Below, piece by piece: positions 1 through 64,000 of a stretch of DNA of 64,000 bases. This DNA comes from an uncultured Myxococcales bacterium. Lineage in GTDB: Bacteria > Myxococcota_A > UBA9042. How positions within the stretch are numbered: position 1 is the first letter of the stretch; every line of letters starts with the position of its first letter. Under the pieces are notes generated by a model. That model was not told the DNA's origin. It searched no databases and was given only the letters and a program-made list of their open reading frames with translations. The DNA is taken from assembly GCA_903840165.1 (NCBI GenBank), contig CAIMEY010000075.1:44365-108364 (forward strand), written 5' to 3'. The position numbers were made by a program, and so were the translations under genes.

Positions 1-238
1 CGCCCCGGGTCAGCGACAGGTAGACCGTGCGTAGGCCCCGCTGGCCCGTCAAGTAAGCGATAAGCCGCGTGTTTTCATCGTCAGGATGGGCTGCAACGTA
101 CAGCACCGTGCCGACCGTCCCCAGGCGTCGCAGTCCCAGGGCCAGGTCAGCCGCCCCCAGCGCGCTCGGCTCCAGGGCGTGCAGACCCGGCCCCAGCAGG
201 CCCAGTGTGCCAAGGCAAAAGACCAGGGCCATGATCAT
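1..238 (-). CDS. bshB: PIG-L/LmbE-family deacetylase, 5' part only (gene runs off window start); putative bacillithiol BshB
   Basis: Minus-strand translation from ATG at 238 gives MIMALVFCLGTLGLLGPGLHA...VLYVAAHPDDENTRLIAYLTGQRGLRTVYLSLTRG with the AHPDDE zinc-binding motif of LmbE/PIG-L deacetylases; divergent from bshC-bshA. Start could also be the ATG at 232 or an upstream TTG. Confidence 0.5.
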   Translation of the reverse strand, partial: MIMALVFCLGTLGLLGPGLHALEPSALGAADLALGLRRLGTVGTVLYVAAHPDDENTRLIAYLTGQRGLRTVYLSLTRG

Positions 239-535
239 CCCCAAGCGCAGCCGGCGGAATTGCGGCCAGATGGTGCCGCAATTGCGCAGTAGTTTCAGAT
301 TACTAAGTGTCTGAGGCTGGCTCAAGTACAGGGGCATGTCCACACTCCCAGGAGGCTCGAACCGTCGCCGCCTGCCACCGGCTGCCACCGCGGGCGCCTT
401 TCGACCGTCCAGCCTTGGGTCAGTCAGAGCGCGTGAACCTACCAGAGGTGGCCAAAACTGGGTACTCTACCGCCGCCAACTGCCCGGAACCCGTGGTGGT
501 TGGTGCGCGACCTGCGTCGCTGGGAAAAGAGCTAG

Positions 536-2146
536 ATGGTTCGCACCTTTACCCCTGATTGGCTGGCCGATCAGCCCCAAGCTTTGGCGATGCTGCCACG
601 CGGCTACACCCAGCCGGCCGCGCGGGCCCATGCCGTGGCGACTGCGGCCAAGCGGCAGGTGCATCCAGGTGTTCTTGCTGCGATTGCAAGGACTTCACAA
701 ACGCTGCCTCCCCGGCCGGCGCGCGATGCCGCGCTGGCGCAGTTGAGCCAAGCGGGGACTGTGGCGGTGGTGACGGGTCAACAGCTCGGGCTGTTCCTCG
801 GGCCTCTGTACACGCTGTACAAAGCGGTGAGCGCCATCGTCAATGCCCGCCAATTGACTGCGGAAACAGGTGTCGCGGCCGTCGCGGTTTTCTGGCTGCA
901 GAATGAAGACCATGACGCAGCCGAGATCGACCACACCTACGCCCCCGGTGCCGGCGAGGCCAGGCGATTCTCCGTGCAACTGCCTGGAACTGGGCGCGAA
1001 TCGATATCGGAGCTCGAATTACCGGCCGAAACGGACAGCGTTCTTGCCCTTTTGCACCAGCATCTCCAAGGGTTGCCCGATGCCGAAGTGGTTCATGCTT
1101 GGCTGTCGAGGTCCTGGCAGTCCCACCGTGACCTAACAGAGGCTTTCACCAGTAGTTTGGATGCCTTGCTGGGCGATTCGGGGCTCTTGTTTCTAGACCC
1201 TCGCGCGCCCGAACTGGCAGAGGCGGCCGGCGATTTTCATAAGCGCTGCCTGGATTTTGCCGAGCCGTTGGCGATGGTTTTGCAGGAGCGGGCGACCGCA
1301 TTGGCCGAGCAAGGCTGGGACGTGCCAGTGCACATTCGGCCGGCCGCGCCTCTGTTCTTTTACGCGCCGGATGGTGAGCAAGGGCCGCGTTTTCGCCTTC
1401 AAGCTCAAGGGGATGCCTACGCGCTGGTGGGCGATGCCGCGCAACGGACGATTCAGGCACACGCCCTGCGCCAAGCCTTGGACGTCCACCCGCGGGCGTT
1501 TTCGACTTCCGTGCTGTCGCGACCGCTGTGGCAGGACACCTTGCTGCCGTGCGTGGCCTATGTCGGTGGGCCAGGAGAAATTGCGTATTTTTCCCAACTT
1601 GCGCCGGCTTACGCCCTTCTCGGACTACCGATGCCGTTGCTGGTGCCTCGGTCGCGGTGGCTCATCACCGATGCGCCGACCCAGACGGCGCTGCAACAGG
1701 CGGGGGTCAGCTTGGCCGATCTGGCTGCGGGCCCGGCGCGTTGGACAGCCTCTTTGGCAGGGCTGGCAGGGTCTCAGCAGCAAACCATGGACGCCCTGCA
1801 GGCCCGGTTGACCGAGCCGTTCGTGCACGAACTGAGCCTGTTGGAAGGAGAAATGGCTGCTGCGGACCCGGGCCTCACCAAGGCCGTCAAGCAGACGCAG
1901 GCCGCTGTGGCAGAAAGCGTGGCCCGTCTGCTGGGCAAATGGCAGCGGGTGCTGGCGTCCCAGCAATCGGCGGAGTTGGCTAAGCGCATGAGATGGCGAA
2001 CGATCTTGACGCCTGATGGAGCGCCTCAAGAGCGCGTGCATGGCCTGCCTTGGTTCGCGGCGCGTTACGGACTGCAGCACGTGGTCGCCAGTGTGCTTGA
2101 ACAAACGGTGCCATTTTCCGGTGAAATCAAGGAGTTGTTTCTGTGA
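536..2146 (+). CDS. bshC: Bacillithiol biosynthesis cysteine-adding enzyme BshC
   Basis: VVTGQQLGLFLGPLYTLYKAVSAI and AVFWLQNEDHDAAEIDH closely match the B. subtilis BshC blocks (GGQQAGLLTGPLYTIHKI / VFWIAGEDHDMDEINH); length 536 aa is typical; stop overlaps bshA start (ATGA). Confidence 0.75.
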   Translation: MVRTFTPDWLADQPQALAMLPRGYTQPAARAHAVATAAKRQVHPGVLAAIARTSQTLPPRPARDAALAQLSQAGTVAVVTGQQLGLFLGPLYTLYKAVSAIVNARQLTAETGVAAVAVFWLQNEDHDAAEIDHTYAPGAGEARRFSVQLPGTGRESISELELPAETDSVLALLHQHLQGLPDAEVVHAWLSRSWQSHRDLTEAFTSSLDALLGDSGLLFLDPRAPELAEAAGDFHKRCLDFAEPLAMVLQERATALAEQGWDVPVHIRPAAPLFFYAPDGEQGPRFRLQAQGDAYALVGDAAQRTIQAHALRQALDVHPRAFSTSVLSRPLWQDTLLPCVAYVGGPGEIAYFSQLAPAYALLGLPMPLLVPRSRWLITDAPTQTALQQAGVSLADLAAGPARWTASLAGLAGSQQQTMDALQARLTEPFVHELSLLEGEMAAADPGLTKAVKQTQAAVAESVARLLGKWQRVLASQQSAELAKRMRWRTILTPDGAPQERVHGLPWFAARYGLQHVVASVLEQTVPFSGEIKELFL

Positions 2147-3324
2147 GTTCAGACTGTTGCAGCGCTGCTAGCCAGGGGCCTCATATCGGCCTGGTTGGGC
2201 TGCCCGGTTGGGGCGGAACGGGCGTTGTCGCCGCGGATTTGGCCTATGGTCTGGCGCGCGATCATATGCAAGTTAGCCTATTTGCATTGGAATCGCCGAC
2301 ACGTTTCCGAGCCCCGGACCCGCACCTAACCTTGTGCGGCGTCGACTTGGGCGACCACCCTGCGGCCAATGGTCTTGGGTTGTATCCCCTTGCTTTGGCA
2401 GGCAAAATCCTCCAACGCAGCCGCGATCAGCCCATCGATGTGCTGCACCTTCACTACGCCGTCCCGCACGTGGCCGCAGCGGTGCTGGTCAAGCAAGCAC
2501 TAGGGCAGGATTCCCCCAAGGTTATCCTAACTTTTCACGGCACCGATGCGACCGACCTCGCCGCCGACCCGCGCTATCAGCCCCTCTTGCGCAGCGGCGT
2601 TCTGGCGATGGATTTTTGTACGGGCCCCTCGCGGGCCTTGTGTGAAATAGCGCAAAATCATCTGCAGTTACCCAAAGAAGCCGCCTTGACGGTGGTCGCC
2701 AATGGCATTGACACCGACCGTTTCTGTCCGCCGCCACAGCGAAATCGTCAAGTGTTGCGAAGTCTTTTCCCGCACGCCGACGACAACTCGCCGATTCTGC
2801 TCCACGTCTCCAACCTGCGACCGGTCAAACGTCCTCAGGATTTGGCTGCGATCGCTGCCGCCGTACAGGCGCGGATTCCGTGTCGGTTGCTGGTCGTCGG
2901 CGATGGGCCGGGCCGGGCAAACCTCGAGCAATCCCTAGAAAATTCACCGCTGCAGGGCCGCGTCGCCTTCCTTGGTAACCGCGCCGATTGCGTCGACCTG
3001 CTGCAACACGCCGACCTCTTGCTGCTGCCCAGTGCCTCAGAAGGTTTTGGTTTGGCGGCGTTGGAGGCTTTGGCCTGCGGCTTGCCAGTGGTGGCCTCGC
3101 GCACCTGTGGTCTGCCCGAAGTCGTGCAAGACGGCGTGACAGGCCGGCTGCATCCGGTCGGCGATGTGGCCATGGCAGCTGCCTATATTGTTGATTTGCT
3201 TGTAAATTCTGCGGAACATGCCCGCATGTCGGCCCTGGCGCGGCGCGACGCGGTCCAGCGCTTTGACCACCAGCAGGTCGTGGCGCGCTGGCAGGGAATT
3301 TACCGAAGCTTGATGGCTAACTAG
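2143..3324 (+). CDS. bshA: GT4 glycosyltransferase, BshA-like (N-acetyl-alpha-D-glucosaminyl L-malate synthase)
   Basis: N-terminal Gly-rich loop GLPGWGGTGVVAADLAYGLA, block DVLHLHYAVPHV (BshA: DVLHVHYAIPHA), GT4 C-terminal EGFGLAALEALACGLPVV; translationally coupled to bshC. Confidence 0.7.
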   Translation: MSSDCCSAASQGPHIGLVGLPGWGGTGVVAADLAYGLARDHMQVSLFALESPTRFRAPDPHLTLCGVDLGDHPAANGLGLYPLALAGKILQRSRDQPIDVLHLHYAVPHVAAAVLVKQALGQDSPKVILTFHGTDATDLAADPRYQPLLRSGVLAMDFCTGPSRALCEIAQNHLQLPKEAALTVVANGIDTDRFCPPPQRNRQVLRSLFPHADDNSPILLHVSNLRPVKRPQDLAAIAAAVQARIPCRLLVVGDGPGRANLEQSLENSPLQGRVAFLGNRADCVDLLQHADLLLLPSASEGFGLAALEALACGLPVVASRTCGLPEVVQDGVTGRLHPVGDVAMAAAYIVDLLVNSAEHARMSALARRDAVQRFDHQQVVARWQGIYRSLMAN

Positions 3325-3326
3325 GC

Positions 3327-4187
3327 TTACTTCTTGCCTTTCCAATCGACCAGGGCCTTGGCCACTTGGTCCTTATAGAAGAAGTTGGGGTCTTTCTGCC
3401 CCAAATCCCAAGCTTTTTGCGCCAGTTTGTGTGCATCGGCGAAATTGCCGGTCTTGGCGAGGATGTCGGCCTTGATCCAGGTGTTGTACCAAGCCGTCTC
3501 GATGGCCAGCGAGGTGTCGATCAGCTTGAGCGCCTTGGGATAATCCTTTTTCACATCGGCCAGATAGCGTGCTGCATTGGCGTGCGGCCGCCATGTGTTG
3601 CCCAGGGCTGCATCCATGCTGGCTTGCACGTGCGCGTCGGTATCGACCGCGATCGGCACTGAAATAGTGAGTTTTTCCCACTGAAGGTCCAAGCGCGTGC
3701 CGTTGTCCGTCGTGTCGCTCAAGACAATGGCCAAGCGTTCGCGAAACGGGGAAGCCTCGGTCTTGGCCGGCGCGCGGGCGACATCATCTTTGATGTCATA
3801 GGATTTTCCGCCAATCCATAGCCCAAGGTCCTTGCTGAGGATGGCCGTCCACGCCTTCTGATTGGGTAGCAACACGAGCGAATAAGTGCCTGCTTTTACA
3901 GGGATACCTCCGAACGTTACGTCGCGACTGAAGGTCAGCTTGGTCGCGGCGTTGGCCCCCGCGCGCCACGGCTTGTCCCATGGCACCACGCCGCCCCAGA
4001 TGTCGGTGCGGCCTTTGACGCCGGGGCTGGAATACTCGACGCCTACATCGGTGAGGCCGACGCGCTGGGCAACCTTGGCTGCCGGGCTCGGTGCCGGCAA
4101 TTCCAATTGTTGTGCGTAGATAGGTAGGGCCATACAGACCGCGCCGGTGGTGATCAGGGCAGCTAGGTAGGGTGCAAATCGCTTCAC
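3327..4187 (-). CDS. Secreted DUF2911-family protein with C-terminal TPR-like helical region
   Basis: GTG start at 4187 preceded by AAGGATG RBS gives signal peptide VKRFAPYLAALITTGAVCMALPIYAQQ; core block WRAGANAATKLTFSRDVTFGGIPVKAGTYSLVLLPNQKAWTAIL resembles DUF2911; the upstream part of the long ORF (to 4505) is non-protein-like. Confidence 0.6.
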   Translation of the reverse strand: MKRFAPYLAALITTGAVCMALPIYAQQLELPAPSPAAKVAQRVGLTDVGVEYSSPGVKGRTDIWGGVVPWDKPWRAGANAATKLTFSRDVTFGGIPVKAGTYSLVLLPNQKAWTAILSKDLGLWIGGKSYDIKDDVARAPAKTEASPFRERLAIVLSDTTDNGTRLDLQWEKLTISVPIAVDTDAHVQASMDAALGNTWRPHANAARYLADVKKDYPKALKLIDTSLAIETAWYNTWIKADILAKTGNFADAHKLAQKAWDLGQKDPNFFYKDQVAKALVDWKGKK

Positions 4188-4883
4188 GGAAACATCCTTG
4201 GTTTGAGGTTGGGCCCTCAAGGTGGCGCAGACTGCCCAGGCCGTCAAGCGCAGAGGCATTGGTGACCAGAGCCGCGCACAAGCACGCTTGCCTAAAGGGT
4301 TTACCAGAATGCTGCAGATCCATGCGTCTTGGTGCTGCATCTGTGAGGTCCGTGCAGCGCCCCTGGACCGGTTGCAGCCACGCTCAAGGCTGAATTTGGA
4401 AGAATCTAAGGAATATTCAACTATTGCATGGCGTCGCGATGAGGGCCGACGATTCCCGTCGGTGGGTCTCAAGGCGCGTGACCCAGCGGTCGGTCGGCAG
4501 TGCATTGAGATGAAAGGGAAATTGCTGATTTGTGCCGGTGGACCTTGTCATGCCGTGCATCGGCAATTGACCCGCCCCAGGTCGCAGCGTAGTGTAGCGG
4601 ATTGGTGAATGTTTGCGGGGGCAAACATTCAGAGGGAAGCCCTTGTTTTGTCAGCAAAATGCGGCCTAGTCTGCGCAAGTAGCGGCCACGCCTTGCCTAT
4701 CGCGCGCGTTCGTTTTGACCGGATCCCCTTCGGCAGCGCACGCGCAGGATAGACCGGCTAGCGGGGAGGCACCAAATGCTGGGCCTATCGCGCAAGCGAT
4801 TGAAATACAACGGGTATGTGTTCGTGCCTGCAGTGCCATAACCGGCTGACTGTGCGCTCGCGGTCCCCACCCCAAAGAGGGCA

Positions 4884-6152
4884 ATGATCATGAAAGAACG
4901 CGTGAATTCTACTGGCGCTGGCCTTGAGTTTCTCGCCGCATCGCCCCTGCCCCTGTTGGCGATGGATCAGGGCTGGAAGGTAGTTCGCGTCAGCCGTGGC
5001 TTCTCTCGCTATTACGACGAGGCTTCCTTGACACAGCCGCCCAGCGCCTTGCCGACAAATGATCATGAAATTCAAGCGACTCTTCGGGTCAAGGATACCT
5101 CCGGCGTGCTGCAGACCTTGGCGGCCCGCGTTTGGAATTGGCATGACGTGACCGTGGTGGCGCTGGCCGGACCCCATGATGCTTCGCAGACGGCCCTGGT
5201 CGGACAGTTGCAACAGCGCTTGACGGAGCTGGAATCTCAGGCGCTGACAGATGCCCTGACCGGCCTATGGAACCGGCGCTACTTCGATGCAGTGGTCGGG
5301 GCTGAGATCGCCCGCGCCGCGCGATACAAGCATCCGCTGAGCCTACTGGTGCTCGATGTGGACCACTTCAAGCGTGTCAATGACGTGTATGGCCATGCTG
5401 TGGGCGATGACGTGCTCTGCGCCGTCGCCGGTCTTTTGAGAAAGCGTTGTAGAAACGGGGATATCCTGATGCGCTGGGGAGGCGACGAGTTCGCCGTCTT
5501 GGCGCCGCTGACCTCGCACGATGGGGCCCTGGCCCTGGCCGAAGGTCTACGCAGGGCTGCTGCCAACATGGCGATCGGCGCGGGAATTGCCGTGACCTTG
5601 AGCATCGGCGTCGCCGAACTGAAGGCCGAAGAATCCGCTGCGGCTTGGTTCCAACGTGTTGACAGCCAACTCTATGGCGCCAAAGCCAAAGGACGCAATC
5701 AAGTCGTCGCCGGCACCGAAGTGCAGCGGGGCCGTCGCGACAGCGCCTTGCAGTTCGCATGGCGGCCGGAATATGCCTGTGGCCAAGCGACCTTGGATGA
5801 CCAGCACCGCATTCTGTTCCAGCTGACGAACCGCGTACTGGCCGATGCAGGTCTGAGCGGCGAGGCGGGCAGGCCGCACCTGCTCGAGGACCTGGACCAA
5901 CTCCTTGACCACGTAGCTATGCATTTTGCCGATGAAATTGATATTTTGACGGCAGCTCAATATCCCGCTGTGCAGGCGCACGCCCAACTCCACGCGGCAC
6001 TTCTCGCTCAGGCGCGGCAGTTGCGGGCGGAACTCGTCGACCCGAAGACCGAACTCACCGCGCTCCTGGATTTCCTGGTCCACGACATGGTCCATGGCCA
6101 TGTTATGGAAGAGGATCGCATGTTTTTCGCCCACGTCGCTGAGCTGTCTTAG
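4884..6152 (+). CDS. Diguanylate cyclase (GGDEF) with C-terminal bacteriohemerythrin-like domain and N-terminal sensory domain
   Basis: GGDEF block LTGLWNRRYFD...LLVLDVDHFKRVNDVYGHAVGDDVL...RWGGDEFAV; C-terminal H/E/D spacing (HFADEID...HAQLH...HDMVHGH...EEDRMFF) typical of hemerythrin. By RBS spacing (AGAGGG) the more likely start is the ATG at 4890. Confidence 0.8.
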   Translation: MIMKERVNSTGAGLEFLAASPLPLLAMDQGWKVVRVSRGFSRYYDEASLTQPPSALPTNDHEIQATLRVKDTSGVLQTLAARVWNWHDVTVVALAGPHDASQTALVGQLQQRLTELESQALTDALTGLWNRRYFDAVVGAEIARAARYKHPLSLLVLDVDHFKRVNDVYGHAVGDDVLCAVAGLLRKRCRNGDILMRWGGDEFAVLAPLTSHDGALALAEGLRRAAANMAIGAGIAVTLSIGVAELKAEESAAAWFQRVDSQLYGAKAKGRNQVVAGTEVQRGRRDSALQFAWRPEYACGQATLDDQHRILFQLTNRVLADAGLSGEAGRPHLLEDLDQLLDHVAMHFADEIDILTAAQYPAVQAHAQLHAALLAQARQLRAELVDPKTELTALLDFLVHDMVHGHVMEEDRMFFAHVAELS

Positions 6153-6176
6153 GCACGGCGCGGCACCCGGCAGAAA

Positions 6177-7550
6177 TCAGCGCGCCGACGAGCCTGGGCT
6201 TTGGCAAACGGGTACCGCCCGATCGACCTGCTGCAACGCCTTGATCTGCTGCTGCAACTGGTCGATCTGCCTCTGCTGATTCTGAATCGTCGCCACGGCC
6301 ATCGATAAATAGCCATACAAATCGACCATGTCCCGCTCGGGGTCGACAGCAGGGCTGTGCGGGTCATCGTCAATGATAAAGCCCAGGTGGCGCCGGCCCT
6401 GGGGCCCCGAGGCGGTGTATCGGTAGCTCGCCAGACGGGTTTGCAGCAACTGGTTGCTCAGTTGGTCTTGGTCCGATGGCGTCAAGTACTGAATTTCCGT
6501 CTTGTACTGCGCCTTGGAGATCGGGCAGCCCTTCTGCTTGGGATCGCTACTGGCGCAAATCAGCATTTGGCCGCAGCCGAGTTTGGGGTCGCATTGGGTG
6601 CCGGCGGCGCTGCAGCTGTCGCCCGTCTTTTCGCTGGTGCACAGCGGGATGCCCGGGGTGGCTTGCCACTGGGTGCCGCAGACCGGATTGCCGCAAGTCA
6701 CATAGTAATTCAGCCCTGTTGCCGGTGCACAGGCGCTGCTACTGGCAACGTTGGTGCCGCTACCCTGGGCGGAGCAGGCGTTGCCGTACGTCTTGCCGTC
6801 GCAGCCACAGACAGGCGCGTACTCGGCCGTACAAGTTTCTGGTTTTGCGACGCAATTTCCTGCCCCGCCGCAGCTTAAGTCGCTAATCATGCAGAACTTG
6901 CCGGTGCCGCAGGTGTCCTTGCCGCCGACCACACAACTTGTTGAAATGCTGCATGAACCTGGGTGATTGATGGTGGTGCCGCCGGCGTTGGCCATGCAAT
7001 CGTTGCAGTAGGCCTTGCCGTCACAGCCGCACAGCATGTCCGCCGCGCAATTTTGCGGGCACATCTGCGGCATGGCGGTGCAAGTTCCTGTTGCGACGCC
7101 ACAACTGCCCGTGGCACCCGCGCAATACTGGTTGGCGGCGCATTGACCGGGGATGCCGACTTGGCAGGCCCCCGCGACTTTGCAACTCCCTGCCTTTGCG
7201 AGGTTTACCCCGGACATCGCTGCCACGCAGGCCGTTGCATAGTCCTGGCCATCGCAGCCGCAGTTGGTCAAGCTGGTGCTAGGAGAACAACCGCTTGGAA
7301 TTACCTTGCATTCACCGTTACCGGCGCAGTCGCCGAGGGCCTTGGCACAAAACTGACCGGCGCTGCAGTCGGTGTTGACCTTGCAATTGCCTGTCACTTC
7401 GCTAGGCGCGGCGTCGGTGTCGCCCAGGGTGCCTGTGTCCCCGCCGTTGCTGCTGGCGTCGGCGGTGCCGCTGCTGTCGTCAAAGACGCAACTGGTCAGA
7501 ACCAAGGTTGAAGAAATGCCCAACAATATCAAATGATTCTTCAGTCTCAC
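6177..7550 (-). CDS. Lipoprotein with three or four Kazal-like Cys-rich modules and a C-terminal intramolecular-chaperone (peptidase S74-like) domain
   Basis: GTG start at 7550 after strong RBS GAGGGAGG; lipoprotein signal VRLKNHLILLGISSTLVLTSC; Kazal signatures CGCDGQDYATAC, CGCDGKAYCNDC, YAPVCGCDGKTYGNAC; C-terminus SKAQYKTEIQYL...RRHLGFIIDDD...LYGYLSMAVATIQNQQRQIDQLQQQIKALQ resembles the endosialidase/tail-fibre chaperone domain (SDxRLKTNI...HIGFIAQEV...coiled coil). Confidence 0.65.
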   Translation of the reverse strand: MRLKNHLILLGISSTLVLTSCVFDDSSGTADASSNGGDTGTLGDTDAAPSEVTGNCKVNTDCSAGQFCAKALGDCAGNGECKVIPSGCSPSTSLTNCGCDGQDYATACVAAMSGVNLAKAGSCKVAGACQVGIPGQCAANQYCAGATGSCGVATGTCTAMPQMCPQNCAADMLCGCDGKAYCNDCMANAGGTTINHPGSCSISTSCVVGGKDTCGTGKFCMISDLSCGGAGNCVAKPETCTAEYAPVCGCDGKTYGNACSAQGSGTNVASSSACAPATGLNYYVTCGNPVCGTQWQATPGIPLCTSEKTGDSCSAAGTQCDPKLGCGQMLICASSDPKQKGCPISKAQYKTEIQYLTPSDQDQLSNQLLQTRLASYRYTASGPQGRRHLGFIIDDDPHSPAVDPERDMVDLYGYLSMAVATIQNQQRQIDQLQQQIKALQQVDRAVPVCQSPGSSAR

Positions 7551-7688
7551 AGCAACCTCCCTCAAACGTCGCGGGCAATCATGCCTGCTCATCCAGTGAA
7601 GGATTCAACGACCGAAAAGTCAAGGCACTTTGTTGCTGGATCAGGGCCTCAAGCCGCACGGGGCGATAGGCCGGCAGCAGGCCCGGGC

Positions 7689-7757
7689 GCCCGCCCTTGA
7701 AACTAGAACCAAACACCGTACCTCTAACCCGCTAGGAACTTCGGGTTAGAGGCACTA
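7689..7757 (-). repeat. Copy 1 of an ~65-80 nt conserved element abutting a stop codon; contains 10-bp perfect inverted repeat cctctaaccc/gggttagagg
   Basis: 86% identical to 39950-40023 (cccttgaaactagaa..aggaacttcgggttagagg..ctag); its final CTA is the TAG stop (minus strand) of the reductase gene; on the gene strand the hairpin is followed by a U-richer tail guuugguucuaguuucaaggg. Confidence 0.6.
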
Positions 7758-8816
7758 GATGCCCGGGCCTTTGAGCGCCAACTCCCGCAGCAAATCGGGA
7801 TGGTTGTGCCGCAGCCACTCAATCGTGTCGGCCAAGGTCTGCCGCGCCGGGCGAGGCTGATACCCCAGTTCTTTCGCGGCGTAACGGGACTTCAGGCCCC
7901 ACCAGCGGCTGCCCATTTCAATGACCACCGGGTCTGGCAGTGGCGAATGGGCACCGGGCCACAAAGCGGTCGCGCGGGCGGCAGCGGAAGCCAATGCATG
8001 GGCAGCTCGCGTCGGTAGCACGCGCGTTGGTGCGATAACGCCTGAAACTTGTTGGCAAAGTTGAAAGAAATCGCCAACGCTCGTTTCGGTGCCGGGCAGG
8101 TGATAGATGGGCCGGCCGGCGGGATGGTCGATGGCGCGCACGATGGCGGTCGCGGCGTCACGAATGTCCGTGAAGTTCATGCCGCCGGACAGCACAAATG
8201 GCAGCTTGTGCCTCAAGAATTTCAAGACGTTGCCTGAGGAGCGGAACTTATGGTCGCCTGGGCCGAGTAAGACCGGCGGACGAATCACCGTCATCGCCAC
8301 ACCCAATTCCACTGCTAGCGCGCGGGCTTGGCGCTCGGCCTTGATCTTGGAGTCGTAGTAAGGCCAACGGCGCGCCAACTTGTCGCAATAAGGCGCATCC
8401 TCATCGGCTTGGTCCCGCGGATTGGTAAAGCAACCCACCGTCCCTGATGTTGAGACAAAGACAAGGCGGCACCGGGTCTTAGCTGCCAAACGCACCATCC
8501 GCAGCGTGCCGCCAATGTTGGTGTCGTACACGTGCTGGGTATTGCGGCGGCTGTGCTGGACCACAGCGGCGAGGTGGAAAATCCCTACAAGACCCTGCAG
8601 TTGAGGGGTATTGGTCCAGCCTTGGTCGTCGGTAACGCTGCCCTGGATGACTTGGACGTCGGGGAAATCCTTAGTCCAATCCATCCGTTGCCACTCGGCC
8701 GGGTGACGCACCAACGCCAAGGGCCTCAAGTCCGGACGCAAAACGCCAAGCGCTGTCAGCACATGGCGTCCAAGAAAGCCGGTCGCGCCGGTCACGAGCA
8801 CTGTCGGTTTGGTCAT
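7755..8816 (-). CDS. NAD(P)-dependent epimerase/dehydratase-family (extended SDR) reductase; candidate acyl/alkyl-DHAP reductase
   Basis: MTKPTVLVTGATGFLGRHVL Rossmann motif at the chosen ATG (8816); last gene of the AGPS / FAR-GNPAT operon. The functional assignment is inferred from operon context only. Confidence 0.6.
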   Translation of the reverse strand: MTKPTVLVTGATGFLGRHVLTALGVLRPDLRPLALVRHPAEWQRMDWTKDFPDVQVIQGSVTDDQGWTNTPQLQGLVGIFHLAAVVQHSRRNTQHVYDTNIGGTLRMVRLAAKTRCRLVFVSTSGTVGCFTNPRDQADEDAPYCDKLARRWPYYDSKIKAERQARALAVELGVAMTVIRPPVLLGPGDHKFRSSGNVLKFLRHKLPFVLSGGMNFTDIRDAATAIVRAIDHPAGRPIYHLPGTETSVGDFFQLCQQVSGVIAPTRVLPTRAAHALASAAARATALWPGAHSPLPDPVVIEMGSRWWGLKSRYAAKELGYQPRPARQTLADTIEWLRHNHPDLLRELALKGPGI

Positions 8817-8906
8817 GGTCTTGCTGGTCCTGGGGCGCTGGAGCTGCACGGACGAGGCCCTCTGGCGCATGGGCAGATGCACAAAATCCCTTGATTTTGC
8901 AGAGGA

Positions 8907-11639
8907 CTACGCCTGGGCGGTACGCATGGGCCGTCCGGCAGCCGCACGTTCTTCCGGCCAAACGCAGGCTTGCTGGTAGGCGGGCAACGTCGCGTGGGCC
9001 GGACCCCAGGCCACTGCGCCCTGGCGGCGGTCCAAGACCAGAATTTCTCGCTGGGCGAGGTCTTCTAAGGCCGCCTGGAGATTGGGCAAATGCGCGCCCG
9101 GGGCTTCAGTCAACAGGCTGCGGGCCGAGGCATGGCGCGGCGCAAAATCCGGCGAACCTAGGCGTTCGGCCACCGTCAGGTAGTCGCGGGCAATCGGTTC
9201 GAAAATTGCGCGAAGCAGGCCACGCAGTCGCGCATCACGCAGTTCCAACTCGCCGACTTCGCGCTCCGGGGCGTGAAAGCCGTGGTATTGCGTGTGGTGC
9301 TGCACCGCCGGATGGTCTGGCCACAGGGCGCGCGCCTCGGGGTAAAACAGGTGCAACCACTGGTAACGCATACACATTTCGCTGACGTCATCCATGTCGT
9401 CCTCGATGTCCAGGGGACTGTCGATGACTAGGCCGCCCCGCCGTTCCAGCGCATCGCGCAACCACTGTTCGCTGACGCCGGGCAGGCGATTGTGGTGTAA
9501 AAACGCGCGCAAGTGGTGAGTCGTCGTCGCTGTTTTGTCCTGCAGTTCGGCCATGACATCCATGGCTACGCTGCGAGCGTCGGCCTCGGGCGTCATCACC
9601 ACGGGATCGCCACAGGCAATGTGCACTCGGCCCAGATTCACTTGTCCTTGCGCCATCTTCGCTGACCATGCCAGCAGGGCCCTCAGCTGCATGTCCGGCC
9701 GCGCATGGCCACGCAATTCGCGCAGCAGGGAGGCCTCCTCCGGCATCCGGTCGTAGGTCAGGCTAATCGGCAGAATCGTAAACGTTTTCCCGGTTCCTTG
9801 CAGGCAGCGCAGGAGCCCATGGCGCGGCTGGAGAAATTGTCGACTGCGGCTGCGGGCGCCCTCGATGAAGAACTGAATGGTCTGGCCCTGCCCAACCAAG
9901 CCATGAACATGATTGGTTAATTCCTCGTCAATCTTGCCTTGGCCCCGCCGCAAATAGAAGGCCTGCGTCTTCTTGAACAGTTCGCCAAGAATCGGAATCT
10001 TGCTGAACTCTTCGGCCGCGGCGATGTGCGGAATAGCAATACCCAGGTCAGGCCGGGCAAAGAACAGGTAACTGCACAGCAAAAAGTCCATGTAGCTGCG
10101 GTGCGACGGCACAATGACGTGCAGGCTGCCCGGCGCGGTCTGGGCCACGGCGCGCTCAAAGCTCAGGCGATCAAAGGTGACTTCGGACGTGCACTGTCGC
10201 AGTGCCTTGCGCACGGCCAAGGCAAAGGTGCGGATGGCCCAGTTGCCATCGGGCTGGCCCAAGGCGAACTGCAGATCGCCGAGCTGTCCTGGTAACGCCC
10301 CAGCATCTTTGTGTTTTCGGCCCGCCAGGCTCATCTGCGTTTCATCGCGCTTGTACAGGTGGCGGTAAATGCCGCGGCAGCACAGTTCGATGTAGTCCAG
10401 CTTACGGAACAGCGGGTCTTGTAGGGGCTGGGAGGCATCAAACGCAAACGTGTTGCTGGTGAAGTAGGGAAAAGCTTCGTTGATATACTTCAGTTTTTCG
10501 GCAAGTTTGACCACACGTCGCGCCTGCTTGGCTTGGCCGGTGACCTGCATCGCCGTGCGCGCCAGCCGGGTAGGCAGGCGGTGAAGACGCAGTTCGTGGG
10601 CCTTAAACGTCGCGGAAGGATTGAGAATATAGCGGAGCTCGGGCTTGCGGTCGATGGGATACCGGGCAAAGAAGGAGACGATGGCGTCGGCTGATTCGCG
10701 GATGCCGCCGCAGTTCGCCAGACCCGCAACGGCGTGGCGGATTCCCCATTGAATTTGCGGGCCAAAGGCAGCGTCGAGGACACGGTCGCTAACGACGTCG
10801 CAGGGCACAATATCGAGCTTGGCGGCGCTGTGGCCGGTCATCACCCGCATATGCCCAGAACCAATCAGCAAAACGAAGCCGGCAAAGGCGGCGGCACTGT
10901 CGATCCAGCCCGGAAAGGGATGCTGCCAAGTCGCTGAAACAATGGAAGGACGCACGATGCACAGGGGCACGTCGCCGCGATGGCGCTCGAGCAGGTGCTC
11001 GGTGATGCACTTGGTGAAGGTGTAGGTATTGGGATGCCCCGTCTCAGCCAGTAAAACCTTTTCATCGGCGCGGCCTTGCAAGATGGCCTCGTAGACTTCC
11101 TGCGGGTCGCGCACCATGGGCGCGAGGACTTCCTCCACGAACTGCGGCGCCGTTGGGCCTCCCTCATGGCGATGGGGCGTCACGTAGGCCGTTGAAACGC
11201 TGACCATTTGCTTGAGCTTGCCGCAGGTCTTGGCCAGAGTCAGCACGTTGAGCGCGCTGCTAATATTGGCCGCGGCGGCCTCGGCGATAGGCAGGTCGAA
11301 CTCGACGGAGGCGGCGCAGTGGACGACGTGCGTTACTTTCTCGCGTAGCAGCTTCAGATCATTGCGGTTAAGGCCGCATTCCGCTTGGCTGAGTTCCCCC
11401 GTGGCAACCACGCAGCGCTTGACCCAATCGTCTGGAAGTAGGCGAAAAGCCGGCGATTCGGCGGTTTGTGCAAAGCGCTCTTGCGGCGTCTGCCCCTTCT
11501 TGGGGCGAACTAGGACATAGACGGCTTCAATGCCTAACTCTAGGCGTCGACGCATCAATTCCGCCAGAACGACTTTGCCGACAAAGCCAGTAGCGCCGGT
11601 CAGAAGGACGTGGGCATCGCGTACGGGTGCGAATTTCAT
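8907..11639 (-). CDS. Bifunctional fatty acyl-CoA reductase (FAR1-like) / dihydroxyacetone-phosphate acyltransferase (GNPAT-like) fusion
   Basis: N-terminus LLTGATGFVGKVVLAELM, YVLVRPKKGQTPQER, VSTAY, PNTYTFTK, VRPSIVSATWQHPFPGWID match animal FAR1 almost block for block; C-terminus carries the GPAT/DHAPAT motifs HRSYMDFLL and FFIEGARSRS (human GNPAT: HRSYIDFLM, FFLEGTRSRS); ATGA overlap with upstream AGPS. Confidence 0.85.
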   Translation of the reverse strand: MKFAPVRDAHVLLTGATGFVGKVVLAELMRRRLELGIEAVYVLVRPKKGQTPQERFAQTAESPAFRLLPDDWVKRCVVATGELSQAECGLNRNDLKLLREKVTHVVHCAASVEFDLPIAEAAAANISSALNVLTLAKTCGKLKQMVSVSTAYVTPHRHEGGPTAPQFVEEVLAPMVRDPQEVYEAILQGRADEKVLLAETGHPNTYTFTKCITEHLLERHRGDVPLCIVRPSIVSATWQHPFPGWIDSAAAFAGFVLLIGSGHMRVMTGHSAAKLDIVPCDVVSDRVLDAAFGPQIQWGIRHAVAGLANCGGIRESADAIVSFFARYPIDRKPELRYILNPSATFKAHELRLHRLPTRLARTAMQVTGQAKQARRVVKLAEKLKYINEAFPYFTSNTFAFDASQPLQDPLFRKLDYIELCCRGIYRHLYKRDETQMSLAGRKHKDAGALPGQLGDLQFALGQPDGNWAIRTFALAVRKALRQCTSEVTFDRLSFERAVAQTAPGSLHVIVPSHRSYMDFLLCSYLFFARPDLGIAIPHIAAAEEFSKIPILGELFKKTQAFYLRRGQGKIDEELTNHVHGLVGQGQTIQFFIEGARSRSRQFLQPRHGLLRCLQGTGKTFTILPISLTYDRMPEEASLLRELRGHARPDMQLRALLAWSAKMAQGQVNLGRVHIACGDPVVMTPEADARSVAMDVMAELQDKTATTTHHLRAFLHHNRLPGVSEQWLRDALERRGGLVIDSPLDIEDDMDDVSEMCMRYQWLHLFYPEARALWPDHPAVQHHTQYHGFHAPEREVGELELRDARLRGLLRAIFEPIARDYLTVAERLGSPDFAPRHASARSLLTEAPGAHLPNLQAALEDLAQREILVLDRRQGAVAWGPAHATLPAYQQACVWPEERAAAGRPMRTAQA

Positions 11640-13657
11640 ACCAAACCTCCGCCGCTAGCGGCGCTCGATGGCTTGCTTCGGCTGCGCGAGGGGGCCACAC
11701 GGGCCGGTGCGCTGGCAACAGAAGTCTCAGAAGAGTTTGAATTAGCAGGGAGAACGTCGTCGGCAGTGGCCTGGTTGCCACAGCCGAAAATGTTCGTGGG
11801 GTCCACAGCCTGCTTGAGCTGGGCCTGCCACTTGAGCAGCGCCGGCGAGGCGATTTCCGGCAAGAATCGTTGACGAATCTTGCCAATGCCGTGGTGGTGC
11901 GAGAGTGAGCCGCCCTGGGCCAGCACTTCCTGGCGGGCCGCCAGCTCAATCTCGGAGTAAACCTCGGAAGGATGGGCAACGCCCTTGTAATAGAAGGCGA
12001 AATAGAAGTAGACGCAACAACCTGTGTCGTAGATTTGCGTGACGCGACAAGTGACAAACGGCTTGCCCGGCAGACCGCGGGCGGCGTGCTCTGTATATAG
12101 CCGTTTTTTCACGTTTTCGCACAGGGCAATGCATTGGCTCCAGGGCACGCTGGTCTCAAACGACTCAGCGATGACCCAGTGATCCATCACGAAATCGCGG
12201 ATATAGGCGATGCCGAACGTCAGTTGGTAGCCACGCGCGCCATTTTCGCCGCCAGCGGGCAGACCGCCGTGCTTTTTCGCAATGCCGTAGAGCAGTTCCT
12301 CCTGCTGCTGCACTTCGCGCTTGTCGCCCTCAAACACCAGGGTACAAGCCGTCATCTTGCCGGGGTCAAAGCCCTGAAGCTGCGTGACAAAAGCCTTTTC
12401 AATCTTGGACTTGTGCACTTTCCAGCCCTTGTTGGCGGGCTTGAGCGCCTGGCTGAACTGGAACTGCATGTTGTCCACCAACCGCGCACTGGCGGGCCAG
12501 CGGCCGGTCTGGGTGAGCTCGTACATAAAGGCGACGCCGCGCTCAAAATCAGGAAAGATCACTGAGCCATAGCGTTGAACCTCGGGCAGCGGGAACAGCT
12601 TGACGACGGCGCTGGTAATGATGCCCAACTTGCCTTCGGAGCCGAACAGCCACAGGCGCGGGTCGATGCCGACGGACTCGCGCGGGGCGGCCTGGCTGCG
12701 GGTGAGGGTGCCGGCGGCGGTGACCACGGTCATGTCGAGGACGACGTCTTCGATATTGCCGTATTTGTTCTTCTTCATGCCGCTGGCGTGGGTGGCGATC
12801 CAGCCGCCCATGGTCGAGAACTCGACGCTGTCCGGCTCGTGGCCCAGCGTGAACCCGTGTTCGGCGAGCTGGGTCATCAGGTGGCGACCGACCGCGCCGG
12901 CTTCAATGCACGCCATGCGGTTGACGGGGTCGATCCACAAAATCCGATTCATTTTGCCCATGTCCATCGACACGATGCAGCGGTTTTCGTGGTCGGGGCA
13001 GCGCAGCGCGTCGGTCACATTGGTGCCACCGCCGTAGGGGATGAGGACGACGTTGTGCTTGGCCGCGGCTTGGACCAGACGCTCGACTTGGCCTTGATCG
13101 CTGGGCCACACCACAAGGTCGGGAATACGCCCGATTTTTCCGTGGTTGATCGCCCACATTTCTTCTTGGGTATGGCCGTGGCCGCGGCGCAAGCGGTGGC
13201 GACCGTCGACCGACCAAGCCTCATTGCTTAGGAAAGTCTTGATTTCTTCGAGAAATTCATCGCTCAAAACCGGATCGGGTAACACGGGCGGAAACTGCGC
13301 GGGGTTGACGTCGTCCGGCGGCATATCGGCCTCCATGACGTCACGGATCCATGGCAAAAGATTGGGCAATGGCTCGCCACACAGGCTGTAGCGGCTGCCG
13401 GTGAGGACCACGCTGCTGTCGGCACGGGCCTCAAAGCGCGTGTCGGCAAAGCCCCAGGTGGAGTCGCTTTCCGTTTGGTCGTCGCTGATGGTCAAAGGCG
13501 GCGGAACAAATCGTGTTTCCGTGCCATTGGTGTGGATGTTGCCCGGGGCTCCTGCGGGGGCACCTTGCAGGGTTTGGCGCAACTGACGCGCACCAGCCAA
13601 GATCTTGCCACCGACCGCAAGGGCCGGGCCGATATCAAAGGATGCGAACTTACTCAT
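11636..13657 (-). CDS. Alkyl-dihydroxyacetone-phosphate synthase (AGPS; FAD-linked oxidase family) with low-complexity C-terminal tail
   Basis: FAD-binding PCMH-type blocks (VVLIPYGGGTNVTDAL, KKNKYGNIEDVVLDMTVV, LWLFGSEGKLGIITSAVVKL) and C-terminal HHHGIG characteristic of AGPS; first gene of the three-gene ether-lipid operon. Confidence 0.85.
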   Translation of the reverse strand: MSKFASFDIGPALAVGGKILAGARQLRQTLQGAPAGAPGNIHTNGTETRFVPPPLTISDDQTESDSTWGFADTRFEARADSSVVLTGSRYSLCGEPLPNLLPWIRDVMEADMPPDDVNPAQFPPVLPDPVLSDEFLEEIKTFLSNEAWSVDGRHRLRRGHGHTQEEMWAINHGKIGRIPDLVVWPSDQGQVERLVQAAAKHNVVLIPYGGGTNVTDALRCPDHENRCIVSMDMGKMNRILWIDPVNRMACIEAGAVGRHLMTQLAEHGFTLGHEPDSVEFSTMGGWIATHASGMKKNKYGNIEDVVLDMTVVTAAGTLTRSQAAPRESVGIDPRLWLFGSEGKLGIITSAVVKLFPLPEVQRYGSVIFPDFERGVAFMYELTQTGRWPASARLVDNMQFQFSQALKPANKGWKVHKSKIEKAFVTQLQGFDPGKMTACTLVFEGDKREVQQQEELLYGIAKKHGGLPAGGENGARGYQLTFGIAYIRDFVMDHWVIAESFETSVPWSQCIALCENVKKRLYTEHAARGLPGKPFVTCRVTQIYDTGCCVYFYFAFYYKGVAHPSEVYSEIELAARQEVLAQGGSLSHHHGIGKIRQRFLPEIASPALLKWQAQLKQAVDPTNIFGCGNQATADDVLPANSNSSETSVASAPARVAPSRSRSKPSSAASGGGLV

Positions 13658-13975
13658 ATTTACGACCTACCTTGTGCACACTGCTGCACGACCACTGCCA
13701 GGGGAACCCCGCGAAAGGGGACAAAAAGGGGGGAGATAGGGTAGCAGGGATCGGGGCGGGCAACAAGACTCCACTGCGTGTCGGTGTCTGGTCTCCGTTT
13801 TGTCACAGTTTGGTCAAAGGCGCCAGAGGGGCACGCCGAAATTGCGCGAGCCGGTGCGCAGCAACCCTAGGGCAAGGCGCTGAAAAAGCGTCAGCGGTTG
13901 ACCGTAATGCATCCCCGGGACGGTGCCGCAGTTTTGTCACCGCTCGGGCGTCGATTTGGCCTGATCCGTTGTCGA

Positions 13976-14854
13976 TCAAGGCTGAGAACGGGCCGGTGCT
14001 GCCAAGGCCGCAGCGCTCGCAATGGGCGGATCGTCGGTTGCCGGATAGATGCTGGTAATTTCAAGGAGTTGCTTGTGAATGCGCCCATTGCTCGCCAGTG
14101 TGCTGGCCGCGAAGACTTGGTGGGCTTGGCCCTGCATGTCGGTGACTTGGCCCCCAGCTGCCGCGAGGATCGCGCACCCGGCCGTCAAATCCCAAGGCTG
14201 CAGGCCTGGTTCGTAGAAGCCATCGAGGCGACCCGCCGCCAATTCGCACAGGTCCAGCGCCGCCGAACCGCCGCGCCGCACGCAGTGGGCCCGGTTGAGC
14301 GCGCGGCCAAGCCACAGGAGAATCTGCCCCAGGCGCTCGCGTCGATCGTAGGGAAAGCCTGTAGCAATCAAGGCTTTACTGATATCGCCTACCTCAGAGA
14401 CCTGCAGGCGCATGCCGTTGCAAGTCGCCGCAATCCCTTGGCCACCGACGAAAATCTCGCGACGGGCTGGCGCTAGTACCACGCCAAGGACTGGCTGTCC
14501 CAAGTGCAGCAGCCCAATGGACACGCAGAAATTGAGGTGGCTGTGGGCGAAATTCGTTGTCCCATCCAGGGGATCAATGGCCCAGGTGAACGGGATCTCG
14601 GCGACGCGTTGGGCAAGGGCCCGGGCACCATCGCGACCGTCCGCTTCTTCGGCGAGAAAGGTGTCCTGAGGGAAAGCTGCGCGTAATTCTGAGAGAATTG
14701 CTCGCTCTGACTGGCGATCTGCCACAGTCACCAGATCGATCGGCGATTTCTCTTCAATTGCCGTGAGTTTGCCGTAATGCGACATCAGCACCGCACCGGC
14801 CTGTTCGGCAGCCCGGATGGCGATTTTCAGTCGAGATTCAAGTGCTTGCTTCAT
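13976..14854 (-). CDS. Inositol monophosphatase family protein (SuhB/ImpA-like)
   Basis: Motifs FLAEEADG, WAIDPLDGTTNFAHS, metal-binding D residues; ATG at 14854 has GAAGG RBS and avoids overlap with upstream gene (alternative ATG at 14899). Confidence 0.75.
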   Translation of the reverse strand: MKQALESRLKIAIRAAEQAGAVLMSHYGKLTAIEEKSPIDLVTVADRQSERAILSELRAAFPQDTFLAEEADGRDGARALAQRVAEIPFTWAIDPLDGTTNFAHSHLNFCVSIGLLHLGQPVLGVVLAPARREIFVGGQGIAATCNGMRLQVSEVGDISKALIATGFPYDRRERLGQILLWLGRALNRAHCVRRGGSAALDLCELAAGRLDGFYEPGLQPWDLTAGCAILAAAGGQVTDMQGQAHQVFAASTLASNGRIHKQLLEITSIYPATDDPPIASAAALAAPARSQP

Positions 14855-14879
14855 GATCGCCTTCTGTTGCTGCCCCTGC

Positions 14880-15530
14880 CTACTGGACCGGTTGGCCACT
14901 GAGCAAAGCGTGCAGCCGCGGCACTAGATTGGCCAGGGCGCCGTCGCCTTTGACCGAACCTGAAATTCGCCTATCGGTTCCATGCCCTTGGTCATCGGGC
15001 ATCACGAACAGTGGGACCAAATGGGTGTCGTAGCCGGCGGCGATCAGGCGGTCCTTGTCGGCGTCCCAGTCAAAATCGACTAGGACGAGATCGGGAAATT
15101 CGCCTTGTAAAATACCTTGTTCAGCCGCGGCGTGGAATCGTTTACACGGCTCGCACCACGGCGCTCCAACATAGACCAGCAGGGACTCTTTGGGACCTAA
15201 CCTAAGGCGCAATTGCTTCAATTGTTGAGCAACCTCGCCTGCTTGCGGGTGAACAAAGCGCGGACCGACCGTAGCGGGGGCCGGCGTGGGCGCGATCGCG
15301 GGCAGCGAGGTCGTCGCCGACGGTGTTGGTAAAGCTGTCTTTTGTATTTGAACTACAGGTGGTTGGCGCTCTTTCGCCGCCGGCGGATGCCGATCGCAAG
15401 CCAGCAGGGTGGTCAAGCTCAGCCCCGTGAGCCAGCGCGCTCCTTGAGTCCACTGCCGGCGCGTTGCAGCGCCAGAGGCTTGGGGCCGATGCAGCGGTTG
15501 TTCAAGCAATTTCAAGACGTTTTCCATCAT
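14880..15530 (-). CDS. Thioredoxin-fold lipoprotein (TlpA/thiol-disulfide oxidoreductase-like)
   Basis: Only the C-terminal ~215 codons of the 500-aa ORF are protein-like: lipobox LTTLLAC, then VYVGAPWCEPCKRF (WCxxC thioredoxin motif). Start set at ATG 15530; the remaining upstream ORF is Arg-rich noise. Confidence 0.5.
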   Translation of the reverse strand: MMENVLKLLEQPLHRPQASGAATRRQWTQGARWLTGLSLTTLLACDRHPPAAKERQPPVVQIQKTALPTPSATTSLPAIAPTPAPATVGPRFVHPQAGEVAQQLKQLRLRLGPKESLLVYVGAPWCEPCKRFHAAAEQGILQGEFPDLVLVDFDWDADKDRLIAAGYDTHLVPLFVMPDDQGHGTDRRISGSVKGDGALANLVPRLHALLSGQPVQ

Positions 15531-15665
15531 AGCCGGGGCGCGACGGCCCCACCTCCGGGGCACCAAGAGCGAGCTACCTTGCCGAAATTCGACCGCCTCC
15601 GCTAGTCTTGTCCCAAGCGAACTGCCGGTTCGCACGGTCTCCCTCCCCTTCGCGAGGAACTGCCC

Positions 15666-16505
15666 ATGCCCGCGCCCCAAGCCGCCATGCTCAAGAATAT
15701 GGCCCGCGCCATGTTCAAGGCCCATGCCATTCAACTCCCTGTAAACTGGCAACAACCCAGTGGAAAAGCGGGAGAGCAGTACGTTGACGCGTTCAAGCCG
15801 TCCGAGCGTGCCGTGCCGCCCGATCCTTCCGCGCTGTTTATTCCGGCGTCGCCCAACAAGTACCATGTCGACACGGCCAACTCGATCAGCAACAAATTCG
15901 GGACGTTTATCGACGGCGTTTGCGACGCTGTAGCTCAAGCCTGGGGACAATTTCACTCCATGGCGATGCTGACAGGCATTGTGATCAATGGTCCGGTTGC
16001 TGCCGGAGGGACCTTGGTCGGCCCGCCTTTGACGCCGCTGATCATTGCCTCGGCGCCCAAGGCAACAGCCAATGAAATCAAGTACTCCAAGACGATCGCG
16101 ACGGTGATTGGCACCGCGTTTACCCAGTGGCAGAACGCGGTGAAGGTGCCTGGCCTGCCGTGGTATCCAGCGTTTGCGCTGTTTCCTTCGCCGATGGCGC
16201 CACCAATGCCCAATATTCCCACGCCTTTGGTGGCCATTGGTGCGGCGGGCATGTCCTCGATGATGGATTCGGCGTTGTCGGGGCAAATGACCAGCCAACT
16301 CGGCGATCCGCAGGCGCAGCATCACAAAGAACTGTTTGATTCGATTGCCAAAGCCGTGTTTTCCACCTTCACCCTCTGGCACACCACGACGATGGTCAAT
16401 AACGTCCTCGGCATGGGACCGGTGCCGACCTTTGCGCCGCCTTTTGTGCCCGCGGGGCCGGTCCTGTGCGGCAACAACATCCCAGTGCCTGGAATTCTCG
16501 GCTGA
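15666..16505 (+). CDS. Hypothetical protein (Pro/Ala-rich, no signal peptide)
   Basis: GAGGAA RBS 6 nt before the ATG; consistent high-GC third-position usage; no recognisable domain. Confidence 0.5.
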   Translation: MPAPQAAMLKNMARAMFKAHAIQLPVNWQQPSGKAGEQYVDAFKPSERAVPPDPSALFIPASPNKYHVDTANSISNKFGTFIDGVCDAVAQAWGQFHSMAMLTGIVINGPVAAGGTLVGPPLTPLIIASAPKATANEIKYSKTIATVIGTAFTQWQNAVKVPGLPWYPAFALFPSPMAPPMPNIPTPLVAIGAAGMSSMMDSALSGQMTSQLGDPQAQHHKELFDSIAKAVFSTFTLWHTTTMVNNVLGMGPVPTFAPPFVPAGPVLCGNNIPVPGILG

Positions 16506-16514
16506 TATCGCCGA

Positions 16515-18974
16515 CTACTTCTTAGCGTTTCCTGACTTTTCTGGGCCGGACTTTGCCTGCTTGGCCGGGGCAGGCTTGGCTGGCGCTTTGCCCGGCGGCG
16601 GGGGCGGCGGCATCTTGAGCGGTTTTCCATCGGCACCCACGGCGTCACGCGGCGGAATTGGCTTGCCCTCCGTGACGGCTTTGGCCACTTCTTGGCGACG
16701 GTCTTCTTCCTTTTTCTCCTGATCTTCCAAGGCTTTGATGGCCGCCATCTTCTTGGCGACGTAAGCCTCTTCCTCTTTGCGTTTGCGCTCCTCGGCGGAC
16801 ACATCGACGGTGCCGTCCGACGCCTTTTTGACCCAATCGTCGTCCTCAACCAACCGGTATTGCCCCATCTTTTCAAGGTCTAAGGCCTGCGTATGCTCGC
16901 CAATCGCCACCGGTTCATCGGCCGTGACCGGGGCAGCTGTGGCACCTAGGGCCGCCATCCGCGCCAACTCTTTGTCCAGATTGGAAATATCCAGGACGGC
17001 AGTGCCTTCGCCTTGGGCCTGCTTGAGCCGCGCCGCCCAATCCAGGTCCCGTTTTTGCTGCACATCGAGGTCCAGGACCCACCCGACCATGTGCGGATAA
17101 CTGCCGATTTCTTCCCATGATTCCAACGGGAAATGCGTCCGCCACAGCAGCGTTACCAGGCCCGCTTCGACCTCAACCACCACGGTGTCCAGGGGCATGT
17201 CGCGTCGCTCAACCCCGCGCCCACGGTCCAGCTCCCCTTGTAACACCCGACCGGGCAAGCGAAAAAGCAGCTCGCCATTCTTGGTGAGGTTGCTCAGCTG
17301 CACTTCTTCATCGCCGACGACTTCGGGCCACTGCATCACCGGCGTCGCGCTGTTGAAGTAGGCCGGCCTCATGCCTTGGGGTGGAGATTGCTTATCCAGT
17401 TCACGCAGTTGGCGAACGTCGTCGGGCTTTTCTAGGTCCAAGCTGCGCTTGTAGGCGTCGATCTGCGCAGGCCACAACCCAAGGGCCGAAGGCATGGGCC
17501 CGGCGTAGCCCACGCGCGGTTGGGCTTGGCGCGGATAGGTCGAAAAGCCAGCTGGCAAAGGGACTTTGTCCAGCGCCATGACGTCACGGACCACATCGCC
17601 TGGCGTCAGCGGCACCAGCGGATCTTCGATTTGCGGCAGCTCAGTGCGCGCGATCACCGCAGGATGATTGCTGATCAGAAAACCGCGGCCAAAGGGATTG
17701 GTCGGGCAGGTCAGTTGAGGAAACTCAGCCAAAGCTTCGTTTTCTTTCTTCTTTTTCTCGGCAGCCAACTTCTCGCGGCGGTCCTTGTTGCGCAGGTCAT
17801 CGGCCCCGATCTCCTGGCGCAGGTTGACATCCCATTGCACCGGCACCGGCTCGTCGTCTTCTGGCATCGCATCAAGGACTTGCGTGCCATCGTTTTGCTG
17901 GACCGCCTCCCGCGCGCGTTTGCGGGCCGCCTTGGCCAATTCCTCGTGACGCTGGGCCTGCTCAGCCGCCGATTGCTCAAGCTCTTTGCTGAGTTGCGCG
18001 TCGTCCAAGATGGCCACTTGATCGTCCACCTCGATCCAATCGCCGAGCGCATTCTGGCGCAGTCGACGGTTGCCGTCTTGCTTGCCCTCAGCCGCCAGTT
18101 GAGCAGCAAGATCATCGGCTTGCTGCTTCTCGCGGATCGCCCGGGCCATGTCGGCCAAGCGCTGTTCGTCGAGTTCTTCCAGGTTGAGGACCGCGGTGCC
18201 GTCCTTAGAGGCGGCCTTGTCCCAAAGACGCACGCCTTCGTCATCAAACCCTTCAGAACCATCGCCGAATTTAAGTTTTTCGTCCTTCTCTTTGTTCTTG
18301 CGCCGCGCCGCCTCGCCTAGGGACTCAAAGAGCTCTTTGTCCTTAGCTTCCTTCGCTTTTTTCTCCTCCTCGGCCTTGCGCGCTGCCTCTGCGTCCGCGT
18401 TCTTGGCGTCGTCCTGCTTTTTCTCTTCATCCATCTGTGCTTGCACGGCGCGCTGCAGCTTGAGCACCTCGTCATCTGGAACCGCCCACGTCGTGCCGCC
18501 ATAGGCCAGCGTGAGACTCAGGGGCAAGTCCTTGATCGGCTCGGGCTCGCTAAAGCGCGGCGGCTGTGGCTCAAATTGGTTATCCTTGGCCTTTTTTGCC
18601 GGTGTATACAGCAGCTTACGCGGGCCTAGGATGTGCAACTGGCGCTTGCGGTCGCCGATGCGCACGCCGCACTGCCAAGCCGATTGTGCTTTGCCACCAG
18701 GGGCATAGGTCTTGCCGATGACAATGACGTCGACATGGGCCTTTTCCGGCACCAATTCCGCTTCCAGGGTCGGCGGCGCCACGTCCGGCTTGCCCTCGTC
18801 GCAGCGGTCCTGATCGAGAAAGGGGGGCTGCTCTTCGTCGGGTAGTGGCTGTAATTCTACGTCATCTTTGGCGATTTTGTAGGTTCGTCGCGCCAAAACA
18901 TGAATGGCCAAGGTGCCGTCGCAGCGTTCCGCCGGCAAGAGGTGCACCCAGTATCCTTTGCGAAGATCGGCCAT
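16515..18974 (-). CDS. DUF2169-like N-terminal domain protein with long Lys/Glu-rich coiled-coil region and Pro/Lys-rich C-terminal tail
   Basis: N-terminus EKAHVDVIVIGKTYAPGGKAQSAWQCGVRIGDRKRQLHILGPRKL resembles the DUF2169 core (TDVLLLGHAYAPGG...L.V.G.R.W); central EEKKAKEAKDKE/KRKEEEAYVAKKMAAIKALEDQEKKEED repeats; ends PPPPPPGKAPAKPAPAKQAKSG. Confidence 0.6.
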   Translation of the reverse strand: MADLRKGYWVHLLPAERCDGTLAIHVLARRTYKIAKDDVELQPLPDEEQPPFLDQDRCDEGKPDVAPPTLEAELVPEKAHVDVIVIGKTYAPGGKAQSAWQCGVRIGDRKRQLHILGPRKLLYTPAKKAKDNQFEPQPPRFSEPEPIKDLPLSLTLAYGGTTWAVPDDEVLKLQRAVQAQMDEEKKQDDAKNADAEAARKAEEEKKAKEAKDKELFESLGEAARRKNKEKDEKLKFGDGSEGFDDEGVRLWDKAASKDGTAVLNLEELDEQRLADMARAIREKQQADDLAAQLAAEGKQDGNRRLRQNALGDWIEVDDQVAILDDAQLSKELEQSAAEQAQRHEELAKAARKRAREAVQQNDGTQVLDAMPEDDEPVPVQWDVNLRQEIGADDLRNKDRREKLAAEKKKKENEALAEFPQLTCPTNPFGRGFLISNHPAVIARTELPQIEDPLVPLTPGDVVRDVMALDKVPLPAGFSTYPRQAQPRVGYAGPMPSALGLWPAQIDAYKRSLDLEKPDDVRQLRELDKQSPPQGMRPAYFNSATPVMQWPEVVGDEEVQLSNLTKNGELLFRLPGRVLQGELDRGRGVERRDMPLDTVVVEVEAGLVTLLWRTHFPLESWEEIGSYPHMVGWVLDLDVQQKRDLDWAARLKQAQGEGTAVLDISNLDKELARMAALGATAAPVTADEPVAIGEHTQALDLEKMGQYRLVEDDDWVKKASDGTVDVSAEERKRKEEEAYVAKKMAAIKALEDQEKKEEDRRQEVAKAVTEGKPIPPRDAVGADGKPLKMPPPPPPGKAPAKPAPAKQAKSGPEKSGNAKK

Positions 18975-19057
18975 GGCCTGGTCAAACTAGCCTTGGCGGA
19001 CGGAACTGGCAAGCGCGTCTGCAGGCGGGTATGCTGGCACCGCCTTTGGAGGTCCTC

Positions 19058-20875
19058 ATGGTCAGCCGTGCTATTTGCGTTATCCTGCTGCATTTACTGG
19101 TTATTCTTGGCATTGCGTCACCGGCCATGGCCGCGGACTGGCAGGCCCAGGCGACCGAGTTCTTGCAGGCGTACAATGCGAAATATGTAGGCTTAGTTAC
19201 GGTCGCCAACGCTGCGGAGTGGGCGGCAAGCACCAACGTTTCCAAGCAGACGGAAGACAAACGCACGCAGGCCGACGAAGCGCTGGCGATCTTTCGCGGC
19301 GATGTCAAAATCATCCAACAAACTAAGGAGTTGCTTGGCCACGCTGCTGCGCTGACGCCTAGTCAGGTCAGGCAGTTGCAAAAGGTGCTGCTCGGTGCGG
19401 CACAAAATCCTGCGACAATTCCAAAGGTTGTCAAAGAGCGGATCGAGGCGGAAAGCCGGCAGGCTTCGGTTCAAGACGGCTTTGTCTATTGCGCGCAAGC
19501 CAAGGCCGCCGATGGCAGTTGCGCAAAGCCGCTGATCGCCAATGATTTGGATGAGGTACTGCGCAATAGCCGCGACCTTAGCCAGCGGTTGCAAACGTGG
19601 AACCTCAGCAAGGAAATCGGCAAGCCCCTCAAGCCGGGCCTAGAGAAGCTGCAAAAGCTGCGCAATCAGATCGCGCGCGAGATGGGCTACTCGTCGTTTT
19701 TTGCCTTGCAGGTTGCGGAGTACGACATGACCGTGCCCGAGATGCTGGGCCTGCTCGATGGTCTGCTTGACGACATGCAGCCCCTGTACGACGCCCTGCA
19801 CACGTGGACTGCCCGAGAACTGGCGCGGCGTTACAGCGCGCAGGTGCCCAAGGGCTCTATCCCCGCGCATTGGTTGACCAATCGTTGGGCGCAGAACTGG
19901 GTGGCCTTGGCGCCCGGTGTGGACCTCGACCACTACTTTGCCGATCGCAAGCCCGAATGGATCGTTCAACAAGCTGAAAACTTTTACGTTTCGATGGGCA
20001 TGCCTAAGCTGCCTGCCACGTTTTGGCAGAAGTCGGACTTGTATCCGGTGCCGGCTGGCGAAAAGCGCAATAAAAACAGCCATGCTTCGGCGTGGCACAT
20101 GGACCTGGACCAGGACGTGCGGTCGCTGATGAGCGTGCAGCCCGACAGCGAATGGTTCTCCACCGCGCACCACGAATTAGGGCATATTTACTATTACTTG
20201 AGCTACAGTCGGCCCCAAGTCCCCGTGCTGTTGCGCGAAGGGGCCAACCGCGCTTTTCATGAAGGCATTGGCGAGTTGATCAGCATCGCCGCTACGCAGC
20301 TGCCCTACCTACAAGCCCAAGGGATTATTCCCAAAGATGCCAAGATCGACCAGAACGCTTGGCTGCTCAATGAGGCGCTCGAGCACACCGTGTCGTTTAT
20401 TCCCTGGTCGGCTGGCGTCATGACGCGCTTTGAATACGAGCTCTATGAGCACGACTTGCCGGCCGACAAGTGGCAGCAAACCTGGTGGAATCTTGTGGAA
20501 AAATACCAGAAGGTTTCCCCGCCCTCGGCCGATCGTCGCGGCGATCCGCTGGCTTGCGACGCGTGCACAAAGACGCATATCAATGATGACCCGGCGCAAT
20601 ACTACGACTACGCCATCGCCACCGTGCTGAAGTACCAACTGCACGCCTACATCGCCAAGAAGATCCTCAAGCAAGACCCGCACTTCTGCAATTACTACGG
20701 CAACAAGCAGGTGGGCGATTTCTTGCGGCACATTCTCGAACAAGGGGCGACCCGCGACTGGCGCGTGGTGCTGCAGGAAGCGACGGGCGAGCCCCTGTCG
20801 ACGCGGGCGATGGTCGAATACTTCGAGCCGCTGGGCCGTTGGTTAGAGGCGGAAAATGCCAAGGCTGCTAAGTAG
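19058..20875 (+). CDS. Peptidase M2 (angiotensin-converting-enzyme-like peptidyl-dipeptidase), secreted
   Basis: Zinc site HHELGHIYYY...HEGIGELIS matches ACE HHEMGHIQY...HEAIGD; ATG at 19058 follows GGAGG and starts signal peptide MVSRAICVILLHLLVILGIASPAMAADW. Confidence 0.8.
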   Translation: MVSRAICVILLHLLVILGIASPAMAADWQAQATEFLQAYNAKYVGLVTVANAAEWAASTNVSKQTEDKRTQADEALAIFRGDVKIIQQTKELLGHAAALTPSQVRQLQKVLLGAAQNPATIPKVVKERIEAESRQASVQDGFVYCAQAKAADGSCAKPLIANDLDEVLRNSRDLSQRLQTWNLSKEIGKPLKPGLEKLQKLRNQIAREMGYSSFFALQVAEYDMTVPEMLGLLDGLLDDMQPLYDALHTWTARELARRYSAQVPKGSIPAHWLTNRWAQNWVALAPGVDLDHYFADRKPEWIVQQAENFYVSMGMPKLPATFWQKSDLYPVPAGEKRNKNSHASAWHMDLDQDVRSLMSVQPDSEWFSTAHHELGHIYYYLSYSRPQVPVLLREGANRAFHEGIGELISIAATQLPYLQAQGIIPKDAKIDQNAWLLNEALEHTVSFIPWSAGVMTRFEYELYEHDLPADKWQQTWWNLVEKYQKVSPPSADRRGDPLACDACTKTHINDDPAQYYDYAIATVLKYQLHAYIAKKILKQDPHFCNYYGNKQVGDFLRHILEQGATRDWRVVLQEATGEPLSTRAMVEYFEPLGRWLEAENAKAAK

Positions 20876-20981
20876 TTGGCGGCGGTACGCTGGACGGGTA
20901 ATGCCTAGTCCGCGCGGGATTCTTGGCCAATGTCCGCTGCACTGTTACGCTGGGTTCGCACGGTTGGGGGAAAGGCAAAGT

Positions 20982-22103
20982 ATGGGTAAGCGCACTTATG
21001 AAAACTTGCTGATACTACTGGGATTTATGACTGCTGGCATGGCCATCGCGGTGGACGCGCAAGCCCAATCAAACGCGCAAGCCCAATCAAACACGCAAGG
21101 GGGCACGCCTGCAGCAGTCACCGCGCCGACTACCGCAGCGCCCGGTGTTGCGCTACCGACTGCCACGTCCGCAACGGTCGATCCGTCGGAAGTTATTAAG
21201 GAATTGACACCGGTCTTCACGCAACACGAGCACGACAAGCAAACCCCAGCCGCGGTGCTCCAGCAGTTCAACCGACTGGCGGCGGCCCATGAAGCGGCCA
21301 AGGATCCCAAGCAAGCCCGCAAGATCTGGCAACATGTGCTGATCGCCTTTGAGCGTGGTGCCTTTGCGCGTAGTGGCGAACCAGAGGCGACGGCGGCGGC
21401 TGAGGCCCATTGGCAGCTCTTGCAAGCCTCGGTGACCAAAGGCATGTCTGTGTCCTTTTCGCCCAAACCCGGGGCGGCCCATCCCTGGGCGGACATGCGC
21501 GCTTTGCTGGAGGAAACGCTGGAACACACCCTGGGGCCCAAGGGCAAGCCGATTGCCGGGATTGCGGAGCCACGGGCGGGAGGCGTTGTTGACCAACTCC
21601 TTCAAACGACAGAGTTTCATGCGCCAGCGTGGCAGGCCAAGGCCGGGCTACAGGCGGGGCGCCTTCTGCTCAAGCAAGCGCGGGCCATGCGCGATGCGGC
21701 GCGACCCAATAGCACTGAGGAAGGTGTTGCTGTGGAGGCCCATTTTCAGCAACATTCCAAGCAGTTTGATGAGCGTGCGGTCTTTATCCTCGAAGACACG
21801 TATCGCGCAGCCGAGGCTGTGGGCGGCGGCGTCATTGCGCAAGAAATTCGCACGGATCTGCGGGCGGAGCTGCACAAACTCAAGCCCAAGGAATACCCAC
21901 TGGCTGAGGACTCTGGTTCTCAGGAAAACATTACGCCTGGCCAGTTAGAGGCCTCCAAGGCGGCTAGCCTAGCCCAAGCGGCCAGCAGTTTAGCTTTGAA
22001 AGTCAAGTACTTGGAGAAAGCAGTGAAGCTCGATCCGCAAAACAACCGCTATTTGGAACTGCTCAATCAGGCCAAAGCGGAGTTAGAAGCCGAGCGGAAG
22101 TAA
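20982..22103 (+). CDS. Secreted hypothetical protein (Ala/Gln-rich, helical)
   Basis: ATG 20982 after GGGGGAAAGG; signal peptide MGKRTYENLLILLGFMTAGMAIAVDAQA; tandem AQAQSN repeat; TPR-like C-terminus. Confidence 0.5.
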   Translation: MGKRTYENLLILLGFMTAGMAIAVDAQAQSNAQAQSNTQGGTPAAVTAPTTAAPGVALPTATSATVDPSEVIKELTPVFTQHEHDKQTPAAVLQQFNRLAAAHEAAKDPKQARKIWQHVLIAFERGAFARSGEPEATAAAEAHWQLLQASVTKGMSVSFSPKPGAAHPWADMRALLEETLEHTLGPKGKPIAGIAEPRAGGVVDQLLQTTEFHAPAWQAKAGLQAGRLLLKQARAMRDAARPNSTEEGVAVEAHFQQHSKQFDERAVFILEDTYRAAEAVGGGVIAQEIRTDLRAELHKLKPKEYPLAEDSGSQENITPGQLEASKAASLAQAASSLALKVKYLEKAVKLDPQNNRYLELLNQAKAELEAERK

Positions 22104-22123
22104 CAGAACCACTTGATTTCTCA

Positions 22124-22597
22124 TTACTTACAGCCGGAGCCGGTGCAGGAATTGCTGCATTTGCCGGAGCCCGTGCAGGTCGCCGTGCAGTCCTTGCTGC
22201 AACCGCTGAGGTCGCAAGCGCCGGTTCCCGAACAAGCCATCTTGCACGCATTTCCCGTGCAATTGAGCGTAGTTGTTCCGCTGCCGGTGCCGTAGACTTG
22301 GCATTTGCCGTCGCCGCCGCAGGCAAATTCGCAGGGGCCACTGCCGGCGCAGGTCAAGGTGCACGCTCCCTCAGGACACGCGTAACTACAAGGGCTTGAG
22401 TCCGTGCAGACGCAAGGCGTGCTGGGGTAGCAGGTGCGCACGCCTTGGGCGGTATTGACCTCGCATCCGCTGAGAATTGCCCAAAATCCAAGGACATAGA
22501 TGGGCAGGCCCAAGCCGAAAGCCCAGGATGGCTGACCATGGCCAAAGCGCCAGCGCCATAGGCCCCAAAGTACCTGTATCCACGGCAAACGGTTCAT
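22124..22597 (-). CDS. Small Cys-rich lipoprotein
   Basis: ATG 22597 after GGAGGA; signal/lipobox MNRLPWIQVLW...WAILSGC; C-terminal half with about 30 Cys (CTGSGKCSNSCTGSGCK); the longer ORF to 23017 is an artefact. Confidence 0.5.
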   Translation of the reverse strand: MNRLPWIQVLWGLWRWRFGHGQPSWAFGLGLPIYVLGFWAILSGCEVNTAQGVRTCYPSTPCVCTDSSPCSYACPEGACTLTCAGSGPCEFACGGDGKCQVYGTGSGTTTLNCTGNACKMACSGTGACDLSGCSKDCTATCTGSGKCSNSCTGSGCK

Positions 22598-22779
22598 CAG
22601 GGTCCTCCGGCCCCTATGCTGGCAGTTGCTGCCGGCGCCAGCAAGGGCCCATGCCCGGGCGCAGGTGGTCGTTGTGCGCCTAATATATTGAAAGGACTCA
22701 GTGATTTTGCCAGCACTTGCCATTGGTCTGCGGGTGGCGATGATGCGCCATCGGTCCCGCTTGGACGAGTTGGAGTTGC

Positions 22780-24111
22780 GTGCGTCGCCTGATCGCCATG
22801 AGCTTGACCATTGTTGTCTTGGTGATCGCCAGCACCGTGGTGCTCTTTGTGCAACTTCGCCAATCGGCAGAGGAAACTCTGTTGGCCCGGGGCCTTGATC
22901 GCGCTTCGGCCCTGGCCATGGCCGCGCGAACGGTTGCGCCGGACGACGGCGTACTGCAGCGCCTTTCCTCGCAACTACTTGACACAACGGTGCTTCACTC
23001 CGTGGTGTTCGACCCAAGAGGCCAACCGCTGACGGCCGCCGATCCAGCCCCGGCCACAGTGGAGGAGGCGGCTACCATCGTTCAAGCCGTTCTGCAGTCT
23101 AACCATTGGCAAGTTCAGAAGAAAGAGGCATGGCTGGCCCTAGACGAATACCGCCTGTGGTACCCGCTGAACGCCGGGCCGGCTGCCGTTCAACTGCAGC
23201 CCGGGCCGCCGACGGGTGGGCCGCGGGTGCTGCTCTTGTCTCTCGACACGACGGCGGCGCAGGCCATGGTGCGCAAGGCGCAACTCCATGCATTTATGAT
23301 TACAGCACTTTTGGCCCTACTGCTGGCCCTGACCGTGCGCCAAGTGCGCCTGGACGCGCGGCAGCGGCAGCAGCGACAACAGCAAGAACAGCAAAGGCGC
23401 TTCTTGGAATTAGGACGTCTATCCGCGGTGTTGGCGCATGAGGTGCGCAATCCCCTGGGGGCCATCAAGGGATTTGCCCAGATCACCGCCGTGCGCTTTG
23501 ACGCCGACGACGACGCGCGGGCCGATATGGACGTAATTGTGAGTGAATGCGAGCGGTTAGAAAGGCTGGTGGAGTCCCTGCTGCGCTACGCCCGGCCTCT
23601 GAGCCTGCAAAGGCAGGCGACAGATGTTTCTGAATTGCTTGATCAAGTCGTCAAGTTGGCGCTGCCGGCCGCGGCAAGTCCGCAGCACACCGTTCACGTG
23701 GCCGTGGCGAGCGCGCCGGTGCTGGCCGACCTCGATCGGGCGCAGATGACCCAAGCCCTGATCAATATCGTGGGCAACGCGCTGCAAGCTATTGGTCCTC
23801 AAGGGGAAATCTGGGTATCGGCCTGGACCGAGGGTTCGACATTGTGGCTCGGGGTCGAAGATGATGGGCCCGGCATTGCGCCGGCGATTCGGCATGAAAT
23901 CTTCGAGCCTTACGTGACGAGCAAAGCCACTGGCACAGGCATCGGTCTAGCCATCACACTGCGCATCGTCCAGGCGCATGCCGGTGAAATCATTGTATTT
24001 GAACGCAATCCGCACGGCACACGCATGGTGGTGAGCCTGCCGAACGCTGTGCTCAGGGGTCAGTTGCCCCAAGCCTTAGCGGCGACCGTCAAGCCAGAGG
24101 TATCGACCTAG
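22780..24111 (+). CDS. Sensor histidine kinase (two TM segments, periplasmic sensor, HisKA + HATPase_c)
   Basis: H-box LSAVLAHEVRNPLGAIKGF, N/G boxes (NIVGNALQAI, DDGPGI, GTGIGLAI); Gln-rich coiled coil after TM2; GTG 22780 or ATG 22798 start. Confidence 0.8.
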   Translation: MRRLIAMSLTIVVLVIASTVVLFVQLRQSAEETLLARGLDRASALAMAARTVAPDDGVLQRLSSQLLDTTVLHSVVFDPRGQPLTAADPAPATVEEAATIVQAVLQSNHWQVQKKEAWLALDEYRLWYPLNAGPAAVQLQPGPPTGGPRVLLLSLDTTAAQAMVRKAQLHAFMITALLALLLALTVRQVRLDARQRQQRQQQEQQRRFLELGRLSAVLAHEVRNPLGAIKGFAQITAVRFDADDDARADMDVIVSECERLERLVESLLRYARPLSLQRQATDVSELLDQVVKLALPAAASPQHTVHVAVASAPVLADLDRAQMTQALINIVGNALQAIGPQGEIWVSAWTEGSTLWLGVEDDGPGIAPAIRHEIFEPYVTSKATGTGIGLAITLRIVQAHAGEIIVFERNPHGTRMVVSLPNAVLRGQLPQALAATVKPEVST

Positions 24112-24198
24112 CGGCAATTGTTTGGGATTGTGCCGCAGCCCTTGGACCGCCGGCCCAAAAGACCTACCCGGGAAATTGTCCAATCGTATTGAGGTTCT

Positions 24199-25551
24199 AT
24201 GACCGAGACTTCGTCCACTGTTGACCAGGCAAAGGCGCGCTTGCTCGTCGTTGATGACCAGTCCGCTTTTCGCCGCCTGCTGCTCCGCATCCTTGCCGAG
24301 GCGGGCTACGAACTGTTTGAGGCGGCCGATGCGCAGACAGCCCTTGAAATGGCCAAGAAAAACGCCGTGGATGTGGTGATTACCGACATCCGCATGCCTG
24401 GGCAGGACGGCCACGGATTGCTTGCGAATCTGCGGCGCGACCTCCCGCAAACGCAAGTGATTTTGCTGACGGCCTACGGTTCGGTGCCCGATGCTGTGGA
24501 GGCGATGAAGCACGGTGCTTGTGACTATCTGACCAAACCTCTTGCCAATCCTGAGGAATTGAGATCGGCTGTTCAACGGGCCCTGCGTCATCGGCGGTCT
24601 TTGCAGGAGCCCCAAGCCCGGGGGCCTGATCCCGAATTGCAACTGGTTTGGGCCGATCCGCAGATGAAGCAAGTCTATGATTCTCTTGTGCGTTTGGCGC
24701 CGACCTCTGCCACGGTCCTACTGCAGGGGGAGACGGGCACGGGCAAGGAAGTGGTGGCGCGGACCTTGCATCAGCTATCCCCTCGTAAAAAGGAGGCTTT
24801 TGTTGCGGTCAATTGCGCCGCGCTGTCCGAAGGGCTGCTCGATTCCGAACTTTTTGGCCATGAGAAGGGGGCCTTCACTGGGGCGGACAGGCAGAGGCAG
24901 GGGCGCTTTGAACTGGCCAATGGCGGTACCCTGCTACTGGATGAAGTGGGCGAAATGAGTCCACTTCTGCAGGTCAAGCTGCTGCGGGTGCTGCAAGAGC
25001 GCAACGTCGTGCGCGTGGGCGGTCATGCCACCCTTGCTGTGGATGTGCGGGTCATTGCTGCGACGCACCGCGACCTGCAAGCAGCAGTGTTAGCAGGGAA
25101 TTTTCGCGAGGATCTCTACTATCGTCTGGCCGTCGTGCCCGTGCGGGTGCCGCCGTTACGGGAGCGTCGTGGCGATATCCTTGTGCTGGCGGAACATTTT
25201 CTGCAGCAACTCAGTCGCCGTTACGGTCGGCAACACATGGTGTTGGATGCTGAGGCGAAAAACGCTTTGCTTGCCTACGTTTGGCCGGGCAATGTGCGCG
25301 AACTCTACAATGTCATGGAGCGAGCCTTGGTCCTGACGACCGGTTCGGTGCTCGGGACTCAAAGCCTCAGCATGGACGGACAACTAGCTGTTTTACAGGC
25401 GGAAACGCCAGTCAACCTGCGCGACATGGAACGGCAGGCCATCCTGCGGGCCCTGGAGGAGTGCGGGGGAAATCGGCGAATGGCGGCGCAGCGGCTCGGC
25501 ATTGGCCTGCGGACTTTGCAGTACAAGCTCAACGACTATGAGTTGCGGTAG
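24199..25551 (+). CDS. Sigma54-dependent response regulator (NtrC family: REC + AAA+ sigma54-activator + Fis-type HTH)
   Basis: REC LLVVDDQSAFRRLL...DVVITDIRMPGQDG; Walker A GETGTGKEV; GAFTGA motif; C-terminal HTH RRMAAQRLGIGLRTLQYKL. Confidence 0.9.
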   Translation: MTETSSTVDQAKARLLVVDDQSAFRRLLLRILAEAGYELFEAADAQTALEMAKKNAVDVVITDIRMPGQDGHGLLANLRRDLPQTQVILLTAYGSVPDAVEAMKHGACDYLTKPLANPEELRSAVQRALRHRRSLQEPQARGPDPELQLVWADPQMKQVYDSLVRLAPTSATVLLQGETGTGKEVVARTLHQLSPRKKEAFVAVNCAALSEGLLDSELFGHEKGAFTGADRQRQGRFELANGGTLLLDEVGEMSPLLQVKLLRVLQERNVVRVGGHATLAVDVRVIAATHRDLQAAVLAGNFREDLYYRLAVVPVRVPPLRERRGDILVLAEHFLQQLSRRYGRQHMVLDAEAKNALLAYVWPGNVRELYNVMERALVLTTGSVLGTQSLSMDGQLAVLQAETPVNLRDMERQAILRALEECGGNRRMAAQRLGIGLRTLQYKLNDYELR

Positions 25552-25807
25552 GCGGCTGTGATTCAGCCGACTTCGATCGACGCCCCGAAGAACGCAGGTC
25601 ATAGCCGCCCAAGGCCTCGACATCGCGCTGGAAACTTGGACTTCCCCGTACCTCAAGTAGTCGCGCCATCCGCGAATCGAGACTGGCGGCCGCCGGGGTC
25701 GCCTCGCTAATGTCTATTTTTTAAGCATGTCGGAATTTCAATCACAACGCCACGCCCGCCCCTCCAGGTAGCCTCCAAAATTTCAAGCAGTTGTCGGATC
25801 GTTCTCT

Positions 25808-25823
25808 TGGCACGCCCCTTGCA
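25808..25823 (+). promoter_or_regulatory. Sigma54 (-24/-12) promoter TGGCAC-N5-TTGCA upstream of the MYXO-CTERM gene
   Basis: Exact match TGGCACgccccTTGCA about 75 nt upstream of the 25898 start, immediately downstream of the sigma54 activator gene; an unusual AT-rich tract with a T6 run lies upstream at 25700-25750. Confidence 0.65.
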
Positions 25824-25897
25824 TTTGCTGTGTACTCAGAGACAATCCTGCGCAGCCCGCCGACAGGGCTTCGCCCAGCACCCAGGGGGAATCGCTC

Positions 25898-28051
25898 ATG
25901 CGCTTACGAAAATTATTGCCAATCGTTAGTCTTTTCACAGTCCTTGCCGGAGCCCGCAGCGCCATGGCCTGTGGCGGTTGCTTTTCGCCACCGACCCCGC
26001 AATTGGACCAGACCGTGGTGCAGAACGCCGAGCGTGTGCTGTTCACCCGCGATGAACAGACAAAGGTTTCGCGGGTTTGGGTCGAGGTGCGCTACAGCGG
26101 CCTGGCCAAGGACTTCGGCTGGGTGCTGCCCCTGCCCAAGGTGCCCAAGGTCGGCGTCGGCTCCAAGGTACTCTTTGACGCACTGGACACGCGGATGGCG
26201 ATGCGCTACGCCATGGCCTATGCCCCTGCAGAGAATTGCCGAGGTACCTGGCAGGGTTGCAAGGACTATCCTATGGTGGGCGGCGGCGACTTTGCCGATG
26301 CCTCAGCCTCCGGTGCGGATGTGGCGGGCAGCGACACGTCCAAGAATGGCGGTGGGCCGGGCGTCGAGATTCTCGCTAGTGGCACCACGGGCCCCTATGA
26401 CTATACGGTGGTGCAAGGCGGCAATGCCGATGTGCTGTATACTTGGCTAAACACGCGCGGTTATGCCACGCCGGACAAGGCCAAACCCATCTTGCAGTCG
26501 CACATCACCAAGGGCGACGTCTTTGTTGCGGTCAAGCTGAGCAATGGCCAAGGCGTCGAAGCCATCCGCCCGATTACCTTGGAAATGGCCGACACCGAGG
26601 CCTGCGTGCCCCTGCGCTTGACGTCCATTGCCGCCGCCGATGATTTGGCGGTTGTGGTCACCATCGCCGGGCCGGGGCGAGCGATCGTTAAGAACCACCT
26701 GGATGTAGAGCCCAATCCCTTGCGCATGGCTCTTCTAAACGACCAAGGTACGCCCAACTACAATGGGACGTACATCCCGTGCAATCAGGATGGCCAGTAC
26801 TACTATAGCTGCCAGATTCCTACGAATCTCGCGCAGGTGCAGTCGGCCGCCATCGACGAGGCGGGAGGCCACGCTTTTGTCACCGAGGCGGCGTTCAAGG
26901 GCAGTGACCTGGGTAATCTCCTGAATATGTCTAAGAATTCGGCGGACTGGCTCGCCAAGGTCAAGAACCTCGATGACGTCGCCAACCAACTGGCCGTCGC
27001 CTCGGATTTTCCCGTGAATTCAGAGGTTGGCGATGCCCTCAGTCTGCCCTTGGCCCTGACGACGACCTTCCCGGGCGTCGATCCGGCCCAAGCGCTGGCT
27101 GACTTGCGCGCGTGTGGTCAGTACTGGCAGATGCCCCAGAGTCCAGAGTGCCAGCTTCCCGGCGGATTGGTGTTGACGCATGAGCAGTTGCAGGCCGTGG
27201 CAATCGATGGCGTCGGAGCGCAGACGGCGATGAAGGTGGGCATTATCGACCCCCTGTTCCTGGTTGGCGACCAGTTGGCTGCCGCGCCGATGCTGACCCG
27301 CCTGAGCATGCGCATTTCGCCCAGTGAAATGGACCGTGACCCCGTGTTTTCCTTCAACAGTTCTTTGCCGAAGGTGGACCCGACGCGGGTCATCCTTTCG
27401 AACCAAGTCTGCCTGGATGGCTGGGATACGGGCCCGCAAGCAACGCGCCTTTCCATCGACGGATTAGGTAGTTGGCTGTTCACGGGCAGCAACACCTTGG
27501 ACCCGCGATTTGTCAACGCGCCGACCGCGCTGTGGGTGCGTTTGCAGGACGAGACAGGGCCGGCCATCGACATCGCCACGGCACAGATCAGCCTGATTGA
27601 TACGGCGATCAAGGGCGCGCTGCCGGGCAAGGCCAGCCTGCCGGTAGACCTGAATGTGCAAAAAGGCAAGCCGTGGCAGGCACCTGCCTCAGACCTGATC
27701 GCGACCAAGCAAGGGCCCTGGCATTCGCCCGGTTCCTGGTGTGAGCCGCGGGCGGGCTGGGTGGACGGCAAGCCGGCCCCGAGTGAAACCGACCTGGATG
27801 CCGGCAGCACCGACGTGGCGGGTGATACGCAAGACACTAATTCTACAGGCACTGTCCCCGGCATTGATGCGGCGGGCGGCTGGACCGATGTGCATTCGCC
27901 CCAAGCCACAGCGGCAACTGGTGTTGCGGCGAGCGATAACAGTGGCTGCACCGCTGGGCGTACGCACCGCAGTCAATCCCTTGGATTGTTGATGATTTCT
28001 GGGCTGTTGGCGGCTGTAGTGCTGCGCCGTCGGCAACGCAAGGAGGCTTGA
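25898..28051 (+). CDS. Large secreted protein with N-terminal CGGCF motif (DUF2330-like?) and MYXO-CTERM-like C-terminal sorting tail
   Basis: Signal peptide MRLRKLLPIVSLFTVLAGARSAMACGGCF; C-terminus GCTAGRTHRSQSLGLLMISGLLAAVVLRRRQRKEA (Cys, hydrophobic span, basic cluster), as in the Myxococcales MYXO-CTERM sorting signal. Confidence 0.7.
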   Translation: MRLRKLLPIVSLFTVLAGARSAMACGGCFSPPTPQLDQTVVQNAERVLFTRDEQTKVSRVWVEVRYSGLAKDFGWVLPLPKVPKVGVGSKVLFDALDTRMAMRYAMAYAPAENCRGTWQGCKDYPMVGGGDFADASASGADVAGSDTSKNGGGPGVEILASGTTGPYDYTVVQGGNADVLYTWLNTRGYATPDKAKPILQSHITKGDVFVAVKLSNGQGVEAIRPITLEMADTEACVPLRLTSIAAADDLAVVVTIAGPGRAIVKNHLDVEPNPLRMALLNDQGTPNYNGTYIPCNQDGQYYYSCQIPTNLAQVQSAAIDEAGGHAFVTEAAFKGSDLGNLLNMSKNSADWLAKVKNLDDVANQLAVASDFPVNSEVGDALSLPLALTTTFPGVDPAQALADLRACGQYWQMPQSPECQLPGGLVLTHEQLQAVAIDGVGAQTAMKVGIIDPLFLVGDQLAAAPMLTRLSMRISPSEMDRDPVFSFNSSLPKVDPTRVILSNQVCLDGWDTGPQATRLSIDGLGSWLFTGSNTLDPRFVNAPTALWVRLQDETGPAIDIATAQISLIDTAIKGALPGKASLPVDLNVQKGKPWQAPASDLIATKQGPWHSPGSWCEPRAGWVDGKPAPSETDLDAGSTDVAGDTQDTNSTGTVPGIDAAGGWTDVHSPQATAATGVAASDNSGCTAGRTHRSQSLGLLMISGLLAAVVLRRRQRKEA

Positions 28052-28824
28052 TGGATCTGCGTGCTCGACTGGGGCTATTGGTGTGTAGTTTTAGCGCCTT
28101 AGCGTCGTGTAGCGGCGCTTCGACCCAAGCCGTGGCCCCTGCCCCAGTCCAGCCGCAACCGTCCGCACAGTGTCCGATGCACGCGGCCCATCATCCCTCC
28201 GCCGATGGTTCTGCGCCTGCCAATCCGCATAAAGCCCATGACATTCATCACCGTTTTGACGACCCAGCGCAGTGGGCACCGGTCTTTGACTCGGCCGACC
28301 GCGACGCTTGGCAAAAGGGCGATGCCGTCGTAGCAGCGCTGGGCCTGCCAGCTCAGGCTCGTGTGGCCGATGTTGGCGCAGCTACAGGCTATTTCTCGGT
28401 GCGCTTTGCCCGCGCTTTGCCCCAAGGACAAGTCTGGGGCACGGACATCGAACCGAGGATGGTCGATTACTTGCAAAAAAGGGCCGCGACCGAAGGTTTG
28501 CCCAATCTACACGCAGTGTTGACCAAGGCGACCGAGCCCGAACTGCCAGGGCCCATGGACGTGGTCTTCCTGTGCGACGTCTATCACCATTTGCAGGACC
28601 GCGTCGCCTGGTTCCACCATCTTCGCAAGTACTTAGCGCCGGGTGGTCGCCTCGTGATCGTCGACTTCACCTTGGGCAATATTCCGGTCGGACCGCCTGT
28701 GGCGCAGCGCATTGGCCCCGAGGCGATGGCCGCTGAACTAGCCCAGGCCGGTCTGGTCTTGCAGCGGCGGGACGATTCCCTCTTGCCATACCAGCACTTG
28801 CTTGTGTTTGTGGCGGCGCCGTAG
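28048..28824 (+). CDS. Class I SAM-dependent methyltransferase lipoprotein
   Basis: Lipobox LASCSG; motif I VADVGAATGYFSVRFA; post-I acidic residue; 4-nt overlap (ATGA) with the upstream gene. Confidence 0.75.
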   Translation: MMDLRARLGLLVCSFSALASCSGASTQAVAPAPVQPQPSAQCPMHAAHHPSADGSAPANPHKAHDIHHRFDDPAQWAPVFDSADRDAWQKGDAVVAALGLPAQARVADVGAATGYFSVRFARALPQGQVWGTDIEPRMVDYLQKRAATEGLPNLHAVLTKATEPELPGPMDVVFLCDVYHHLQDRVAWFHHLRKYLAPGGRLVIVDFTLGNIPVGPPVAQRIGPEAMAAELAQAGLVLQRRDDSLLPYQHLLVFVAAP

Positions 28825-28975
28825 GGTCGCGGCGCGCTTGCTCCTGCCAAATCCGCACGCACGTGCAAATCTTGCACTGCCGGCGGCATCGGCATGGCCC
28901 AACTCGACCCAAGCGCATTTACTCAACTTGTTGAAAAATAAGCTATTTGCGCATTCTTGTGCTCAAGCGATGAAT

Positions 28976-28991
28976 TGGCACGGACCTTGCT
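28976..28991 (+). promoter_or_regulatory. Sigma54 (-24/-12) promoter TGGCAC-N5-TTGCT upstream of the PqqD-like / ATP-grasp operon
   Basis: Exact TGGCACggaccTTGC about 50 nt upstream of the GTG start at 29040; second such promoter within 3.2 kb downstream of the NtrC-like gene. Confidence 0.65.
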
Positions 28992-29039
28992 TCTATCCTG
29001 ATCAGGCACCACGTTTCGGGGCCAGCAGGAAAGCGCACC

Positions 29040-29288
29040 GTGTACGAACACTTGGCACTCAGCGATTCAGGCTTTCTCTTCGACACGCGGACGGGGAACA
29101 CCTATACCCTTAGCAAAACAGGCACTTTTCTGTTGCGCACCCTGATTGCTGGCGGGACGTGGCAGGAACTTCCGACCCAGCTTGCCGCCACCTATGAGGT
29201 GGACGACGAGACAGCTCGGCGCGATGTGGAACAATTCTCCTTTCGTTTGAAAGACTTGGGTCTAGTCGCGCCGGAGGTCGGCTCATGA
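29040..29288 (+). CDS. PqqD-family peptide-chaperone protein (RiPP recognition-element-like), 82 aa
   Basis: GTG start after AGGAAAG; YEHLALSDSGFLFDTRTGNTYTLSKTGTFLLRTLIAGGTWQELPTQLAATYEVDDETARRDVEQFSFRLKDLGLV follows the PqqD profile (flfd..g..y.LN.tg..iw.l..g.t..ei...l...y.v....a..Dv..f...L...gli). Confidence 0.6.
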   Translation: MYEHLALSDSGFLFDTRTGNTYTLSKTGTFLLRTLIAGGTWQELPTQLAATYEVDDETARRDVEQFSFRLKDLGLVAPEVGS

Positions 29289-30343
29289 AGCCCTGCACCA
29301 TCGCGGTCACCGGGCTCAATGCGACCGACAATCCGGGACCGGGCGTGCCGGTCATTCGCGCAATTCGCCAAGCAAATCCCAACTGTACGATTGTCGGCCT
29401 TGGCTATGATGCCCTGGACCCGGGTGCCTACATGGAGGGCATTGCCGACCACGTCTACCTCATGCCATTTCCGTCCCAAGGCGCTGAAGTTGTTGGGCAA
29501 CGCCTGGCAGCGATTCACGCGCAGACGCCTATCGATGTGCTGATTCCTACGCTTGATTCCGAACTAGCCCCCTACATCAAGCTTGAGCCGGTGCTCCGTG
29601 GCATGGGCATTGCGACCTACCTGCCCAGCGCTGAGGGCCTGCAACTGCGCGCCAAGGATAAGCTTTCGGCCCTGTCGGCCAAGGGCGTGCGCGTGCCCAA
29701 GAGCGTGACCTTGACCGATGCGACCGCCATCGCCCAACTCGACCAGCACATCGAGTTCCCGGTGATGGTCAAAGGGCAGTTCTACGAGGCGTTCATCGCC
29801 TACTCGCCTATGGAAGTACATAGTCATTTCGAACGGTTGCGTGCCAAGTGGGGGCTGCCCGTGGTGCTGCAGGCTTACGTGCCCGGCACTGAGTACGACA
29901 TCACGGCGGTGGGCGATGGCCAAGGGGGGCTGGTGGGCTCGGTGGCCATGAAGAAGATGCAGCTCACCGATAAAGGCAAAGCGTGGGGCGGGGTTACCAT
30001 AGCCGATCCCCAACTGGACGCCTTCGTTGCCTTGACGATGGCGGCCCTGCAGTGGCGGGGGCCGTGCGAGCTGGAAGTGATGCGCGCCAAGGATAGCGGT
30101 GAGTGCTATCTTATTGAAATTAATCCGCGTTTTCCGGCCTGGGTCTATCTCACAGTCGGCGCTGGGCGCAACTTGCCCTGGGCAACAGTGCAACTGGCCT
30201 TGGGGCAAGCGGTCGCACCGATGCCGCCGGCTCCGGCAGGAATCCTGTTTCTACGTCACAGTTTAGATCAAGTCTGCGCGATGGCGGACTTTCAGGCCCT
30301 GACCACGGTGGGGGAACTGCACCGCAAGGAGACCGAGCAATGA
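29285..30343 (+). CDS. ATP-grasp family ligase
   Basis: ATP-grasp fold blocks VMVKGQFYEAF, QAYVPGTEYDITAV, ECYLIEINPRFPAW (E-x-N-x-R catalytic motif); ATGA overlap with the PqqD-like gene. Confidence 0.8.
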   Translation: MKPCTIAVTGLNATDNPGPGVPVIRAIRQANPNCTIVGLGYDALDPGAYMEGIADHVYLMPFPSQGAEVVGQRLAAIHAQTPIDVLIPTLDSELAPYIKLEPVLRGMGIATYLPSAEGLQLRAKDKLSALSAKGVRVPKSVTLTDATAIAQLDQHIEFPVMVKGQFYEAFIAYSPMEVHSHFERLRAKWGLPVVLQAYVPGTEYDITAVGDGQGGLVGSVAMKKMQLTDKGKAWGGVTIADPQLDAFVALTMAALQWRGPCELEVMRAKDSGECYLIEINPRFPAWVYLTVGAGRNLPWATVQLALGQAVAPMPPAPAGILFLRHSLDQVCAMADFQALTTVGELHRKETEQ

Positions 30344-31689
30344 CGCGTCTAGCCTATGAAAAACCAACGATTTTGCGACACAATGCCGCCCTAGCCAACA
30401 AGTTCGGTCGCGCGCCAGGCGTGCGGGCCCTCGAGCGAATTGATGGCGTTAAAGTCCTTGATTTGGTGGCGCAATTTGGTAGTCCGCTCTTTGTCTATTC
30501 CGAACACCGTCTGCGCCGCGCCTACCGCGAGGCGTACCGGGCCTTTTCCCAGCGCTACCCCAAGGTTCAGTTTGCCTGGTCCTATAAGACTTTGTATCTA
30601 GACGCAATTTGCCGTATTTTTCATCAGGAAGGGGCCTGGGCCGAAGTTGTCTCGGAGTATGAATACCAAATGGCGCGGGCCTTGGGCATTGCTGATGCGC
30701 ACATCCTGTTCAATGGCCCCTACAAGCCGGAGAAAGACCTGGAAGTTGCCCTACTTGGCGGAGCACGGGTGCACATTGACCACTACGAAGAACTGTACGC
30801 GGCCGAGCGAATTGCCCGCAAAGCCGGCAGAAAGATTGGTGTTACCCTGCGGATCAGCCTTGACGCTGGCATCCATCCGCGCTGGGACCGCTTTGGCTTT
30901 AACCTGGAAAATGGCGAAGCCCTGGACGCCGCCCGACGCATACACAGTGGTGGGCACCTGACCCTGCAGGGTTTGCATTGCCACATCGGCACTTACATCG
31001 CCGATCCGAGCGCGTACGGTCGTATGGCGGCCAAGCTGGCGGCCCTCGCCCTGCAAGTGCGGCGGGAGACCGGCATGCTGGTGGAAAGTCTTGATTGCGG
31101 CGGCGGTTTTGCCTCCCGCGCGACCTTGCACGCCCAGTATACGCCGGGCGTGGATGCGACGCCGCCCGTGGATGACTATGCCGAAGCCATCAGCCGTGCC
31201 ATCCTCGAGGCGGGCTTTGCCCCCAGTGAACTGCCTACTTTGTTTCTGGAAACGGGTAGGGCGCTGGTCGATGAGGCGGGCTTTCTACTGACCCGCGTCG
31301 TCGGCAACAAGCGCCTGGCCGATGGCACGCGGGCTGTGATTGTCGACGCGGGCGTCAACGTCCTGTTTACGTCGTTTTGGTACCGACACGACGTGTTGCC
31401 GGCCGAGGATCGCGGGGGAATGCTTGAAGATACAGTCGTCTATGGCCCACTGTGCATGAACATTGACGTGGTGCGGCCGTCGGTGCAACTGCCTCCCCTG
31501 GAGGCTGGGGATACCCTGGTGGTCAGGCCGGTTGGCGCGTACAATGTCACCCAATCCATGCAATTTATTCGACTAAGGCCGGCGGTCATCCTTCTAGGCG
31601 AAAAGGGCGAAATCGACGTCATTCGCCGCGCCGAGGAGCTAGCAGACCTCAAGGGTCCAGAGTTCTTGCCTAAACGTTTGACTTCGTAG
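30340..31689 (+). CDS. Group IV PLP-dependent decarboxylase (Orn/DAP/Arg decarboxylase family, LysA-like)
   Basis: FGSPLFVYSEHRLR, PLP-lysine block FAWSYKTLY, HCHIGT, LDCGGGFAS, ETGRALVDEAG, C-terminal GAYNVTQSMQF all match the LysA/SpeC family; ATGA overlap with the ATP-grasp gene. Confidence 0.85.
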   Translation: MTRLAYEKPTILRHNAALANKFGRAPGVRALERIDGVKVLDLVAQFGSPLFVYSEHRLRRAYREAYRAFSQRYPKVQFAWSYKTLYLDAICRIFHQEGAWAEVVSEYEYQMARALGIADAHILFNGPYKPEKDLEVALLGGARVHIDHYEELYAAERIARKAGRKIGVTLRISLDAGIHPRWDRFGFNLENGEALDAARRIHSGGHLTLQGLHCHIGTYIADPSAYGRMAAKLAALALQVRRETGMLVESLDCGGGFASRATLHAQYTPGVDATPPVDDYAEAISRAILEAGFAPSELPTLFLETGRALVDEAGFLLTRVVGNKRLADGTRAVIVDAGVNVLFTSFWYRHDVLPAEDRGGMLEDTVVYGPLCMNIDVVRPSVQLPPLEAGDTLVVRPVGAYNVTQSMQFIRLRPAVILLGEKGEIDVIRRAEELADLKGPEFLPKRLTS

Positions 31690-31835
31690 GGTTTCTAGCG
31701 ATCTGGGGCGATTGTGCCATGGTCCAGCGCTGGCTCCAGTGACGCAGGCCGGACCATGGCGCAGTCCATACCCGCAGAGTTTTGAGATTGATGAACGATT
31801 CCAGTTCGCTTGCTTAGGTAGATTTCGGGGCCTTG

Positions 31836-34073
31836 ATGCCGCAACGCTATCCCACAGTGCTTCCTGCCGCCGCCGAGTCGCAGCTCGACATGGGCTCTGC
31901 TCGCGTGGCGATCGCAGAAAATGTGCGCAATAATAGGGTATTAGCGGCCATGCGCTGGCTGGGCGACGAAGTGCTGGCTGTCTACGGCTTAGTGCTCTTT
32001 GGTGCGCCGCTGCACGCTTCGGTCTTGCTGTTGGCCGCAACTTGGGTGGCCGGCGTGCCCAGTGCGGCCTTGGGGTTGCTGAGTCTGCTGCTGGCTCAGG
32101 GGCTTGCAAGGGTGCTACTGCCCAATTCCTCAGTCTCAGAGCGCAATTGGCTGGCATGCAACGCCCTACTGACGGGCCTCTATCTGGGCGCGCTTTATGC
32201 GCCGAACCTGACCCTGCTGGCGCTCGCGGCCATGGTGACGCTGGCGGGGGTGCTCTTGGCCGCCGCGCTCAGGTCTCTGGTCGATCGATACCTTGGGATT
32301 CCCTTGTTATCGCTGCCTTTTGTTGTAGCCAGCTGGGGAGCGCTTTTGCTGGCGCGCCATTTCCCAGGCCTGCCCTTGGCCAAAGCCGCGCTGGCTGAGC
32401 CGTTGTCGCTGCCGCTGAGCGATGGCCCCCGCGAAATCCTGAGGCTCCTTGCCGCAATCTTCATGCAAAACAGCGCAGTTGCCGGCCTGTTGGTGGGTCT
32501 GGCGTGGCTGTTGTGGTCGCGTTGGAGCCTGATCCTGGCTCTGCTGGGAATCCTCAGTGGGCAGGCGATCTTGGCACTGCTTGGTGGGACGCATACCGGT
32601 ACGGAGTTGGCCCACGTCGGCTTCAACGCGGCGCTTGTGGCGGTGGCCTGTGGTGGTGTTTTTGTCGTTCTTTCAAAGTCTTCCCTGATCGCTGCCTGTC
32701 TTGCCGGTGCCTTGGCGACCCTGCTGGGCATCGCTTTGCAAGGAGCGCTGCTGCCCTTGAACCTGCCCGTGCTCGCGGCGCCTTTTGTCTTGTTGACGCA
32801 AGGACTTCTCTTGGCGCTGCACGGCCGGCTGGGCTCTGGTCCTTTGCAACTGGTGCTTGGGCCACCCCTGCGGCCAGAAGACAATCTTCATCAGGTGTTG
32901 CAGAGCGCGCGCCGCTATCCGCCGGTTGGCATGCCTCTGCTGTACTTGCCTGTGCTTGGGCGTTGGCGCGTGACCCAGGGCCCGCGGGGCGCTTTGACCC
33001 ATCAGGGACAGTGGGCCCATGCCTGGGATTTTGAAGTCGAAAACGACCAAGGCGAGCGATTTCGCGGTGAGGGCCAGGCCGTTCAGGACTTCTATGCTTG
33101 GGGAGCGCCGGTGGTGGCTCCGGGCGATGGACGGGTGGTGCGTGTGATAAATCATCTGGAAGATCAAGAGATTGGCCACGTCGACTTGGCCCACAACTGG
33201 GGCAATATGGTGGTCGTGGCCCACAGCGGCGGCGTATTCTCGGCCCTGAGCCACTTGCAGCAGGGCAGCATCGGCGTGCACGAGGGTCAAACCGTCGTTC
33301 GCGGCGAAGTCCTTGGACGCGTAGGCAATTCGGGCCGATCGCCAGTGCCCCATCTGCACGTCCAGGTGCAAGCGTCAGCCGAGGTGGGCGCGCCGACTCT
33401 GCCCGCCCAGTTCCTCCATTTTCTGCAAATCGCAGTCGATGAGCAGAGTTATCAAACCTGCGGCAGCCCTCAAACCGGTGCGCTTCTGCAGTCTCTAGCG
33501 ACCCAGTCGAGTACAGCCCGCGCTTTCGCCTTTGCGCCAGGCACGCAAATTCACTGGCTTATTCACGGTCAGCAGTTGGGACCACCGCGGCGAGAGACGT
33601 GGTCCAGTGAACTCGATGCCCTGGGCCGCCGGACTTTGAAGTCCAACGGCGCTGCTGCCTCGATTTACATCGACGATTCCTATGCCACTGTGCTGGATTA
33701 CACCGGCCCAGCCGACACCTTGCTGGCCATGTACGCGGTGGCGGCGGCGCGTGTGCCCTTCGCAGCGGCCGACGGCGTGACTTGGCACGACAGTCCGTCC
33801 ATTCTGGCCCATCTGTCCAAACCCGTTAGGATTCTACTTGAATTGCTGATGCCCTTTGGTGCCCAGACGGGGGTTCCCACGCACTCCCGGCTCATGCAGG
33901 GCAGCGATGGCACCTTGGTGCTCGAGACCAAGATCCGCCGCCCGCACCGGCTCATGCGCGCCAAACAACTGCCGGATCGCTTGCAGTTGCTGGTGCAGCC
34001 TGGCGTGGGCCCCACGGCGTTGCGCGCCTATCGCGGCGACCTCTTGTGCCTGGATGCTGAGGTAACACTTTGA
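31836..34073 (+). CDS. Polytopic urea-transporter-like membrane domain fused to M23 (LytM-type) metallopeptidase domain plus C-terminal unknown domain
   Basis: About 330 aa of TM helices containing UT-like half-repeat motifs (FMQNSAVAG; HVGFNAALVAVACGG); M23 motifs HQGQWAHAWDF...HVDLAHNWGNMVVVAH...VGNSGRSPVPHLHVQV; possible TTG start at 31833. Confidence 0.7.
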   Translation: MPQRYPTVLPAAAESQLDMGSARVAIAENVRNNRVLAAMRWLGDEVLAVYGLVLFGAPLHASVLLLAATWVAGVPSAALGLLSLLLAQGLARVLLPNSSVSERNWLACNALLTGLYLGALYAPNLTLLALAAMVTLAGVLLAAALRSLVDRYLGIPLLSLPFVVASWGALLLARHFPGLPLAKAALAEPLSLPLSDGPREILRLLAAIFMQNSAVAGLLVGLAWLLWSRWSLILALLGILSGQAILALLGGTHTGTELAHVGFNAALVAVACGGVFVVLSKSSLIAACLAGALATLLGIALQGALLPLNLPVLAAPFVLLTQGLLLALHGRLGSGPLQLVLGPPLRPEDNLHQVLQSARRYPPVGMPLLYLPVLGRWRVTQGPRGALTHQGQWAHAWDFEVENDQGERFRGEGQAVQDFYAWGAPVVAPGDGRVVRVINHLEDQEIGHVDLAHNWGNMVVVAHSGGVFSALSHLQQGSIGVHEGQTVVRGEVLGRVGNSGRSPVPHLHVQVQASAEVGAPTLPAQFLHFLQIAVDEQSYQTCGSPQTGALLQSLATQSSTARAFAFAPGTQIHWLIHGQQLGPPRRETWSSELDALGRRTLKSNGAAASIYIDDSYATVLDYTGPADTLLAMYAVAAARVPFAAADGVTWHDSPSILAHLSKPVRILLELLMPFGAQTGVPTHSRLMQGSDGTLVLETKIRRPHRLMRAKQLPDRLQLLVQPGVGPTALRAYRGDLLCLDAEVTL

Positions 34074-35200
34074 AGTATTTACAGTTTCAACGATGCCTTG
34101 TGCCAAGCCTCTTGGTCGCCTCAGCGATGGCAGCTGTGCCCGCCTGGGCCGACCCGCTGCCGGCGGTCACGCAACCGGAATTGCCGCCGCCGCAACTGGA
34201 ACAGGCTGACTCAACGTCCGCGCAGCCCGCCCCAGTCGCAGTGCCGGCGACGATCACGCCAAGCGACGCGGGCGAAAAAGTCTATGACGGCAGTGCTTTG
34301 CCTCCCTTCTCCCCGCCCACCCACGAGGCTCCGCTGCCGGCCTTTGCCCCCTTCGATGCGCCGGCCGCTGTCCCTGCGCCTGTCGCAGAAGTGCTTGAAC
34401 ATCCGCCGGTTTGCTCGGGCGGGACGGTCGCGCCCGTTGCCACGTGGCATCCCCACGCCAGTCTGTGGGCGACGCAGTTTCAGTATACCAATCCGTGGAA
34501 TCTTTCTAAGATTCAAGCAGTTTCCCTGGTTGCAGGGGCCGATGCGCCCGGGGGCGGTTGGTGGCTTGCCTCGGCGCAATCGCAGACCGGTCTGCGCTAC
34601 CAAACGAGTGATTTTCGCCAAGATCACAATGTGGTAGGCGGCTACCTGCGCTGGGGACTCTGGCAAGCCGAGGCCGTTCTTGGGCAGGCCTGGACAACAG
34701 CTAGCGATACGGACGGCGCGCGTCTGGGCCAGTTGGGCATAGGCTGGCAGTCGCCGCAATTTGCCGCGCATTTGTCTGCGAGTGCTGTCCGTTATAGCGC
34801 TAGAACTACAGCACAAATCGACCCGAAGCTGTCCTATTTCACCCGCTGGCTCGACCTGTCCCTGGCCGGCCAGGTGCAGACCATTGACGACAACGGTCAG
34901 ACCACCGATTGGCTGGGTTCCGCAGCAATTGCAGCAAATTGGCGTCCCTGGACTCAGGTGAGCGCGACCGCCTTGGGCTGGTACGGGCGGCGGCAATGGC
35001 AGGTCGATGCCCAGGGTGCGTCGCTTTGGAGCAATAATGACCTATTTATAGGCGGTTACCGTATCGAGCTGCGCTACCAGTCTCGCGCTTGGTGGGGGCT
35101 GAGCGCGGTATGGCTGGATGATTTTGGCCGTCAGCAGAATGCCCTGAGTCACAGTTTTCAAGTTCGAGGCGCCACACTGGGGGCCCGCTTTCAGTTCTAA
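34070..35200 (+). CDS. Outer-membrane beta-barrel protein with Pro-rich N-terminal linker
   Basis: Signal peptide MKYLQFQRCLVPSLLVASAMAAVPAWA; alternating hydrophobic strands; C-terminal aromatic residue (ARFQF) typical of BAM substrates; ATGA overlap with the upstream gene. Confidence 0.6.
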   Translation: MKYLQFQRCLVPSLLVASAMAAVPAWADPLPAVTQPELPPPQLEQADSTSAQPAPVAVPATITPSDAGEKVYDGSALPPFSPPTHEAPLPAFAPFDAPAAVPAPVAEVLEHPPVCSGGTVAPVATWHPHASLWATQFQYTNPWNLSKIQAVSLVAGADAPGGGWWLASAQSQTGLRYQTSDFRQDHNVVGGYLRWGLWQAEAVLGQAWTTASDTDGARLGQLGIGWQSPQFAAHLSASAVRYSARTTAQIDPKLSYFTRWLDLSLAGQVQTIDDNGQTTDWLGSAAIAANWRPWTQVSATALGWYGRRQWQVDAQGASLWSNNDLFIGGYRIELRYQSRAWWGLSAVWLDDFGRQQNALSHSFQVRGATLGARFQF

Positions 35201-35271
35201 TAACCAGACGATGTCGTCCGCCGCCCAGGGCGTTACGGCTCGCACAGCACAGCCAACCCACGGAGACTCGA

Positions 35272-35925
35272 ATGCTGCCCTCGCAACGCTCATGGAATCG
35301 AAAAATCCTCGTATTTTCAGCATTCTCCTGCCTCATGTCGGCTCCGGGCTCTGCCCAAGGGCCTACCCCTGCGGACCGGGTCGCAGCCTTGTTCGAGTCG
35401 TCATTTGCCTATGAAGCCAAGGGCAATAGCAGCAAGGCCCTTGCCGACACGCAGGAAATTCTGCAACTGCAGCCAAGTCACTACGTGGCTAATTTACGAG
35501 CAGGATGGCTGGCTTATGCAACTCAACGCTACGAAGAATCGCTCAATCACTACAACCGTGCGGCGGAGTTGGCACCGCGCGCCGTTGAACCCCAGCTCGG
35601 CGTGCTCTTGCCGTTGATGGCCCTAAAGCGTTGGCCTCAGGCTGAGACGATTGCCAAAGGAATTCTCGCTGTTGTTCCGCGCAATTACTTGGCCAGCAGT
35701 CGCCTGGCATTCACCGAGTTTTCGCTGGCCCACTACCGGCAAGCCGAAGGGCTCTATGCCCAAGTACTCAGCGATTATCCAGGCGATTTAGAGATGATGC
35801 TGGGTCTGGGCTGGACCCAGGTGCGCCTGGGCAAGAAGGATGATGCCCGGGCTGGATTTACGCAAGTTCTTGGTATTAGTCGACAAAATGCCAGTGCAAA
35901 GGCCGGCTTGGAGGCTTGCAAATGA
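35272..35925 (+). CDS. Secreted TPR-repeat protein
   Basis: Signal-like N-terminus; TPR-type Ala/Leu/Tyr periodicity (ALADTQEILQLQPSHYVANLRAGWLAYATQRYEESLNHYNRAAELAP). Confidence 0.6.
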   Translation: MLPSQRSWNRKILVFSAFSCLMSAPGSAQGPTPADRVAALFESSFAYEAKGNSSKALADTQEILQLQPSHYVANLRAGWLAYATQRYEESLNHYNRAAELAPRAVEPQLGVLLPLMALKRWPQAETIAKGILAVVPRNYLASSRLAFTEFSLAHYRQAEGLYAQVLSDYPGDLEMMLGLGWTQVRLGKKDDARAGFTQVLGISRQNASAKAGLEACK

Positions 35926-36575
35926 CATCCAGCATCTTGGCCCGGCGACTACTGTTGTTCACCGGCCTGTGCCTTGAGATTTGGCTTGCCACCGCCTGCA
36001 GCACGGCCGGCAGTGCTACCGCAGCCAACGGTGCAGCCTGTGTTGAAAAGGGTGACTGCGCGTCGAATTTATGTTTGATGTCAAGTATGTATGGCGTCGC
36101 TACCGGCTGGCAAGATGGCGCTTGTACGCAGTCTTGCCTAGGCAGCACCTGTCCGGGAACGAGCGTATGCATCGCCATGGATTCCAACAGCTATTGCCTT
36201 GGTGCTTGCAAAGCGGCCGCTGATTGCCGCATTGGCTACGCGTGCGATCCCTTGCTCGGCGCGTGCGTGCCCAACTGCACCCAGGGCTTTTCCTGTGGCA
36301 GCAAATATATCTGTCAGACCAATGGCTTGTGCCGGACCGCGAGCAGTGGTGGCACCGGCGTACCGGGCAGTTGCAGCGTCGACAACGACTGTCGCGGCAC
36401 CGCCGCCTGTCCTGGGACCCCAAGCCAGGGCTGCGTTTGTGCAATATTATCGACGGGTACCATGGCTTGCCGCGCCGGCTGCACCGCCTCTGCCGATTGC
36501 CCATTGACGTTCGGCGGCGCGCACCTCACCTGCGCAACCACCGGTTACTGCTTGGATCCTGCGGCGGGGGATTGA
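35916..36575 (+). CDS. Cys-rich secreted lipoprotein
   Basis: Signal RRLLLFTGLCLEIWLATAC; about 30 Cys in CxxxxC/GxC modules; overlaps the TPR gene stop by 10 nt. Confidence 0.55.
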   Translation: MQMTSSILARRLLLFTGLCLEIWLATACSTAGSATAANGAACVEKGDCASNLCLMSSMYGVATGWQDGACTQSCLGSTCPGTSVCIAMDSNSYCLGACKAAADCRIGYACDPLLGACVPNCTQGFSCGSKYICQTNGLCRTASSGGTGVPGSCSVDNDCRGTAACPGTPSQGCVCAILSTGTMACRAGCTASADCPLTFGGAHLTCATTGYCLDPAAGD

Positions 36576-36759
36576 CTGGGGTACTAGGGCTTGACTTGAG
36601 GCCCTCAACCTTCACAATACCCCAGCGCACAGGGGTGCACGGTCACTGAAATTATTGCACAATAGTTAGGCTTGTGCTCAATGGGTGGGGTCTATTGGCC
36701 CGCCGCGCCGTTCGCTGCCGGGCACCTGCGCATTTCCGTCAGCGCAAATACGGGGTGTT

Positions 36760-37563
36760 ATGTCGCTTTTTCCTTCCGTTCACCTTCTGCTGGCCTTGGT
36801 CTTGTTTTCGGCGTGCACAGCAACGACCAAGACGGCCCCCGCCTCAACGACCGATGTTGCTGACGCTTCTGCGGCTGATGCATCGGATGTTGCACAGGTT
36901 TCTGGTCCCGATGCGGTTCGGGCGCAACCCGCGGGGCCAGGCGATGCACAGGCCTGGACCAATGACGATTCTTGGCTGTATGGTGAGACTTTTTCCAGTG
37001 ATGACGCCATGTTCAATGCCGACGGCCTGGGCGATGCCGATGGCCCCTATGACGCCGTTTGCCAAGCCGCCTGCAACAATGTCGCCGCCGCCCATTGCCC
37101 CGCCGAGCCACCGGTTGCCGAATGCTGGTACAAATGTTCCAGCGGTTTTGTGCAAAACAGTCCTACTTGCGGGCCCTTGTATCAGGCCTACATCGCATGC
37201 CTAGCGGGCGTTGGCAAAGTCACCTGCGCTTGGGACGGTCTAGTGGACCCCACGGTGGTTTGCCCCGACCAGGCCAAGGCGCTCAATACCTGTTTCGGCA
37301 TCGTGCCTTTGCCCGGAGGCTGCGAAGCTGGCCCGTGTTTTGTCTCTCCCGGGGGCAATGGCACCGGCAGTTGCGGGTGCAGCGAAGCGTGCCCGCCCAA
37401 TTCGGCGGTCCAGGCGTACAAAGTCGCCTGCGACGAAAAGCAGTGCATCTGCACCCTCGACGGCGTGGACCAGGCGCCCGTGGCCGTCAGCGATGGCTGC
37501 GCCGCCCAGGGCAATACCGTCAAGGCGAAATCCTATCTGAATTCACTCTGTAAGGCGCCTTAA
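36760..37563 (+). CDS. Cys-rich secreted lipoprotein
   Basis: ATG 36760; lipobox LVLFSAC; Asp/Ala-rich linker, then a Cys-rich domain. Confidence 0.55.
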   Translation: MSLFPSVHLLLALVLFSACTATTKTAPASTTDVADASAADASDVAQVSGPDAVRAQPAGPGDAQAWTNDDSWLYGETFSSDDAMFNADGLGDADGPYDAVCQAACNNVAAAHCPAEPPVAECWYKCSSGFVQNSPTCGPLYQAYIACLAGVGKVTCAWDGLVDPTVVCPDQAKALNTCFGIVPLPGGCEAGPCFVSPGGNGTGSCGCSEACPPNSAVQAYKVACDEKQCICTLDGVDQAPVAVSDGCAAQGNTVKAKSYLNSLCKAP

Positions 37564-37877
37564 CGTCTGCTCTCTTGCGGATGCGCGTCAGCCCCAAGGA
37601 CCTCAGCTTGGCGGCATCCTGATCGCGCCACCGGCACGGCACTTGTCTTGAGCTCAGCCCGGTGGCCTTTTGCACATCGCCTGTAAAGACGGGAGATTGC
37701 CGGCAATTCGGCCGCCCCGCGCCCTGCGCGTTCAGCGGCCGAAGGCCTCTTTGTCATCGGCGTTTGGCGTGCAACATCGCGTAGCGCCGCGCATTGCGCT
37801 ACACTGCTGCGCCCTGGTCGACCGCCCCGAAGGCGCCGCGCCGGTCCCTGGCTGTCCGCCCGCCCTCGGAGAATGCT

Positions 37878-39902
37878 GTGTCAGACCTGATTGAACCCAC
37901 TGTTATTACGACTGAAACGCCAGATAAGGGCCCCGGTTTCGCTGAACTTGGCGTCCAGGAATCGCTCGCTCGGACCCTGGTGAGCCTTGGCTTTACCCAG
38001 CCCACGGCGATTCAGGCTCGCGTCATTCCGGCCCTGCTCAATGGGCGCGATGTGCTCGGCCAAGCCCAGACAGGTACAGGGAAAACGGCGGCCTACGGCT
38101 TGCCCCTGCTGCAAAGGCTCAATGCCACCTCGCGGGCGATTCAGGCCTTGGTCCTGGTGCCGACCCGTGAACTGGCAATGCAGGTGACGGCGGCCCTTCT
38201 GGAACTGTCGAGAGATATTGGCAATCCCGGGATTTTGGCGGTCTACGGCGGCAACAGCATGGGCCAGCAACTGCGGGTGTTGCAACAGGGCGTGCGCGTC
38301 TTGGTGGCGACGCCGGGTCGGTTGCTCGACCACTTAGACCGTGGTTCCATTAACTTAAGCGCTGTGCAGATGGTCGTGCTCGATGAAGCCGACGAAATGC
38401 TCAAGATGGGCTTTCTCGACGAGGTCAAGACCATCCTTGATCACGCGCCGCCAGAGCGGCAAACCGCATTACTTTCAGCGACATTGCCGGGCGAAGTGGC
38501 GCGTATTGCCGAGAAGTACCTGCGCAACCCTGACCGGATCAAGGACCTGACCCAAGCCAAGACTGTCGCCACTGTGGAACAACGCTATGCCGTGTGTAAT
38601 CCACAGGATAGGGCTGAAGCGGTTGCGCGAATGCTCGAAGTGGAGCCCTTTGAATCGGCCCTGGTGTTTTCTCGCACCAAGATGGGCTGCGACGAACTGA
38701 CCGATGCCCTGCAACGTCGCGGTGTTCCTTGCGAAGCCTTGCACGGCGACTTGGCCCAAGCAGCGCGTGAGGCCGTGCTGCGGCGCCTGCGCGATGGTCG
38801 GTTGCGCGTCGTCGTGGCGACCGATGTGGCGGCCCGAGGGTTGGATGTGCCGACCTTGGACCTGGTCGTTACGGTGGAATTGCCAGGGCATCTAGAGACT
38901 TATGTGCACCGAATCGGCCGAACGGGGCGAGCTGGCCGTACGGGCACCTCGATCCTCGTGCTTGGGCCGCGCGACGAGCGGAAACTCGTCGAATTGGAAC
39001 GCTTTATCGGCCAGCGTCTCAAGCACCAACGCGTGCCCACGGCGGCGGAAGTCGATGCGGCCAAGCTGGATCGCTTTGTCAGCGATGTCGTTGCCCGCGC
39101 TGAAGAAACGGAGCTGGCGGCCTGGCACGGCGTCATCGAGCGGTGCGTCAGCAAGGGCGCGACCCTGCCTCAACTAGCGGCAGCCCTGTGCCGGATGGCA
39201 GCGCCGCGTGGGCTACAACCGCTGCCCGTGACAGAGATTTTCCACCAGCCCGAGCCGATCGATCCCCTGGACAAACGCGGCGAGAAAAAGCCCCGGGCAA
39301 GCAGTTCGCGCATTGCCATGGCCCAGCCAGCGTCCGTCGCCCCGTTGTCCCCTTCGCCAACGACCAAGCCCGCGCCGGCCAAACCGGCCGCTGTGCCAAG
39401 TCAAGTCACTGCGATTGCAAGGGATTGGCCGATAGCACCTGCCCAAGAGCCGATTCATCGCGAGCCCTCCGCCGTTCAGCCCGCTTCACCGGCCAAGCCC
39501 GCGTCGCGCCAAGACAATTCGCAGCAACGGTCCATGCATCCCAGTGTGACGCTGGTGTCCTTGGGCGTCGGGCGTCGCAATGGCGTGACCCCGGCCATGA
39601 TCGTGGCGTGCTTGACGCGCGAGGGCAATGTGCCGCCCAAGGCCTTGGGACGCATTGAAATTGATGAGAATCACAGCACGGTGGAAATGCCCGCCGACCT
39701 CGGTGCCGCTTTGCCGGACCTGCTGCGCGGTGTGCAGATTTGCGGGCGTTACCTCAATCCGCGGTCGGCCGAAGAGACGGGACGTCCTCAGCGCAGCCGC
39801 CTGCCGCCGAGCAACAAGCCGCGTCCCGGTCAGGGCAACTCGCCACCGATGCAGCGCGCTACGCCATTTCCGGCAGGCAAGGGTAAGCCCAAGAAGTCAT
39901 AA
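37878..39902 (+). CDS. DEAD-box ATP-dependent RNA helicase (DeaD/CsdA-like) with DbpA-type RNA-binding domain and basic tail
   Basis: GTG 37878 after GGAGAA; Q-motif GFTQPTAIQ, AQTGTGKT, DEADEM, SAT, HRIGRTGRAG; C-terminal DbpA-like RBD (VTLVSLGVGRRNGVTPAMIVACL) and Pro/Lys tail. The upstream ATG at 37794 is an alternative start. Confidence 0.85.
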   Translation: MSDLIEPTVITTETPDKGPGFAELGVQESLARTLVSLGFTQPTAIQARVIPALLNGRDVLGQAQTGTGKTAAYGLPLLQRLNATSRAIQALVLVPTRELAMQVTAALLELSRDIGNPGILAVYGGNSMGQQLRVLQQGVRVLVATPGRLLDHLDRGSINLSAVQMVVLDEADEMLKMGFLDEVKTILDHAPPERQTALLSATLPGEVARIAEKYLRNPDRIKDLTQAKTVATVEQRYAVCNPQDRAEAVARMLEVEPFESALVFSRTKMGCDELTDALQRRGVPCEALHGDLAQAAREAVLRRLRDGRLRVVVATDVAARGLDVPTLDLVVTVELPGHLETYVHRIGRTGRAGRTGTSILVLGPRDERKLVELERFIGQRLKHQRVPTAAEVDAAKLDRFVSDVVARAEETELAAWHGVIERCVSKGATLPQLAAALCRMAAPRGLQPLPVTEIFHQPEPIDPLDKRGEKKPRASSSRIAMAQPASVAPLSPSPTTKPAPAKPAAVPSQVTAIARDWPIAPAQEPIHREPSAVQPASPAKPASRQDNSQQRSMHPSVTLVSLGVGRRNGVTPAMIVACLTREGNVPPKALGRIEIDENHSTVEMPADLGAALPDLLRGVQICGRYLNPRSAEETGRPQRSRLPPSNKPRPGQGNSPPMQRATPFPAGKGKPKKS

Positions 39903-39949
39903 GGGAATTGTCGCTCAACGCGGTGCGTCCGGGCTGTCTCTTGAGCCCC

Positions 39950-40023
39950 GCGGCGCGCCCCCTTGAAACTAGAAGCAAACGCAGTAGCTCGGACCCGCAA
40001 GGAACTTCGGGTTAGAGGTCCTA
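39950..40023 (-). repeat. Copy 2 of the ~65-80 nt element abutting a stop codon (degenerate hairpin arm)
   Basis: 86% identity to 7689-7757; its terminal CTA is again the TAG stop (minus strand) of the upstream gene (40021..42888); also sits 50 nt after the convergent helicase stop. Confidence 0.6.
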
Positions 40024-42888
40024 GTACAAGCCCCAGTAGCCAAAGGTCGTGTACGAACTGCCGTAGAACCAGGCGCGGCCGTTGGAGCCTGAGCACCCGT
40101 TTTGATAGCCGAAATAGGCCTTGCCACTCTGAGGTCCGGGTGGTCCCCAGCCGTTGCCGGCGCAGTCGCCGCCGGTGTCCGCGCAGGTGCCAACGCCGTA
40201 GCAGGCTTCGCACGCCGCCTTGGCCTGCACCGAGCTTGCTGGGTCAAGTGCGCCACTGTACTGGAATTTCGTCGCTCCGGTGGGGCAGGCATAGCCGCTG
40301 CCGTTGGCAAACAGGGCGTGGAAGGAGCCGCAACTTCCGTTGGTACACGCGGAGTTGCACACCTTGCCGCAGGCGCTGCAGTTGTTGACGTCGCTCAGCA
40401 GGTTGACTTCGCAGCCGTCCGACTTCTTATTGTCGTTGCAGTCCGAGAAGTTGGCGTTGCAAGCGCCCGTGCAAACGCCGGCCGCGCAGGTGGGCGCGCC
40501 GATATTGTTGTTGGAGCATTTGCCGCCGCACGCCGCGCAGTTGTTGGCGTCCGTTTGCAGGTTGGCCTCACAGCCATTGCTCATGTCGCTGTCGCAATCT
40601 GCGAAATTGGCTTGGCAAGTGCAGGCATAGCTGCCCGGCGTATTGGTGCAGACGGTATTGGCGCCGCACTTGGCCGTGCCGTTCGCGCACTCGTCAATAT
40701 CGGTGCAAATGAAGCCGTTGCCGACAAATCCCTTGTTACATACGCAGGATACGTTCTGGGCTCCCGGCGTGCACAGGGCGTTGGCGTCACAGCCACCGCT
40801 CGACAAGCACTTGCCGCCCGCACAGGTGTCGCCGCCGGTGCAGCCGTTGTTGTCACTGCAGGGCTTGGTATTGTTGATGAATACGCAGCCTTTGTTGGGA
40901 TCGCAGCTGTCGTCGGTGCAGTTGTTGCCGTCGTTGCAGGTAAAGGACGGGCCGATGATGCAAAACCCGTCGGCGCACAGGTCGCCGATGGTGCAAACGT
41001 CGCCATCATTGCATGGTAACTTGTTGTTTTTATGCAGACAACCGCTCGATGGGTCGCAGGCGTCATCGGTGCAGCTGTTGCCGTCATCGCAGGTCAGGAC
41101 CACGCCCGGGGCGCAGCTGCCGGCCGCGCAGGAGTCGCCGGCCGTGCAGGAGTTGCCGTCGCTGCAGGGGGCAATATTGGCCGCGTGCTGGCAGCCAACC
41201 TGCGGATCGCAGGAGTCATTGGTGCACGGATTGCCATCATTGCAACCCACTTCCTGTCCCGAATTGCACTGTCCGCCGGCGCAGGCGTCGCCCAAGGTGC
41301 AGACACTGCCGTCATCGCAAGGTGCGGTGTTGGCCAGGTGCGTGCAACCCAGCACAGAGTCACAGCTATCGTCGGTGCACGGATTGAGGTCCTTGCAGTC
41401 CTGGGCCTTGCCGGGAACGCACTTGGCGGCGACGCAGGTATCGACGACGGTGCAACCGTTGCTGTCGTCGCAAGTCGCTGTATTTGCTGTAAAAATACAG
41501 CCTTTCTTGGTGTCGCAGCTGTCGTCGGTGCACGGATTGCCGTCGCTGCACGGCAGCAGGCCACTGGACTGGCAAATCCCGCCGGCGCAAGTGTCGCCTA
41601 GGGTGCAGATGTTGCCATCGGTGCAAGGTAACTCATTGTTTTTAAATACGCAACCGATGATCGCGTCGCAGGTGTCCGTGGTGCACGCGTTGTTGTCGTC
41701 GCAGACGGTCGCCGCGCCAGGCAGGCAGGCGCCTTTGGTGCAGGCATCGCCGACGGTGCACACATTGTTGTCCGAGCAGCCCGCGCCGCTGCTGGCGTCG
41801 TACTGACAGCCCTTAGTTGGGTCACAAGTATCTGCTGTGCAAGGGTTTTTGTCGTCGCATTGCGTGCCCGTACCCTTGCAGACGCCGTCGCTGCAGTGGT
41901 CATCTGTGGTGCAGGCGCTTTGGTCGTCGCAGGCGCCGGTCTTGGGCGGGTGCTGGCACTGGCCGGCGATGCAATTGTCGTATGTACACGCAAGGTTGTC
42001 GTCGCACATGCCGACAGTCGGCTCGTCGGTCTGGCCGTCGCAGTTGTCATCCTTGAGGTTGCACTGTTCCGGCAAGGCGCTTGGCGCATCGCAGCCACCT
42101 AGGCCATTGGGCCCGCAACTCCGCTTTCCTGTGCAGGTTCCTGCGTCATTGCCGTTCTCGCATGCTGTGCTGAGCGCCAACTGCGTGGCTCGGGCGTCGC
42201 AGCCGCAAACGAGGTCTTGCTTGATGCATTGGCTGGACTTGACGCCGCCAGCGCTGGCCTTTTCCTGGCAGGTAAAGCCGGCAGGGCATTGGCTGGAATC
42301 GCCGCACGGCGCGCCGCAGAAATGTCCCAATAGTGTTCCGGTGTTATCGGAGTAGGGTACGCAGCGATTGTCAGCACCGCCGAGGACGTTGTTGCAATCG
42401 CTGTCGGCTTTGCAGGGCTCGCACAGTCGAGGCGTCGCCGGCGTGCAGACATTGACGATGTCCCCGCCACTGCTGGACAATTGGCTGCACTTAAAGCCCG
42501 TGGCGCACCCGCCGGCGCACAGGGCGGCGCAGGCTTTGCCTCCATCAATCTCGAGACAAAATCCGGAGTTGCAATCGCTATTGGCCTGACAAACGCAGCC
42601 CGCCTCTGTGCAAGCCGCATCGCCGCCAGATCCTTGGTCGCTGGCCGAGTCGTTGCCGGCGTCGGCGCTGTCCGCCACATCGACCGATGCCACGTCTGCT
42701 TGAGAATCATCTGTTACATCAAGAGCTTGCTCGGTATCGCCCAAGGTCTCAGCAACCTGCGCTAAGTCATTGGTCACCTGCAACTCGTCGCCGCCGCTAC
42801 TCGGGGCCGGGCTGTTGCTGCACGCACTTGCACCAACAATAGCTAGCCAAGTTAGGACAATGATTGGACAAATCGGCGATCTTCTCAT
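40021..42888 (-). CDS. Giant (955 aa) secreted lipoprotein made of Myxococcus-type cysteine-rich repeats plus EGF-like/Ca-binding module
   Basis: Signal MRRSPICPIIVLTWLAIVGASAC; more than 15 repeats of the CDDxNxCTxDxCDxxxGC type (DGNPCTDDSCD, CDDNNACTTDTCD); CTDIDECANGTAKCGANTVCTN EGF-Ca motif. Confidence 0.8.
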   Translation of the reverse strand: MRRSPICPIIVLTWLAIVGASACSNSPAPSSGGDELQVTNDLAQVAETLGDTEQALDVTDDSQADVASVDVADSADAGNDSASDQGSGGDAACTEAGCVCQANSDCNSGFCLEIDGGKACAALCAGGCATGFKCSQLSSSGGDIVNVCTPATPRLCEPCKADSDCNNVLGGADNRCVPYSDNTGTLLGHFCGAPCGDSSQCPAGFTCQEKASAGGVKSSQCIKQDLVCGCDARATQLALSTACENGNDAGTCTGKRSCGPNGLGGCDAPSALPEQCNLKDDNCDGQTDEPTVGMCDDNLACTYDNCIAGQCQHPPKTGACDDQSACTTDDHCSDGVCKGTGTQCDDKNPCTADTCDPTKGCQYDASSGAGCSDNNVCTVGDACTKGACLPGAATVCDDNNACTTDTCDAIIGCVFKNNELPCTDGNICTLGDTCAGGICQSSGLLPCSDGNPCTDDSCDTKKGCIFTANTATCDDSNGCTVVDTCVAAKCVPGKAQDCKDLNPCTDDSCDSVLGCTHLANTAPCDDGSVCTLGDACAGGQCNSGQEVGCNDGNPCTNDSCDPQVGCQHAANIAPCSDGNSCTAGDSCAAGSCAPGVVLTCDDGNSCTDDACDPSSGCLHKNNKLPCNDGDVCTIGDLCADGFCIIGPSFTCNDGNNCTDDSCDPNKGCVFINNTKPCSDNNGCTGGDTCAGGKCLSSGGCDANALCTPGAQNVSCVCNKGFVGNGFICTDIDECANGTAKCGANTVCTNTPGSYACTCQANFADCDSDMSNGCEANLQTDANNCAACGGKCSNNNIGAPTCAAGVCTGACNANFSDCNDNKKSDGCEVNLLSDVNNCSACGKVCNSACTNGSCGSFHALFANGSGYACPTGATKFQYSGALDPASSVQAKAACEACYGVGTCADTGGDCAGNGWGPPGPQSGKAYFGYQNGCSGSNGRAWFYGSSYTTFGYWGLY

Positions 42889-43289
42889 ACCCTTTCACCC
42901 TGCGTTGCGCAGCCATTGCAGGCGCGTCGGCCGCGGCGCTGCCTGGGACAATTCCCCGTTCTGGAACAATTCATGGGCATTGGCGACCGACGCCTGCGGC
43001 CGTGTTCCACCGCGCCCGTGTTCAACGCTCAGCTTGAGGTTTTTCGGACCTCTGTGCAAGGTCTTGCCCCACTGCAGCTACAGACGCCCCGGTAGCGGAC
43101 CGCCATTGACCACCCATGGGGCGTAACGCAGAGTCAAGAGCCAATGCCGCCGTGGGCGCGCAGGGAGGGTTGCAGACAGTGAAGCTTAATTCAAGCAATA
43201 GACTCGCATGGTTGTCGGCACGCGCATGGCATTTGGGCCTTGGCGCATGGGGGTTGCTGACCGCTGTTGCCTGAGCTTCGTTCGAGCCG

Positions 43290-43859
43290 GTGACGCCGTC
43301 GACCTCAGCGGATTCAAGCACTTCAGTCGATGCCTTGCCTCAGGACCCCAGCGCCGCCGCTGCCGATGCCCAAGCGGTTGCCGATAGCACTACCGCGGAT
43401 AGCGCCGATGTTGGCGAAACTTCAGGCGGAGCGGTAGCCAAGCCTATCTGCGAGCCGCCGCTGACATTGGTACAGCCAGGCAGCGATGCCCAGGTTGTCG
43501 GCGACGGCACGGCCCAGAGTTGCACTTTGGCCGCCCTGCAAGCTGCTGTTGCCCAAGGTGGTTTCATCTCCTTTGCTTGGGGCGCCCAGCCTACGACCCT
43601 TGCCGTCACCGCCACCCTGACCCTGCCGACGGATCGCGACACGACCTTGGCCGGCGGTGGCCTGGTGACCTTGGACGGTGGCGACGATGCTGCCTGTGTG
43701 CCCGGCATCACCTGGGCCGACCCGCAGTTGGGTGCCCTCGGGCCTCACGGCGGCGCTGTCCCGACGGTGCTGGTCGCTGCTGGTAGTCCCGCGCTGACGG
43801 CTGGCGTCGATTGCCCACCGACGGACGCCCGCGGCAAAGCCCGTCCGGCCCAAGGTTGA
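43290..43859 (+). CDS. Hypothetical ORF (189 aa) with right-handed beta-helix-like N-terminal segment; possibly a truncated pseudogene
   Basis: GTG start only; an in-frame stop 18 nt upstream excludes a signal peptide; QSCTLAALQAAVAQGGFISFAWGAQPTTLAVTATLTL resembles the start of pectate-lyase-fold proteins, but the ORF is far shorter than such proteins. Confidence 0.3.
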   Translation: MTPSTSADSSTSVDALPQDPSAAAADAQAVADSTTADSADVGETSGGAVAKPICEPPLTLVQPGSDAQVVGDGTAQSCTLAALQAAVAQGGFISFAWGAQPTTLAVTATLTLPTDRDTTLAGGGLVTLDGGDDAACVPGITWADPQLGALGPHGGAVPTVLVAAGSPALTAGVDCPPTDARGKARPAQG

Positions 43860-43919
43860 GCGGCCGGGGCCAGTGAAGGGGTGCAATAGCCTGGTCGTGC
43901 ATTGCCGGTCATGCCGTCA

Positions 43920-45035
43920 TTAGGGCGCTAAACCTACCGTCAATACAGCAGATTTTACGGTTGCAGTGCTTTGGCAGCTTGCCTGAGACAGGGGCTTGCC
44001 ATCGATGCAACCGGTGGCGTAATCGCCGCTTAGCCGGTATTGCCCTAGTCCTGGGTTGGCCGGAGCCATCCATGCCTGCGTGTCGGCGTAGGTGCCGGCC
44101 AAGACCTTGACTTCAATGCCTTCCCACAAGCAGTCGGCCTGCACGGGTAGGGCCTTCCAGGTGCTGCCGTCGCTGCTTGATTCGCCGTTGTAGGTGTTGC
44201 AACCGCCTAGATAGATAGGGTTCTTGCTGTTGTTGATCCAGGTCACGGGCACAGACTGTCCGGGTCCGACCATGCCACCGCTGCGCGGCCACAAGATCAC
44301 TTTGCCGACATCGCCGGCGCTTGGCGTGCAGGTGCCCGGCTTGTCTGGCGCGACGCAGTCGGCGTTGGGCGGGCAGATGCTGGCCCCTTCACAGGTGGAT
44401 CCGGGGTAGCAACTGGCTATTTTCTCGCTGCTTTCCGGCCAGCACTGTCCAGGGTCGACGGCGGCCAAGCACCAGCCAGCCTTACCCTGCGCAGGCGAGG
44501 CACCATGGCAGATTCCACTGTCACAGTTGGCATAATCATAGCAATTGCCGGGGATTAGCGTGGGAAGGCACCAGCCCATCGGCTTGGCGCCACAGTTCGG
44601 GCAACTCGGGGTCCAGCAGGAAAGGCCGAGGCCACAGTTGTTACCGCCCATGCCACAGGCCGTCGGTTGTGTCGCGTCGACGTCGGATGATGAAATATCC
44701 GTTGAATCAGGTGGTTGTGTGGCATCTGTACTGTCCGCACCCGTCAGGCCATCGCTCACTGTCGCGTCGGATTCAACGGCGTCCAGACTGTCGGCGTCGG
44801 CCGGCCCCGTGTCGCCCACTGCGTCGACATCGCCAGAAGTGTCCAAAGTTGTGCCTAGATCTGCCGCGGAGTCACTGTCTGCTACCGCGGAGTCACTGTC
44901 TGCGACCGCGTCTGTGCTCGCCGTGTCGGTCGCCGTCGCGTCGGTCCCCGTGCCCACTGGGACCGTTGTCCCGCAGCCTGTTGCTAAGGCGACGAGTCCA
45001 AGACTTGCCGCAATCCATACGTTTTTTGCATTCAT
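43920..45035 (-). CDS. Lipoprotein with Asp/Thr-rich linker and Cys-rich C-terminal domain
   Basis: MNAKNVWIAASLGLVALATGC lipobox; long DTASTDAVADSDSA low-complexity linker; C-terminal domain with 16 Cys. Confidence 0.6.
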   Translation of the reverse strand: MNAKNVWIAASLGLVALATGCGTTVPVGTGTDATATDTASTDAVADSDSAVADSDSAADLGTTLDTSGDVDAVGDTGPADADSLDAVESDATVSDGLTGADSTDATQPPDSTDISSSDVDATQPTACGMGGNNCGLGLSCWTPSCPNCGAKPMGWCLPTLIPGNCYDYANCDSGICHGASPAQGKAGWCLAAVDPGQCWPESSEKIASCYPGSTCEGASICPPNADCVAPDKPGTCTPSAGDVGKVILWPRSGGMVGPGQSVPVTWINNSKNPIYLGGCNTYNGESSSDGSTWKALPVQADCLWEGIEVKVLAGTYADTQAWMAPANPGLGQYRLSGDYATGCIDGKPLSQASCQSTATVKSAVLTVGLAP

Positions 45036-45327
45036 CTGCGCCCCCTACCTCGCCGTCGCTAGGGCGGCGTTTCGCGGTTGGCCTCGCCCGCAAAGTCGTA
45101 AAGACTGCGGCCATCGGCCCTTTGCGTGTACGCCTTCCCCGCGGGCTTTGTCAAAGTCGATTTCGCCCTTCATCCGCGGAGGAGTCACGGCCTAGACAGG
45201 GCCTGGGGCCGTTGCCCATCCTGTCTTGCTTTTCAATGAGTTGGCGAGCTACCGCGACCCGAATCGGCCTGACGCCCGCATCCGGCAGCCAGGGGCAATG
45301 GGTTGTCGCGTCATTGTCCAGGACCCT

Positions 45328-46605
45328 CTACGCCCGAGCAGAAGGCCCGGCCAGCAGGGCGGTGAGGTGCCCTACCGCTTGGTGCATCACGCGATCTGCT
45401 GAAAGCGATTCTAAATCAATAGGTTTCAAGGCGTCGTATTGCAGCAAGATGGACAGCGTCTTGCCCAGGCCAACCGCGTCCTCGGCAGGGTGGCTGAATC
45501 CAAGGCGGTGGCGAGCGATCAAATTGGCCGTGTCACAGCCCGCCGGCGCGATCGCCAGCAAGGGACGATGTTGTCCTAGGATTTCAAAGATTTTCCCCGG
45601 ATAGGCGTAATCAAAGCCGCTCGACACGACCACCACGCCGGCGAGGCTGCCCTGCAGGAGCGCTAGGGCCGCCATGTTGCTCAATTCCCCTACATCATCA
45701 ACGGCATCTGCGACACCAAGTTGGGCGGCTTGGGCCAAGAGGCCCGCCCCATGCGGCCCCGCGTAGGTGAGCCTCAGGGTCTGCGGCCCGATGGCAGGTC
45801 GCAGGCTGGCCATGGCTTGCAACAGTGGCGTCAAGTCGCGGCCATAGGCCAGGGACCCCGCGTACACCAGCCGACCCGGCGGCCCTTGCGGCGCGGCAAA
45901 CTGCGTCACAGCGGGGCCGAGGTAGCCGTTGGTGACCAAGTGGATGGGACGGTTCGTCCTGGGCTGAAGTAGTGCGCAAATAGACGGTGTGACAGCAAAA
46001 ATACAGTCAGCCCGCTGCAGGAGTTGGTTTTCCAACTGCCGGTGGGCCGCCGCTGTGGCCGGCGGTTGCAGTTCTGACCAGGGGTCGCGGTAGTCCAGGA
46101 CCAGTCGGGCTTGACAATTCGTTGCAATTTCAGCGGCTAAGAGGGCACTCGAGTGGGCTGGCAGTGAAGCCAGGACCACGTCAAACCGACGTCCGCGCAC
46201 AGCCCGCGCCGCAAGCCCATTCCAGCCGCGGTATTCATCTGGAAATTCAATTGGATGTAGTGCATTTTGCAGGACACCACGGGCCAAGGTGCGGACGCGC
46301 TGTTGGGCCGTCGGCGGTGTGGACGCCCGGGCCGAACTCGCGGCAGCCGCGGCGGGCGCCTTTGCCACCCGAGCTTTGGCAGCCCGCAGCCAAGTGCGCG
46401 GCATCACGGCCTGAGTGCGCAGTACCTCAATTCCGCTGGGGCCGCATAGACTTGGGTCTACGGGCGGACTGTACCCGGCGTGGGGCGTCAGAACCGTCAC
46501 GTCCCATCCTGCGTCGCGCAAGGCCGTAGCCATCCGTTCCACGCGGCGCCCGCCGATCAGTTGGGAAGGAGCAAAAGCTGCTGAAATCAACAGGATAGAA
46601 CTCAT
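45328..46605 (-). CDS. Glycosyltransferase family 4-like
   Basis: GT-B N-terminal MSSILLISAAFAPSQLIGGRRVERMATALRDAGWDVTVLT; C-terminal sugar-donor domain. Confidence 0.7.
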   Translation of the reverse strand: MSSILLISAAFAPSQLIGGRRVERMATALRDAGWDVTVLTPHAGYSPPVDPSLCGPSGIEVLRTQAVMPRTWLRAAKARVAKAPAAAAASSARASTPPTAQQRVRTLARGVLQNALHPIEFPDEYRGWNGLAARAVRGRRFDVVLASLPAHSSALLAAEIATNCQARLVLDYRDPWSELQPPATAAAHRQLENQLLQRADCIFAVTPSICALLQPRTNRPIHLVTNGYLGPAVTQFAAPQGPPGRLVYAGSLAYGRDLTPLLQAMASLRPAIGPQTLRLTYAGPHGAGLLAQAAQLGVADAVDDVGELSNMAALALLQGSLAGVVVVSSGFDYAYPGKIFEILGQHRPLLAIAPAGCDTANLIARHRLGFSHPAEDAVGLGKTLSILLQYDALKPIDLESLSADRVMHQAVGHLTALLAGPSARA

Positions 46606-46924
46606 CGTCTCGCTGGCTCCATCACCTAGAAACCGTCATCTCGTGGGCGGTAGTCTAGGGCAGCAAGCGCCTCGGCAGCAACGGCATTGGGCCGGGCCGA
46701 TCGCGCGCCTGCCCCGCCGGCCCTCGGGTCGCGGCCCTCCCCAGCATGTGCTAGTCTGGACTCCTGCCGATGTTCGCGCCGCAATCAAAAGCCCCAAATA
46801 CCTATCATTCTAGGCGATTATCGATCAATGGCCGAGCTTCTTCAGGCCTGTGACCCTATGCCCCCCAAAGGCCGTTCAAACAGCGCGCGTGCCCCGCTTT
46901 TCACAGTTGTCCTAGGGAGTTGTG

Positions 46925-47752
46925 ATGTTCTTTCTGCTTGCCCTGCCTCCCTGTGCGCAGGTCGACCTTGCAGCGCAGGCGCTTGGGGCTTTGACGGGGA
47001 CGCCCGCCATTGACGCCCGGCAAATCCTCTTACGCGGTGCACCCTTTATCGCCCAGTGGCTCGAGGACTCGGGGCCGGCTCAAGTCGCAGCCCAGGCTCT
47101 GCGCGATGCCACGTTGGTCAACTGGCCCTTGCACGAGGACGCGCTGGCCCGGGTGCCTCAGGCCCTTGCTGCGCGGAGTTTTCGCTTTGAAAATGATGGT
47201 TTGTGGGCGTCCGATCGGCACACCGAATTGGTCCTGCCCTACAGCGACATCTTGCTGATAGCGCGGATGCGTTCCGATCAAGCGACTGAAACTGTTACGC
47301 AAACGACTGAGCGCAAGACCAACACCTTGGTCATGCTCACCACGGGCATGCCGATTGGGCGCACAGTGACCACGACGGACCGACAAAAATCCGCGCAAAA
47401 CCATTACTTTTCGCTGGTCTTTACCGCCGATGCGGCCGTGCGGTTGCCGTGTGAAGGCCTCGATTACGGTGGCCTGCCCGGGCCGGCTCAGGCGTCATCA
47501 TTTACCAATTACACGCAACTGCTCACAATTTTGGCGCAGAAGTCCCCAGGGGCAGTGGTCGATGCGCGTTTGGAGCGCATTGCCGGCAAATTGCAGCTGC
47601 AGCCGGGCGCGCCAGGGCACCAGCGACTCGAAAGGGAAGGAAAGTCGACCAAGGTGCGCAGTCAGTCCCTGCAGTTTGATAACGAAGACGCGGCCTTACA
47701 GGCAGCGCATCTACTGTACTTGGCCACGCGACGGCAGCGGGCGGGCGGATAG
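46925..47752 (+). CDS. Hypothetical protein
   Basis: GGGAG RBS 5 nt before the ATG; no recognisable domains. Confidence 0.45.
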   Translation: MFFLLALPPCAQVDLAAQALGALTGTPAIDARQILLRGAPFIAQWLEDSGPAQVAAQALRDATLVNWPLHEDALARVPQALAARSFRFENDGLWASDRHTELVLPYSDILLIARMRSDQATETVTQTTERKTNTLVMLTTGMPIGRTVTTTDRQKSAQNHYFSLVFTADAAVRLPCEGLDYGGLPGPAQASSFTNYTQLLTILAQKSPGAVVDARLERIAGKLQLQPGAPGHQRLEREGKSTKVRSQSLQFDNEDAALQAAHLLYLATRRQRAGG

Positions 47753-47777
47753 GGAAAACGTACTCATTCTAAGGTGA

Positions 47778-49010
47778 TTACGGCGGACATACCTCCTGGC
47801 CCGCCGAGGTCAGATGCAGGAGCACCGCCTGGGGATGCGTGCCAAGCCACGTTGTCGTCAGGGAAATCTCGGCCGTCAGCCAAAATGAACCATCGGTTGT
47901 CGCCAGCAGACCGCGAGGGTTGTGCAAATCTGCGGCAAGTAAATGGTTTTCTTCCAGACTCCCGTCCGCTCGCAACCGCGCGAGCCGCGCCGGCGCATCC
48001 CAAGCGAGCCAAACGCTAGGGCCCTGTGCTGAAATAGCCTGAAATACCGAGGGATTGTTGATGAGCAATCGTTGCTCCAGCGCCTGCCCGTGGTTGTCCA
48101 AATGCGTCAGCGTCAACGCGCCCTGCGCTGAACTGCCCGTGACCAGCCAAAGCGTCTGGTCGTTGACTGCCGTCAGGGCCAGAGGCGGACCAAGTGTCGG
48201 AAAAGACTGGAGCCATGCGAATTGACTAGGGTCCGCCGTGACGCACCCTACGGCAAGGCCGCTTGCGCTCGGCTGAGGGCCTACGACGACTGCCGGGCAA
48301 ATCGCTGTTTGCGCCACCATTTGTGGTGTGATCGCCAATGGTTGCGGCGGCCCCAGGGGATGGCCGTCCAGGTCCAGAGACCAGTGTCGACCCGCGTTGT
48401 CGGGCGTGCCCGGCAGCGAACTCAGCACGACGATGCGGTCGGCAAACAGGCCGATTCCTGCTAGCAATTCGGTAACATCGCCACTTAGCGACAGTTCTTG
48501 TCGCCAGGTCGTCTTGCCGCTGCTGCCAGCGAGTGCCTGCACGTAGGCCTTGTGTCCCGGCGTTGGCCAGGGGCTAGAGGCCACAGCCAGCACGACGCGC
48601 GACGACGATTGCCGAATATCTTGAATGAATTGACCTGCATTCTGGCAGTCTTCATGGTACCAGCGCGTGGTGCCATGCAGGTCCGTTCGCAGCACCGAAG
48701 GCACTGGCGGGCCTGCACAATCGCTAGAACCCACTGCCCCGAAAAGCAGCCAATCGCCGCCATCCACGGCCTGCAGGCCGCGAAAGGATGAGTCAAAAAT
48801 GCCGTAGATTTGATGGGTTGTCGCTGTCTCGCTGCATTTGCCCTGTTGGCACTGCACTTGCCCACAGCCGGGGACAGCTTTGGCTCCGGCGTCCAGTTGA
48901 GCCGTGGACGTACCCGCACACGCCCAAAGAAGTAGGCCCAGCGCCCCTAGCATCGCCTTGTATACACTGGGCAATGGGTCTCTCCATCCGCTGCCGGCAG
49001 CATGGCCCAA
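47778..49010 (-). CDS. Hypothetical lipoprotein (possible beta-propeller)
   Basis: Lipobox MLGALGLLLWAC (the internal ATG at 48953 may be the true start); repeated G/W/L-rich blades. Confidence 0.5.
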   Translation of the reverse strand: MGHAAGSGWRDPLPSVYKAMLGALGLLLWACAGTSTAQLDAGAKAVPGCGQVQCQQGKCSETATTHQIYGIFDSSFRGLQAVDGGDWLLFGAVGSSDCAGPPVPSVLRTDLHGTTRWYHEDCQNAGQFIQDIRQSSSRVVLAVASSPWPTPGHKAYVQALAGSSGKTTWRQELSLSGDVTELLAGIGLFADRIVVLSSLPGTPDNAGRHWSLDLDGHPLGPPQPLAITPQMVAQTAICPAVVVGPQPSASGLAVGCVTADPSQFAWLQSFPTLGPPLALTAVNDQTLWLVTGSSAQGALTLTHLDNHGQALEQRLLINNPSVFQAISAQGPSVWLAWDAPARLARLRADGSLEENHLLAADLHNPRGLLATTDGSFWLTAEISLTTTWLGTHPQAVLLHLTSAGQEVCPP

Positions 49011-49485
49011 GACCAGCGACCGACGCTTGCTGGCTCAGGCGGTCCTGCGTCGACGCGTCAGCGCAGCGCTTGGGCCTAGCCGAGGCAGCCAAAGGTTTGC
49101 ACCTACAGCCGCTTGCGCCTGGAGCGGCGATCGCCCGAGTTGCTTGCACTCATTGTCGAGACGCGAAACCCCCGGTTCAATCTTACACTTTCTTGCGCGT
49201 CGGCATGGCGTGCACCAAGGCCGCCAAGGAAACCCGCGCCGTTACAACGGCCAAACCCACACCACCGACAATTGTTCCCACCAGCACGAGGTTGCCCATG
49301 ATCTGCTCCACGCGGCCAATTCACAGCCAAGTGTGGACGCTAGAACGGTCTGGGGAAAACGCAAAAAAACGATCCAGAATGCACGGTTGTCCCCTGTACT
49401 GCCGGGCAAGAATCGCGCGCCGCGGCAGTTGCAAAACAGGTGTAATTCTGCCGCAGAACTGCGGCAGAACTGCCGCGAACTGTCG

Positions 49486-51210
49486 CTAAACCATAATCCG
49501 CTCAGACACTTGTAACGCCTGACGCAGCCTCTGACTCAAGGCCTGACCAAAGGCCTGCAGGGTCAACTCACCAATCCCCTGGGCGCTATGGGCAAAACGC
49601 GGTCGCCACGAGCCGTTGTCTTGTAACTCGGCGGTAATTTGCAGAGAAACCTGTTGTTCGCCGCTGCCAAAGCGCAACTCCACCGCCACCTCGTCGCGCT
49701 GCCAACTCGCGGCCCCAGCTTGGAGTCCAGCCAAGGGCTGCCGCGTCAACTGTTCAACCAGTAACGCTAATTGCTGTCGTGCCCGTTGCAAGGCTTGCTG
49801 TCGAATTCGCGCCGCGCGCAGGGCTGCATCGTGGGCCAGTTGCAGATCGCGCAGGGGCGGCAGGTCACACTCCTGCGAGAAAAGCGTAAAAAGTTCGAGC
49901 ACTTGCTTGTGCAGCTCGGCGCAGTCAACAGCGCCCCGGGGTTGGGAGGCCGCCCTTAGGACCATCTTGTCACTGCGCGCCAGTAGCCAGGGCTTTGCGG
50001 CGATCGGCACCGACGTCGCTTGTACCACAAAGGTGTAACCTTGCAGTTCTATGTGAATTTCTCCGCGAGCCTCGTCGGACTTGACCACGCGACCCGCACG
50101 GGACTGCAACCACGGTTCCAGGGTCGGCAGGGCCAGCAAAGGCAGCAGGCGCCCGCGCAACGGCAACTGCCAAGCCAAGGCCGGTGTGACGGGCTGGAAT
50201 TCAGAATCACCATAGAATTGCCGGTACTTGTCAAACACACCGCCGCAGACGCCATCGAATACGCACTGGCTACAGCCGCTGGGCTTGTGCTTGTCGACGC
50301 GCTTATCCTCGTATTTGTTGAATCCTTCCTGGGTCTTGCCCTGCCCATCGGCCGCAACCGTCACCGTATCCTCGCCGTCATGGTGGATGCGATGTTGCAG
50401 CTCCGGCATGGTGCAATAGGGAATGTTGCCGAAATTCAAGTCGAAATCGTCGCCCTTTTGGCTGCTGAGTCTTGACTCCAACTCCGCCAGCGGCCCGCGC
50501 AACTCGCTGTACTTAGGCATGATCGTCTGCAGATAGGCGTCGGTGCGATCGCCGGCGTCGCGGGGACGGATCATGTCCAGGTGCAGGTTTTCGAAGTGAT
50601 ATTGGCTCGCCAAATCAGCAAGTTCGGGCAGCGATTGCGCGTTAGAGGTGACCACGCAGCAATTGCCACTGAGGCGCTGTCCTTGGCCATCAAGTACTTG
50701 TAACGATTCAATAATTCTCTTCCACGCCCCAGGGTTGCAGGTCGTCGCGTCATGGGCGTCCTGCGTGCCGCCTTGCAATGAAAAACGCCAAATCACCCGC
50801 TGCTGACGCCCTGGGCCCAGTAGGTCCAGAATCTCCCCAACTTGATTGCGGAATCGCGCCTTGGGCGTCATGACGCCATTGGTAAAGATCACCAGTTCGG
50901 CAAAGTCGAGGTCGACCGCGGCGCGCAAGAGATCCAAAAAGGTGCTCTGAAGCGTCGGCTCTCCACCTAGAAACGTAATTTTTTCAGCGCCATTTGCCCT
51001 GGCGGTGCGCAGTTGGGCCAGGATCGGCTCGGCAGGCAACTGCGGGGCTCTCTTCTGCTCAGACAGCTGTCCGGACACGCAGAACACGCAACGATTGTTG
51101 CATAAATGCCCCAGCTGCACTTCCACTTGGCGCTGCGGTTCAGCCACGGTCCGCTTCTCCCTGCGGCAGCGCCCAATTCCGGCGTGCCCGTGTTGTAGAC
51201 TAGCGGGCAT
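49486..51210 (-). CDS. Radical SAM enzyme with partial SPASM/twitch-like Cys cluster and ~230-aa C-terminal domain of unknown function
   Basis: CNNRCVFC (CxxxCxxC) plus GGEPTL; downstream CSQCVFDGVCGG (Cx2Cx5C); 574 aa. Confidence 0.75.
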   Translation of the reverse strand: MPASLQHGHAGIGRCRREKRTVAEPQRQVEVQLGHLCNNRCVFCVSGQLSEQKRAPQLPAEPILAQLRTARANGAEKITFLGGEPTLQSTFLDLLRAAVDLDFAELVIFTNGVMTPKARFRNQVGEILDLLGPGRQQRVIWRFSLQGGTQDAHDATTCNPGAWKRIIESLQVLDGQGQRLSGNCCVVTSNAQSLPELADLASQYHFENLHLDMIRPRDAGDRTDAYLQTIMPKYSELRGPLAELESRLSSQKGDDFDLNFGNIPYCTMPELQHRIHHDGEDTVTVAADGQGKTQEGFNKYEDKRVDKHKPSGCSQCVFDGVCGGVFDKYRQFYGDSEFQPVTPALAWQLPLRGRLLPLLALPTLEPWLQSRAGRVVKSDEARGEIHIELQGYTFVVQATSVPIAAKPWLLARSDKMVLRAASQPRGAVDCAELHKQVLELFTLFSQECDLPPLRDLQLAHDAALRAARIRQQALQRARQQLALLVEQLTRQPLAGLQAGAASWQRDEVAVELRFGSGEQQVSLQITAELQDNGSWRPRFAHSAQGIGELTLQAFGQALSQRLRQALQVSERIMV

Positions 51211-51325
51211 GGGCCCTTGACGCCAGCCTTTTCGATGAATCGCGGTCGTAACTGCTTGGAATAAAGTGGCTTTATTGTGCTGGCGCCTCGTTGTCTAGGG
51301 CGCCTAGCCCTTGGCCCAACGTGTT

Positions 51326-51799
51326 CTACGTGTTACGGCGCAATTGCCAATGAATCAAAGCTGTTCGATTGGGAACCACGGAGCGACGCGTACTCACCTG
51401 CGCCCAAGCCGCGTCTAGGTTCAGTCCTTGGTGGGCCACCAGCCAAGCGATGGCCACGGTCGGCGAGCGATTCAGACCGGCGGTGCAGTGCAAATACACT
51501 GATCTTCCGCCGGCATGCATCGACTGTACAGCTGCCACGGCATCGGGTAGCCCTTGGACCAAGCTGATGTCGTCAAAATCTGTAATCGGCTTGCGTTCCG
51601 CGGAGATTCCTTGGGCCATGAGGAAGCGCCACAGCAGGGCCCAGGTCAAGCCCAGGGCTTCTAAGTCCCGATCGGTCTGAACGCAGACCAGGGCGTTAAT
51701 TCCCTGTTGGCGCAGGGCCTTAATCCGCTCCGGCGAATCCGGGCAGGGACCGACAAAGAGGCGATCAGCCACTTCATGGAACTCAAAGCTTTGCGGCAT
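51326..51799 (-). CDS. Dual-specificity protein phosphatase (CX5R)
   Basis: VYLHCTAGLNRSPTVAIAWLV = HCxxGxxRS P-loop. Confidence 0.75.
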   Translation of the reverse strand: MPQSFEFHEVADRLFVGPCPDSPERIKALRQQGINALVCVQTDRDLEALGLTWALLWRFLMAQGISAERKPITDFDDISLVQGLPDAVAAVQSMHAGGRSVYLHCTAGLNRSPTVAIAWLVAHQGLNLDAAWAQVSTRRSVVPNRTALIHWQLRRNT

Positions 51800-51838
51800 A
51801 GTAGGCGAAATCCTTGGGAATGGCGGACAAGATCCTGG

Positions 51839-52753
51839 CTATTGGTTCGGCGCTGACTGGGACCGATCCGCGGTAGCCTTGGTGCACTCATCGGGCACAA
51901 AGGACGAAAATAATTTGAGATCAATCGGTTGAGGCGTGGGGTCGTCCTCCTGATCGATCCAATGCTTGGCCAGCAGCGTGCCGGTGACGATGCCCGCAGC
52001 ACCCACGCCGACCAGGGTAAAGCGGCTGAAATCGCCGCCTAAGCCATCGAATTTGCTGAATCGGTCTAGCACTGCTGCTCCGGCCAGCAAGGAGGCTCCC
52101 AGGGCAATGGCGGTCCAGGCAGGCCAGCGAGCGTGAGGTTCTTGGGGCGCCAAAGATGCCGAAAAACGAACACTTGAGCCCGGAGTCAACACAAAGTTCG
52201 CTGAGCCCGGCACATGACCCGGTTGACGCAGGACCACGCTATGCGGTCCGGCCGGCAGGGCAGCCATCGGCTCGCCAAGCTTGAGGATCTTGGATTCAAT
52301 TTCAGCAGTACTACCAGGGGCTTGGGTAGAGTCCAAGCCGACTAGGCCCAAGGTGAGCACGGTGACCGGCGTACCTTGCCCCGCGACCACGACCAGCGGA
52401 TTGGGCAGAGCCCGAAGGCGCGTCGCGTCGCCTCCAATGGCCCAAGTGCCCGTCGCCAGATCGCAATGGTTGCTGCCGGGATGCAATGAGAAGTGCGTGG
52501 TTGCGCGCCCATTTTGCAGGTCAAGGGTCAATGTCGCATCGGCCTGGATATCGACATAGCCCGGGGCCTGGCTCGCGGCTTGGGGCAGGGCAACGGCCGG
52601 CGCCGAGGCCTCCGGCTGGGTCGCAGCGGCTGTCCCCGCACTGGGCTGAACACCGGGGCTAGTGGACGCTGGCGGTGCCGCCTGAGCCGGGGCCAGACGC
52701 AGCAGCAGGGCACAACTCAGCGCGAGGCAAGGCAACGGGGCTGCACGGTTCAT
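51839..52753 (-). CDS. Type-I membrane protein, hypothetical
   Basis: ATG 52753 after GGAGA; signal MNRAAPLPCLALSCALLLRLAPAQA; single C-terminal TM (AIALGASLLAGAAVL) and short cytoplasmic tail. Confidence 0.5.
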   Translation of the reverse strand: MNRAAPLPCLALSCALLLRLAPAQAAPPASTSPGVQPSAGTAAATQPEASAPAVALPQAASQAPGYVDIQADATLTLDLQNGRATTHFSLHPGSNHCDLATGTWAIGGDATRLRALPNPLVVVAGQGTPVTVLTLGLVGLDSTQAPGSTAEIESKILKLGEPMAALPAGPHSVVLRQPGHVPGSANFVLTPGSSVRFSASLAPQEPHARWPAWTAIALGASLLAGAAVLDRFSKFDGLGGDFSRFTLVGVGAAGIVTGTLLAKHWIDQEDDPTPQPIDLKLFSSFVPDECTKATADRSQSAPNQ

Positions 52754-52778
52754 CAGGGTCTCCAGCGCGCGATCGGCG

Positions 52779-53408
52779 TTAGGCTCGGGAATCCACGTTA
52801 TGTTCTGGCGATTTGCGTGCCGAGACCAAGGACGGTCGTCGCCACAGCCGCTCCGCCAAATCTTTGAGCCCGGCATGGGCCTGCAGATCGATGCCGTACC
52901 GCTCCAAGATCGACAGTGGCTGCGCCAGACATAAGTCCGCGTATGTCAAAGAGTCTCCGACGAGCCATTGCCGTTGTCCGAGCAGCGCCGCAAACACCGC
53001 CAAGGCCCGCTGAACCCGGTGACCTTCCTGGCGAACGACTTGCAAATCCCATTGATCGGGGTCGCGCCCGCTCATCGCTCGGTCGAGCTTGAGCAACGGC
53101 TCTAGCAGTGCGGCATTGCAGATCTGCTCCGCCATGGCCACGCGCGCCTTCTGCAAGGGATCCGCGGGGATCAGGGCCGGTCCGAGGCTGCCTTCGATGA
53201 ACTCGACGATGGTCAGCGAGCCAAAGATCGGCTTGCCGGCGTCGGTCACATAAATCGGCAAAGTTCCTAAGGGGTTGAGCGAGAGCAGCTCCGGCGGCGG
53301 CAGGTCGCGCACCACCCAGTTGGCCACATGCGCAAGCTCGCGCTCCGCCAAATACGCACGCACGCGCAGGCAGTAGGGGCAATCGTAGTACTGGTAGAGC
53401 GTAGCCAT
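52779..53408 (-). CDS. Glutaredoxin-2/GST-fold protein
   Basis: MATLYQYYDCPYCLRVRAYL (CPYC active site) with a GST-like C-terminal helical domain; the upstream part of the long ORF is an artefact. Confidence 0.7.
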   Translation of the reverse strand: MATLYQYYDCPYCLRVRAYLAERELAHVANWVVRDLPPPELLSLNPLGTLPIYVTDAGKPIFGSLTIVEFIEGSLGPALIPADPLQKARVAMAEQICNAALLEPLLKLDRAMSGRDPDQWDLQVVRQEGHRVQRALAVFAALLGQRQWLVGDSLTYADLCLAQPLSILERYGIDLQAHAGLKDLAERLWRRPSLVSARKSPEHNVDSRA

Positions 53409-53507
53409 TGGCCTCCGTAGCCCGCGAGGATAGACGCAAAACGCCGGTGGCTCAAGGCGGTCCGGGCGCGGTTGCCGAGGCGCTGGCAAATCGCTAGGCT
53501 TGGGTCG

Positions 53508-54623
53508 ATGCGCGGCCGTCGGCAGGCCGGCCAGAAGAGGGTTCGCTTGACATCCACAGACATCCATTGTTGGGCAAGCAAGGCCGTATTGCTTGGGTTT
53601 TTGGGCGGATTCTTCATCGGTTGTGGTGACAAATCCGGCACCACCGGCGTGACCGACACGGCGGCGGCGACCGACAGCAGCGACGCCAAGGGCCAACCAA
53701 GCGACGCCGCGACCGACGCTGTGCTCACCGTCCCAGGACTGGGCAAAGTCTGCGCCGCCAAAACGGATTGCCCCGGCACCTTGTTTTGCCTGGAGACCAA
53801 CAGCGTCTCGGGCACTGGCATTTGCAGTCAAACCTGCATCAACCATGCCGATTGCGGCAAGGGCTACTTCTGCAATCCCGTGGCGGATAAGACCGTGTGC
53901 ACGCCGCCGCGCTATTGCGATCCCTGCACCACGGCTCAGGATTGTGGCGCGGACCTCCCTCTGTGCCTGCCCGGCAGCGACGGCCGCTCGTACTGCACCC
54001 ACAGCTGCGCGGTGGGCGATACCAGCTGTTCGCCCGGTTCATCGTGCAAGACCTATGGCAGTAAGATCAACGAATCCGCGTGTATGCCCGATTTCGGCAG
54101 TTGCAGCGGCGACGGCAGCCAGTGCAGCCCCTGCAGCGCCCAGGCCGACTGCGCCAGCAACGCCCAATGCCTGACATCCCCTGATACTGGCGAGCAATTT
54201 TGCGCCCAAACCTGCAAACCGGGCGATCCCAGCGGTTGCCCAGCCGGCTATGGCTGCTGGGAGCAAAAAACCACGCCAGGAAAGGGACTTTGCTACAAAT
54301 CGATCGCCGGCAAACTCGTCGCCACCTGCGCCAAGGGCGACAAAGGCTTCTGCGATTCGTGCGCCCATGACTGGGAATGTGCGTCGAATCGCTGTGCTAG
54401 CAAGGACAGCAAATCGTTTTGCGTGCAGCCCAATCCGTGCGACAAGACGACCGAAGCCAAGGACTGCCCCTATGGCGGCGAGGCGACGTTTTGCGTGCCC
54501 TCCTCGGTCGGCAATATCTGTTCTCCGCCGCCGGCTTACGGTTGCCAAGGCTTCAAAGGCTGCATGGGTCACGCGTGCGGCAATGGCGAAGTTTGCGACA
54601 ACGGTGTCTGCAAAAAATCCTAG
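53508..54623 (+). CDS. Cys-rich secreted protein (about 40 Cys)
   Basis: Hydrophobic N-terminus ending FFIGC; CxxDC/CxxxxxC modules throughout; start uncertain (TTG 53472 or ATG 53508). Confidence 0.55.
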   Translation: MRGRRQAGQKRVRLTSTDIHCWASKAVLLGFLGGFFIGCGDKSGTTGVTDTAAATDSSDAKGQPSDAATDAVLTVPGLGKVCAAKTDCPGTLFCLETNSVSGTGICSQTCINHADCGKGYFCNPVADKTVCTPPRYCDPCTTAQDCGADLPLCLPGSDGRSYCTHSCAVGDTSCSPGSSCKTYGSKINESACMPDFGSCSGDGSQCSPCSAQADCASNAQCLTSPDTGEQFCAQTCKPGDPSGCPAGYGCWEQKTTPGKGLCYKSIAGKLVATCAKGDKGFCDSCAHDWECASNRCASKDSKSFCVQPNPCDKTTEAKDCPYGGEATFCVPSSVGNICSPPPAYGCQGFKGCMGHACGNGEVCDNGVCKKS

Positions 54624-54658
54624 AGAATCTATCTAGTTTGCTGTCCTGAGAGGTCTTG

Positions 54659-55405
54659 ATGAATTCCGCGCCTCAGCCCCATCTGCCGGTGGCGACTGCC
54701 CGCCAATTGCTCGACGCGTTGCTCTTGCGCGCCAAAGGGGCTCCGGTCCGGCCTTGGGTCGCTCTGGACCTGGATGGAACCCTCTTTGATAACCGTCCAA
54801 GAACGCTGGCAATTCTTCGGGCCTTTGCCCTGAGCTTGCGCGAAGAAGTCCCCGAACTGCAGCAGGCCGTACAGGACGTGCGCATCGAGCAACTGCAGTA
54901 CAGCCCCAGCCAGGCCGTGGCGGCTTTGGGATTGCCTCATGAAGATTTGCCTAATCGTTTCATGGCTTTTTGGCGCGATCGTTTCTTCACCAATGCGTGG
55001 CAGGCTCTTGATGCTGTGGAAGACGGCGCCGCTGCCTTTGCGCACGCACTGGTCGATGCGGACCTCGGCGTGGTGTACCTGACCGGCCGCGACCGCCCGG
55101 GGATGATGGCAGGTGTGCTGCATGGCCTTGATGTTCATGGGTTTCCGTTGATGACGGCGCAAACCCAGGTCGTGCTCAAGCCGAGCTTTGCGATGGGCGA
55201 CATCGAGTTCAAGCGCCAAGCTCTGGGGCAATTGACCCGCAATGGCGCGGTCCTCGGTCTGGTCGATAATGAGCCCGGCATCGTCAACATGGCCCTGGAA
55301 TTGGTGCCTGACCTGCTCGGCGTGCGGATTTGCCGGCCGGCGGCGCCCAATGCGGAGACATTGCGGCAAAACGCTTGGCAGATCGGTTCGTTCCTGCTGT
55401 CGTAG
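54659..55405 (+). CDS. HAD-superfamily hydrolase
   Basis: Motif I LDLDGTLFDN; GAGAGG RBS. Confidence 0.7.
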   Translation: MNSAPQPHLPVATARQLLDALLLRAKGAPVRPWVALDLDGTLFDNRPRTLAILRAFALSLREEVPELQQAVQDVRIEQLQYSPSQAVAALGLPHEDLPNRFMAFWRDRFFTNAWQALDAVEDGAAAFAHALVDADLGVVYLTGRDRPGMMAGVLHGLDVHGFPLMTAQTQVVLKPSFAMGDIEFKRQALGQLTRNGAVLGLVDNEPGIVNMALELVPDLLGVRICRPAAPNAETLRQNAWQIGSFLLS

Positions 55406-55602
55406 CAGCGTACCGGTCTGCGCCCGGTGTTGCCGGCGTCGCTGCGGCGATTGACACTGCGCCAGCAGATCTTTATGCTGCCGCCCCCGCTTGGGCCCTG
55501 CGGCGCGTAGGTTGCCGCAAGCAAGGCCAAATCAGGCCGCGTGAACCCGGACTGGCCCTCAGCCGTCCCGTGTAAACCTAGTGTTATTTCGGAGCTTTTG
55601 CC

Positions 55603-55869
55603 ATGACTGATGCCATCAACGCCCCGGCAGGCGACGCCGCTTTGGTTGCCCGCGTGCAGAACCACGGCTTCTCGCCCGTTGCCAGCCAATGCGTCGGCTG
55701 CGGCCACATCCGCCTTGTCGACGGCGTAGCCTACTGCAACAGCTACGCCAGCCCCGAAGCCAAGTGGCTGAGCGGCATGTGCAATTTCGCTACGCACGCC
55801 AAGATCGAACGCGTCAAGGAAGTCCGCTCGATCAATCCGTTGAAGGCGTCCAAGCGCGGCGGTAAGTAG
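55603..55869 (+). CDS. Small Cys4 zinc-ribbon-like protein
   Basis: CVGCGH...YC...MC arrangement; 88 aa; upstream of the enoyl-CoA hydratase gene. Confidence 0.45.
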   Translation: MTDAINAPAGDAALVARVQNHGFSPVASQCVGCGHIRLVDGVAYCNSYASPEAKWLSGMCNFATHAKIERVKEVRSINPLKASKRGGK

Positions 55870-55903
55870 TCGAAGTAGAACGCAATTCGCAAGCGAGGCA
55901 GCG

Positions 55904-56734
55904 ATGGCCGAGGCCACTGTGGTGCGCAGCGAGGGTTCCGATCCAGGCCAAGCCAGCGACGACCTCGTTACCCGCGAGGACGACGGTGCGGTGGCGATCT
56001 TGCGCGTCAACCGTCCCAAGGCCCTCAACGCCTTGGACGCGGCGACGCTGCGGCGGATTGGTGAGCGAATTGCCGAAGTTGGCGCTGATGATGCGGTGCG
56101 GGCCCTGGTCCTCACGGGCAGTGGCACCAAGGCCTTCGTCGCCGGTGCGGACATCGCGGCCCTGCGCGACATGAATCCCGAACAAGCAAGCGCCTTTTCG
56201 CGACTCGGTGGCGGCGTTTTCCGCCAGCTGGAGCGCCTGGGCAAACCGACCCTGGCGGCCATCAACGGCTTTGCCCTGGGCGGCGGCTTGGAACTAGCCC
56301 TTGGCTGCGACGTGCTGTTGGCGGCTGACCATGCCAAATTTGGCTTGCCTGAAGTGACGTTAGGCGTCATTCCTGGCTTTGGCGGCACCCAGCGCATGGC
56401 CCGCCTGATCGGTGCCAATGCGGCGCGGCTTTGGGTCATGTCCGGGGAAATCTTTAGCGCTCAAGAGGCTTTGCGCCTGGGTTTGGTCTACAGCCTCCAC
56501 GAGCCCGAGGCGCTGCTGCCGGCCGCGATCGCCTGGGCGCACAAGATGGCCAGCCGTGGTCCCCTGGCTGTCGCAGCCGCCAAATCGGTGATTGACCGCG
56601 GCTTGGACCTCGGTTTGGATGCGGCAATTGAGCTTGAATCTCAAGCCTTTGGTCAGTGTTTTGCCACAGCCGATCAGCGCGAAGGCATGGACGCCTTCTT
56701 GGCCAAGCGCCGCCCTGAATTCCGCGGCCAGTAG
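55904..56734 (+). CDS. Enoyl-CoA hydratase/isomerase (crotonase family)
   Basis: LTGSGTKAFVAGADI, oxyanion-hole GFALGGGLELAL, FGLPEVTLGVIPGFGGTQR. Confidence 0.85.
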   Translation: MAEATVVRSEGSDPGQASDDLVTREDDGAVAILRVNRPKALNALDAATLRRIGERIAEVGADDAVRALVLTGSGTKAFVAGADIAALRDMNPEQASAFSRLGGGVFRQLERLGKPTLAAINGFALGGGLELALGCDVLLAADHAKFGLPEVTLGVIPGFGGTQRMARLIGANAARLWVMSGEIFSAQEALRLGLVYSLHEPEALLPAAIAWAHKMASRGPLAVAAAKSVIDRGLDLGLDAAIELESQAFGQCFATADQREGMDAFLAKRRPEFRGQ

Positions 56735-56770
56735 GCCCATCCGCCCGTCATTCGATCTCAGAACGACCCG

Positions 56771-58900
56771 CTACGGCGTCGCGCGCTTGGGCCCAGGCCT
56801 CACGCGGGTCAGTGCCCCCACCTCCGCTGGATCCGTAATCGGCTCCTGCTCTTGGCGCAGGATCAGGCGGTGCTCGGGGCGGTGACCGTCGATGTGCACG
56901 CGGCGGCGAATTTCCCGACCGTCGTAGCGGATATGCAGCAAGTGCTCTCCGGGCGTTACAGCCAGGAACTTCGCGGGTTTATGCGCGGGCACGGTGACCA
57001 GGGGCGCATCATCCAGGGCAGCTACGACCGAAGTGCTCTGGCCCGCCAACTCCACCACAACAGTGACCGTTTCCCGAGTCGGCGTCGGTAGTTCCACCTG
57101 TTGGGCGGGCACAGCCTGGCCATTCCAGACCTGTTGGCGCTGGCTGGTCGTATCGAGCACTTGCACCGACAACTGCCCTGGGTCAATCGGCAATTGCTGG
57201 CGCTTGCCCGGAGCCACAGTGGCCAAGGTCTCGCCGTGGACGACGATCGCCAATTCTGCCCGTCCTTTGTCGGCCTTGTAGCAATTCCCCTTCTCTTTAG
57301 CACAGTTTCCGAGCCGCATCGCCGCATCGATCGCGCCAAAGTGTACCGTCCGCACGTCCCCATCGCGCAGGACAACAGTGCCCTCTGCCAGCAGACCTGA
57401 GCGAACACCGCGTACGGACAGCGGATGCACGCCTGCCTGCACGTCAAAGCGCAAATCCTTGCCCGGTGCCACTTGGCCGCGCGTGAAGTGGTCCAGGGCG
57501 ATCACGACGGCCTCGCGGGCATCATTGTGCACCGTGACCGCCGTAATGGCCGCGCGCACGTCCCAGGAGACAGAAGTCCCTGGTTTGCCCCAAATGCCCG
57601 TTTTTACATGGCGATTGCTACCCTGCAGCTCTGCTTCCACAGCGATCCGCCCGGCCGGAACCTCACTGTGCTCGGTCTGACCCTGGGCCAACTGCCACGC
57701 GCCCACGCCCGTGATCGCCACGAGCGCGGCTTCTCCTGACGTATTGCGGATGTACAGGCTCACCGTGGGCCTGCGGACGACCCAAGTTTTCTCCGCGGGG
57801 TCCTGCTTGGCGATCATGTCGAGCTTGTAGTTGAGATTGGAGTCCAACCCCTTCAGCTTTAAGCCAAATGTCTTGCGCGGTAGCCACCAATCGACGCGGT
57901 GCTTGGCCAGCACGACCGTGCCAAATTCCATCAGTGCGGCAGGCAATTGCAGGTCCTCGCCGCTTTGATTGTCTACGTGCACCAGGACTTCGGCCGATCG
58001 TTCATCCTCGGCCAGTCCCGTGGTCGTGGTCAGGGTCAGTTCGCTGCGGTTACCATCGGCCAGGCTAATAAGAAATGCTTTGTGTTTACCTGGCATTAAG
58101 CCAAGAAGTTGCACCTTCTGGTGCGCATCCAGGGTGCCCCAGCTGTGGCCGTCGATCAGGACCTGCACTGCGTCCGCAGTGTGATTCAAGAGTTCCGTTG
58201 TAGTTGCCAGGGGTTGTAGAATGATGCGCGACGTCTCGCCGGCCCGGGTCTGCAGTTCCATGGGGCGCCACTGCCTACCATGCTTGCCGCGGGCCAGCAG
58301 TTTGTGATCGCCGGGCGCGATCGGCCCCAGCAGGTAGGTCTGCCCGGGCTTGACCTTGCCCGCGCTGCTGCCATCGAGCGTGAGCAACTGGGCATCACCA
58401 CTATGATTGACCAGTTCCACGCTGCCGCCCGGCTCTCGCAGCACCACAGTCCGGCCGCGCAGACCTGTGACGATCGCCGTGCCACTGAGTAGCCAACCCT
58501 TGAAATCGGCTCGTGGTTTTGCCTCCGCGCGCCACGTTGTCTTGGCTTGCTTGACGCAGGTGCGCGCTGTGCCCAGGCCCAGTAACTGCCGCTTGGCCGA
58601 GTTATCTACCTGAATTTCCAGAACTTCCTGAGTCTCATTGCGCAGCAGCAGGCTATGGACGCAGCCACGGGCATCAGCTGTCTCGGCGGCTTGTGGTTGG
58701 ATTCCGGCACTGCGATTCTTGTGGCGCGGATGGGGCTTGGCTTGCAGCGGCGTTGCAGCCAACAGGCCCAGGATCAGCAGTGCGCTTAAGTAGCGGAGGC
58801 GTTGAGGCGGGAGGGGGCCAAACCTCTGCTGTCCTCGCTTGTCCACTGCGCCAACCATGCGTCCACTCTGGCCTTTATACAATCGCGCGTCAACTTTCAC
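56771..58900 (-). CDS. Large secreted hypothetical protein (repetitive beta-rich)
   Basis: Signal LRYLSALLILGLLAATPLQA; start may be the internal ATG at 58858; no known domain. Confidence 0.5.
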   Translation of the reverse strand: MKVDARLYKGQSGRMVGAVDKRGQQRFGPLPPQRLRYLSALLILGLLAATPLQAKPHPRHKNRSAGIQPQAAETADARGCVHSLLLRNETQEVLEIQVDNSAKRQLLGLGTARTCVKQAKTTWRAEAKPRADFKGWLLSGTAIVTGLRGRTVVLREPGGSVELVNHSGDAQLLTLDGSSAGKVKPGQTYLLGPIAPGDHKLLARGKHGRQWRPMELQTRAGETSRIILQPLATTTELLNHTADAVQVLIDGHSWGTLDAHQKVQLLGLMPGKHKAFLISLADGNRSELTLTTTTGLAEDERSAEVLVHVDNQSGEDLQLPAALMEFGTVVLAKHRVDWWLPRKTFGLKLKGLDSNLNYKLDMIAKQDPAEKTWVVRRPTVSLYIRNTSGEAALVAITGVGAWQLAQGQTEHSEVPAGRIAVEAELQGSNRHVKTGIWGKPGTSVSWDVRAAITAVTVHNDAREAVVIALDHFTRGQVAPGKDLRFDVQAGVHPLSVRGVRSGLLAEGTVVLRDGDVRTVHFGAIDAAMRLGNCAKEKGNCYKADKGRAELAIVVHGETLATVAPGKRQQLPIDPGQLSVQVLDTTSQRQQVWNGQAVPAQQVELPTPTRETVTVVVELAGQSTSVVAALDDAPLVTVPAHKPAKFLAVTPGEHLLHIRYDGREIRRRVHIDGHRPEHRLILRQEQEPITDPAEVGALTRVRPGPKRATP

Positions 58901-58941
58901 CGGGTTGCCCCATCGCCGGCGGCCGGCGTTCGCACTTTGGT

Positions 58942-60261
58942 CTAACTCCCCGCACCGTCAAAAAGTTCCTCAACAAAGAGAGCTGCGTCAAAATCTCGCA
59001 AATCACTCATCTTTTCGCCGACGCCGATCAGTTTGACCGGTAGGCCAATGCCGCTAGCGATGGCAAGGACCACGCCGCCCTTGGCCGTTCCGTCGAGTTT
59101 GGTCAGAACAATGCCAGTCACCGGCACAGATTCGCGAAATAATTCAGCCTGTTTAACGGCATTCTGGCCCATGGTCGCGTCAAGCACGAGTAGCGTCTCA
59201 TGGGGCGCTCCAGGCAGCGCCTTGGCAGAAACGCGTGCACATTTGGAGAGTTCCTCCATCAGGCCCTGGTTGGTATGCAGTCGCCCGGCGGTGTCGAGGA
59301 TAACTAGGTCAAATCCCTCCGCTTTAGCCCGCTCGATGGCCGCGAAACAAACGCTGGCTGGATCGGCATTTTCCTTGCCGCGGTGGATGGGGACGTCGGC
59401 GCGTTGGCACCAGACTTCCAACTGGTCGACTGCGGCGGCGCGAAACGTATCAGCAGCCGCCACCAGAACCTTGTGGCCCTCTTTGCTGTAGCGATGCGCC
59501 AACTTACCGATGCTCGTCGTCTTGCCCGAGCCGTTGACGCCCACCACCATGATCACGGCCGGCCCTTGGGCCACCCGCGTCACCACCGGCGCTTGCCCCA
59601 CTTTATCTAGCAATTGCTGGGTCTTTTCTCGCAGCGTCTTCCACACGTGGGCCGGATTGGCCAGCTCTTTGCGACTCGAAGCATCCTTGAGAGATTGCAG
59701 CAGTTCATGGGTCGTCTTGACGCCTAAGTCTGCACGAAGCAAGACTTCTTCGATCTCTTCGTACAGCGATTCGTCGATCTGCTTGCCCGCGAACAGTTTG
59801 CCTAGACGGGCGATAAAGCCCTCAGCTTTGGTCTTCTGCAGGCCTTGGGCCAAGGCCGCCTTCTGTTCTCTGGCAGAAGAATCGCCTGCCATCTCAGCAG
59901 CTTTACGCAGGGCGGCCAGGGCTTCATGCTCGGCCTGATCCTTGGCGATCTGTCTCGCCTGCTCGGGCGTGATCTTGACCGCTTGCCCATCGGCGGACAG
60001 CTTGATCGACCCGGCCTGTTCGCGGTGTTTTTTCCTTTCAGCAGAAGTACTTGCCCCATCATCTTGCTCAGCTCCAGGCCGCGCAAGTTTCGCCGTGTGG
60101 TCCGGTCGCTGTGCAGGTGGCTTGCGCAGGAGTAGCCAAGCACCCACAGCCACAACCGCAAGCACTGCCAGGGCAATTAGGCCTCCGTGGCCGCCGCCAT
60201 CGCTTGCCGGCATTTGGGCCAGGGGCAGGGCGCACAGGGCGTGGATGATGGGCAAACTCAT
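58942..60261 (-). CDS. ftsY: Signal-recognition-particle receptor FtsY with N-terminal membrane anchor
   Basis: NG domain GVNGSGKTTSIGKL, DTAGR, TKLDGTAKGG; ATG 60261 after AAGGAG; N-terminal TM LIALAVLAVVAVGAWLLL and acidic/Lys-rich A-domain; ORF extension to 60627 is spurious. Confidence 0.85.
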   Translation of the reverse strand: MSLPIIHALCALPLAQMPASDGGGHGGLIALAVLAVVAVGAWLLLRKPPAQRPDHTAKLARPGAEQDDGASTSAERKKHREQAGSIKLSADGQAVKITPEQARQIAKDQAEHEALAALRKAAEMAGDSSAREQKAALAQGLQKTKAEGFIARLGKLFAGKQIDESLYEEIEEVLLRADLGVKTTHELLQSLKDASSRKELANPAHVWKTLREKTQQLLDKVGQAPVVTRVAQGPAVIMVVGVNGSGKTTSIGKLAHRYSKEGHKVLVAAADTFRAAAVDQLEVWCQRADVPIHRGKENADPASVCFAAIERAKAEGFDLVILDTAGRLHTNQGLMEELSKCARVSAKALPGAPHETLLVLDATMGQNAVKQAELFRESVPVTGIVLTKLDGTAKGGVVLAIASGIGLPVKLIGVGEKMSDLRDFDAALFVEELFDGAGS

Positions 60262-60521
60262 GGGGCTCCTTTGTGCTATGCCCAGGAAAATACAAAAGAA
60301 AGAGAGCAGACGTGGCACACCCTTGTGGCAAGAGGTCCGGGCCATCGGCGCGGCAAGGTAGGATGGATGGTGCCGCCAAGCAAGCCACCAGCGTGGGCGT
60401 CGGCGTGCCCCAGTGCCAAGATCGGAACACTTCGGGTATCTTCGCTGTACCCAGGGCGAATCGGGCTTGAGCGCCGTGGGCGCGTTTTCCTTGGCACAAG
60501 GACATAAAGGGCTGGCCGCAG

Positions 60522-61778
60522 ATGCAGCGAATGATCGCAAATAGCTTATGGTTCGCTTTGGTTGCGCTGTTGCCGACAGCCGTGGCTGTGGCTGAGCCGG
60601 TACTTCCGGCCGGGCAAGAAGCGGCAATCGGCCAATTGCTGGGTGAAGGCGCGGAGTTGGCAGGCTGCCGACTGATCGATGCGCGCATCGACCGTGACCG
60701 AATCGACGGGCGCTACCATTGTCAGTCGGCGGGGCAGGAGCCCGTGGATGTTGCCACCGTCTGGCGGCACGCCGGCGTCGCTGATCCCAACACGCGAGCG
60801 GCCGGGCCTTGGTCCCTGGTTTTAACCCCAGAATTCGAACCTTTGCGCACTGTCCTGACCCAGCGAATCATCGACCTTGGCGACAAAGTGCATTGGCAGG
60901 AACCCCAAGCGGCACCCACGGTTGCCCCGGTTCAGCGCGATCAACCCTCGGCCGCGGCGTTGCGCCCCATGTCGCCCCAAGCCAAGGCGGCGTATGAGCG
61001 CAGCGAACAGATGCTGCATGATGGAAAACTCCTTGAGATCGTAGACTTGCTTCGACCATTCGCCGCCAAAGAGCCGCACCCGTGGTTGATTGGCCGTATC
61101 GTTGTGGGCGCGGCGGCTCAGGCCAGTGGGCCCGATGGTGTCGCCACGGTCGATCGCTGGATGGCGCAGGCCGATGCCCATCGGGACGACGATTTGGCAC
61201 AGTTCTTGGCCGGTGTGGCGGTGCATTATCGGGGCCATTTGCGGGCGTCGTCGCGCGAAGAAAAGCTGCGTGATTACAACCTTGCCCTGCAGTATTTGGG
61301 CCGTGTAACCCAGCGATTTGGCGACAGTCCTCGCCTTTGGATCTACCTCGCGGTGAGTCAGCTGCGCACTGGCCATCAAGCGGAGGCGGAAGCGGCCATA
61401 GGCCAGGCTGTGGCCCACGATGACGGTGCCGACGCCGACATTTACTATTGCCGCGCCGAGGTTTACCACCGCAAGAACCCCGTGCAAGCCCTGCGCGACA
61501 TCGAGCGCTATGAATCGATGATGGCTGCCAACAAGACGGGCGGTGCCTGGGTTGCCGCCAAAAAAGAGTCACGTGTCAAGCACATGCACGACGTGATGAC
61601 CGACGTGGCTGCGGGGCGACGCGTGGTCGGCGATGAGGAACTGTTCGACCCGATTCTCGGCAGCGGTCGACCGCCGTGGATGCAGCTGGGCCCCGCAGAA
61701 ATCAGCGGAATTGTGCTGGTTTTGGCGGCGCTTGCCTTGCTGCTGCGTCGTCGGCTCAGGCCACCTCGGGGCGCTTAG
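60522..61778 (+). CDS. Secreted helical (TPR-like) protein with C-terminal hydrophobic segment plus Arg cluster
   Basis: Signal MQRMIANSLWFALVALLPTAVAVA; C-terminus ISGIVLVLAALALLLRRRLRPPRGA. Confidence 0.55.
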   Translation: MQRMIANSLWFALVALLPTAVAVAEPVLPAGQEAAIGQLLGEGAELAGCRLIDARIDRDRIDGRYHCQSAGQEPVDVATVWRHAGVADPNTRAAGPWSLVLTPEFEPLRTVLTQRIIDLGDKVHWQEPQAAPTVAPVQRDQPSAAALRPMSPQAKAAYERSEQMLHDGKLLEIVDLLRPFAAKEPHPWLIGRIVVGAAAQASGPDGVATVDRWMAQADAHRDDDLAQFLAGVAVHYRGHLRASSREEKLRDYNLALQYLGRVTQRFGDSPRLWIYLAVSQLRTGHQAEAEAAIGQAVAHDDGADADIYYCRAEVYHRKNPVQALRDIERYESMMAANKTGGAWVAAKKESRVKHMHDVMTDVAAGRRVVGDEELFDPILGSGRPPWMQLGPAEISGIVLVLAALALLLRRRLRPPRGA

Positions 61779-63896
61779 ATGCAGATGCGCGCTTGGGGCC
61801 TAGGGCTGCTGCTCAGTTGCTTGGTGGCGCTGCCTGTAAGTGCTGAAGAATTGCCGGGTTTTGTCCGTCAATTGCTGGCCGGTTCACAGCAGGCCGCGGC
61901 GCCGGATCTGGCGGGCCATCACCTCGTGCGGGCCCAAGCGCAGGGCGGGACTTATCGGACCGTGTGGCGGCCGTTGCAGCCGCCTGCAGCGCCAGAGGTC
62001 GTGATTGTTCTAGCGCCAAGGCCGCCGGATCAGCCGGCTTTTGCCCTGACGCCGTCTTTTCGCGTGTCCTTTGAACTGCCGCATCAGCCCGGGCAAATTA
62101 GCCAAACGCCGCCGGAGGTTCAGGCCCTCACCCAAGCGGTGCGCGACGCGGTGGCGGCCCACGATCCCGGGCAGTTGGTGCTGCCGGTGGCCAAGGCGTC
62201 GAGCCATGGGCTCAATCAGGCGCAGTTTCGTCCAGAAATTCAAGCAGATCGCTGGTTGCGCCTTGGTACCTGGGGCCTGCTCTGGCTGGGGCTCCTCGCG
62301 CTGTCGGTCATTGTCGGCGCTTCGATTTCGGAACTACTTGAACTAAGAAAAGAATCTCCTCGAATCGCAGTTTGGCTGGGCGCCGTCTTGGTCCTTGCCA
62401 CCTTGGCGCGGGCCCTGGTGCCGCAGCGGCTGGTGATGGCGCACATGGGCCATGAACTCCTTGCTTCAGCTCAGCAATTGACGCCGCCGCTCAAGTACGG
62501 TCCAGCCGCACAGCAGTGGCTCCATGTATGGCTGCAATGGACGGGAGGCGGTTGGCCAGCGGCAGTGGCGCTCAATCAGGCTTGTGCGGTCCTGCAACTG
62601 CCTATTTTGGCAGCCTTGTTGCCAAAGTTGGGGGCTCAGCCACGGGCTGTGCTGCTCGCGCTACTGGCCGTGGGGCTCGCCCCAGTGCTGGTCCATGATG
62701 CCGCAAGCGAAAGCATTCTGGTGCCCGCGATGACGGCCGTGCTTGCGGCGTCTTGGGCCCTGGTGACCCACCTGCGCACGGGGCAGCGCTGGCCCCTTCT
62801 GGCGGCGTGGACCCTGGGTCTGGTGGCGATGTTGGCCCGTCCCGAGCTCCTGGCGCTGGTTCCGGCGACCGCCATGGTCCTCTGGGCGCTGACGCCGCCG
62901 CCGCGTCGATTTGCGTGGCGTTGGGCGGTTCTGGGCCTTTTGCTGGCGACCGTCGTGCTGGCGCTGCGCTGGCAACAGGTGACGGCGAGCCTCGAGGTGG
63001 AGAGGCAACTTGGCAATACGCCTCGTATTTTCTCCAATTTGACCCTGACCCGCGCTTGGCATTTGCTGGTCAAGGCTTATTGGCGCAAGAACGGCCTGCT
63101 GTGGCCGGAGATGGTTCCGGCCGCGCTCTGGCTGGGGCTCGGGCTGGGTTTTTGCGCGATGCGACGTCCTTTGTCGCAGCAGACCCGTCTATGGCTGGGC
63201 CTGGCCCTGCTGAGCGCTGGATACCTCCTGCCTACCCCATTGGATTTACCGTGGATTTCTGTGTCGCGGGTTCAGGCGCCGGCCATGCTTTGGGCGCTGG
63301 CCGCCTCCGGTGTGGCGTTGGCCTGTTGGCTAGATAAGGCGCCACGTCATCGTTGGATAACCAGTAGTATCGCAGTCTTAGCTCTGGCTTCGGCGCTGTG
63401 GACGGTGCCGCTTCTGTGGCGCGTCGATTTGCAGACCGCGGAGGAATCTGCGCTGCGGCAGGCCTTGGCCTTGCTGCCACACGCGCCCGCTACAGTGCTG
63501 ACGCGCAGTCACGATGACCTGCCAGACGAGCGGATTCACTTGGGTTTTCCCGATTCCTTGCTGCCACCCCAGGTGGCGACTGGCGCGCTTGCTGACGCCC
63601 TGTCCGGTGCCGTGCAGCCTGGGCAGGATGGTCTTGTTTACGCGTGGTTGGGGACGCGTTGCTACCAGCGGGATTGCTCGGCCCAAGGCGTGCATCCGGC
63701 TTGTGCCGCGATTCTAAAGCAGTTTTACTTGCGCCCGGTGTGGACCGGCCAGGTAGACGTGCAACATTTGGACCTGCCGAGCGCGTTTGGCGGCGGCACG
63801 GACGACCCGTATCGCACAAAGCGCGACCTCGATTTTCCATGGTGCGTCCAGCAATCCAGCATTCCGCTTGGACTTTACGCACTGACGCCGCGCTAG
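61779..63896 (+). CDS. Polytopic membrane protein, possibly GT-C-type (ArnT/PMT-like) glycosyltransferase
   Basis: Signal/TM1 then at least 10 predicted TM helices with large loops; stop of the upstream gene overlaps the start (TAGATG). Confidence 0.5.
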   Translation: MQMRAWGLGLLLSCLVALPVSAEELPGFVRQLLAGSQQAAAPDLAGHHLVRAQAQGGTYRTVWRPLQPPAAPEVVIVLAPRPPDQPAFALTPSFRVSFELPHQPGQISQTPPEVQALTQAVRDAVAAHDPGQLVLPVAKASSHGLNQAQFRPEIQADRWLRLGTWGLLWLGLLALSVIVGASISELLELRKESPRIAVWLGAVLVLATLARALVPQRLVMAHMGHELLASAQQLTPPLKYGPAAQQWLHVWLQWTGGGWPAAVALNQACAVLQLPILAALLPKLGAQPRAVLLALLAVGLAPVLVHDAASESILVPAMTAVLAASWALVTHLRTGQRWPLLAAWTLGLVAMLARPELLALVPATAMVLWALTPPPRRFAWRWAVLGLLLATVVLALRWQQVTASLEVERQLGNTPRIFSNLTLTRAWHLLVKAYWRKNGLLWPEMVPAALWLGLGLGFCAMRRPLSQQTRLWLGLALLSAGYLLPTPLDLPWISVSRVQAPAMLWALAASGVALACWLDKAPRHRWITSSIAVLALASALWTVPLLWRVDLQTAEESALRQALALLPHAPATVLTRSHDDLPDERIHLGFPDSLLPPQVATGALADALSGAVQPGQDGLVYAWLGTRCYQRDCSAQGVHPACAAILKQFYLRPVWTGQVDVQHLDLPSAFGGGTDDPYRTKRDLDFPWCVQQSSIPLGLYALTPR

Positions 63897-64000
63897 GAGA
63901 GGTGGGCGGTTGGGCGGCGCGCGTTGCAGGTCTTTGCGCTGCGTTGCCAAGACTTCGACCTCGCGTGCATCATGCGGCCCGGGCCGTTGCAGAGGGTGGT

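Follow-up and report, generated by a model that had tools for sequence, protein, structure and literature searches.

Introduction

Several described systems resemble one part or another of the gene cluster analyzed here. In butirosin synthesis (BtrI/BtrJ/BtrK), an ATP-grasp enzyme is combined with a PLP decarboxylase of the alanine-racemase fold that acts on a tethered amino acid, and a hydrolytic step later takes off a group; in rhizoferrin and staphyloferrin B synthesis (FigA/FigC, equivalent to FslA/FslC, and SbnH), a ligase is paired with a conjugate decarboxylase; and in split-B lasso peptide clusters a free-standing PqqD-fold protein is accompanied by a protease and by an enzyme that forms amides at the expense of ATP. 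In the C39 peptidase-ABC transporters a cytoplasmic hydrolase is fused to the conduit through the membrane, which allows cleavage to be coupled to export, and outer-membrane exporters that join TPR repeats to a barrel include PgaA, BcsC, AlgK/AlgE, and Slam.

The cluster lies in a 64,000-nucleotide stretch of DNA from an uncultured Myxococcales bacterium (the window), and differs from each of these systems. Like butirosin synthesis it couples an ATP-grasp enzyme to an alanine-racemase-fold decarboxylase, but the small partner has a PqqD/RRE fold instead of being a phosphopantetheinylated carrier, a BtrH/BtrG-type transferase is absent, and a UT (urea transporter) channel-peptidase and envelope proteins are added; a butirosin-type carrier pathway, which calls for an acyl-carrier protein bearing a phosphopantetheine attachment site, was rejected, there being no PP-binding match in any cassette protein. 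With FigC the decarboxylase has Met and Thr substitutions in common, but the ligase is an ATP-grasp enzyme rather than an NIS synthetase, and no siderophore uptake genes are linked. The decarboxylase also carries a tail resembling the lasso leader motif YxxPxL; nonetheless, no adjacent precursor, asparagine-synthetase-like cyclase, or transglutaminase-fold B2 protease is found in the cassette, and we rejected assignment to the lasso clusters. Unlike the C39 exporters, the cassette has a passive UT-fold conduit in place of an ABC transporter and an M23 or sirtuin hydrolase in place of a C39 cysteine peptidase; unlike the urea transporters dvUT, UT-A, and UT-B, its UT domain is fused to enzyme domains; and although a secreted TPR protein sits beside a protein with signal peptide, TPR repeats, beta-rich part, and aromatic end, much as in the TPR-barrel exporters, and faint TPR_Slam matches occur among the cassette proteins, there is no porin or DUF560 family match and the barrel is a prediction. 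Our best reading, tentative and a little short of even odds, is that the cassette encodes an envelope-spanning system in which an amine-bearing small compound is made in the cytoplasm and exported through a urea-channel-like pore.

A six-gene cassette conserved across phyla

The original prediction described a single sigma-54-driven unit of five genes ending at 35200, and all five open reading frames are present on the + strand: i) a PqqD-family peptide-recognition (RRE-type) protein of 82 aa (29040..29288); ii) an ATP-grasp carboxylate-amine ligase of 352 aa (29285..30343); iii) a PLP decarboxylase of the alanine-racemase fold with FigC-like specificity residues, 449 aa (30340..31689); iv) a UT-M23 fusion, predicted to be an inner-membrane channel, of 746 or 745 aa depending on whether it begins with TTG at 31833 or ATG at 31836 (ending at 34073); and v) a secreted beta-rich protein of 376 aa, a predicted outer-membrane barrel (34070..35200). 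Pfam confirms the domain calls for four of the five (PqqD, ATP-grasp, decarboxylase, and UT with M23). The unit is longer than was thought, however, because a sixth gene on the same strand, encoding a secreted TPR protein of 217 aa with TPR family matches and a signal peptide (35272..35925), is conserved alongside the other five. Two of the three ATGA overlaps that had been described are present (29285 and 30340), but the third (34070) is TTGA, with a TTG start. The gap between the decarboxylase and UT-M23 genes, given as 144 nt, is 143 nt from the TTG start or 146 nt from the ATG, and does contain a hairpin (about 31710..31766, + strand), whose outer stem is 16 bp long in the minimum-free-energy fold. 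Taken whole, the gap is more stably folded than shuffled sequences (-61.6 kcal/mol, z = -2.3); no T-run follows the hairpin, and it has no Rfam family match.

Gene order is constant wherever contigs extend far enough to show the gene in question: a PqqD homolog lies directly upstream of the ATP-grasp gene in 85/85 loci, and the decarboxylase, UT-M23, and downstream TPR genes keep their places in 72/72, 51/51, and 43/43 loci, respectively. These loci include Myxococcota, Desulfobacterota, Bacteroidota, Elusimicrobia, and one Pseudomonadota metagenome-assembled genome (MAG), and their flanking genes vary whereas the order within the cassette does not. Even distant UT-M23 proteins (28-37% identity), one of them in the Pseudomonadota MAG, lie within the same six-gene array, TPR gene included. 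Adjacent genes can be fused, the ATP-grasp to the decarboxylase in P0166 and the PqqD protein to the ATP-grasp in P0230. The genes are thus co-located in related Myxococcota genomes and in other phyla as well; the further claim that the combination matches no described pathway agrees with the searchable literature, where we found no description of it. We conclude that the six genes make up a cassette, apparently undescribed so far, whose order is conserved across several phyla.

The recognition protein and the ligase

The 82-aa protein passes the PqqD family profile comfortably (PF05402, 48.5 bits against a gathering cut-off of 23.4), as the original prediction would have it. Its family profile finds its best PDB matches among lasso B1 proteins (TbiB1, E = 5e-12; TfuB1, E = 4e-10) and matches PqqD itself at E = 0.013, while its top NCBIfam match is lasso_PqqD_Strm (52.3 against a cut-off of 70). 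Judged by these profiles, the protein resembles lasso B1 leader-binding proteins. Recognition domains are usually fused at the N-terminus of an enzyme, as in the PqqD-ATP-grasp protein P0230. The suggestion that the PqqD-like protein might itself be the scaffold found no support: its C-termini differ in length and end residue among homologs, its profile is closest to lasso B1 proteins, and in P0230 it is fused at the ATP-grasp N-terminus. We were also unable to find any conserved small open reading frame besides the PqqD gene in the 80 genome-scan loci (L004-L083), in keeping with the earlier remark that no precursor gene is visible. The presence of a PqqD protein points to a peptide ligand, but a conserved precursor gene is missing from the cassette; this counts against the best reading given above.

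Such a ligand could come from a RiPP (ribosomal peptide) pathway whose precursor gene lies elsewhere in the genome. In such a pathway the recognition protein would bind the leader peptide, the ATP-grasp make an amide or add a residue, the decarboxylase trim, M23 remove the leader, and the UT-fused protein export the peptide. Its logic would parallel that of lasso B1/B2/C; the TbiB1, TfuB1, and lasso_PqqD_Strm matches fit it, P0230, with its N-terminal recognition domain, has the appearance of a typical RiPP enzyme, and the joining of a peptidase to an exporter is reminiscent of the peptidase-containing ABC transporters. All told, we regard this pathway as unlikely.

The ligase matches Pfam ATPgrasp_Ter at 31.1 bits. 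By structure its closest neighbors are PylC and ligases that act on amino acids as small molecules, and the graspetide macrocyclases are far from it. A graspetide (microviridin-type) pathway was rejected, since neither an MdnC/PsnB-type ATP-grasp macrocyclase nor a precursor peptide was found.

A decarboxylase with conjugate-type specificity residues

The decarboxylase matches Orn_Arg_deC_N (102 bits) and Orn_DAP_Arg_deC (54 bits) in Pfam, and among solved structures FslC/FigC (7kh2, 202 bits) ahead of DAPDC (1twi, 148) and BtrK (99). It belongs to neither of the nearest named families. LysA identity was rejected on a score below the lysA TIGR01048 cut-off (223.2 against 297.9 bits), the lack of the specificity-helix Arg, and a Met where an acidic residue follows the catalytic Cys; FslC/FigC membership was rejected on a score far below the NF041039 cut-off (219.7 against 500 bits) and the lack of an NIS synthetase in the cassette. 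The motif GPLCMNID, with Met after the catalytic Cys, is present in 65 of the 66 motif-bearing family members; Thr344 aligns with the DAP-binding Arg343 of MjDAPDC; and of the three named FigC specificity positions two match, Thr327 and Met355, while His357 is replaced by Ile. The same two features, Met after Cys and Thr for Arg, are linked to conjugated substrates in the FigC paper, which also places FigC and BtrK in one clade (PMC7857480). The "DAP-type" specificity originally assigned is therefore abandoned, whereas the analogy to butirosin was a reasonable one, given the BtrK match and the clade that BtrK shares with FigC, the closest solved relative. By alignment, then, the enzyme's specificity residues are those of FigC-type conjugate decarboxylases, not those of LysA.

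Residues 1-32 form a family-specific N-terminal tail (30340..30435, + strand). The pattern [YF]6-x-x-P9-x-[ILV]11 followed by K21-[FYHI]22-G23 occurs in all 67 listed decarboxylase family members, and in distant cassettes with W or shifted spacing; FslC and DAPDC lack the tail, as judged from alignments that begin at query residue 33-34. The tail is similar to the YxxPxL motif of lasso leaders (PMC10368454), and we offer it, as a lead, as a candidate ligand of the PqqD protein.

That FigC acts in rhizoferrin synthesis (PMC7857480) also invites a metal-binding product, for example a carboxylate-polyamine siderophore, or another role in iron or metal homeostasis, with the ATP-grasp standing in for the NIS synthetase and the decarboxylase for FigC or SbnH. 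Flanking genes in Bacteroidota point the same way (DUF2202 ferritin-like proteins in 11-15 loci, hemerythrin in 6, CDF cation efflux in 5, AraC in 23), as does a DUF4405 cytochrome-b-like gene that separates the PqqD gene from the ATP-grasp gene in 5-7 Bacteroidota loci; DUF2202 and DUF4405 are both conserved in ferrosome gene clusters. But most loci lack these neighbors, which are confined to Bacteroidota; clustering of the flanks gave no recurrent TonB-dependent receptor and no recurrent genes for siderophore uptake, and the surroundings of the window's cassette show none; and the PqqD protein and the M23/sirtuin domain would be left unexplained. We therefore consider a metal-related role distinctly unlikely.

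The channel-peptidase fusion

The fusion protein matches UT (PF03253; 123 bits) and Peptidase_M23 (59.6 bits), and its UT part has both the fold and the pore-signature motifs, although it scores far under the Yut ortholog cut-off (TIGR03441; 85.8 against 274.6 bits); the C-terminal 200 aa or so have no recognizable fold. The UT-M23 fusion is listed, without function, in PMC12998343. The canonical HxxxD of M23 is out of register (H395-A-W-D398) and H395 is replaced in 5/30 homologs, so that catalysis is not certain. In sister cassettes the channel carries a CobB-type sirtuin (L089/L090) or a sirtuin plus an EctA-like GNAT (L088) in place of M23. Since sirtuins require NAD and GNATs acetyl-CoA, these substitutions place the channel-fused domain in the cytoplasm, and the K/R bias of UT-M23 is consistent with that location. 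The M23 domain is thus probably cytoplasmic rather than periplasmic, on a predicted topology. M23, sirtuin, and GNAT domains all work on amide bonds.

A further difficulty for the best reading is the narrowness of the UT pore: a product would have to be very small or linear to pass. We infer that transport is outward, but the UT domain might instead do no more than anchor the protein in the membrane, or might serve as a channel for import.

An M23 domain also raises the question of cell-wall peptide remodeling or recycling, in which M23 would cut peptidoglycan-type peptides, a LysA-like enzyme would decarboxylate DAP at a free D-centre, and the ATP-grasp would add a side-chain residue like D-aspartate ligase or Ddl. 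With M23 predicted to be cytoplasmic and replaced by sirtuin in sister cassettes, M23 scores far below every family cut-off, a decarboxylase without the DAP-binding Arg, and few envelope-related flanking genes, such a role seems improbable.

Envelope proteins

The fifth protein has a signal peptide (to AWA|D) and ends in ...ARFQF, but matches no Pfam, NCBIfam, or PDB barrel family, and a homolog search returned only the protein itself. It is nevertheless homologous to a Bacteroidota protein of about 445 aa encoded at the same position (hhalign probability 97.9%, E = 5.6e-13). Proteins of the Bacteroidota family carry TPR repeats along with a signal peptide, and their C-terminal part is beta-rich; the window's protein has a Pro/Ala-rich linker in place of the TPR part. 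The signal peptide, terminal aromatic residue, and beta-rich sequence are what we observe; the outer-membrane barrel of the original description we infer from them. Signal peptides on both the TPR and fifth proteins, and the aromatic residue that ends the fifth, are observations in favor of an envelope-spanning export system.

Promoter and regulators

The cassette is preceded by an exact match to the sigma-54 (-24/-12) consensus, TGGCACGGACCTTGC (28976..28990, + strand), as had been claimed (TGGCAC-N5-TTGC). The pattern occurs 3 times in the 64-kb window, against 0.53 expected, and 10 related Myxococcota-type loci likewise carry an exact match at the equivalent place, 66-110 nt ahead of the PqqD motif. 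The -24 GG/-12 GC spacing is that of a sigma-54 promoter, and an NtrC-type activator gene lies 3.4 kb upstream, next to a histidine kinase gene (kinase, HisKA/HATPase_c, 22780-24111; activator, Response_reg, Sigma54_activat, and HTH_8, 24199-25551; both on the + strand). Homologous kinase/activator pairs (50-68% identity) are found upstream of the cassette in Myxococcota loci L004-L009, and a double-ATP-grasp variant is likewise flanked by a sigma-54-type kinase/regulator pair; Bacteroidota cassettes have AraC or LuxR regulators instead. The kinase and NtrC-type activator (22780-25551) are probably the regulators of the operon in the Myxococcota lineage. The proposal of a single sigma-54-driven unit is thus supported at the level of the sequence.

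Nitrogen assimilation is often under the control of sigma-54 and an NtrC-type regulator, and UT proteins, being passive channels, conduct either way, so that the cassette might serve uptake or nitrogen scavenging. Under sigma-54/NtrC control, a small amide or a compound like urea would come in by way of the outer-membrane protein and then the UT channel, to be processed within the cell. One would not expect a catabolic route to include a recognition protein or a ligase that consumes ATP, however, the regulators differ by phylum (AraC, LuxR), and genes for urease, amidase, or glutamine synthetase are not linked to the cassette; uptake is highly improbable.

A possible pathway for synthesis and export

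In the envelope-spanning system that we tentatively favor, the operon would be turned on from its sigma-54 promoter in the Myxococcota lineage, probably by the adjacent kinase and NtrC-type activator. The ATP-grasp would join a carboxylate to an amino acid by an amide bond, with the PqqD-type recognition protein positioning a peptide-like partner for the ligation; the PLP decarboxylase would then take the alpha-carboxyl off the still-conjugated amino acid, as FigC, SbnH, and BtrK do; and the M23 domain, or sirtuin in sister cassettes, lying in the cytoplasm where the UT channel opens, may cut an amide and free the product. The amine-bearing product would exit through the channel, and then cross the periplasm and outer membrane by way of the TPR protein and the TPR/beta-rich protein.

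Organization of the cassette

All five head-to-tail genes of the original prediction were found as plus-strand open reading frames: a PqqD-like gene (29040-29288, 82 aa), an ATP-grasp gene (29285-30343, 352 aa), a decarboxylase gene (30340-31689, 449 aa), a gene fusing a urea-transporter (UT) fold to an M23 metallopeptidase domain (31833/31836-34073, 746/745 aa), and a fifth gene for a beta-rich protein (34070-35200, 376 aa). The extent then proposed was one gene too short: a TPR protein gene (35272-35925), conserved in the cassette, also belongs to it. The three ATGA overlaps that had been read at the gene junctions hold for the first two; the last is a TTGA overlap with a TTG start, which gives the fifth protein a good signal peptide, MKYLQFQRCLVPSLLVASAMAAVPAWA↓D. 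The expected hairpin is present in the gap after the third gene, and the gap itself, put at 144 nt, measures 143-146 nt. This long hairpin (about 31710-31766) lies 3′ of the decarboxylase gene, and, over its full length, the gap forms a more stable fold than shuffled versions do (z = -2.3); the hairpin has no T-run 3′ of it and no Rfam family, nothing credible emerged from Rfam for structured RNA between 25000 and 37000, and the operon contains no terminator-like site except a weak one within the UT gene.

The domain calls agree with Pfam: PqqD (48.5 bits), ATPgrasp_Ter (31 bits), two Orn/DAP/Arg decarboxylase domains, and, in a single protein as had been claimed, UT (123 bits) with Peptidase_M23 (59.6 bits). 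The fifth protein matched nothing in Pfam or NCBIfam, and none of the cassette proteins reaches a curated NCBIfam family cut-off. We also considered a defence system and rejected it, PADLOC families matching none of the cassette proteins.

Conservation and spread

The same genes occur on an identical contig from lake metagenomes. When aligned ATP-grasp homologues were used to scan GTDB, with each species represented by a single genome, at least 530 ATP-grasp relatives were confirmed, and the 80 best loci were retained; these come from Myxococcota, Desulfobacterota, many Bacteroidota (including the cultured Prolixibacter bellariivorans and Maribellus), Elusimicrobia, Chlorobiota-labelled MAGs, Balneolaceae, and Marinimicrobia. 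Co-location across related genomes, named at the outset as a check, is evident: the cassette is kept in every examined locus, with one gene order wherever the contig is long enough. Specifically, i) the PqqD-like gene lies directly upstream of the ATP-grasp gene in 85/85 loci; and, on contigs of sufficient length, ii) the decarboxylase is found in 72/72 loci, iii) the UT-M23 fusion in all 51, and iv) a TPR protein of ~210 aa in 43/43. The six-gene array is likewise found around distant UT-M23 proteins of about 30-35% identity, including one from a Pseudomonadota MAG. Because the flanks are unrelated between lineages, we regard the cassette as a self-contained module. Extra genes in some Bacteroidota cassettes (DUF4405, T9SS-tail proteins, ~480 aa ORFs) were rejected as core components since none is universal, which makes them accessory genes or insertions, and so were the upstream DUF2330 and methyltransferase genes, which are unlinked to the cassette in other loci.

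Between the UT-M23 and TPR genes there is usually one gene of 300-590 aa, absent from that position in a few loci (L017, L020-L022, L066). Most versions of this fifth protein start with a signal peptide, continue with TPR repeats and a beta-rich region, and end in an aromatic residue; the window copy has a Pro/Ala-rich linker instead of the TPR part. A word-indexed homologue search with the window copy found itself alone, and a profile search of the PDB matched in the TPR part only; the Myxococcota and Bacteroidota forms are homologous (hhalign probability 97.9%, E = 5.6e-13), and the beta-rich region may form an outer-membrane barrel.

Promoter and regulation

The exact sigma-54 promoter that had been claimed, TGGCACGGACCTTGC, is present at 28976-28990, about 50 nt 5′ of the first start codon. 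Ten related loci also have an exact TGGCAC-N5-TTGC, placed 66-110 nt 5′ of the PqqD motif, and this conservation supports a functional promoter. A histidine kinase and an NtrC-type sigma-54 activator are encoded at 22780-25551, and the cassettes of related Myxococcota loci are preceded by homologous kinase/activator pairs. In Bacteroidota cassettes, regulators of the AraC or LuxR type take their place.

The exact sigma-54 consensus occurs a second time at 25808-25822 (TGGCACGCCCCTTGC), some 75 nt 5′ of a gene (25898-28051) whose 717-aa DUF2330 product has a signal peptide and whose end is overlapped by a SAM methyltransferase gene (28048-28824). These two genes separate the NtrC-type regulator from the cassette and may belong to the same regulon as the latter. 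A third exact TGGCAC-N5-TTGC (48847-48861) falls within overlapping ORFs (47778-49010, minus; 48788-49489, plus) and adjoins the gene for a 574-aa radical-SAM protein (49486-51210, minus strand).

Decarboxylase and ATP-grasp

No catalytic motif of the decarboxylase is lost: AWSYKT, which holds the PLP lysine, HCHIGT, GGGF, and the catalytic Cys are all present. Its score reaches neither the LysA nor the FslC cut-off. Among solved structures it is closest to the N-citrylornithine decarboxylase FigC/FslC (202 bits); archaeal DAPDC (148) and BtrK (99) follow. Specificity in these enzymes is determined directly after the catalytic Cys, where DAPDC, ODC, and ADC have an acidic residue and FigC has Met, and on the specificity helix, with Arg343 in DAPDC and Thr327 in FigC (PMC7857480). 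Met follows the catalytic Cys (GPLCMNID) in 65/66 motif-bearing family members, and Thr344 of the window enzyme aligns with the Arg343/Thr327 position; these residues contradict a DAP-type specificity for the enzyme that had been called DAP-type. We infer that it probably acts on an amino acid after its side chain has been conjugated, as FigC, SbnH, AcsE, MccE, and BtrK do. The ATP-grasp appears to be an amino-acid ligase for small substrates, not one of the known peptide macrocyclases.

The link of the decarboxylase to FigC, together with recurrent DUF2202, DUF4405, hemerythrin, CDF, and AraC neighbours in Bacteroidota, would suit a metal-binding product; such neighbours occur in a minority of loci, however, and uptake genes do not recur in the flanks, so that we consider such a product quite unlikely.

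Sister cassettes and the channel fusion

A search of 1.84 billion representative proteins returned only 226 clusters at E <= 1e-30; many proteins of ~715 aa among the matches are tandem double ATP-grasps. The sister cassettes are built as follows. L089/L090 encode, in order, a secreted TPR protein, PqqD, a double ATP-grasp, the decarboxylase, and a UT-sirtuin fusion (11544-13217); L088 encodes TPR, a 477-aa PqqD-ATP-grasp fusion (P0230, 3550-4983), a degenerate ATP-grasp, the decarboxylase, and a UT-sirtuin-GNAT fusion (7233-9344); and L086/L087 encode PqqD, an ATP-grasp-decarboxylase fusion (P0166, 871 aa; L086 8001-10616), and a 637-aa protein without a UT match. Cassettes whose UT carries a sirtuin (L088, L089/L090) have two ATP-grasp modules. 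The sirtuin domains match CobB-type NAD-dependent protein deacylases (190-216 bits), and the GNAT domain of L088 is nearest to small-amine acetyltransferases such as EctA. Since the sister cassettes and fusions keep these parts, the common core is a recognition protein, one or more ATP-grasps, a conjugate decarboxylase, a UT channel with an amide-acting domain, and a secreted TPR protein.

D398, H473, H506, and H508 of the M23 domain are invariant, and the first metal-binding His does not follow the canonical HxxxD register; the domain is likely, though not certain, to be active. Over 30 UT-M23 homologues, Lys+Arg averages 3.3 in the N-terminus, 6.5 in the post-UT linker, and 1.4 in the central loop, which is net acidic. 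This bias indicates that both termini would face the cytoplasm, and M23 is therefore predicted to lie inside the cell. Sirtuins require NAD and GNATs acetyl-CoA, so the domain fused to the UT channel is again predicted to be cytoplasmic; the cofactor argument and the charge bias agree. Remodelling of peptidoglycan peptides conflicts with this predicted location and with the sirtuin that replaces M23, and the decarboxylase is missing the DAP-binding Arg; we judge it very unlikely.

Recognition protein and decarboxylase tail

A profile of 31 PqqD-like members matches the lasso leader-binding B1 proteins TbiB1 (E = 5e-12) and TfuB1 (E = 4e-10), as against E = 0.013 for PqqD itself, which points to a peptide-binding role. 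As had been claimed, no precursor ORF is visible: when all ORFs between 18 and 95 aa long from the 80 genome-scan loci and their surroundings were clustered, no conserved candidate emerged, only the PqqD gene and antisense shadows recurring. Nor is the suggestion that the PqqD-like protein is itself the scaffold supported; its C-terminus was rejected as an attachment site since the tails are acidic and vary in length and last residue, leaving no fixed acceptor. A RiPP pathway with its precursor encoded elsewhere would accommodate both the B1-like protein and the PqqD-ATP-grasp fusion, but neither the self-contained, mobile cassette nor the narrow pore fits, and we regard such a pathway as unlikely.

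The decarboxylase carries an N-terminal extension of ~32 residues that FigC and DAPDC lack (alignments begin at query residue 33-34). Listed family members share the tail pattern [YF]6-x-x-P9-x-[ILV]11 and K21-[FYHI]22-G23; K21, 15 residues downstream of the [YF]xxPx[ILV] motif, is invariant across M23-type cassettes, and distant cassettes keep variants of the tail (in L085 the Y is W, and in L089 the pattern is shifted). The motif resembles the lasso leader motif YxxPxL read by B1 proteins (PMC10368454). A tail profile searched against PDB chains found no lasso leader and chance matches only (E > 0.1), so the likeness is one of motif. Because the cassette has no precursor gene, we propose that the PqqD-like protein may bind this tail. 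The decarboxylase might then be its own carrier, the PqqD-like protein gripping the tail while the ATP-grasp, a structural neighbour of PylC, acylates K21 with an amino acid, the tethered residue being decarboxylated and the product cut off at the pore by M23 or, in sister cassettes, a CobB-type acyl-lysine deacylase for export. If true, this would be a recognition-domain-guided, lysine-tethered small-molecule assembly line without a separate precursor or carrier gene; it is, we stress, a doubtful proposal, since the tail profile brought up no lasso leader, the tail motif is short and was noticed after the fact, and P0166 keeps YVRPSI but has Arg, not Lys, at +15.

A possible mechanism

The mechanism we consider most likely, at somewhat less than an even chance, has five steps: i) the ATP-grasp would ligate an amino acid, the PqqD-like protein positioning a peptide-like partner; ii) the conjugate would be decarboxylated; iii) M23 (or the sirtuin) would cleave the amide at the cytoplasmic mouth of the channel; iv) a small amine-bearing product would pass the UT pore; and v) the TPR/beta-rich pair would carry it across the outer membrane. 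Gene content, folds, residue patterns, fusions, and conservation stand as observations; the chemistry, the topology, the transport direction, and the outer-membrane barrel are predictions. The opposite direction of transport, uptake or nitrogen scavenging, leaves both the ligase and the recognition protein unexplained, and seems to us most improbable.

Accessory genes and the wider window

A predicted Cys-rich lipoprotein (219 aa, lipobox LATAC, 35916-36575) overlaps the end of the TPR gene; homologues lie 3′ of the cassette in several Myxococcota loci (L004, L005, L006, L009, L012, L015), with about five tandem matches in L006, and are not found in Bacteroidota cassettes. Some of the latter contain or adjoin a DUF4405 cytochrome-b-like membrane protein, a DUF2202 ferritin-like protein, a hemerythrin, or a CDF cation-efflux protein; members of this metal-linked group are inserted between the PqqD and ATP-grasp genes in L027, L028, L029, L058, and L072, and other such sites are L072 5874-6560, L043 7571-8308, and L042 6477-7427. 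Ferrosome (fez) gene clusters reportedly conserve both DUF4405 and DUF2202. About 12 Bacteroidota loci have secreted proteins of about 260-310 aa within or beside the cassette (for instance L044 1380-2309, L054 5331-6140, L066 11070-11849, L071 8938-9729); the L071 protein, the sole one scanned, has a type IX secretion C-terminal sorting domain, and the others cluster with it. An extra ORF of ~480 aa with small ORFs between the decarboxylase and UT-M23 genes (L040 12504-13952; L050 12503-13963) looks like a mobile or unrelated insertion. Elsewhere in the window lie genes for an M2 peptidase resembling angiotensin-converting enzyme (341 bits; 18845-20875), for a protein of 955 aa in which a Dictyostelium-type CTDC repeat occurs seven times (40021-42888, minus), and for a DUF2169 protein of 819 aa (16515-18974, minus).

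Relation to known systems and significance

Nearest in working are ligase-plus-conjugate-decarboxylase pathways (butirosin BtrJ/BtrK; rhizoferrin FigA/FigC). The cassette differs from the first in lacking an acyl-carrier protein and from the second in lacking an NIS synthetase; its family scores are sub-threshold and it fails the defining tests of both. It likewise fails those of lasso and graspetide pathways, having no precursor, no cyclase, and a distant ATP-grasp. A UT-M23 fusion has been listed once, without function (PMC12998343), and beyond that bare listing we found no description of the cassette in the full-text literature.

The mix is unusual in joining a RiPP-type recognition protein without a precursor gene, an amino-acid ligase, a conjugate decarboxylase, and a UT fusion, and in joining the UT fold to interchangeable, predicted-cytoplasmic amide-acting domains (M23, sirtuin, GNAT). 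To our knowledge these parts were not previously known to work together. Experiments are feasible, as Prolixibacter bellariivorans and Maribellus species are both cultured and cassette-bearing. Solving the cassette would name a new secreted metabolite, probably an amine, that numerous anaerobes of sediments and fresh water produce; would give a function to UT-fold proteins other than urea transporters; and could show recognition domains acting outside classical RiPP pathways.

Follow-up and report, generated by a model that had tools for sequence, protein, structure and literature searches.

We report a protein that joins a urea-transporter (UT)-family membrane domain to an M23 metallopeptidase domain and a third, LolA-like domain. 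The fusion is real, widely conserved and uncharacterised, and its gene belongs to a six-gene cassette kept together in distant bacterial phyla. The protein (UT-M23 below) was studied in a 64,000-nucleotide stretch of DNA from an uncultured Myxococcales bacterium (the window), where it is laid out as follows.

31836..34073, + strand: UT-M23-LolA-like three-domain inner-membrane protein, the subject of this study
31893..32915, + strand: UT-fold membrane domain (aa 21-361), with a cytoplasmic C1-like helix (348-361) and a PEDNL motif
32925..33437, + strand: M23/LytM metallopeptidase domain (aa 365-535), predicted to be cytoplasmic
33444..34070, + strand: LolA-like beta-sheet domain at the C-terminus (aa 538-746), found only in the UT-M23-LolA architecture

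UTs are usually viewed as dedicated urea pores and M23 proteins as extracytoplasmic cell-wall enzymes; here the two are joined, the peptidase is predicted to lie on the cytoplasmic side and the urea-conducting chain is replaced. The signature of the C-terminal domain was found in ∼800 cluster representatives and 535 relatives of UT-M23 were present in species-representative genomes; carriers include culturable Bacteroidota (Algoriphagus, Mariniradius and Rhodonellum). The loci were searched with a 12-sequence alignment, the full 41-sequence alignment being too divergent, and residue counts for the family were taken over 79 sequences. The full-length structure model has a pTM of 0.88, and because this value is high, the three domains appear to keep a fixed mutual arrangement. 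The full-length protein is presumably a trimer. The same combination of a UT with a C-terminal M23 peptidase has been noted in bacteria before (for example, UniProt A0A399T3G1; Cagliani et al., 2026, Biol Direct 21:32). That survey gave the domain combination and a picture of a model, without topology, pore-motif analysis, the third domain, gene context or function, and it regarded the domains added to UTs as regulatory modules. It was the only relevant report found in a full-text search of the literature, which returned nothing on the cassette, topology or function of UT-M23.

The membrane domain passed the family threshold with a wide margin (123.2 bits against PF03253, cut-off 25), and the match (aa 48-328) covers profile positions 5-290 of 292. 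The ten-helix, two-fold inverted-repeat fold with half-helices Pa and Pb is present. With the catalytic His and Asp residues of the M23 domain also intact, the fusion proposed by the first-pass annotation is genuine, and neither of the findings that it had named as fatal (failure of UT profiles, substituted M23 residues) was made. Its description of the domain as a small-amide pore is uncertain. Permeation of urea through UTs is said to be driven by a chain of polar residues, Q(Pb)-T(5b)-T(5a)-Q(Pa) (PMC11589576). The window protein has A208, A315, S160 and L53 at these positions, respectively (L-S-A-A when read from Pa to Pb), and in the family (n=79) Q(Pb) is Ala in 78 sequences, T(5b) is Ser in 42 and Ala in 37, T(5a) is Ser in 75 and Q(Pa) is Gln in 64. 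Thus, the window protein does not carry the urea recognition motif and polar chain, although the aromatic members of the motif are retained. Its score against the Yut equivalog model TIGR03441 (85.8 bits) was far under the cut-off (274.6). What stood was the fold and most of the pore lining: F70, F/Y-3a, F-3b, F341 and both GFN Asn are retained, F56, F264, F318, N110 and N265 are about invariant in the family, and channel-lining positions are conserved above the rest of the UT domain (Mann-Whitney p=7.6e-4). Because the polar chain is lost yet the lining is conserved, the domain looks, from its residues, like a working pore of altered selectivity. It should be noted that this conservation could be partly structural, since the same residues also make up the fold's core. 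Neither the window nor the conserved neighbourhood contained genes for urease or urea metabolism. Compared with bacterial and mammalian urea channels (dvUT 3K3F, Yut, SLC14 UT-A/UT-B; PF03253), UT-M23 therefore differs in its polar chain, its sub-Yut score, ∼385 additional cytoplasmic residues and the lack of a link to urease genes, and the database name 'urea transporter' is probably misleading for these proteins.

The M23 domain scored above the Pfam threshold and has the LytM fold. Five residues, H390, D399, H474, H507 and H509, are each found in 79/79 sequences, with H507-L-H509 forming the HxH motif and H474 being the separate catalytic His. The domain had been described as a complete LytM domain with HxxxD and HxH motifs; the HxH and the catalytic His and Asp are indeed intact, whereas the canonical HxxxD is absent, the His residues nearest to D399 being H396 (HxxD spacing, 78/79) and H390 (Hx8D, 79/79), either of which may be the zinc ligand. 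In comparison with known M23/LytM proteins, the domain thus has HxxD as its first motif, an extra invariant His six residues upstream and ∼21 extra residues after the Asp, and it sits between a channel and a LolA-like domain. Its best M23 matches were cell-wall enzymes or their regulators. Characterised M23/LytM enzymes nearly all cleave peptidoglycan outside the cytoplasm; LytM, lysostaphin, ShyA/MepM and Csd3, as well as the degenerate EnvC, NlpD and DipM, are periplasmic or secreted, whereas the domain described here is predicted to be cytoplasmic.

This placement is based on several observations. Both termini are intracellular in the UT fold (PMC11589576). There is no hydrophobic segment after residue ∼330, and no transmembrane segment between the UT and M23 domains. 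The distribution of Lys and Arg is consistent, by the positive-inside rule, with an N-in/C-in arrangement. Moreover, all four natural fusions of UT-M23 to its periplasmic TPR partner (P0024, P0037, P0040 and P0108) have a transmembrane segment after the C-terminal domain. On these grounds, we strongly infer that the M23 and LolA-like domains are cytoplasmic, beneath the pore and with the cell wall out of their reach, and that peptidoglycan is therefore not the substrate. The first-pass annotation had left the side of the membrane open and had offered a peptidoglycan endopeptidase as one option; the predicted cytoplasmic placement leaves that option unsupported. At its predicted location the domain would not show the extracytoplasmic peptidoglycan cleavage that is the hallmark of M23 enzymes.

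The C-terminal domain, previously said to have no recognisable similarity, appears LolA-like by two structure-comparison methods (4-13% identity, TM-scores of 0.3-0.45). The LolA-like fold binds lipid tails, and members of this group of hydrophobic-ligand folds (LolA, LolB, RseB, LprG and EPDR1) are periplasmic or secreted, whereas the C-terminal domain here is predicted to be cytoplasmic. Short matches considered as unfused versions of the domain were contig-end fragments or chimeric calls.

The conserved cassette has the order PqqD-like protein, CarB-like ATP-grasp, FslC-like PLP decarboxylase, UT-M23-LolA, TPR/outer-membrane beta-barrel protein and periplasmic TPR protein. In the window, the genes upstream of UT-M23 are the following.

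29040..29288, + strand: PqqD-like small protein of the RiPP-recognition-element type, 82 aa, with an acidic C-terminal tail (Pfam PqqD, 48.5 bits)
29285..30343, + strand: ATP-grasp ligase of a CarB/biotin-carboxylase-like clade (Pfam ATPgrasp_Ter, 31.1 bits)
30340..31689, + strand: fold-type III PLP decarboxylase, FslC/LysA-like (Pfam Orn_Arg_deC_N and Orn_DAP_Arg_deC)

Among 83 loci, the decarboxylase was found near UT-M23 in 80-81, the ATP-grasp in 75-76, the PqqD-like protein in 60-76 and the TPR protein in 73-76, and the genes keep fixed offsets over at least four phyla (Myxococcota, Desulfobacterota, Bacteroidota and others). Stop and start codons overlap between genes of the window cassette, including the stop of the PqqD gene and the start of the ATP-grasp gene. 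Thus, the candidate biosynthetic operon of the first-pass annotation is confirmed as biosynthetic-looking and is conserved across loci. Unbiased clustering of ORFs of at least 50 aa from the 83 loci gave no further conserved partner, a procedure that very short or highly variable ORFs could escape. PADLOC models found no defence system among seven cassette proteins, and an anti-phage role was rejected on this basis.

The PqqD-like protein exceeded the Pfam cut-off of 23.4, and its scores against the NCBIfam lasso and HPr-rel PqqD chaperone models were below their cut-offs. Its tail contains 32% D+E, compared with 17% in the core, and the last residue is D or E in only 24/67 sequences. When the ATP-grasp profile was searched against PDB, CarB was the best match (4e-19), followed by 2pn1 (2.7e-11) and then biotin carboxylases, PurD, PurK and Ddl, with no RimK, LysX or L-amino-acid-ligase matches. 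Because its nearest relatives are carbamoyl-phosphate synthetase and biotin carboxylases and not peptide or amino-acid ligases, the enzyme may catalyse carboxylation or carbamoylation instead of amide ligation. The decarboxylase, identified in 81 loci at 49-82% identity, is closest in PDB to N-citrylornithine decarboxylase (FslC, 7kh2; 1.4e-58), and its pocket motif GPLCMNID is like that of FslC (GPSCMQHD) and unlike the CESxD of LysA. It resembles FslC and BtrK, both of which act on conjugated amino acids. In butirosin biosynthesis (BtrI/BtrJ/BtrK), BtrJ is an ATP-grasp enzyme and BtrK decarboxylates carrier-bound Glu. The rhizoferrin pair FslA/FslC likewise combines a ligase with a LysA-family PLP decarboxylase on a conjugated amino acid, as the cassette does, and FslC is both the closest solved relative and a carrier of the common pocket motif. 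Different from both pathways, the cassette ligase is a CarB-like ATP-grasp and not an NIS synthetase or BtrJ-like, ACP and siderophore genes are absent, and a PqqD protein, a peptidase-channel fusion and envelope proteins are added.

A PqqD-type recognition protein with modifying enzymes beside it (here the ATP-grasp and the PLP decarboxylase), the arrangement that marks RiPP clusters, is thus present. The cassette also shares its logic with LysW/LysX/LysK and pearlin-type scaffold-peptide pathways, in which an ATP-dependent ligase works with a small protein or peptide, the tethered amino acid is tailored and a metallopeptidase then releases it, and the acidic PqqD tail fits in with them. However, its ATP-grasp is outside the RimK/LysX clade, no scaffold-peptide gene was found and release would fall to an M23 enzyme in place of M20 or a cysteine/serine protease. 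The idea of a LysW-like carrier is weakened by the clade of the ATP-grasp and by the PqqD tail, whose last residue is not a conserved acidic acceptor. ORFs of 15-120 aa within 900 bp upstream of PqqD were clustered over 62 loci in search of a precursor peptide, and only shadow ORFs of near-identical genomes were obtained.

Downstream of UT-M23, the window encodes envelope proteins.

34070..35200, + strand: slot-X protein (orf376), secreted, probable outer-membrane beta-barrel, with a signal peptide and the C-terminus ...GARFQF
35272..35925, + strand: periplasmic TPR protein, 217 aa, with a signal peptide (Pfam TPR families)
35916..36575, + strand: Cys-rich lipoprotein, 219 aa, accessory and lineage-restricted (lipobox ...LATAC)

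The start of the slot-X gene overlaps the UT-M23 stop. The protein had no Pfam match and a PDB sequence search was blank; it clusters with the TPR family of 76 loci, and its homologues in most loci carry N-terminal TPRs. Among 59 homologues, 54 have a hydrophobic end, 49 an alternating beta-signal and 56 an N-terminal hydrophobic stretch, and beta-amphipathic periodicity was observed in 24 windows vs 2. These terminal signatures and the periodicity make slot-X a probable outer-membrane beta-barrel. It is like TPR-barrel exporters of the PgaA/BcsC type in its signal peptide, N-terminal TPRs (most loci) and C-terminal beta-barrel signature, but is far smaller (about 375-500 aa), with sequence likeness limited to weak TPR matches, and no polysaccharide synthase is part of the cassette. 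Systems with an outer-membrane barrel of their own usually have larger cargo, which is at odds with the narrow UT slot. The periplasmic TPR protein is present in 73/83 loci at ∼+3.5 kb, and its stand-alone form has a signal peptide. The Cys-rich lipoprotein was found in 21 loci, all of Myxococcota/Desulfobacterota type.

Two further features lie upstream of the cassette.

22780..25551, + strand: histidine kinase and NtrC-type sigma-54 activator (Pfam HisKA/HATPase_c and Response_reg/Sigma54_activat/HTH_8)
28976..28991, + strand: sigma-54-type promoter TGGCACggaccTTGCT, 48 bp upstream of the PqqD start, an exact match to TGGCAC-N5-TTGCW

This motif has two matches in the window against 0.31 expected, and the same strict motif occurs 53-98 bp upstream of PqqD in nine other Myxococcota/Desulfobacterota-type loci. 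The kinase/activator pair adjoins the cassette in about 15 loci and is the probable regulator of the cassette in the lineage of the window.

Taken together, we tentatively suggest that UT-M23 releases a small amide product by cleavage in the cytoplasm and sends it via its pore to a dedicated exit through the envelope. That it forms the inner-membrane part of a conserved, six-gene, envelope-spanning module is put forward with similar caution. The ATP-grasp, aided by the PqqD-like protein, would conjugate an amino acid through an amide link, perhaps to a peptide or to the acidic tail of the PqqD protein itself, and the decarboxylase would strip the free alpha-carboxylate of the conjugate. The M23 domain might then hydrolyse an amide bond and free a small amide or amine product at the predicted cytoplasmic mouth of the pore, while the LolA-like domain would grip a hydrophobic part of the substrate or dock on the membrane. 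The product would exit to the periplasm through the modified UT pore and be taken onward by the TPR proteins and the outer-membrane barrel, with the operon turned on via the sigma-54 promoter, probably by the neighbouring two-component system. The slot of a UT pore is narrow and would admit only linear or very small molecules; transport by UT-M23 may be export or import. Against this model, no product, substrate or precursor peptide was found, and there is no conserved small ORF upstream of PqqD or inside the cassette. If the coupling is true, the UT fold would have a new class of substrate and M23 enzymes a new cellular role, and a widespread, undescribed metabolite pathway, sigma-54-controlled in Myxococcota, would come to light.

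Other explanations share part of this evidence. It is quite unlikely that UT-M23 is an ordinary urea channel whose peptidase and LolA-like domains, both cytoplasmic, merely regulate or gate urea flux, as the ankyrin or EF-hand additions of other UTs may do. The strong UT fold and Pfam match and the retained aromatic and GFN Asn residues would fit such a channel, dvUT too departs from Gln at the Pb position (Glu), and regulation is the role given to added domains in the 2026 survey. However, the A-A-S-L chain with its nearly invariant Ala at Q(Pb), the low Yut score and the missing urease genes speak against urea, a purely regulatory domain would not need five catalytic residues in every sequence, and the invariant partners are a ligase, a decarboxylase and a peptide chaperone. 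A membrane-anchored endopeptidase with a UT-like anchor and a periplasmic M23 domain acting on the cell wall, although it agrees with the habits of characterised M23/LytM proteins and with the best matches of this domain, is extremely unlikely: besides the intracellular UT termini, the charge pattern and the missing transmembrane segment, which periplasmic-TPR fusions have to add, its pore positions are under selection and its co-transcribed partners are cytoplasmic ATP- and PLP-dependent enzymes. The module could also run inward, with a small amide or ureido compound or short fragment entering via the barrel and the UT pore and being processed by the peptidase, the decarboxylase and a carboxylating CarB-like ATP-grasp (compare urea and guanidine carboxylase pathways) for assimilation or sensing. 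UTs are bidirectional channels, the ATP-grasp is nearest to CarB and biotin/urea carboxylase domains, sigma-54/NtrC-type control is typical of nitrogen assimilation, and outer-membrane barrels with TPRs could equally serve uptake. Nevertheless, we consider this unlikely, as the 83 loci share no conserved catabolic partner such as a biotin carrier, carboxyltransferase or hydrolase, we know of no catabolic role for a PqqD-type peptide chaperone, and TPR-plus-barrel proteins are best known from export (PgaA/BcsC type; weak NCBIfam match).

The presence of PqqD, a canonical RiPP recognition element scoring near lasso-type chaperone models, together with modifying enzymes and a peptidase in one cassette would suit an M23 domain that acts as leader or release peptidase for a PqqD-recognised RiPP, the UT domain just tethering it beside an unlinked exporter. 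The probability of this is low, since no conserved precursor gene lies in or beside the cassette, the sigma-54 promoter directly precedes PqqD, no ABC or other peptide exporter is conserved, the pore residues are conserved past the needs of an anchor, and the C-terminal domain and TPR partners would be without explanation. Stem peptides are recognised by M23 enzymes and can be decorated by ATP-grasp enzymes (Aslfm), and the LolA-like fold binds lipid tails. In addition, the decarboxylase is related to DAP decarboxylase and its pocket suits a diamino acid acylated at the distal amine. The cassette might therefore edit lipid-linked cell-wall precursors at the cytoplasmic face, the LolA-like domain holding the lipid tail, the M23 domain trimming the stem peptide and the LysA-like decarboxylase and the ATP-grasp modifying the diamino acid. 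This wholly inferential idea is very improbable, as conserved Mur, Mra or flippase genes are missing from the neighbourhood and the pore, the PqqD protein and the outer-membrane barrel are left without a role.

A further reading, which we regard as a long shot, is that the cassette is an undescribed envelope-spanning biosynthesis-export machine. The CarB-like ATP-grasp and FslC-like decarboxylase would build an amide-rich product, perhaps ureido or resembling a linear polyamide, on a peptide or carrier bound by PqqD, the membrane-docked cytoplasmic M23 domain would free it, and the UT fold with smaller ladder residues (Gln to Ala, Thr to Ser/Ala) would be the conduit to the TPR/beta-barrel exit. 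If so, the UT fold would have its first cargo other than urea, and this M23 enzyme would be the first that is cytoplasmic and dedicated to a pathway.

Finally, RNA features of the cassette were analyzed. Rfam gave no credible riboswitch or other RNA in the cassette at E<=1, and intrinsic terminators and sigma-70 promoters were no more frequent than expected by chance. One structured element was observed.

31710..31766, + strand: stable intergenic hairpin between the decarboxylase and UT-M23 genes (19-nt arms, 84% complementary; folding z-score -2.46)

This hairpin is specific to the window; in most other loci, the decarboxylase and UT-M23 genes abut or overlap.

The UT-M23 gene encodes a three-domain inner-membrane protein (UT-fold pore, M23 peptidase and LolA-like C-domain) in one ORF on the forward strand (31833..34073). 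It comprises 746 aa counted from the TTG at 31833, from which residues are numbered here, and an alternative ATG at 31836 within the ORF agrees with a 745-aa database protein (P0001, 100% identity). The single UT and M23 fusion gene that the first-pass annotation had placed at 31836 was thus borne out, with both Pfam domains above their cut-offs:

Pfam domains of the UT-M23 protein
aa 48-328, UT domain, 123.2 bits (cut-off 25)
aa 423-514, Peptidase_M23 domain, 59.6 bits (cut-off 28.7)

Both half-repeat signatures quoted in that annotation came from the second UT half (Pb helix and helix 3b) and not one from each half; their counterparts in the first half are YGLVLFG (51-57) and LACNALLTGL (107-116).

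A 2024 cryo-EM study (PMC11589576) described a urea recognition motif together with a chain of polar residues, Q(Pb)-T(5b)-T(5a)-Q(Pa), on which permeation depends. We mapped these positions by profile alignment to the urea channels hUT-A2 and dvUT, and counted residues in 79 distinct UT-M23 sequences:

Pore residues in the window and in the UT-M23 family (n=79)
Q(Pb): A208 in the window; family Ala 78/79
T(5b): A315 in the window; family Ser 42, Ala 37
T(5a): S160 in the window; family Ser 75/79
Q(Pa): L53 in the window; family Gln 64/79
Aromatic on 3a: C109 in the window; family Phe 65, Tyr 7

The remaining pore aromatics (positions 56, 264 and 318) were Phe in 78-79 of the 79 sequences each, and both GFN asparagines were retained at the same frequency. 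Conservation was higher at sixteen channel-lining positions than elsewhere in the UT domain (Mann-Whitney p=7.6e-4), although the same residues form the core of the fold. The score against the NCBI equivalog model of the urea channel Yut was far below its cut-off (85.8 versus 274.6 bits). In our reading, the pore appears to be kept by selection yet fixed with smaller, less polar residues on the periplasmic side, which argues for a working conduit of altered selectivity, neither a standard urea channel nor a mere anchor. The small-amide or solute pore proposed earlier is uncertain, its fold and most lining residues being conserved but its urea chain substituted.

In the peptidase domain, H390, D399, H474, H507 and H509 were invariant (79/79 each), and H396 and H464 were each present in 78/79. 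The catalytic His and Asp residues, whose substitution would have argued against the enzyme, are therefore intact. The HxxxD ... HxH pattern stood for HxH (H507/H509), together with catalytic H474, whereas the first motif reads H396-A-W-D399 and no canonical HxxxD is found; its spacing is HxxD (H396-D399) or Hx8D (H390-D399), and ∼21 additional residues separate D399 from the PVxAPxDG strand. On the basis of this near-invariance, the M23 domain looks catalytically competent, in contrast with EnvC, NlpD and DipM.

The last ∼230 residues had no match in the Pfam scan, in line with the ∼240-aa domain without similarity reported before, but the domain is nearer ∼210 aa and its predicted fold resembles LolA. 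Modelled in isolation, it was predicted confidently (pLDDT 90.3), and its Foldseek matches were headed by LolA (E=1.2e-4), with ependymin-related proteins, RseB, LprG, nitrobindin and CRABP next. Identity to these matches was 4-13% with TM-scores of 0.3-0.45; the model supports a fold class of open beta-sheet binding hydrophobic ligands, in which homology is not demonstrable. A profile built from just the C-domain recovered 796 cluster representatives, of which 442 reached E<=1e-10. All full-length matches were 690-765 aa with the domain C-terminal, the short ones inspected as possible unfused versions were contig-end fragments or chimeric calls, and no unfused C-domain was found among the 796. 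The third domain is therefore a signature of the UT-M23 fusion. In a 357-aa database protein (P0046), the N-terminus of the cassette ATP-grasp runs straight into the C-terminal part of the M23 domain and the LolA-like domain; P0046 probably reflects an artefact of assembly or deletion, but could be a genuine deletion variant.

Three agreeing lines bear on sidedness. In solved UT structures both termini, the C1 helix and the long intracellular loop are cytoplasmic (PMC11589576). The fusion keeps a C1-like element (PEDNL motif and helix 348-361, alignable with the dvUT C-terminus), and the M23 domain begins four residues past this helix. No hydrophobic segment occurs beyond residue ∼330, and on family average Lys and Arg are abundant in the N-terminal tail and predicted-inside loops and scarce in predicted-outside loops. 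Finally, P0024, P0037, P0040 and P0108 (and the fragment P0139) are natural fusions of UT-M23-LolA to the downstream TPR protein, a Rosetta-stone link that also provides an independent topology marker. Each of the four carries a transmembrane segment between C-domain and TPRs, with positive charges on the C-domain flank in P0040, and the unfused TPR protein (TPR217) carries a signal peptide, so the two modules should lie on opposite membrane faces. It is thus very probable, as a strongly inferred topology, that the M23 and C-domains are cytoplasmic, and peptidoglycan, a substrate suggested earlier, becomes unlikely.

Three distant homologues shared a gene order of PqqD, ATP-grasp, Orn/DAP/Arg-type PLP decarboxylase, UT-M23 and then TPR proteins. 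Counts from a tblastn survey of 83 loci and a subsequent unbiased clustering of all ORFs are listed below; they revealed no further conserved partner, and the location in a biosynthetic-looking operon was confirmed.

Conserved neighbours of UT-M23 in 83 loci
PLP decarboxylase: -1.35 kb, 80-81 loci
ATP-grasp: -2.4 kb, 75-76 loci
PqqD: -2.7 kb, 60-76 loci (window: 29040..29288, + strand, Pfam 48.5 bits)
TPR proteins: +2.2 and +3.5 kb, 73-76 loci

Four junctions between cassette genes in the window are overlaps, three of 4 bp and one of 10 bp. PqqD is preceded, at a distance of 48 bp, by an exact sigma-54 promoter (TGGCACggaccTTGCT), the identical strict motif occurs at -53 to -98 in nine other Myxococcota/Desulfobacterota-type loci, and a histidine kinase and NtrC-type activator are upstream of the cassette in the window and ∼15 loci. 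The 144-bp gap between decarboxylase and UT-M23 contains a stable hairpin (31710-31766; arms of 19 nt with 84% complementarity, fold z-score -2.46). Since these genes abut or overlap in most other loci, the hairpin may cause the two genes to be expressed differently, or influence mRNA stability, in the window. Another exact sigma-54 promoter (TGGCACgccccTTGCA, 25808-25823) stands ahead of two genes that separate the sigma-54 activator from the cassette and encode a DUF2330 protein (25898-28051) and a SAM methyltransferase (28048-28824). The other 83 loci lack this pair, save for a single unrelated methyltransferase match, so it appears to be a further target of that activator, specific to the lineage.

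The decarboxylase retains the PLP lysine and best matched the N-citrylornithine decarboxylase FslC (1.4e-58), with LysA enzymes second and BtrK lower. Its pocket motif GPLCMNID resembles GPSCMQHD of FslC, unlike CESxD of LysA, which points to an amino acid with an already acylated distal amine as substrate. For the ATP-grasp profile, CarB (4e-19) and a CPS-like orphan ranked first, ahead of biotin carboxylases (urea carboxylase among them), PurD, PurK and Ddl, and neither RimK/LysX/GshB nor L-amino-acid ligases were matched; carboxyphosphate or carbamate chemistry is thus as plausible as amide ligation. Homologues of slot X, the gene directly after UT-M23 (34070..35200), have signal peptides and mostly N-terminal TPRs. 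Their C-terminal beta-signal (hydrophobic last residue in 54/59, alternating pattern in 49/59) and a beta-amphipathic final 245 aa in the window protein would fit an outer-membrane barrel. The periplasmic TPR217 (35272..35925) is followed by orf219 (35916..36575), an exported Cys-rich lipoprotein (lipobox LATAC) conserved in 21 loci of delta-type lineages only. The exported, Cys-rich orf292 (36685-37563) is similar in composition and is not conserved.

As assigned, the cassette covers every compartment, with enzymes in the cytoplasm, a pore in the inner membrane whose hydrolase and ligand-binding domains face the cytoplasm, TPR proteins in the periplasm and, probably, a barrel in the outer membrane. 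Domain identities, residue conservation, the cassette itself, promoter and export signals are observed, its function is entirely inferential, and we infer substrate class, cleavage-permeation coupling and transport direction. The explanation we favour, tentatively as a whole, is export. The ligase and decarboxylase would make a conjugated derivative of an amino acid, with the PqqD-like protein either serving as carrier or presenting a peptide; the M23 domain would free a small amide or amine at the cytoplasmic pore mouth; this product would cross to the periplasm via the modified UT pore, and TPR and barrel proteins would finish the route out of the cell. However, ORF surveys of homologous loci identified no precursor or product, the UT slot is narrow whereas a dedicated barrel suggests larger cargo, and the CarB-like nature of the ligase may point to other chemistry.

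It is unlikely that the module instead works inward, in transport and assimilation, and just as unlikely that M23 is a RiPP leader peptidase merely anchored by the UT domain; the PqqD-like proteins retain the RRE core (their C-terminal tail is acidic and non-conserved), but the conserved pore argues for a conduit. An ordinary urea channel under regulation has the UT match in its favour and the altered chain and low Yut score against it, and is decidedly unlikely. Editing of lipid-linked wall precursors, with a C-domain of hydrophobic-ligand-binding fold class, appears improbable, and a periplasmic wall hydrolase, despite the intact catalytic residues, highly improbable given the cytoplasmic topology. 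The cassette is also unlikely to represent an envelope-spanning pathway of a new kind.

A word-indexed search retrieved 44 UT and M23 proteins (∼700-750 aa), named 'urea transporter' or 'MepM/NlpD' in public databases, and a pattern scan of species-representative genomes yielded 535 relatives. Among 185,579 representative genomes, the closest match to the window protein shared only 55% identity. The best 80 of the 535 belonged to Myxococcota, Bradymonadia, Desulfobacterota, many Bacteroidota, Rhodohalobacter and Marinimicrobia, including cultured Bacteroidota (Algoriphagus, Shivajiella, Rhodonellum, Mariniradius and Fontibacter) that allow testing. Both Pfam families and their co-occurrence are already known, and UT+M23 is listed, with no deeper analysis, in a 2026 survey of bacterial domain architectures (PMC12998343). 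We found no literature reports of a cytoplasmic intact M23, systematic urea-chain loss, the LolA-like third domain or conservation of the cassette, and to specialists in either protein family the finding would be unexpected.

Several other genes in the window were noted. On the - strand, an ElbD-like NAD_binding_4/acyltransferase protein adjoins an alkyl-DHAP-synthase-like FAD_binding_4/FAD-oxidase_C protein (8907-13657), a pair that resembles a myxobacterial ether-lipid locus and speaks for the window being of Myxococcota origin. A large Cys-rich protein with Dicty_CTDC/EGF-like repeats (40021-42888, - strand) has a similar counterpart beside the cassette regulators of a homologous locus (L001, 704-3499), which suggests some extended synteny. 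Angiotensin-converting-enzyme-like M2 peptidases are unusual among bacteria; one (18845-20875; Pfam E=1.2e-101) lies upstream of the two-component system and is not conserved beside the cassette. A BshC-like protein of bacillithiol synthesis (536-2146), a GGDEF-hemerythrin diguanylate cyclase (4884-6152) and a radical-SAM protein (49486-51210) have no link to the cassette.
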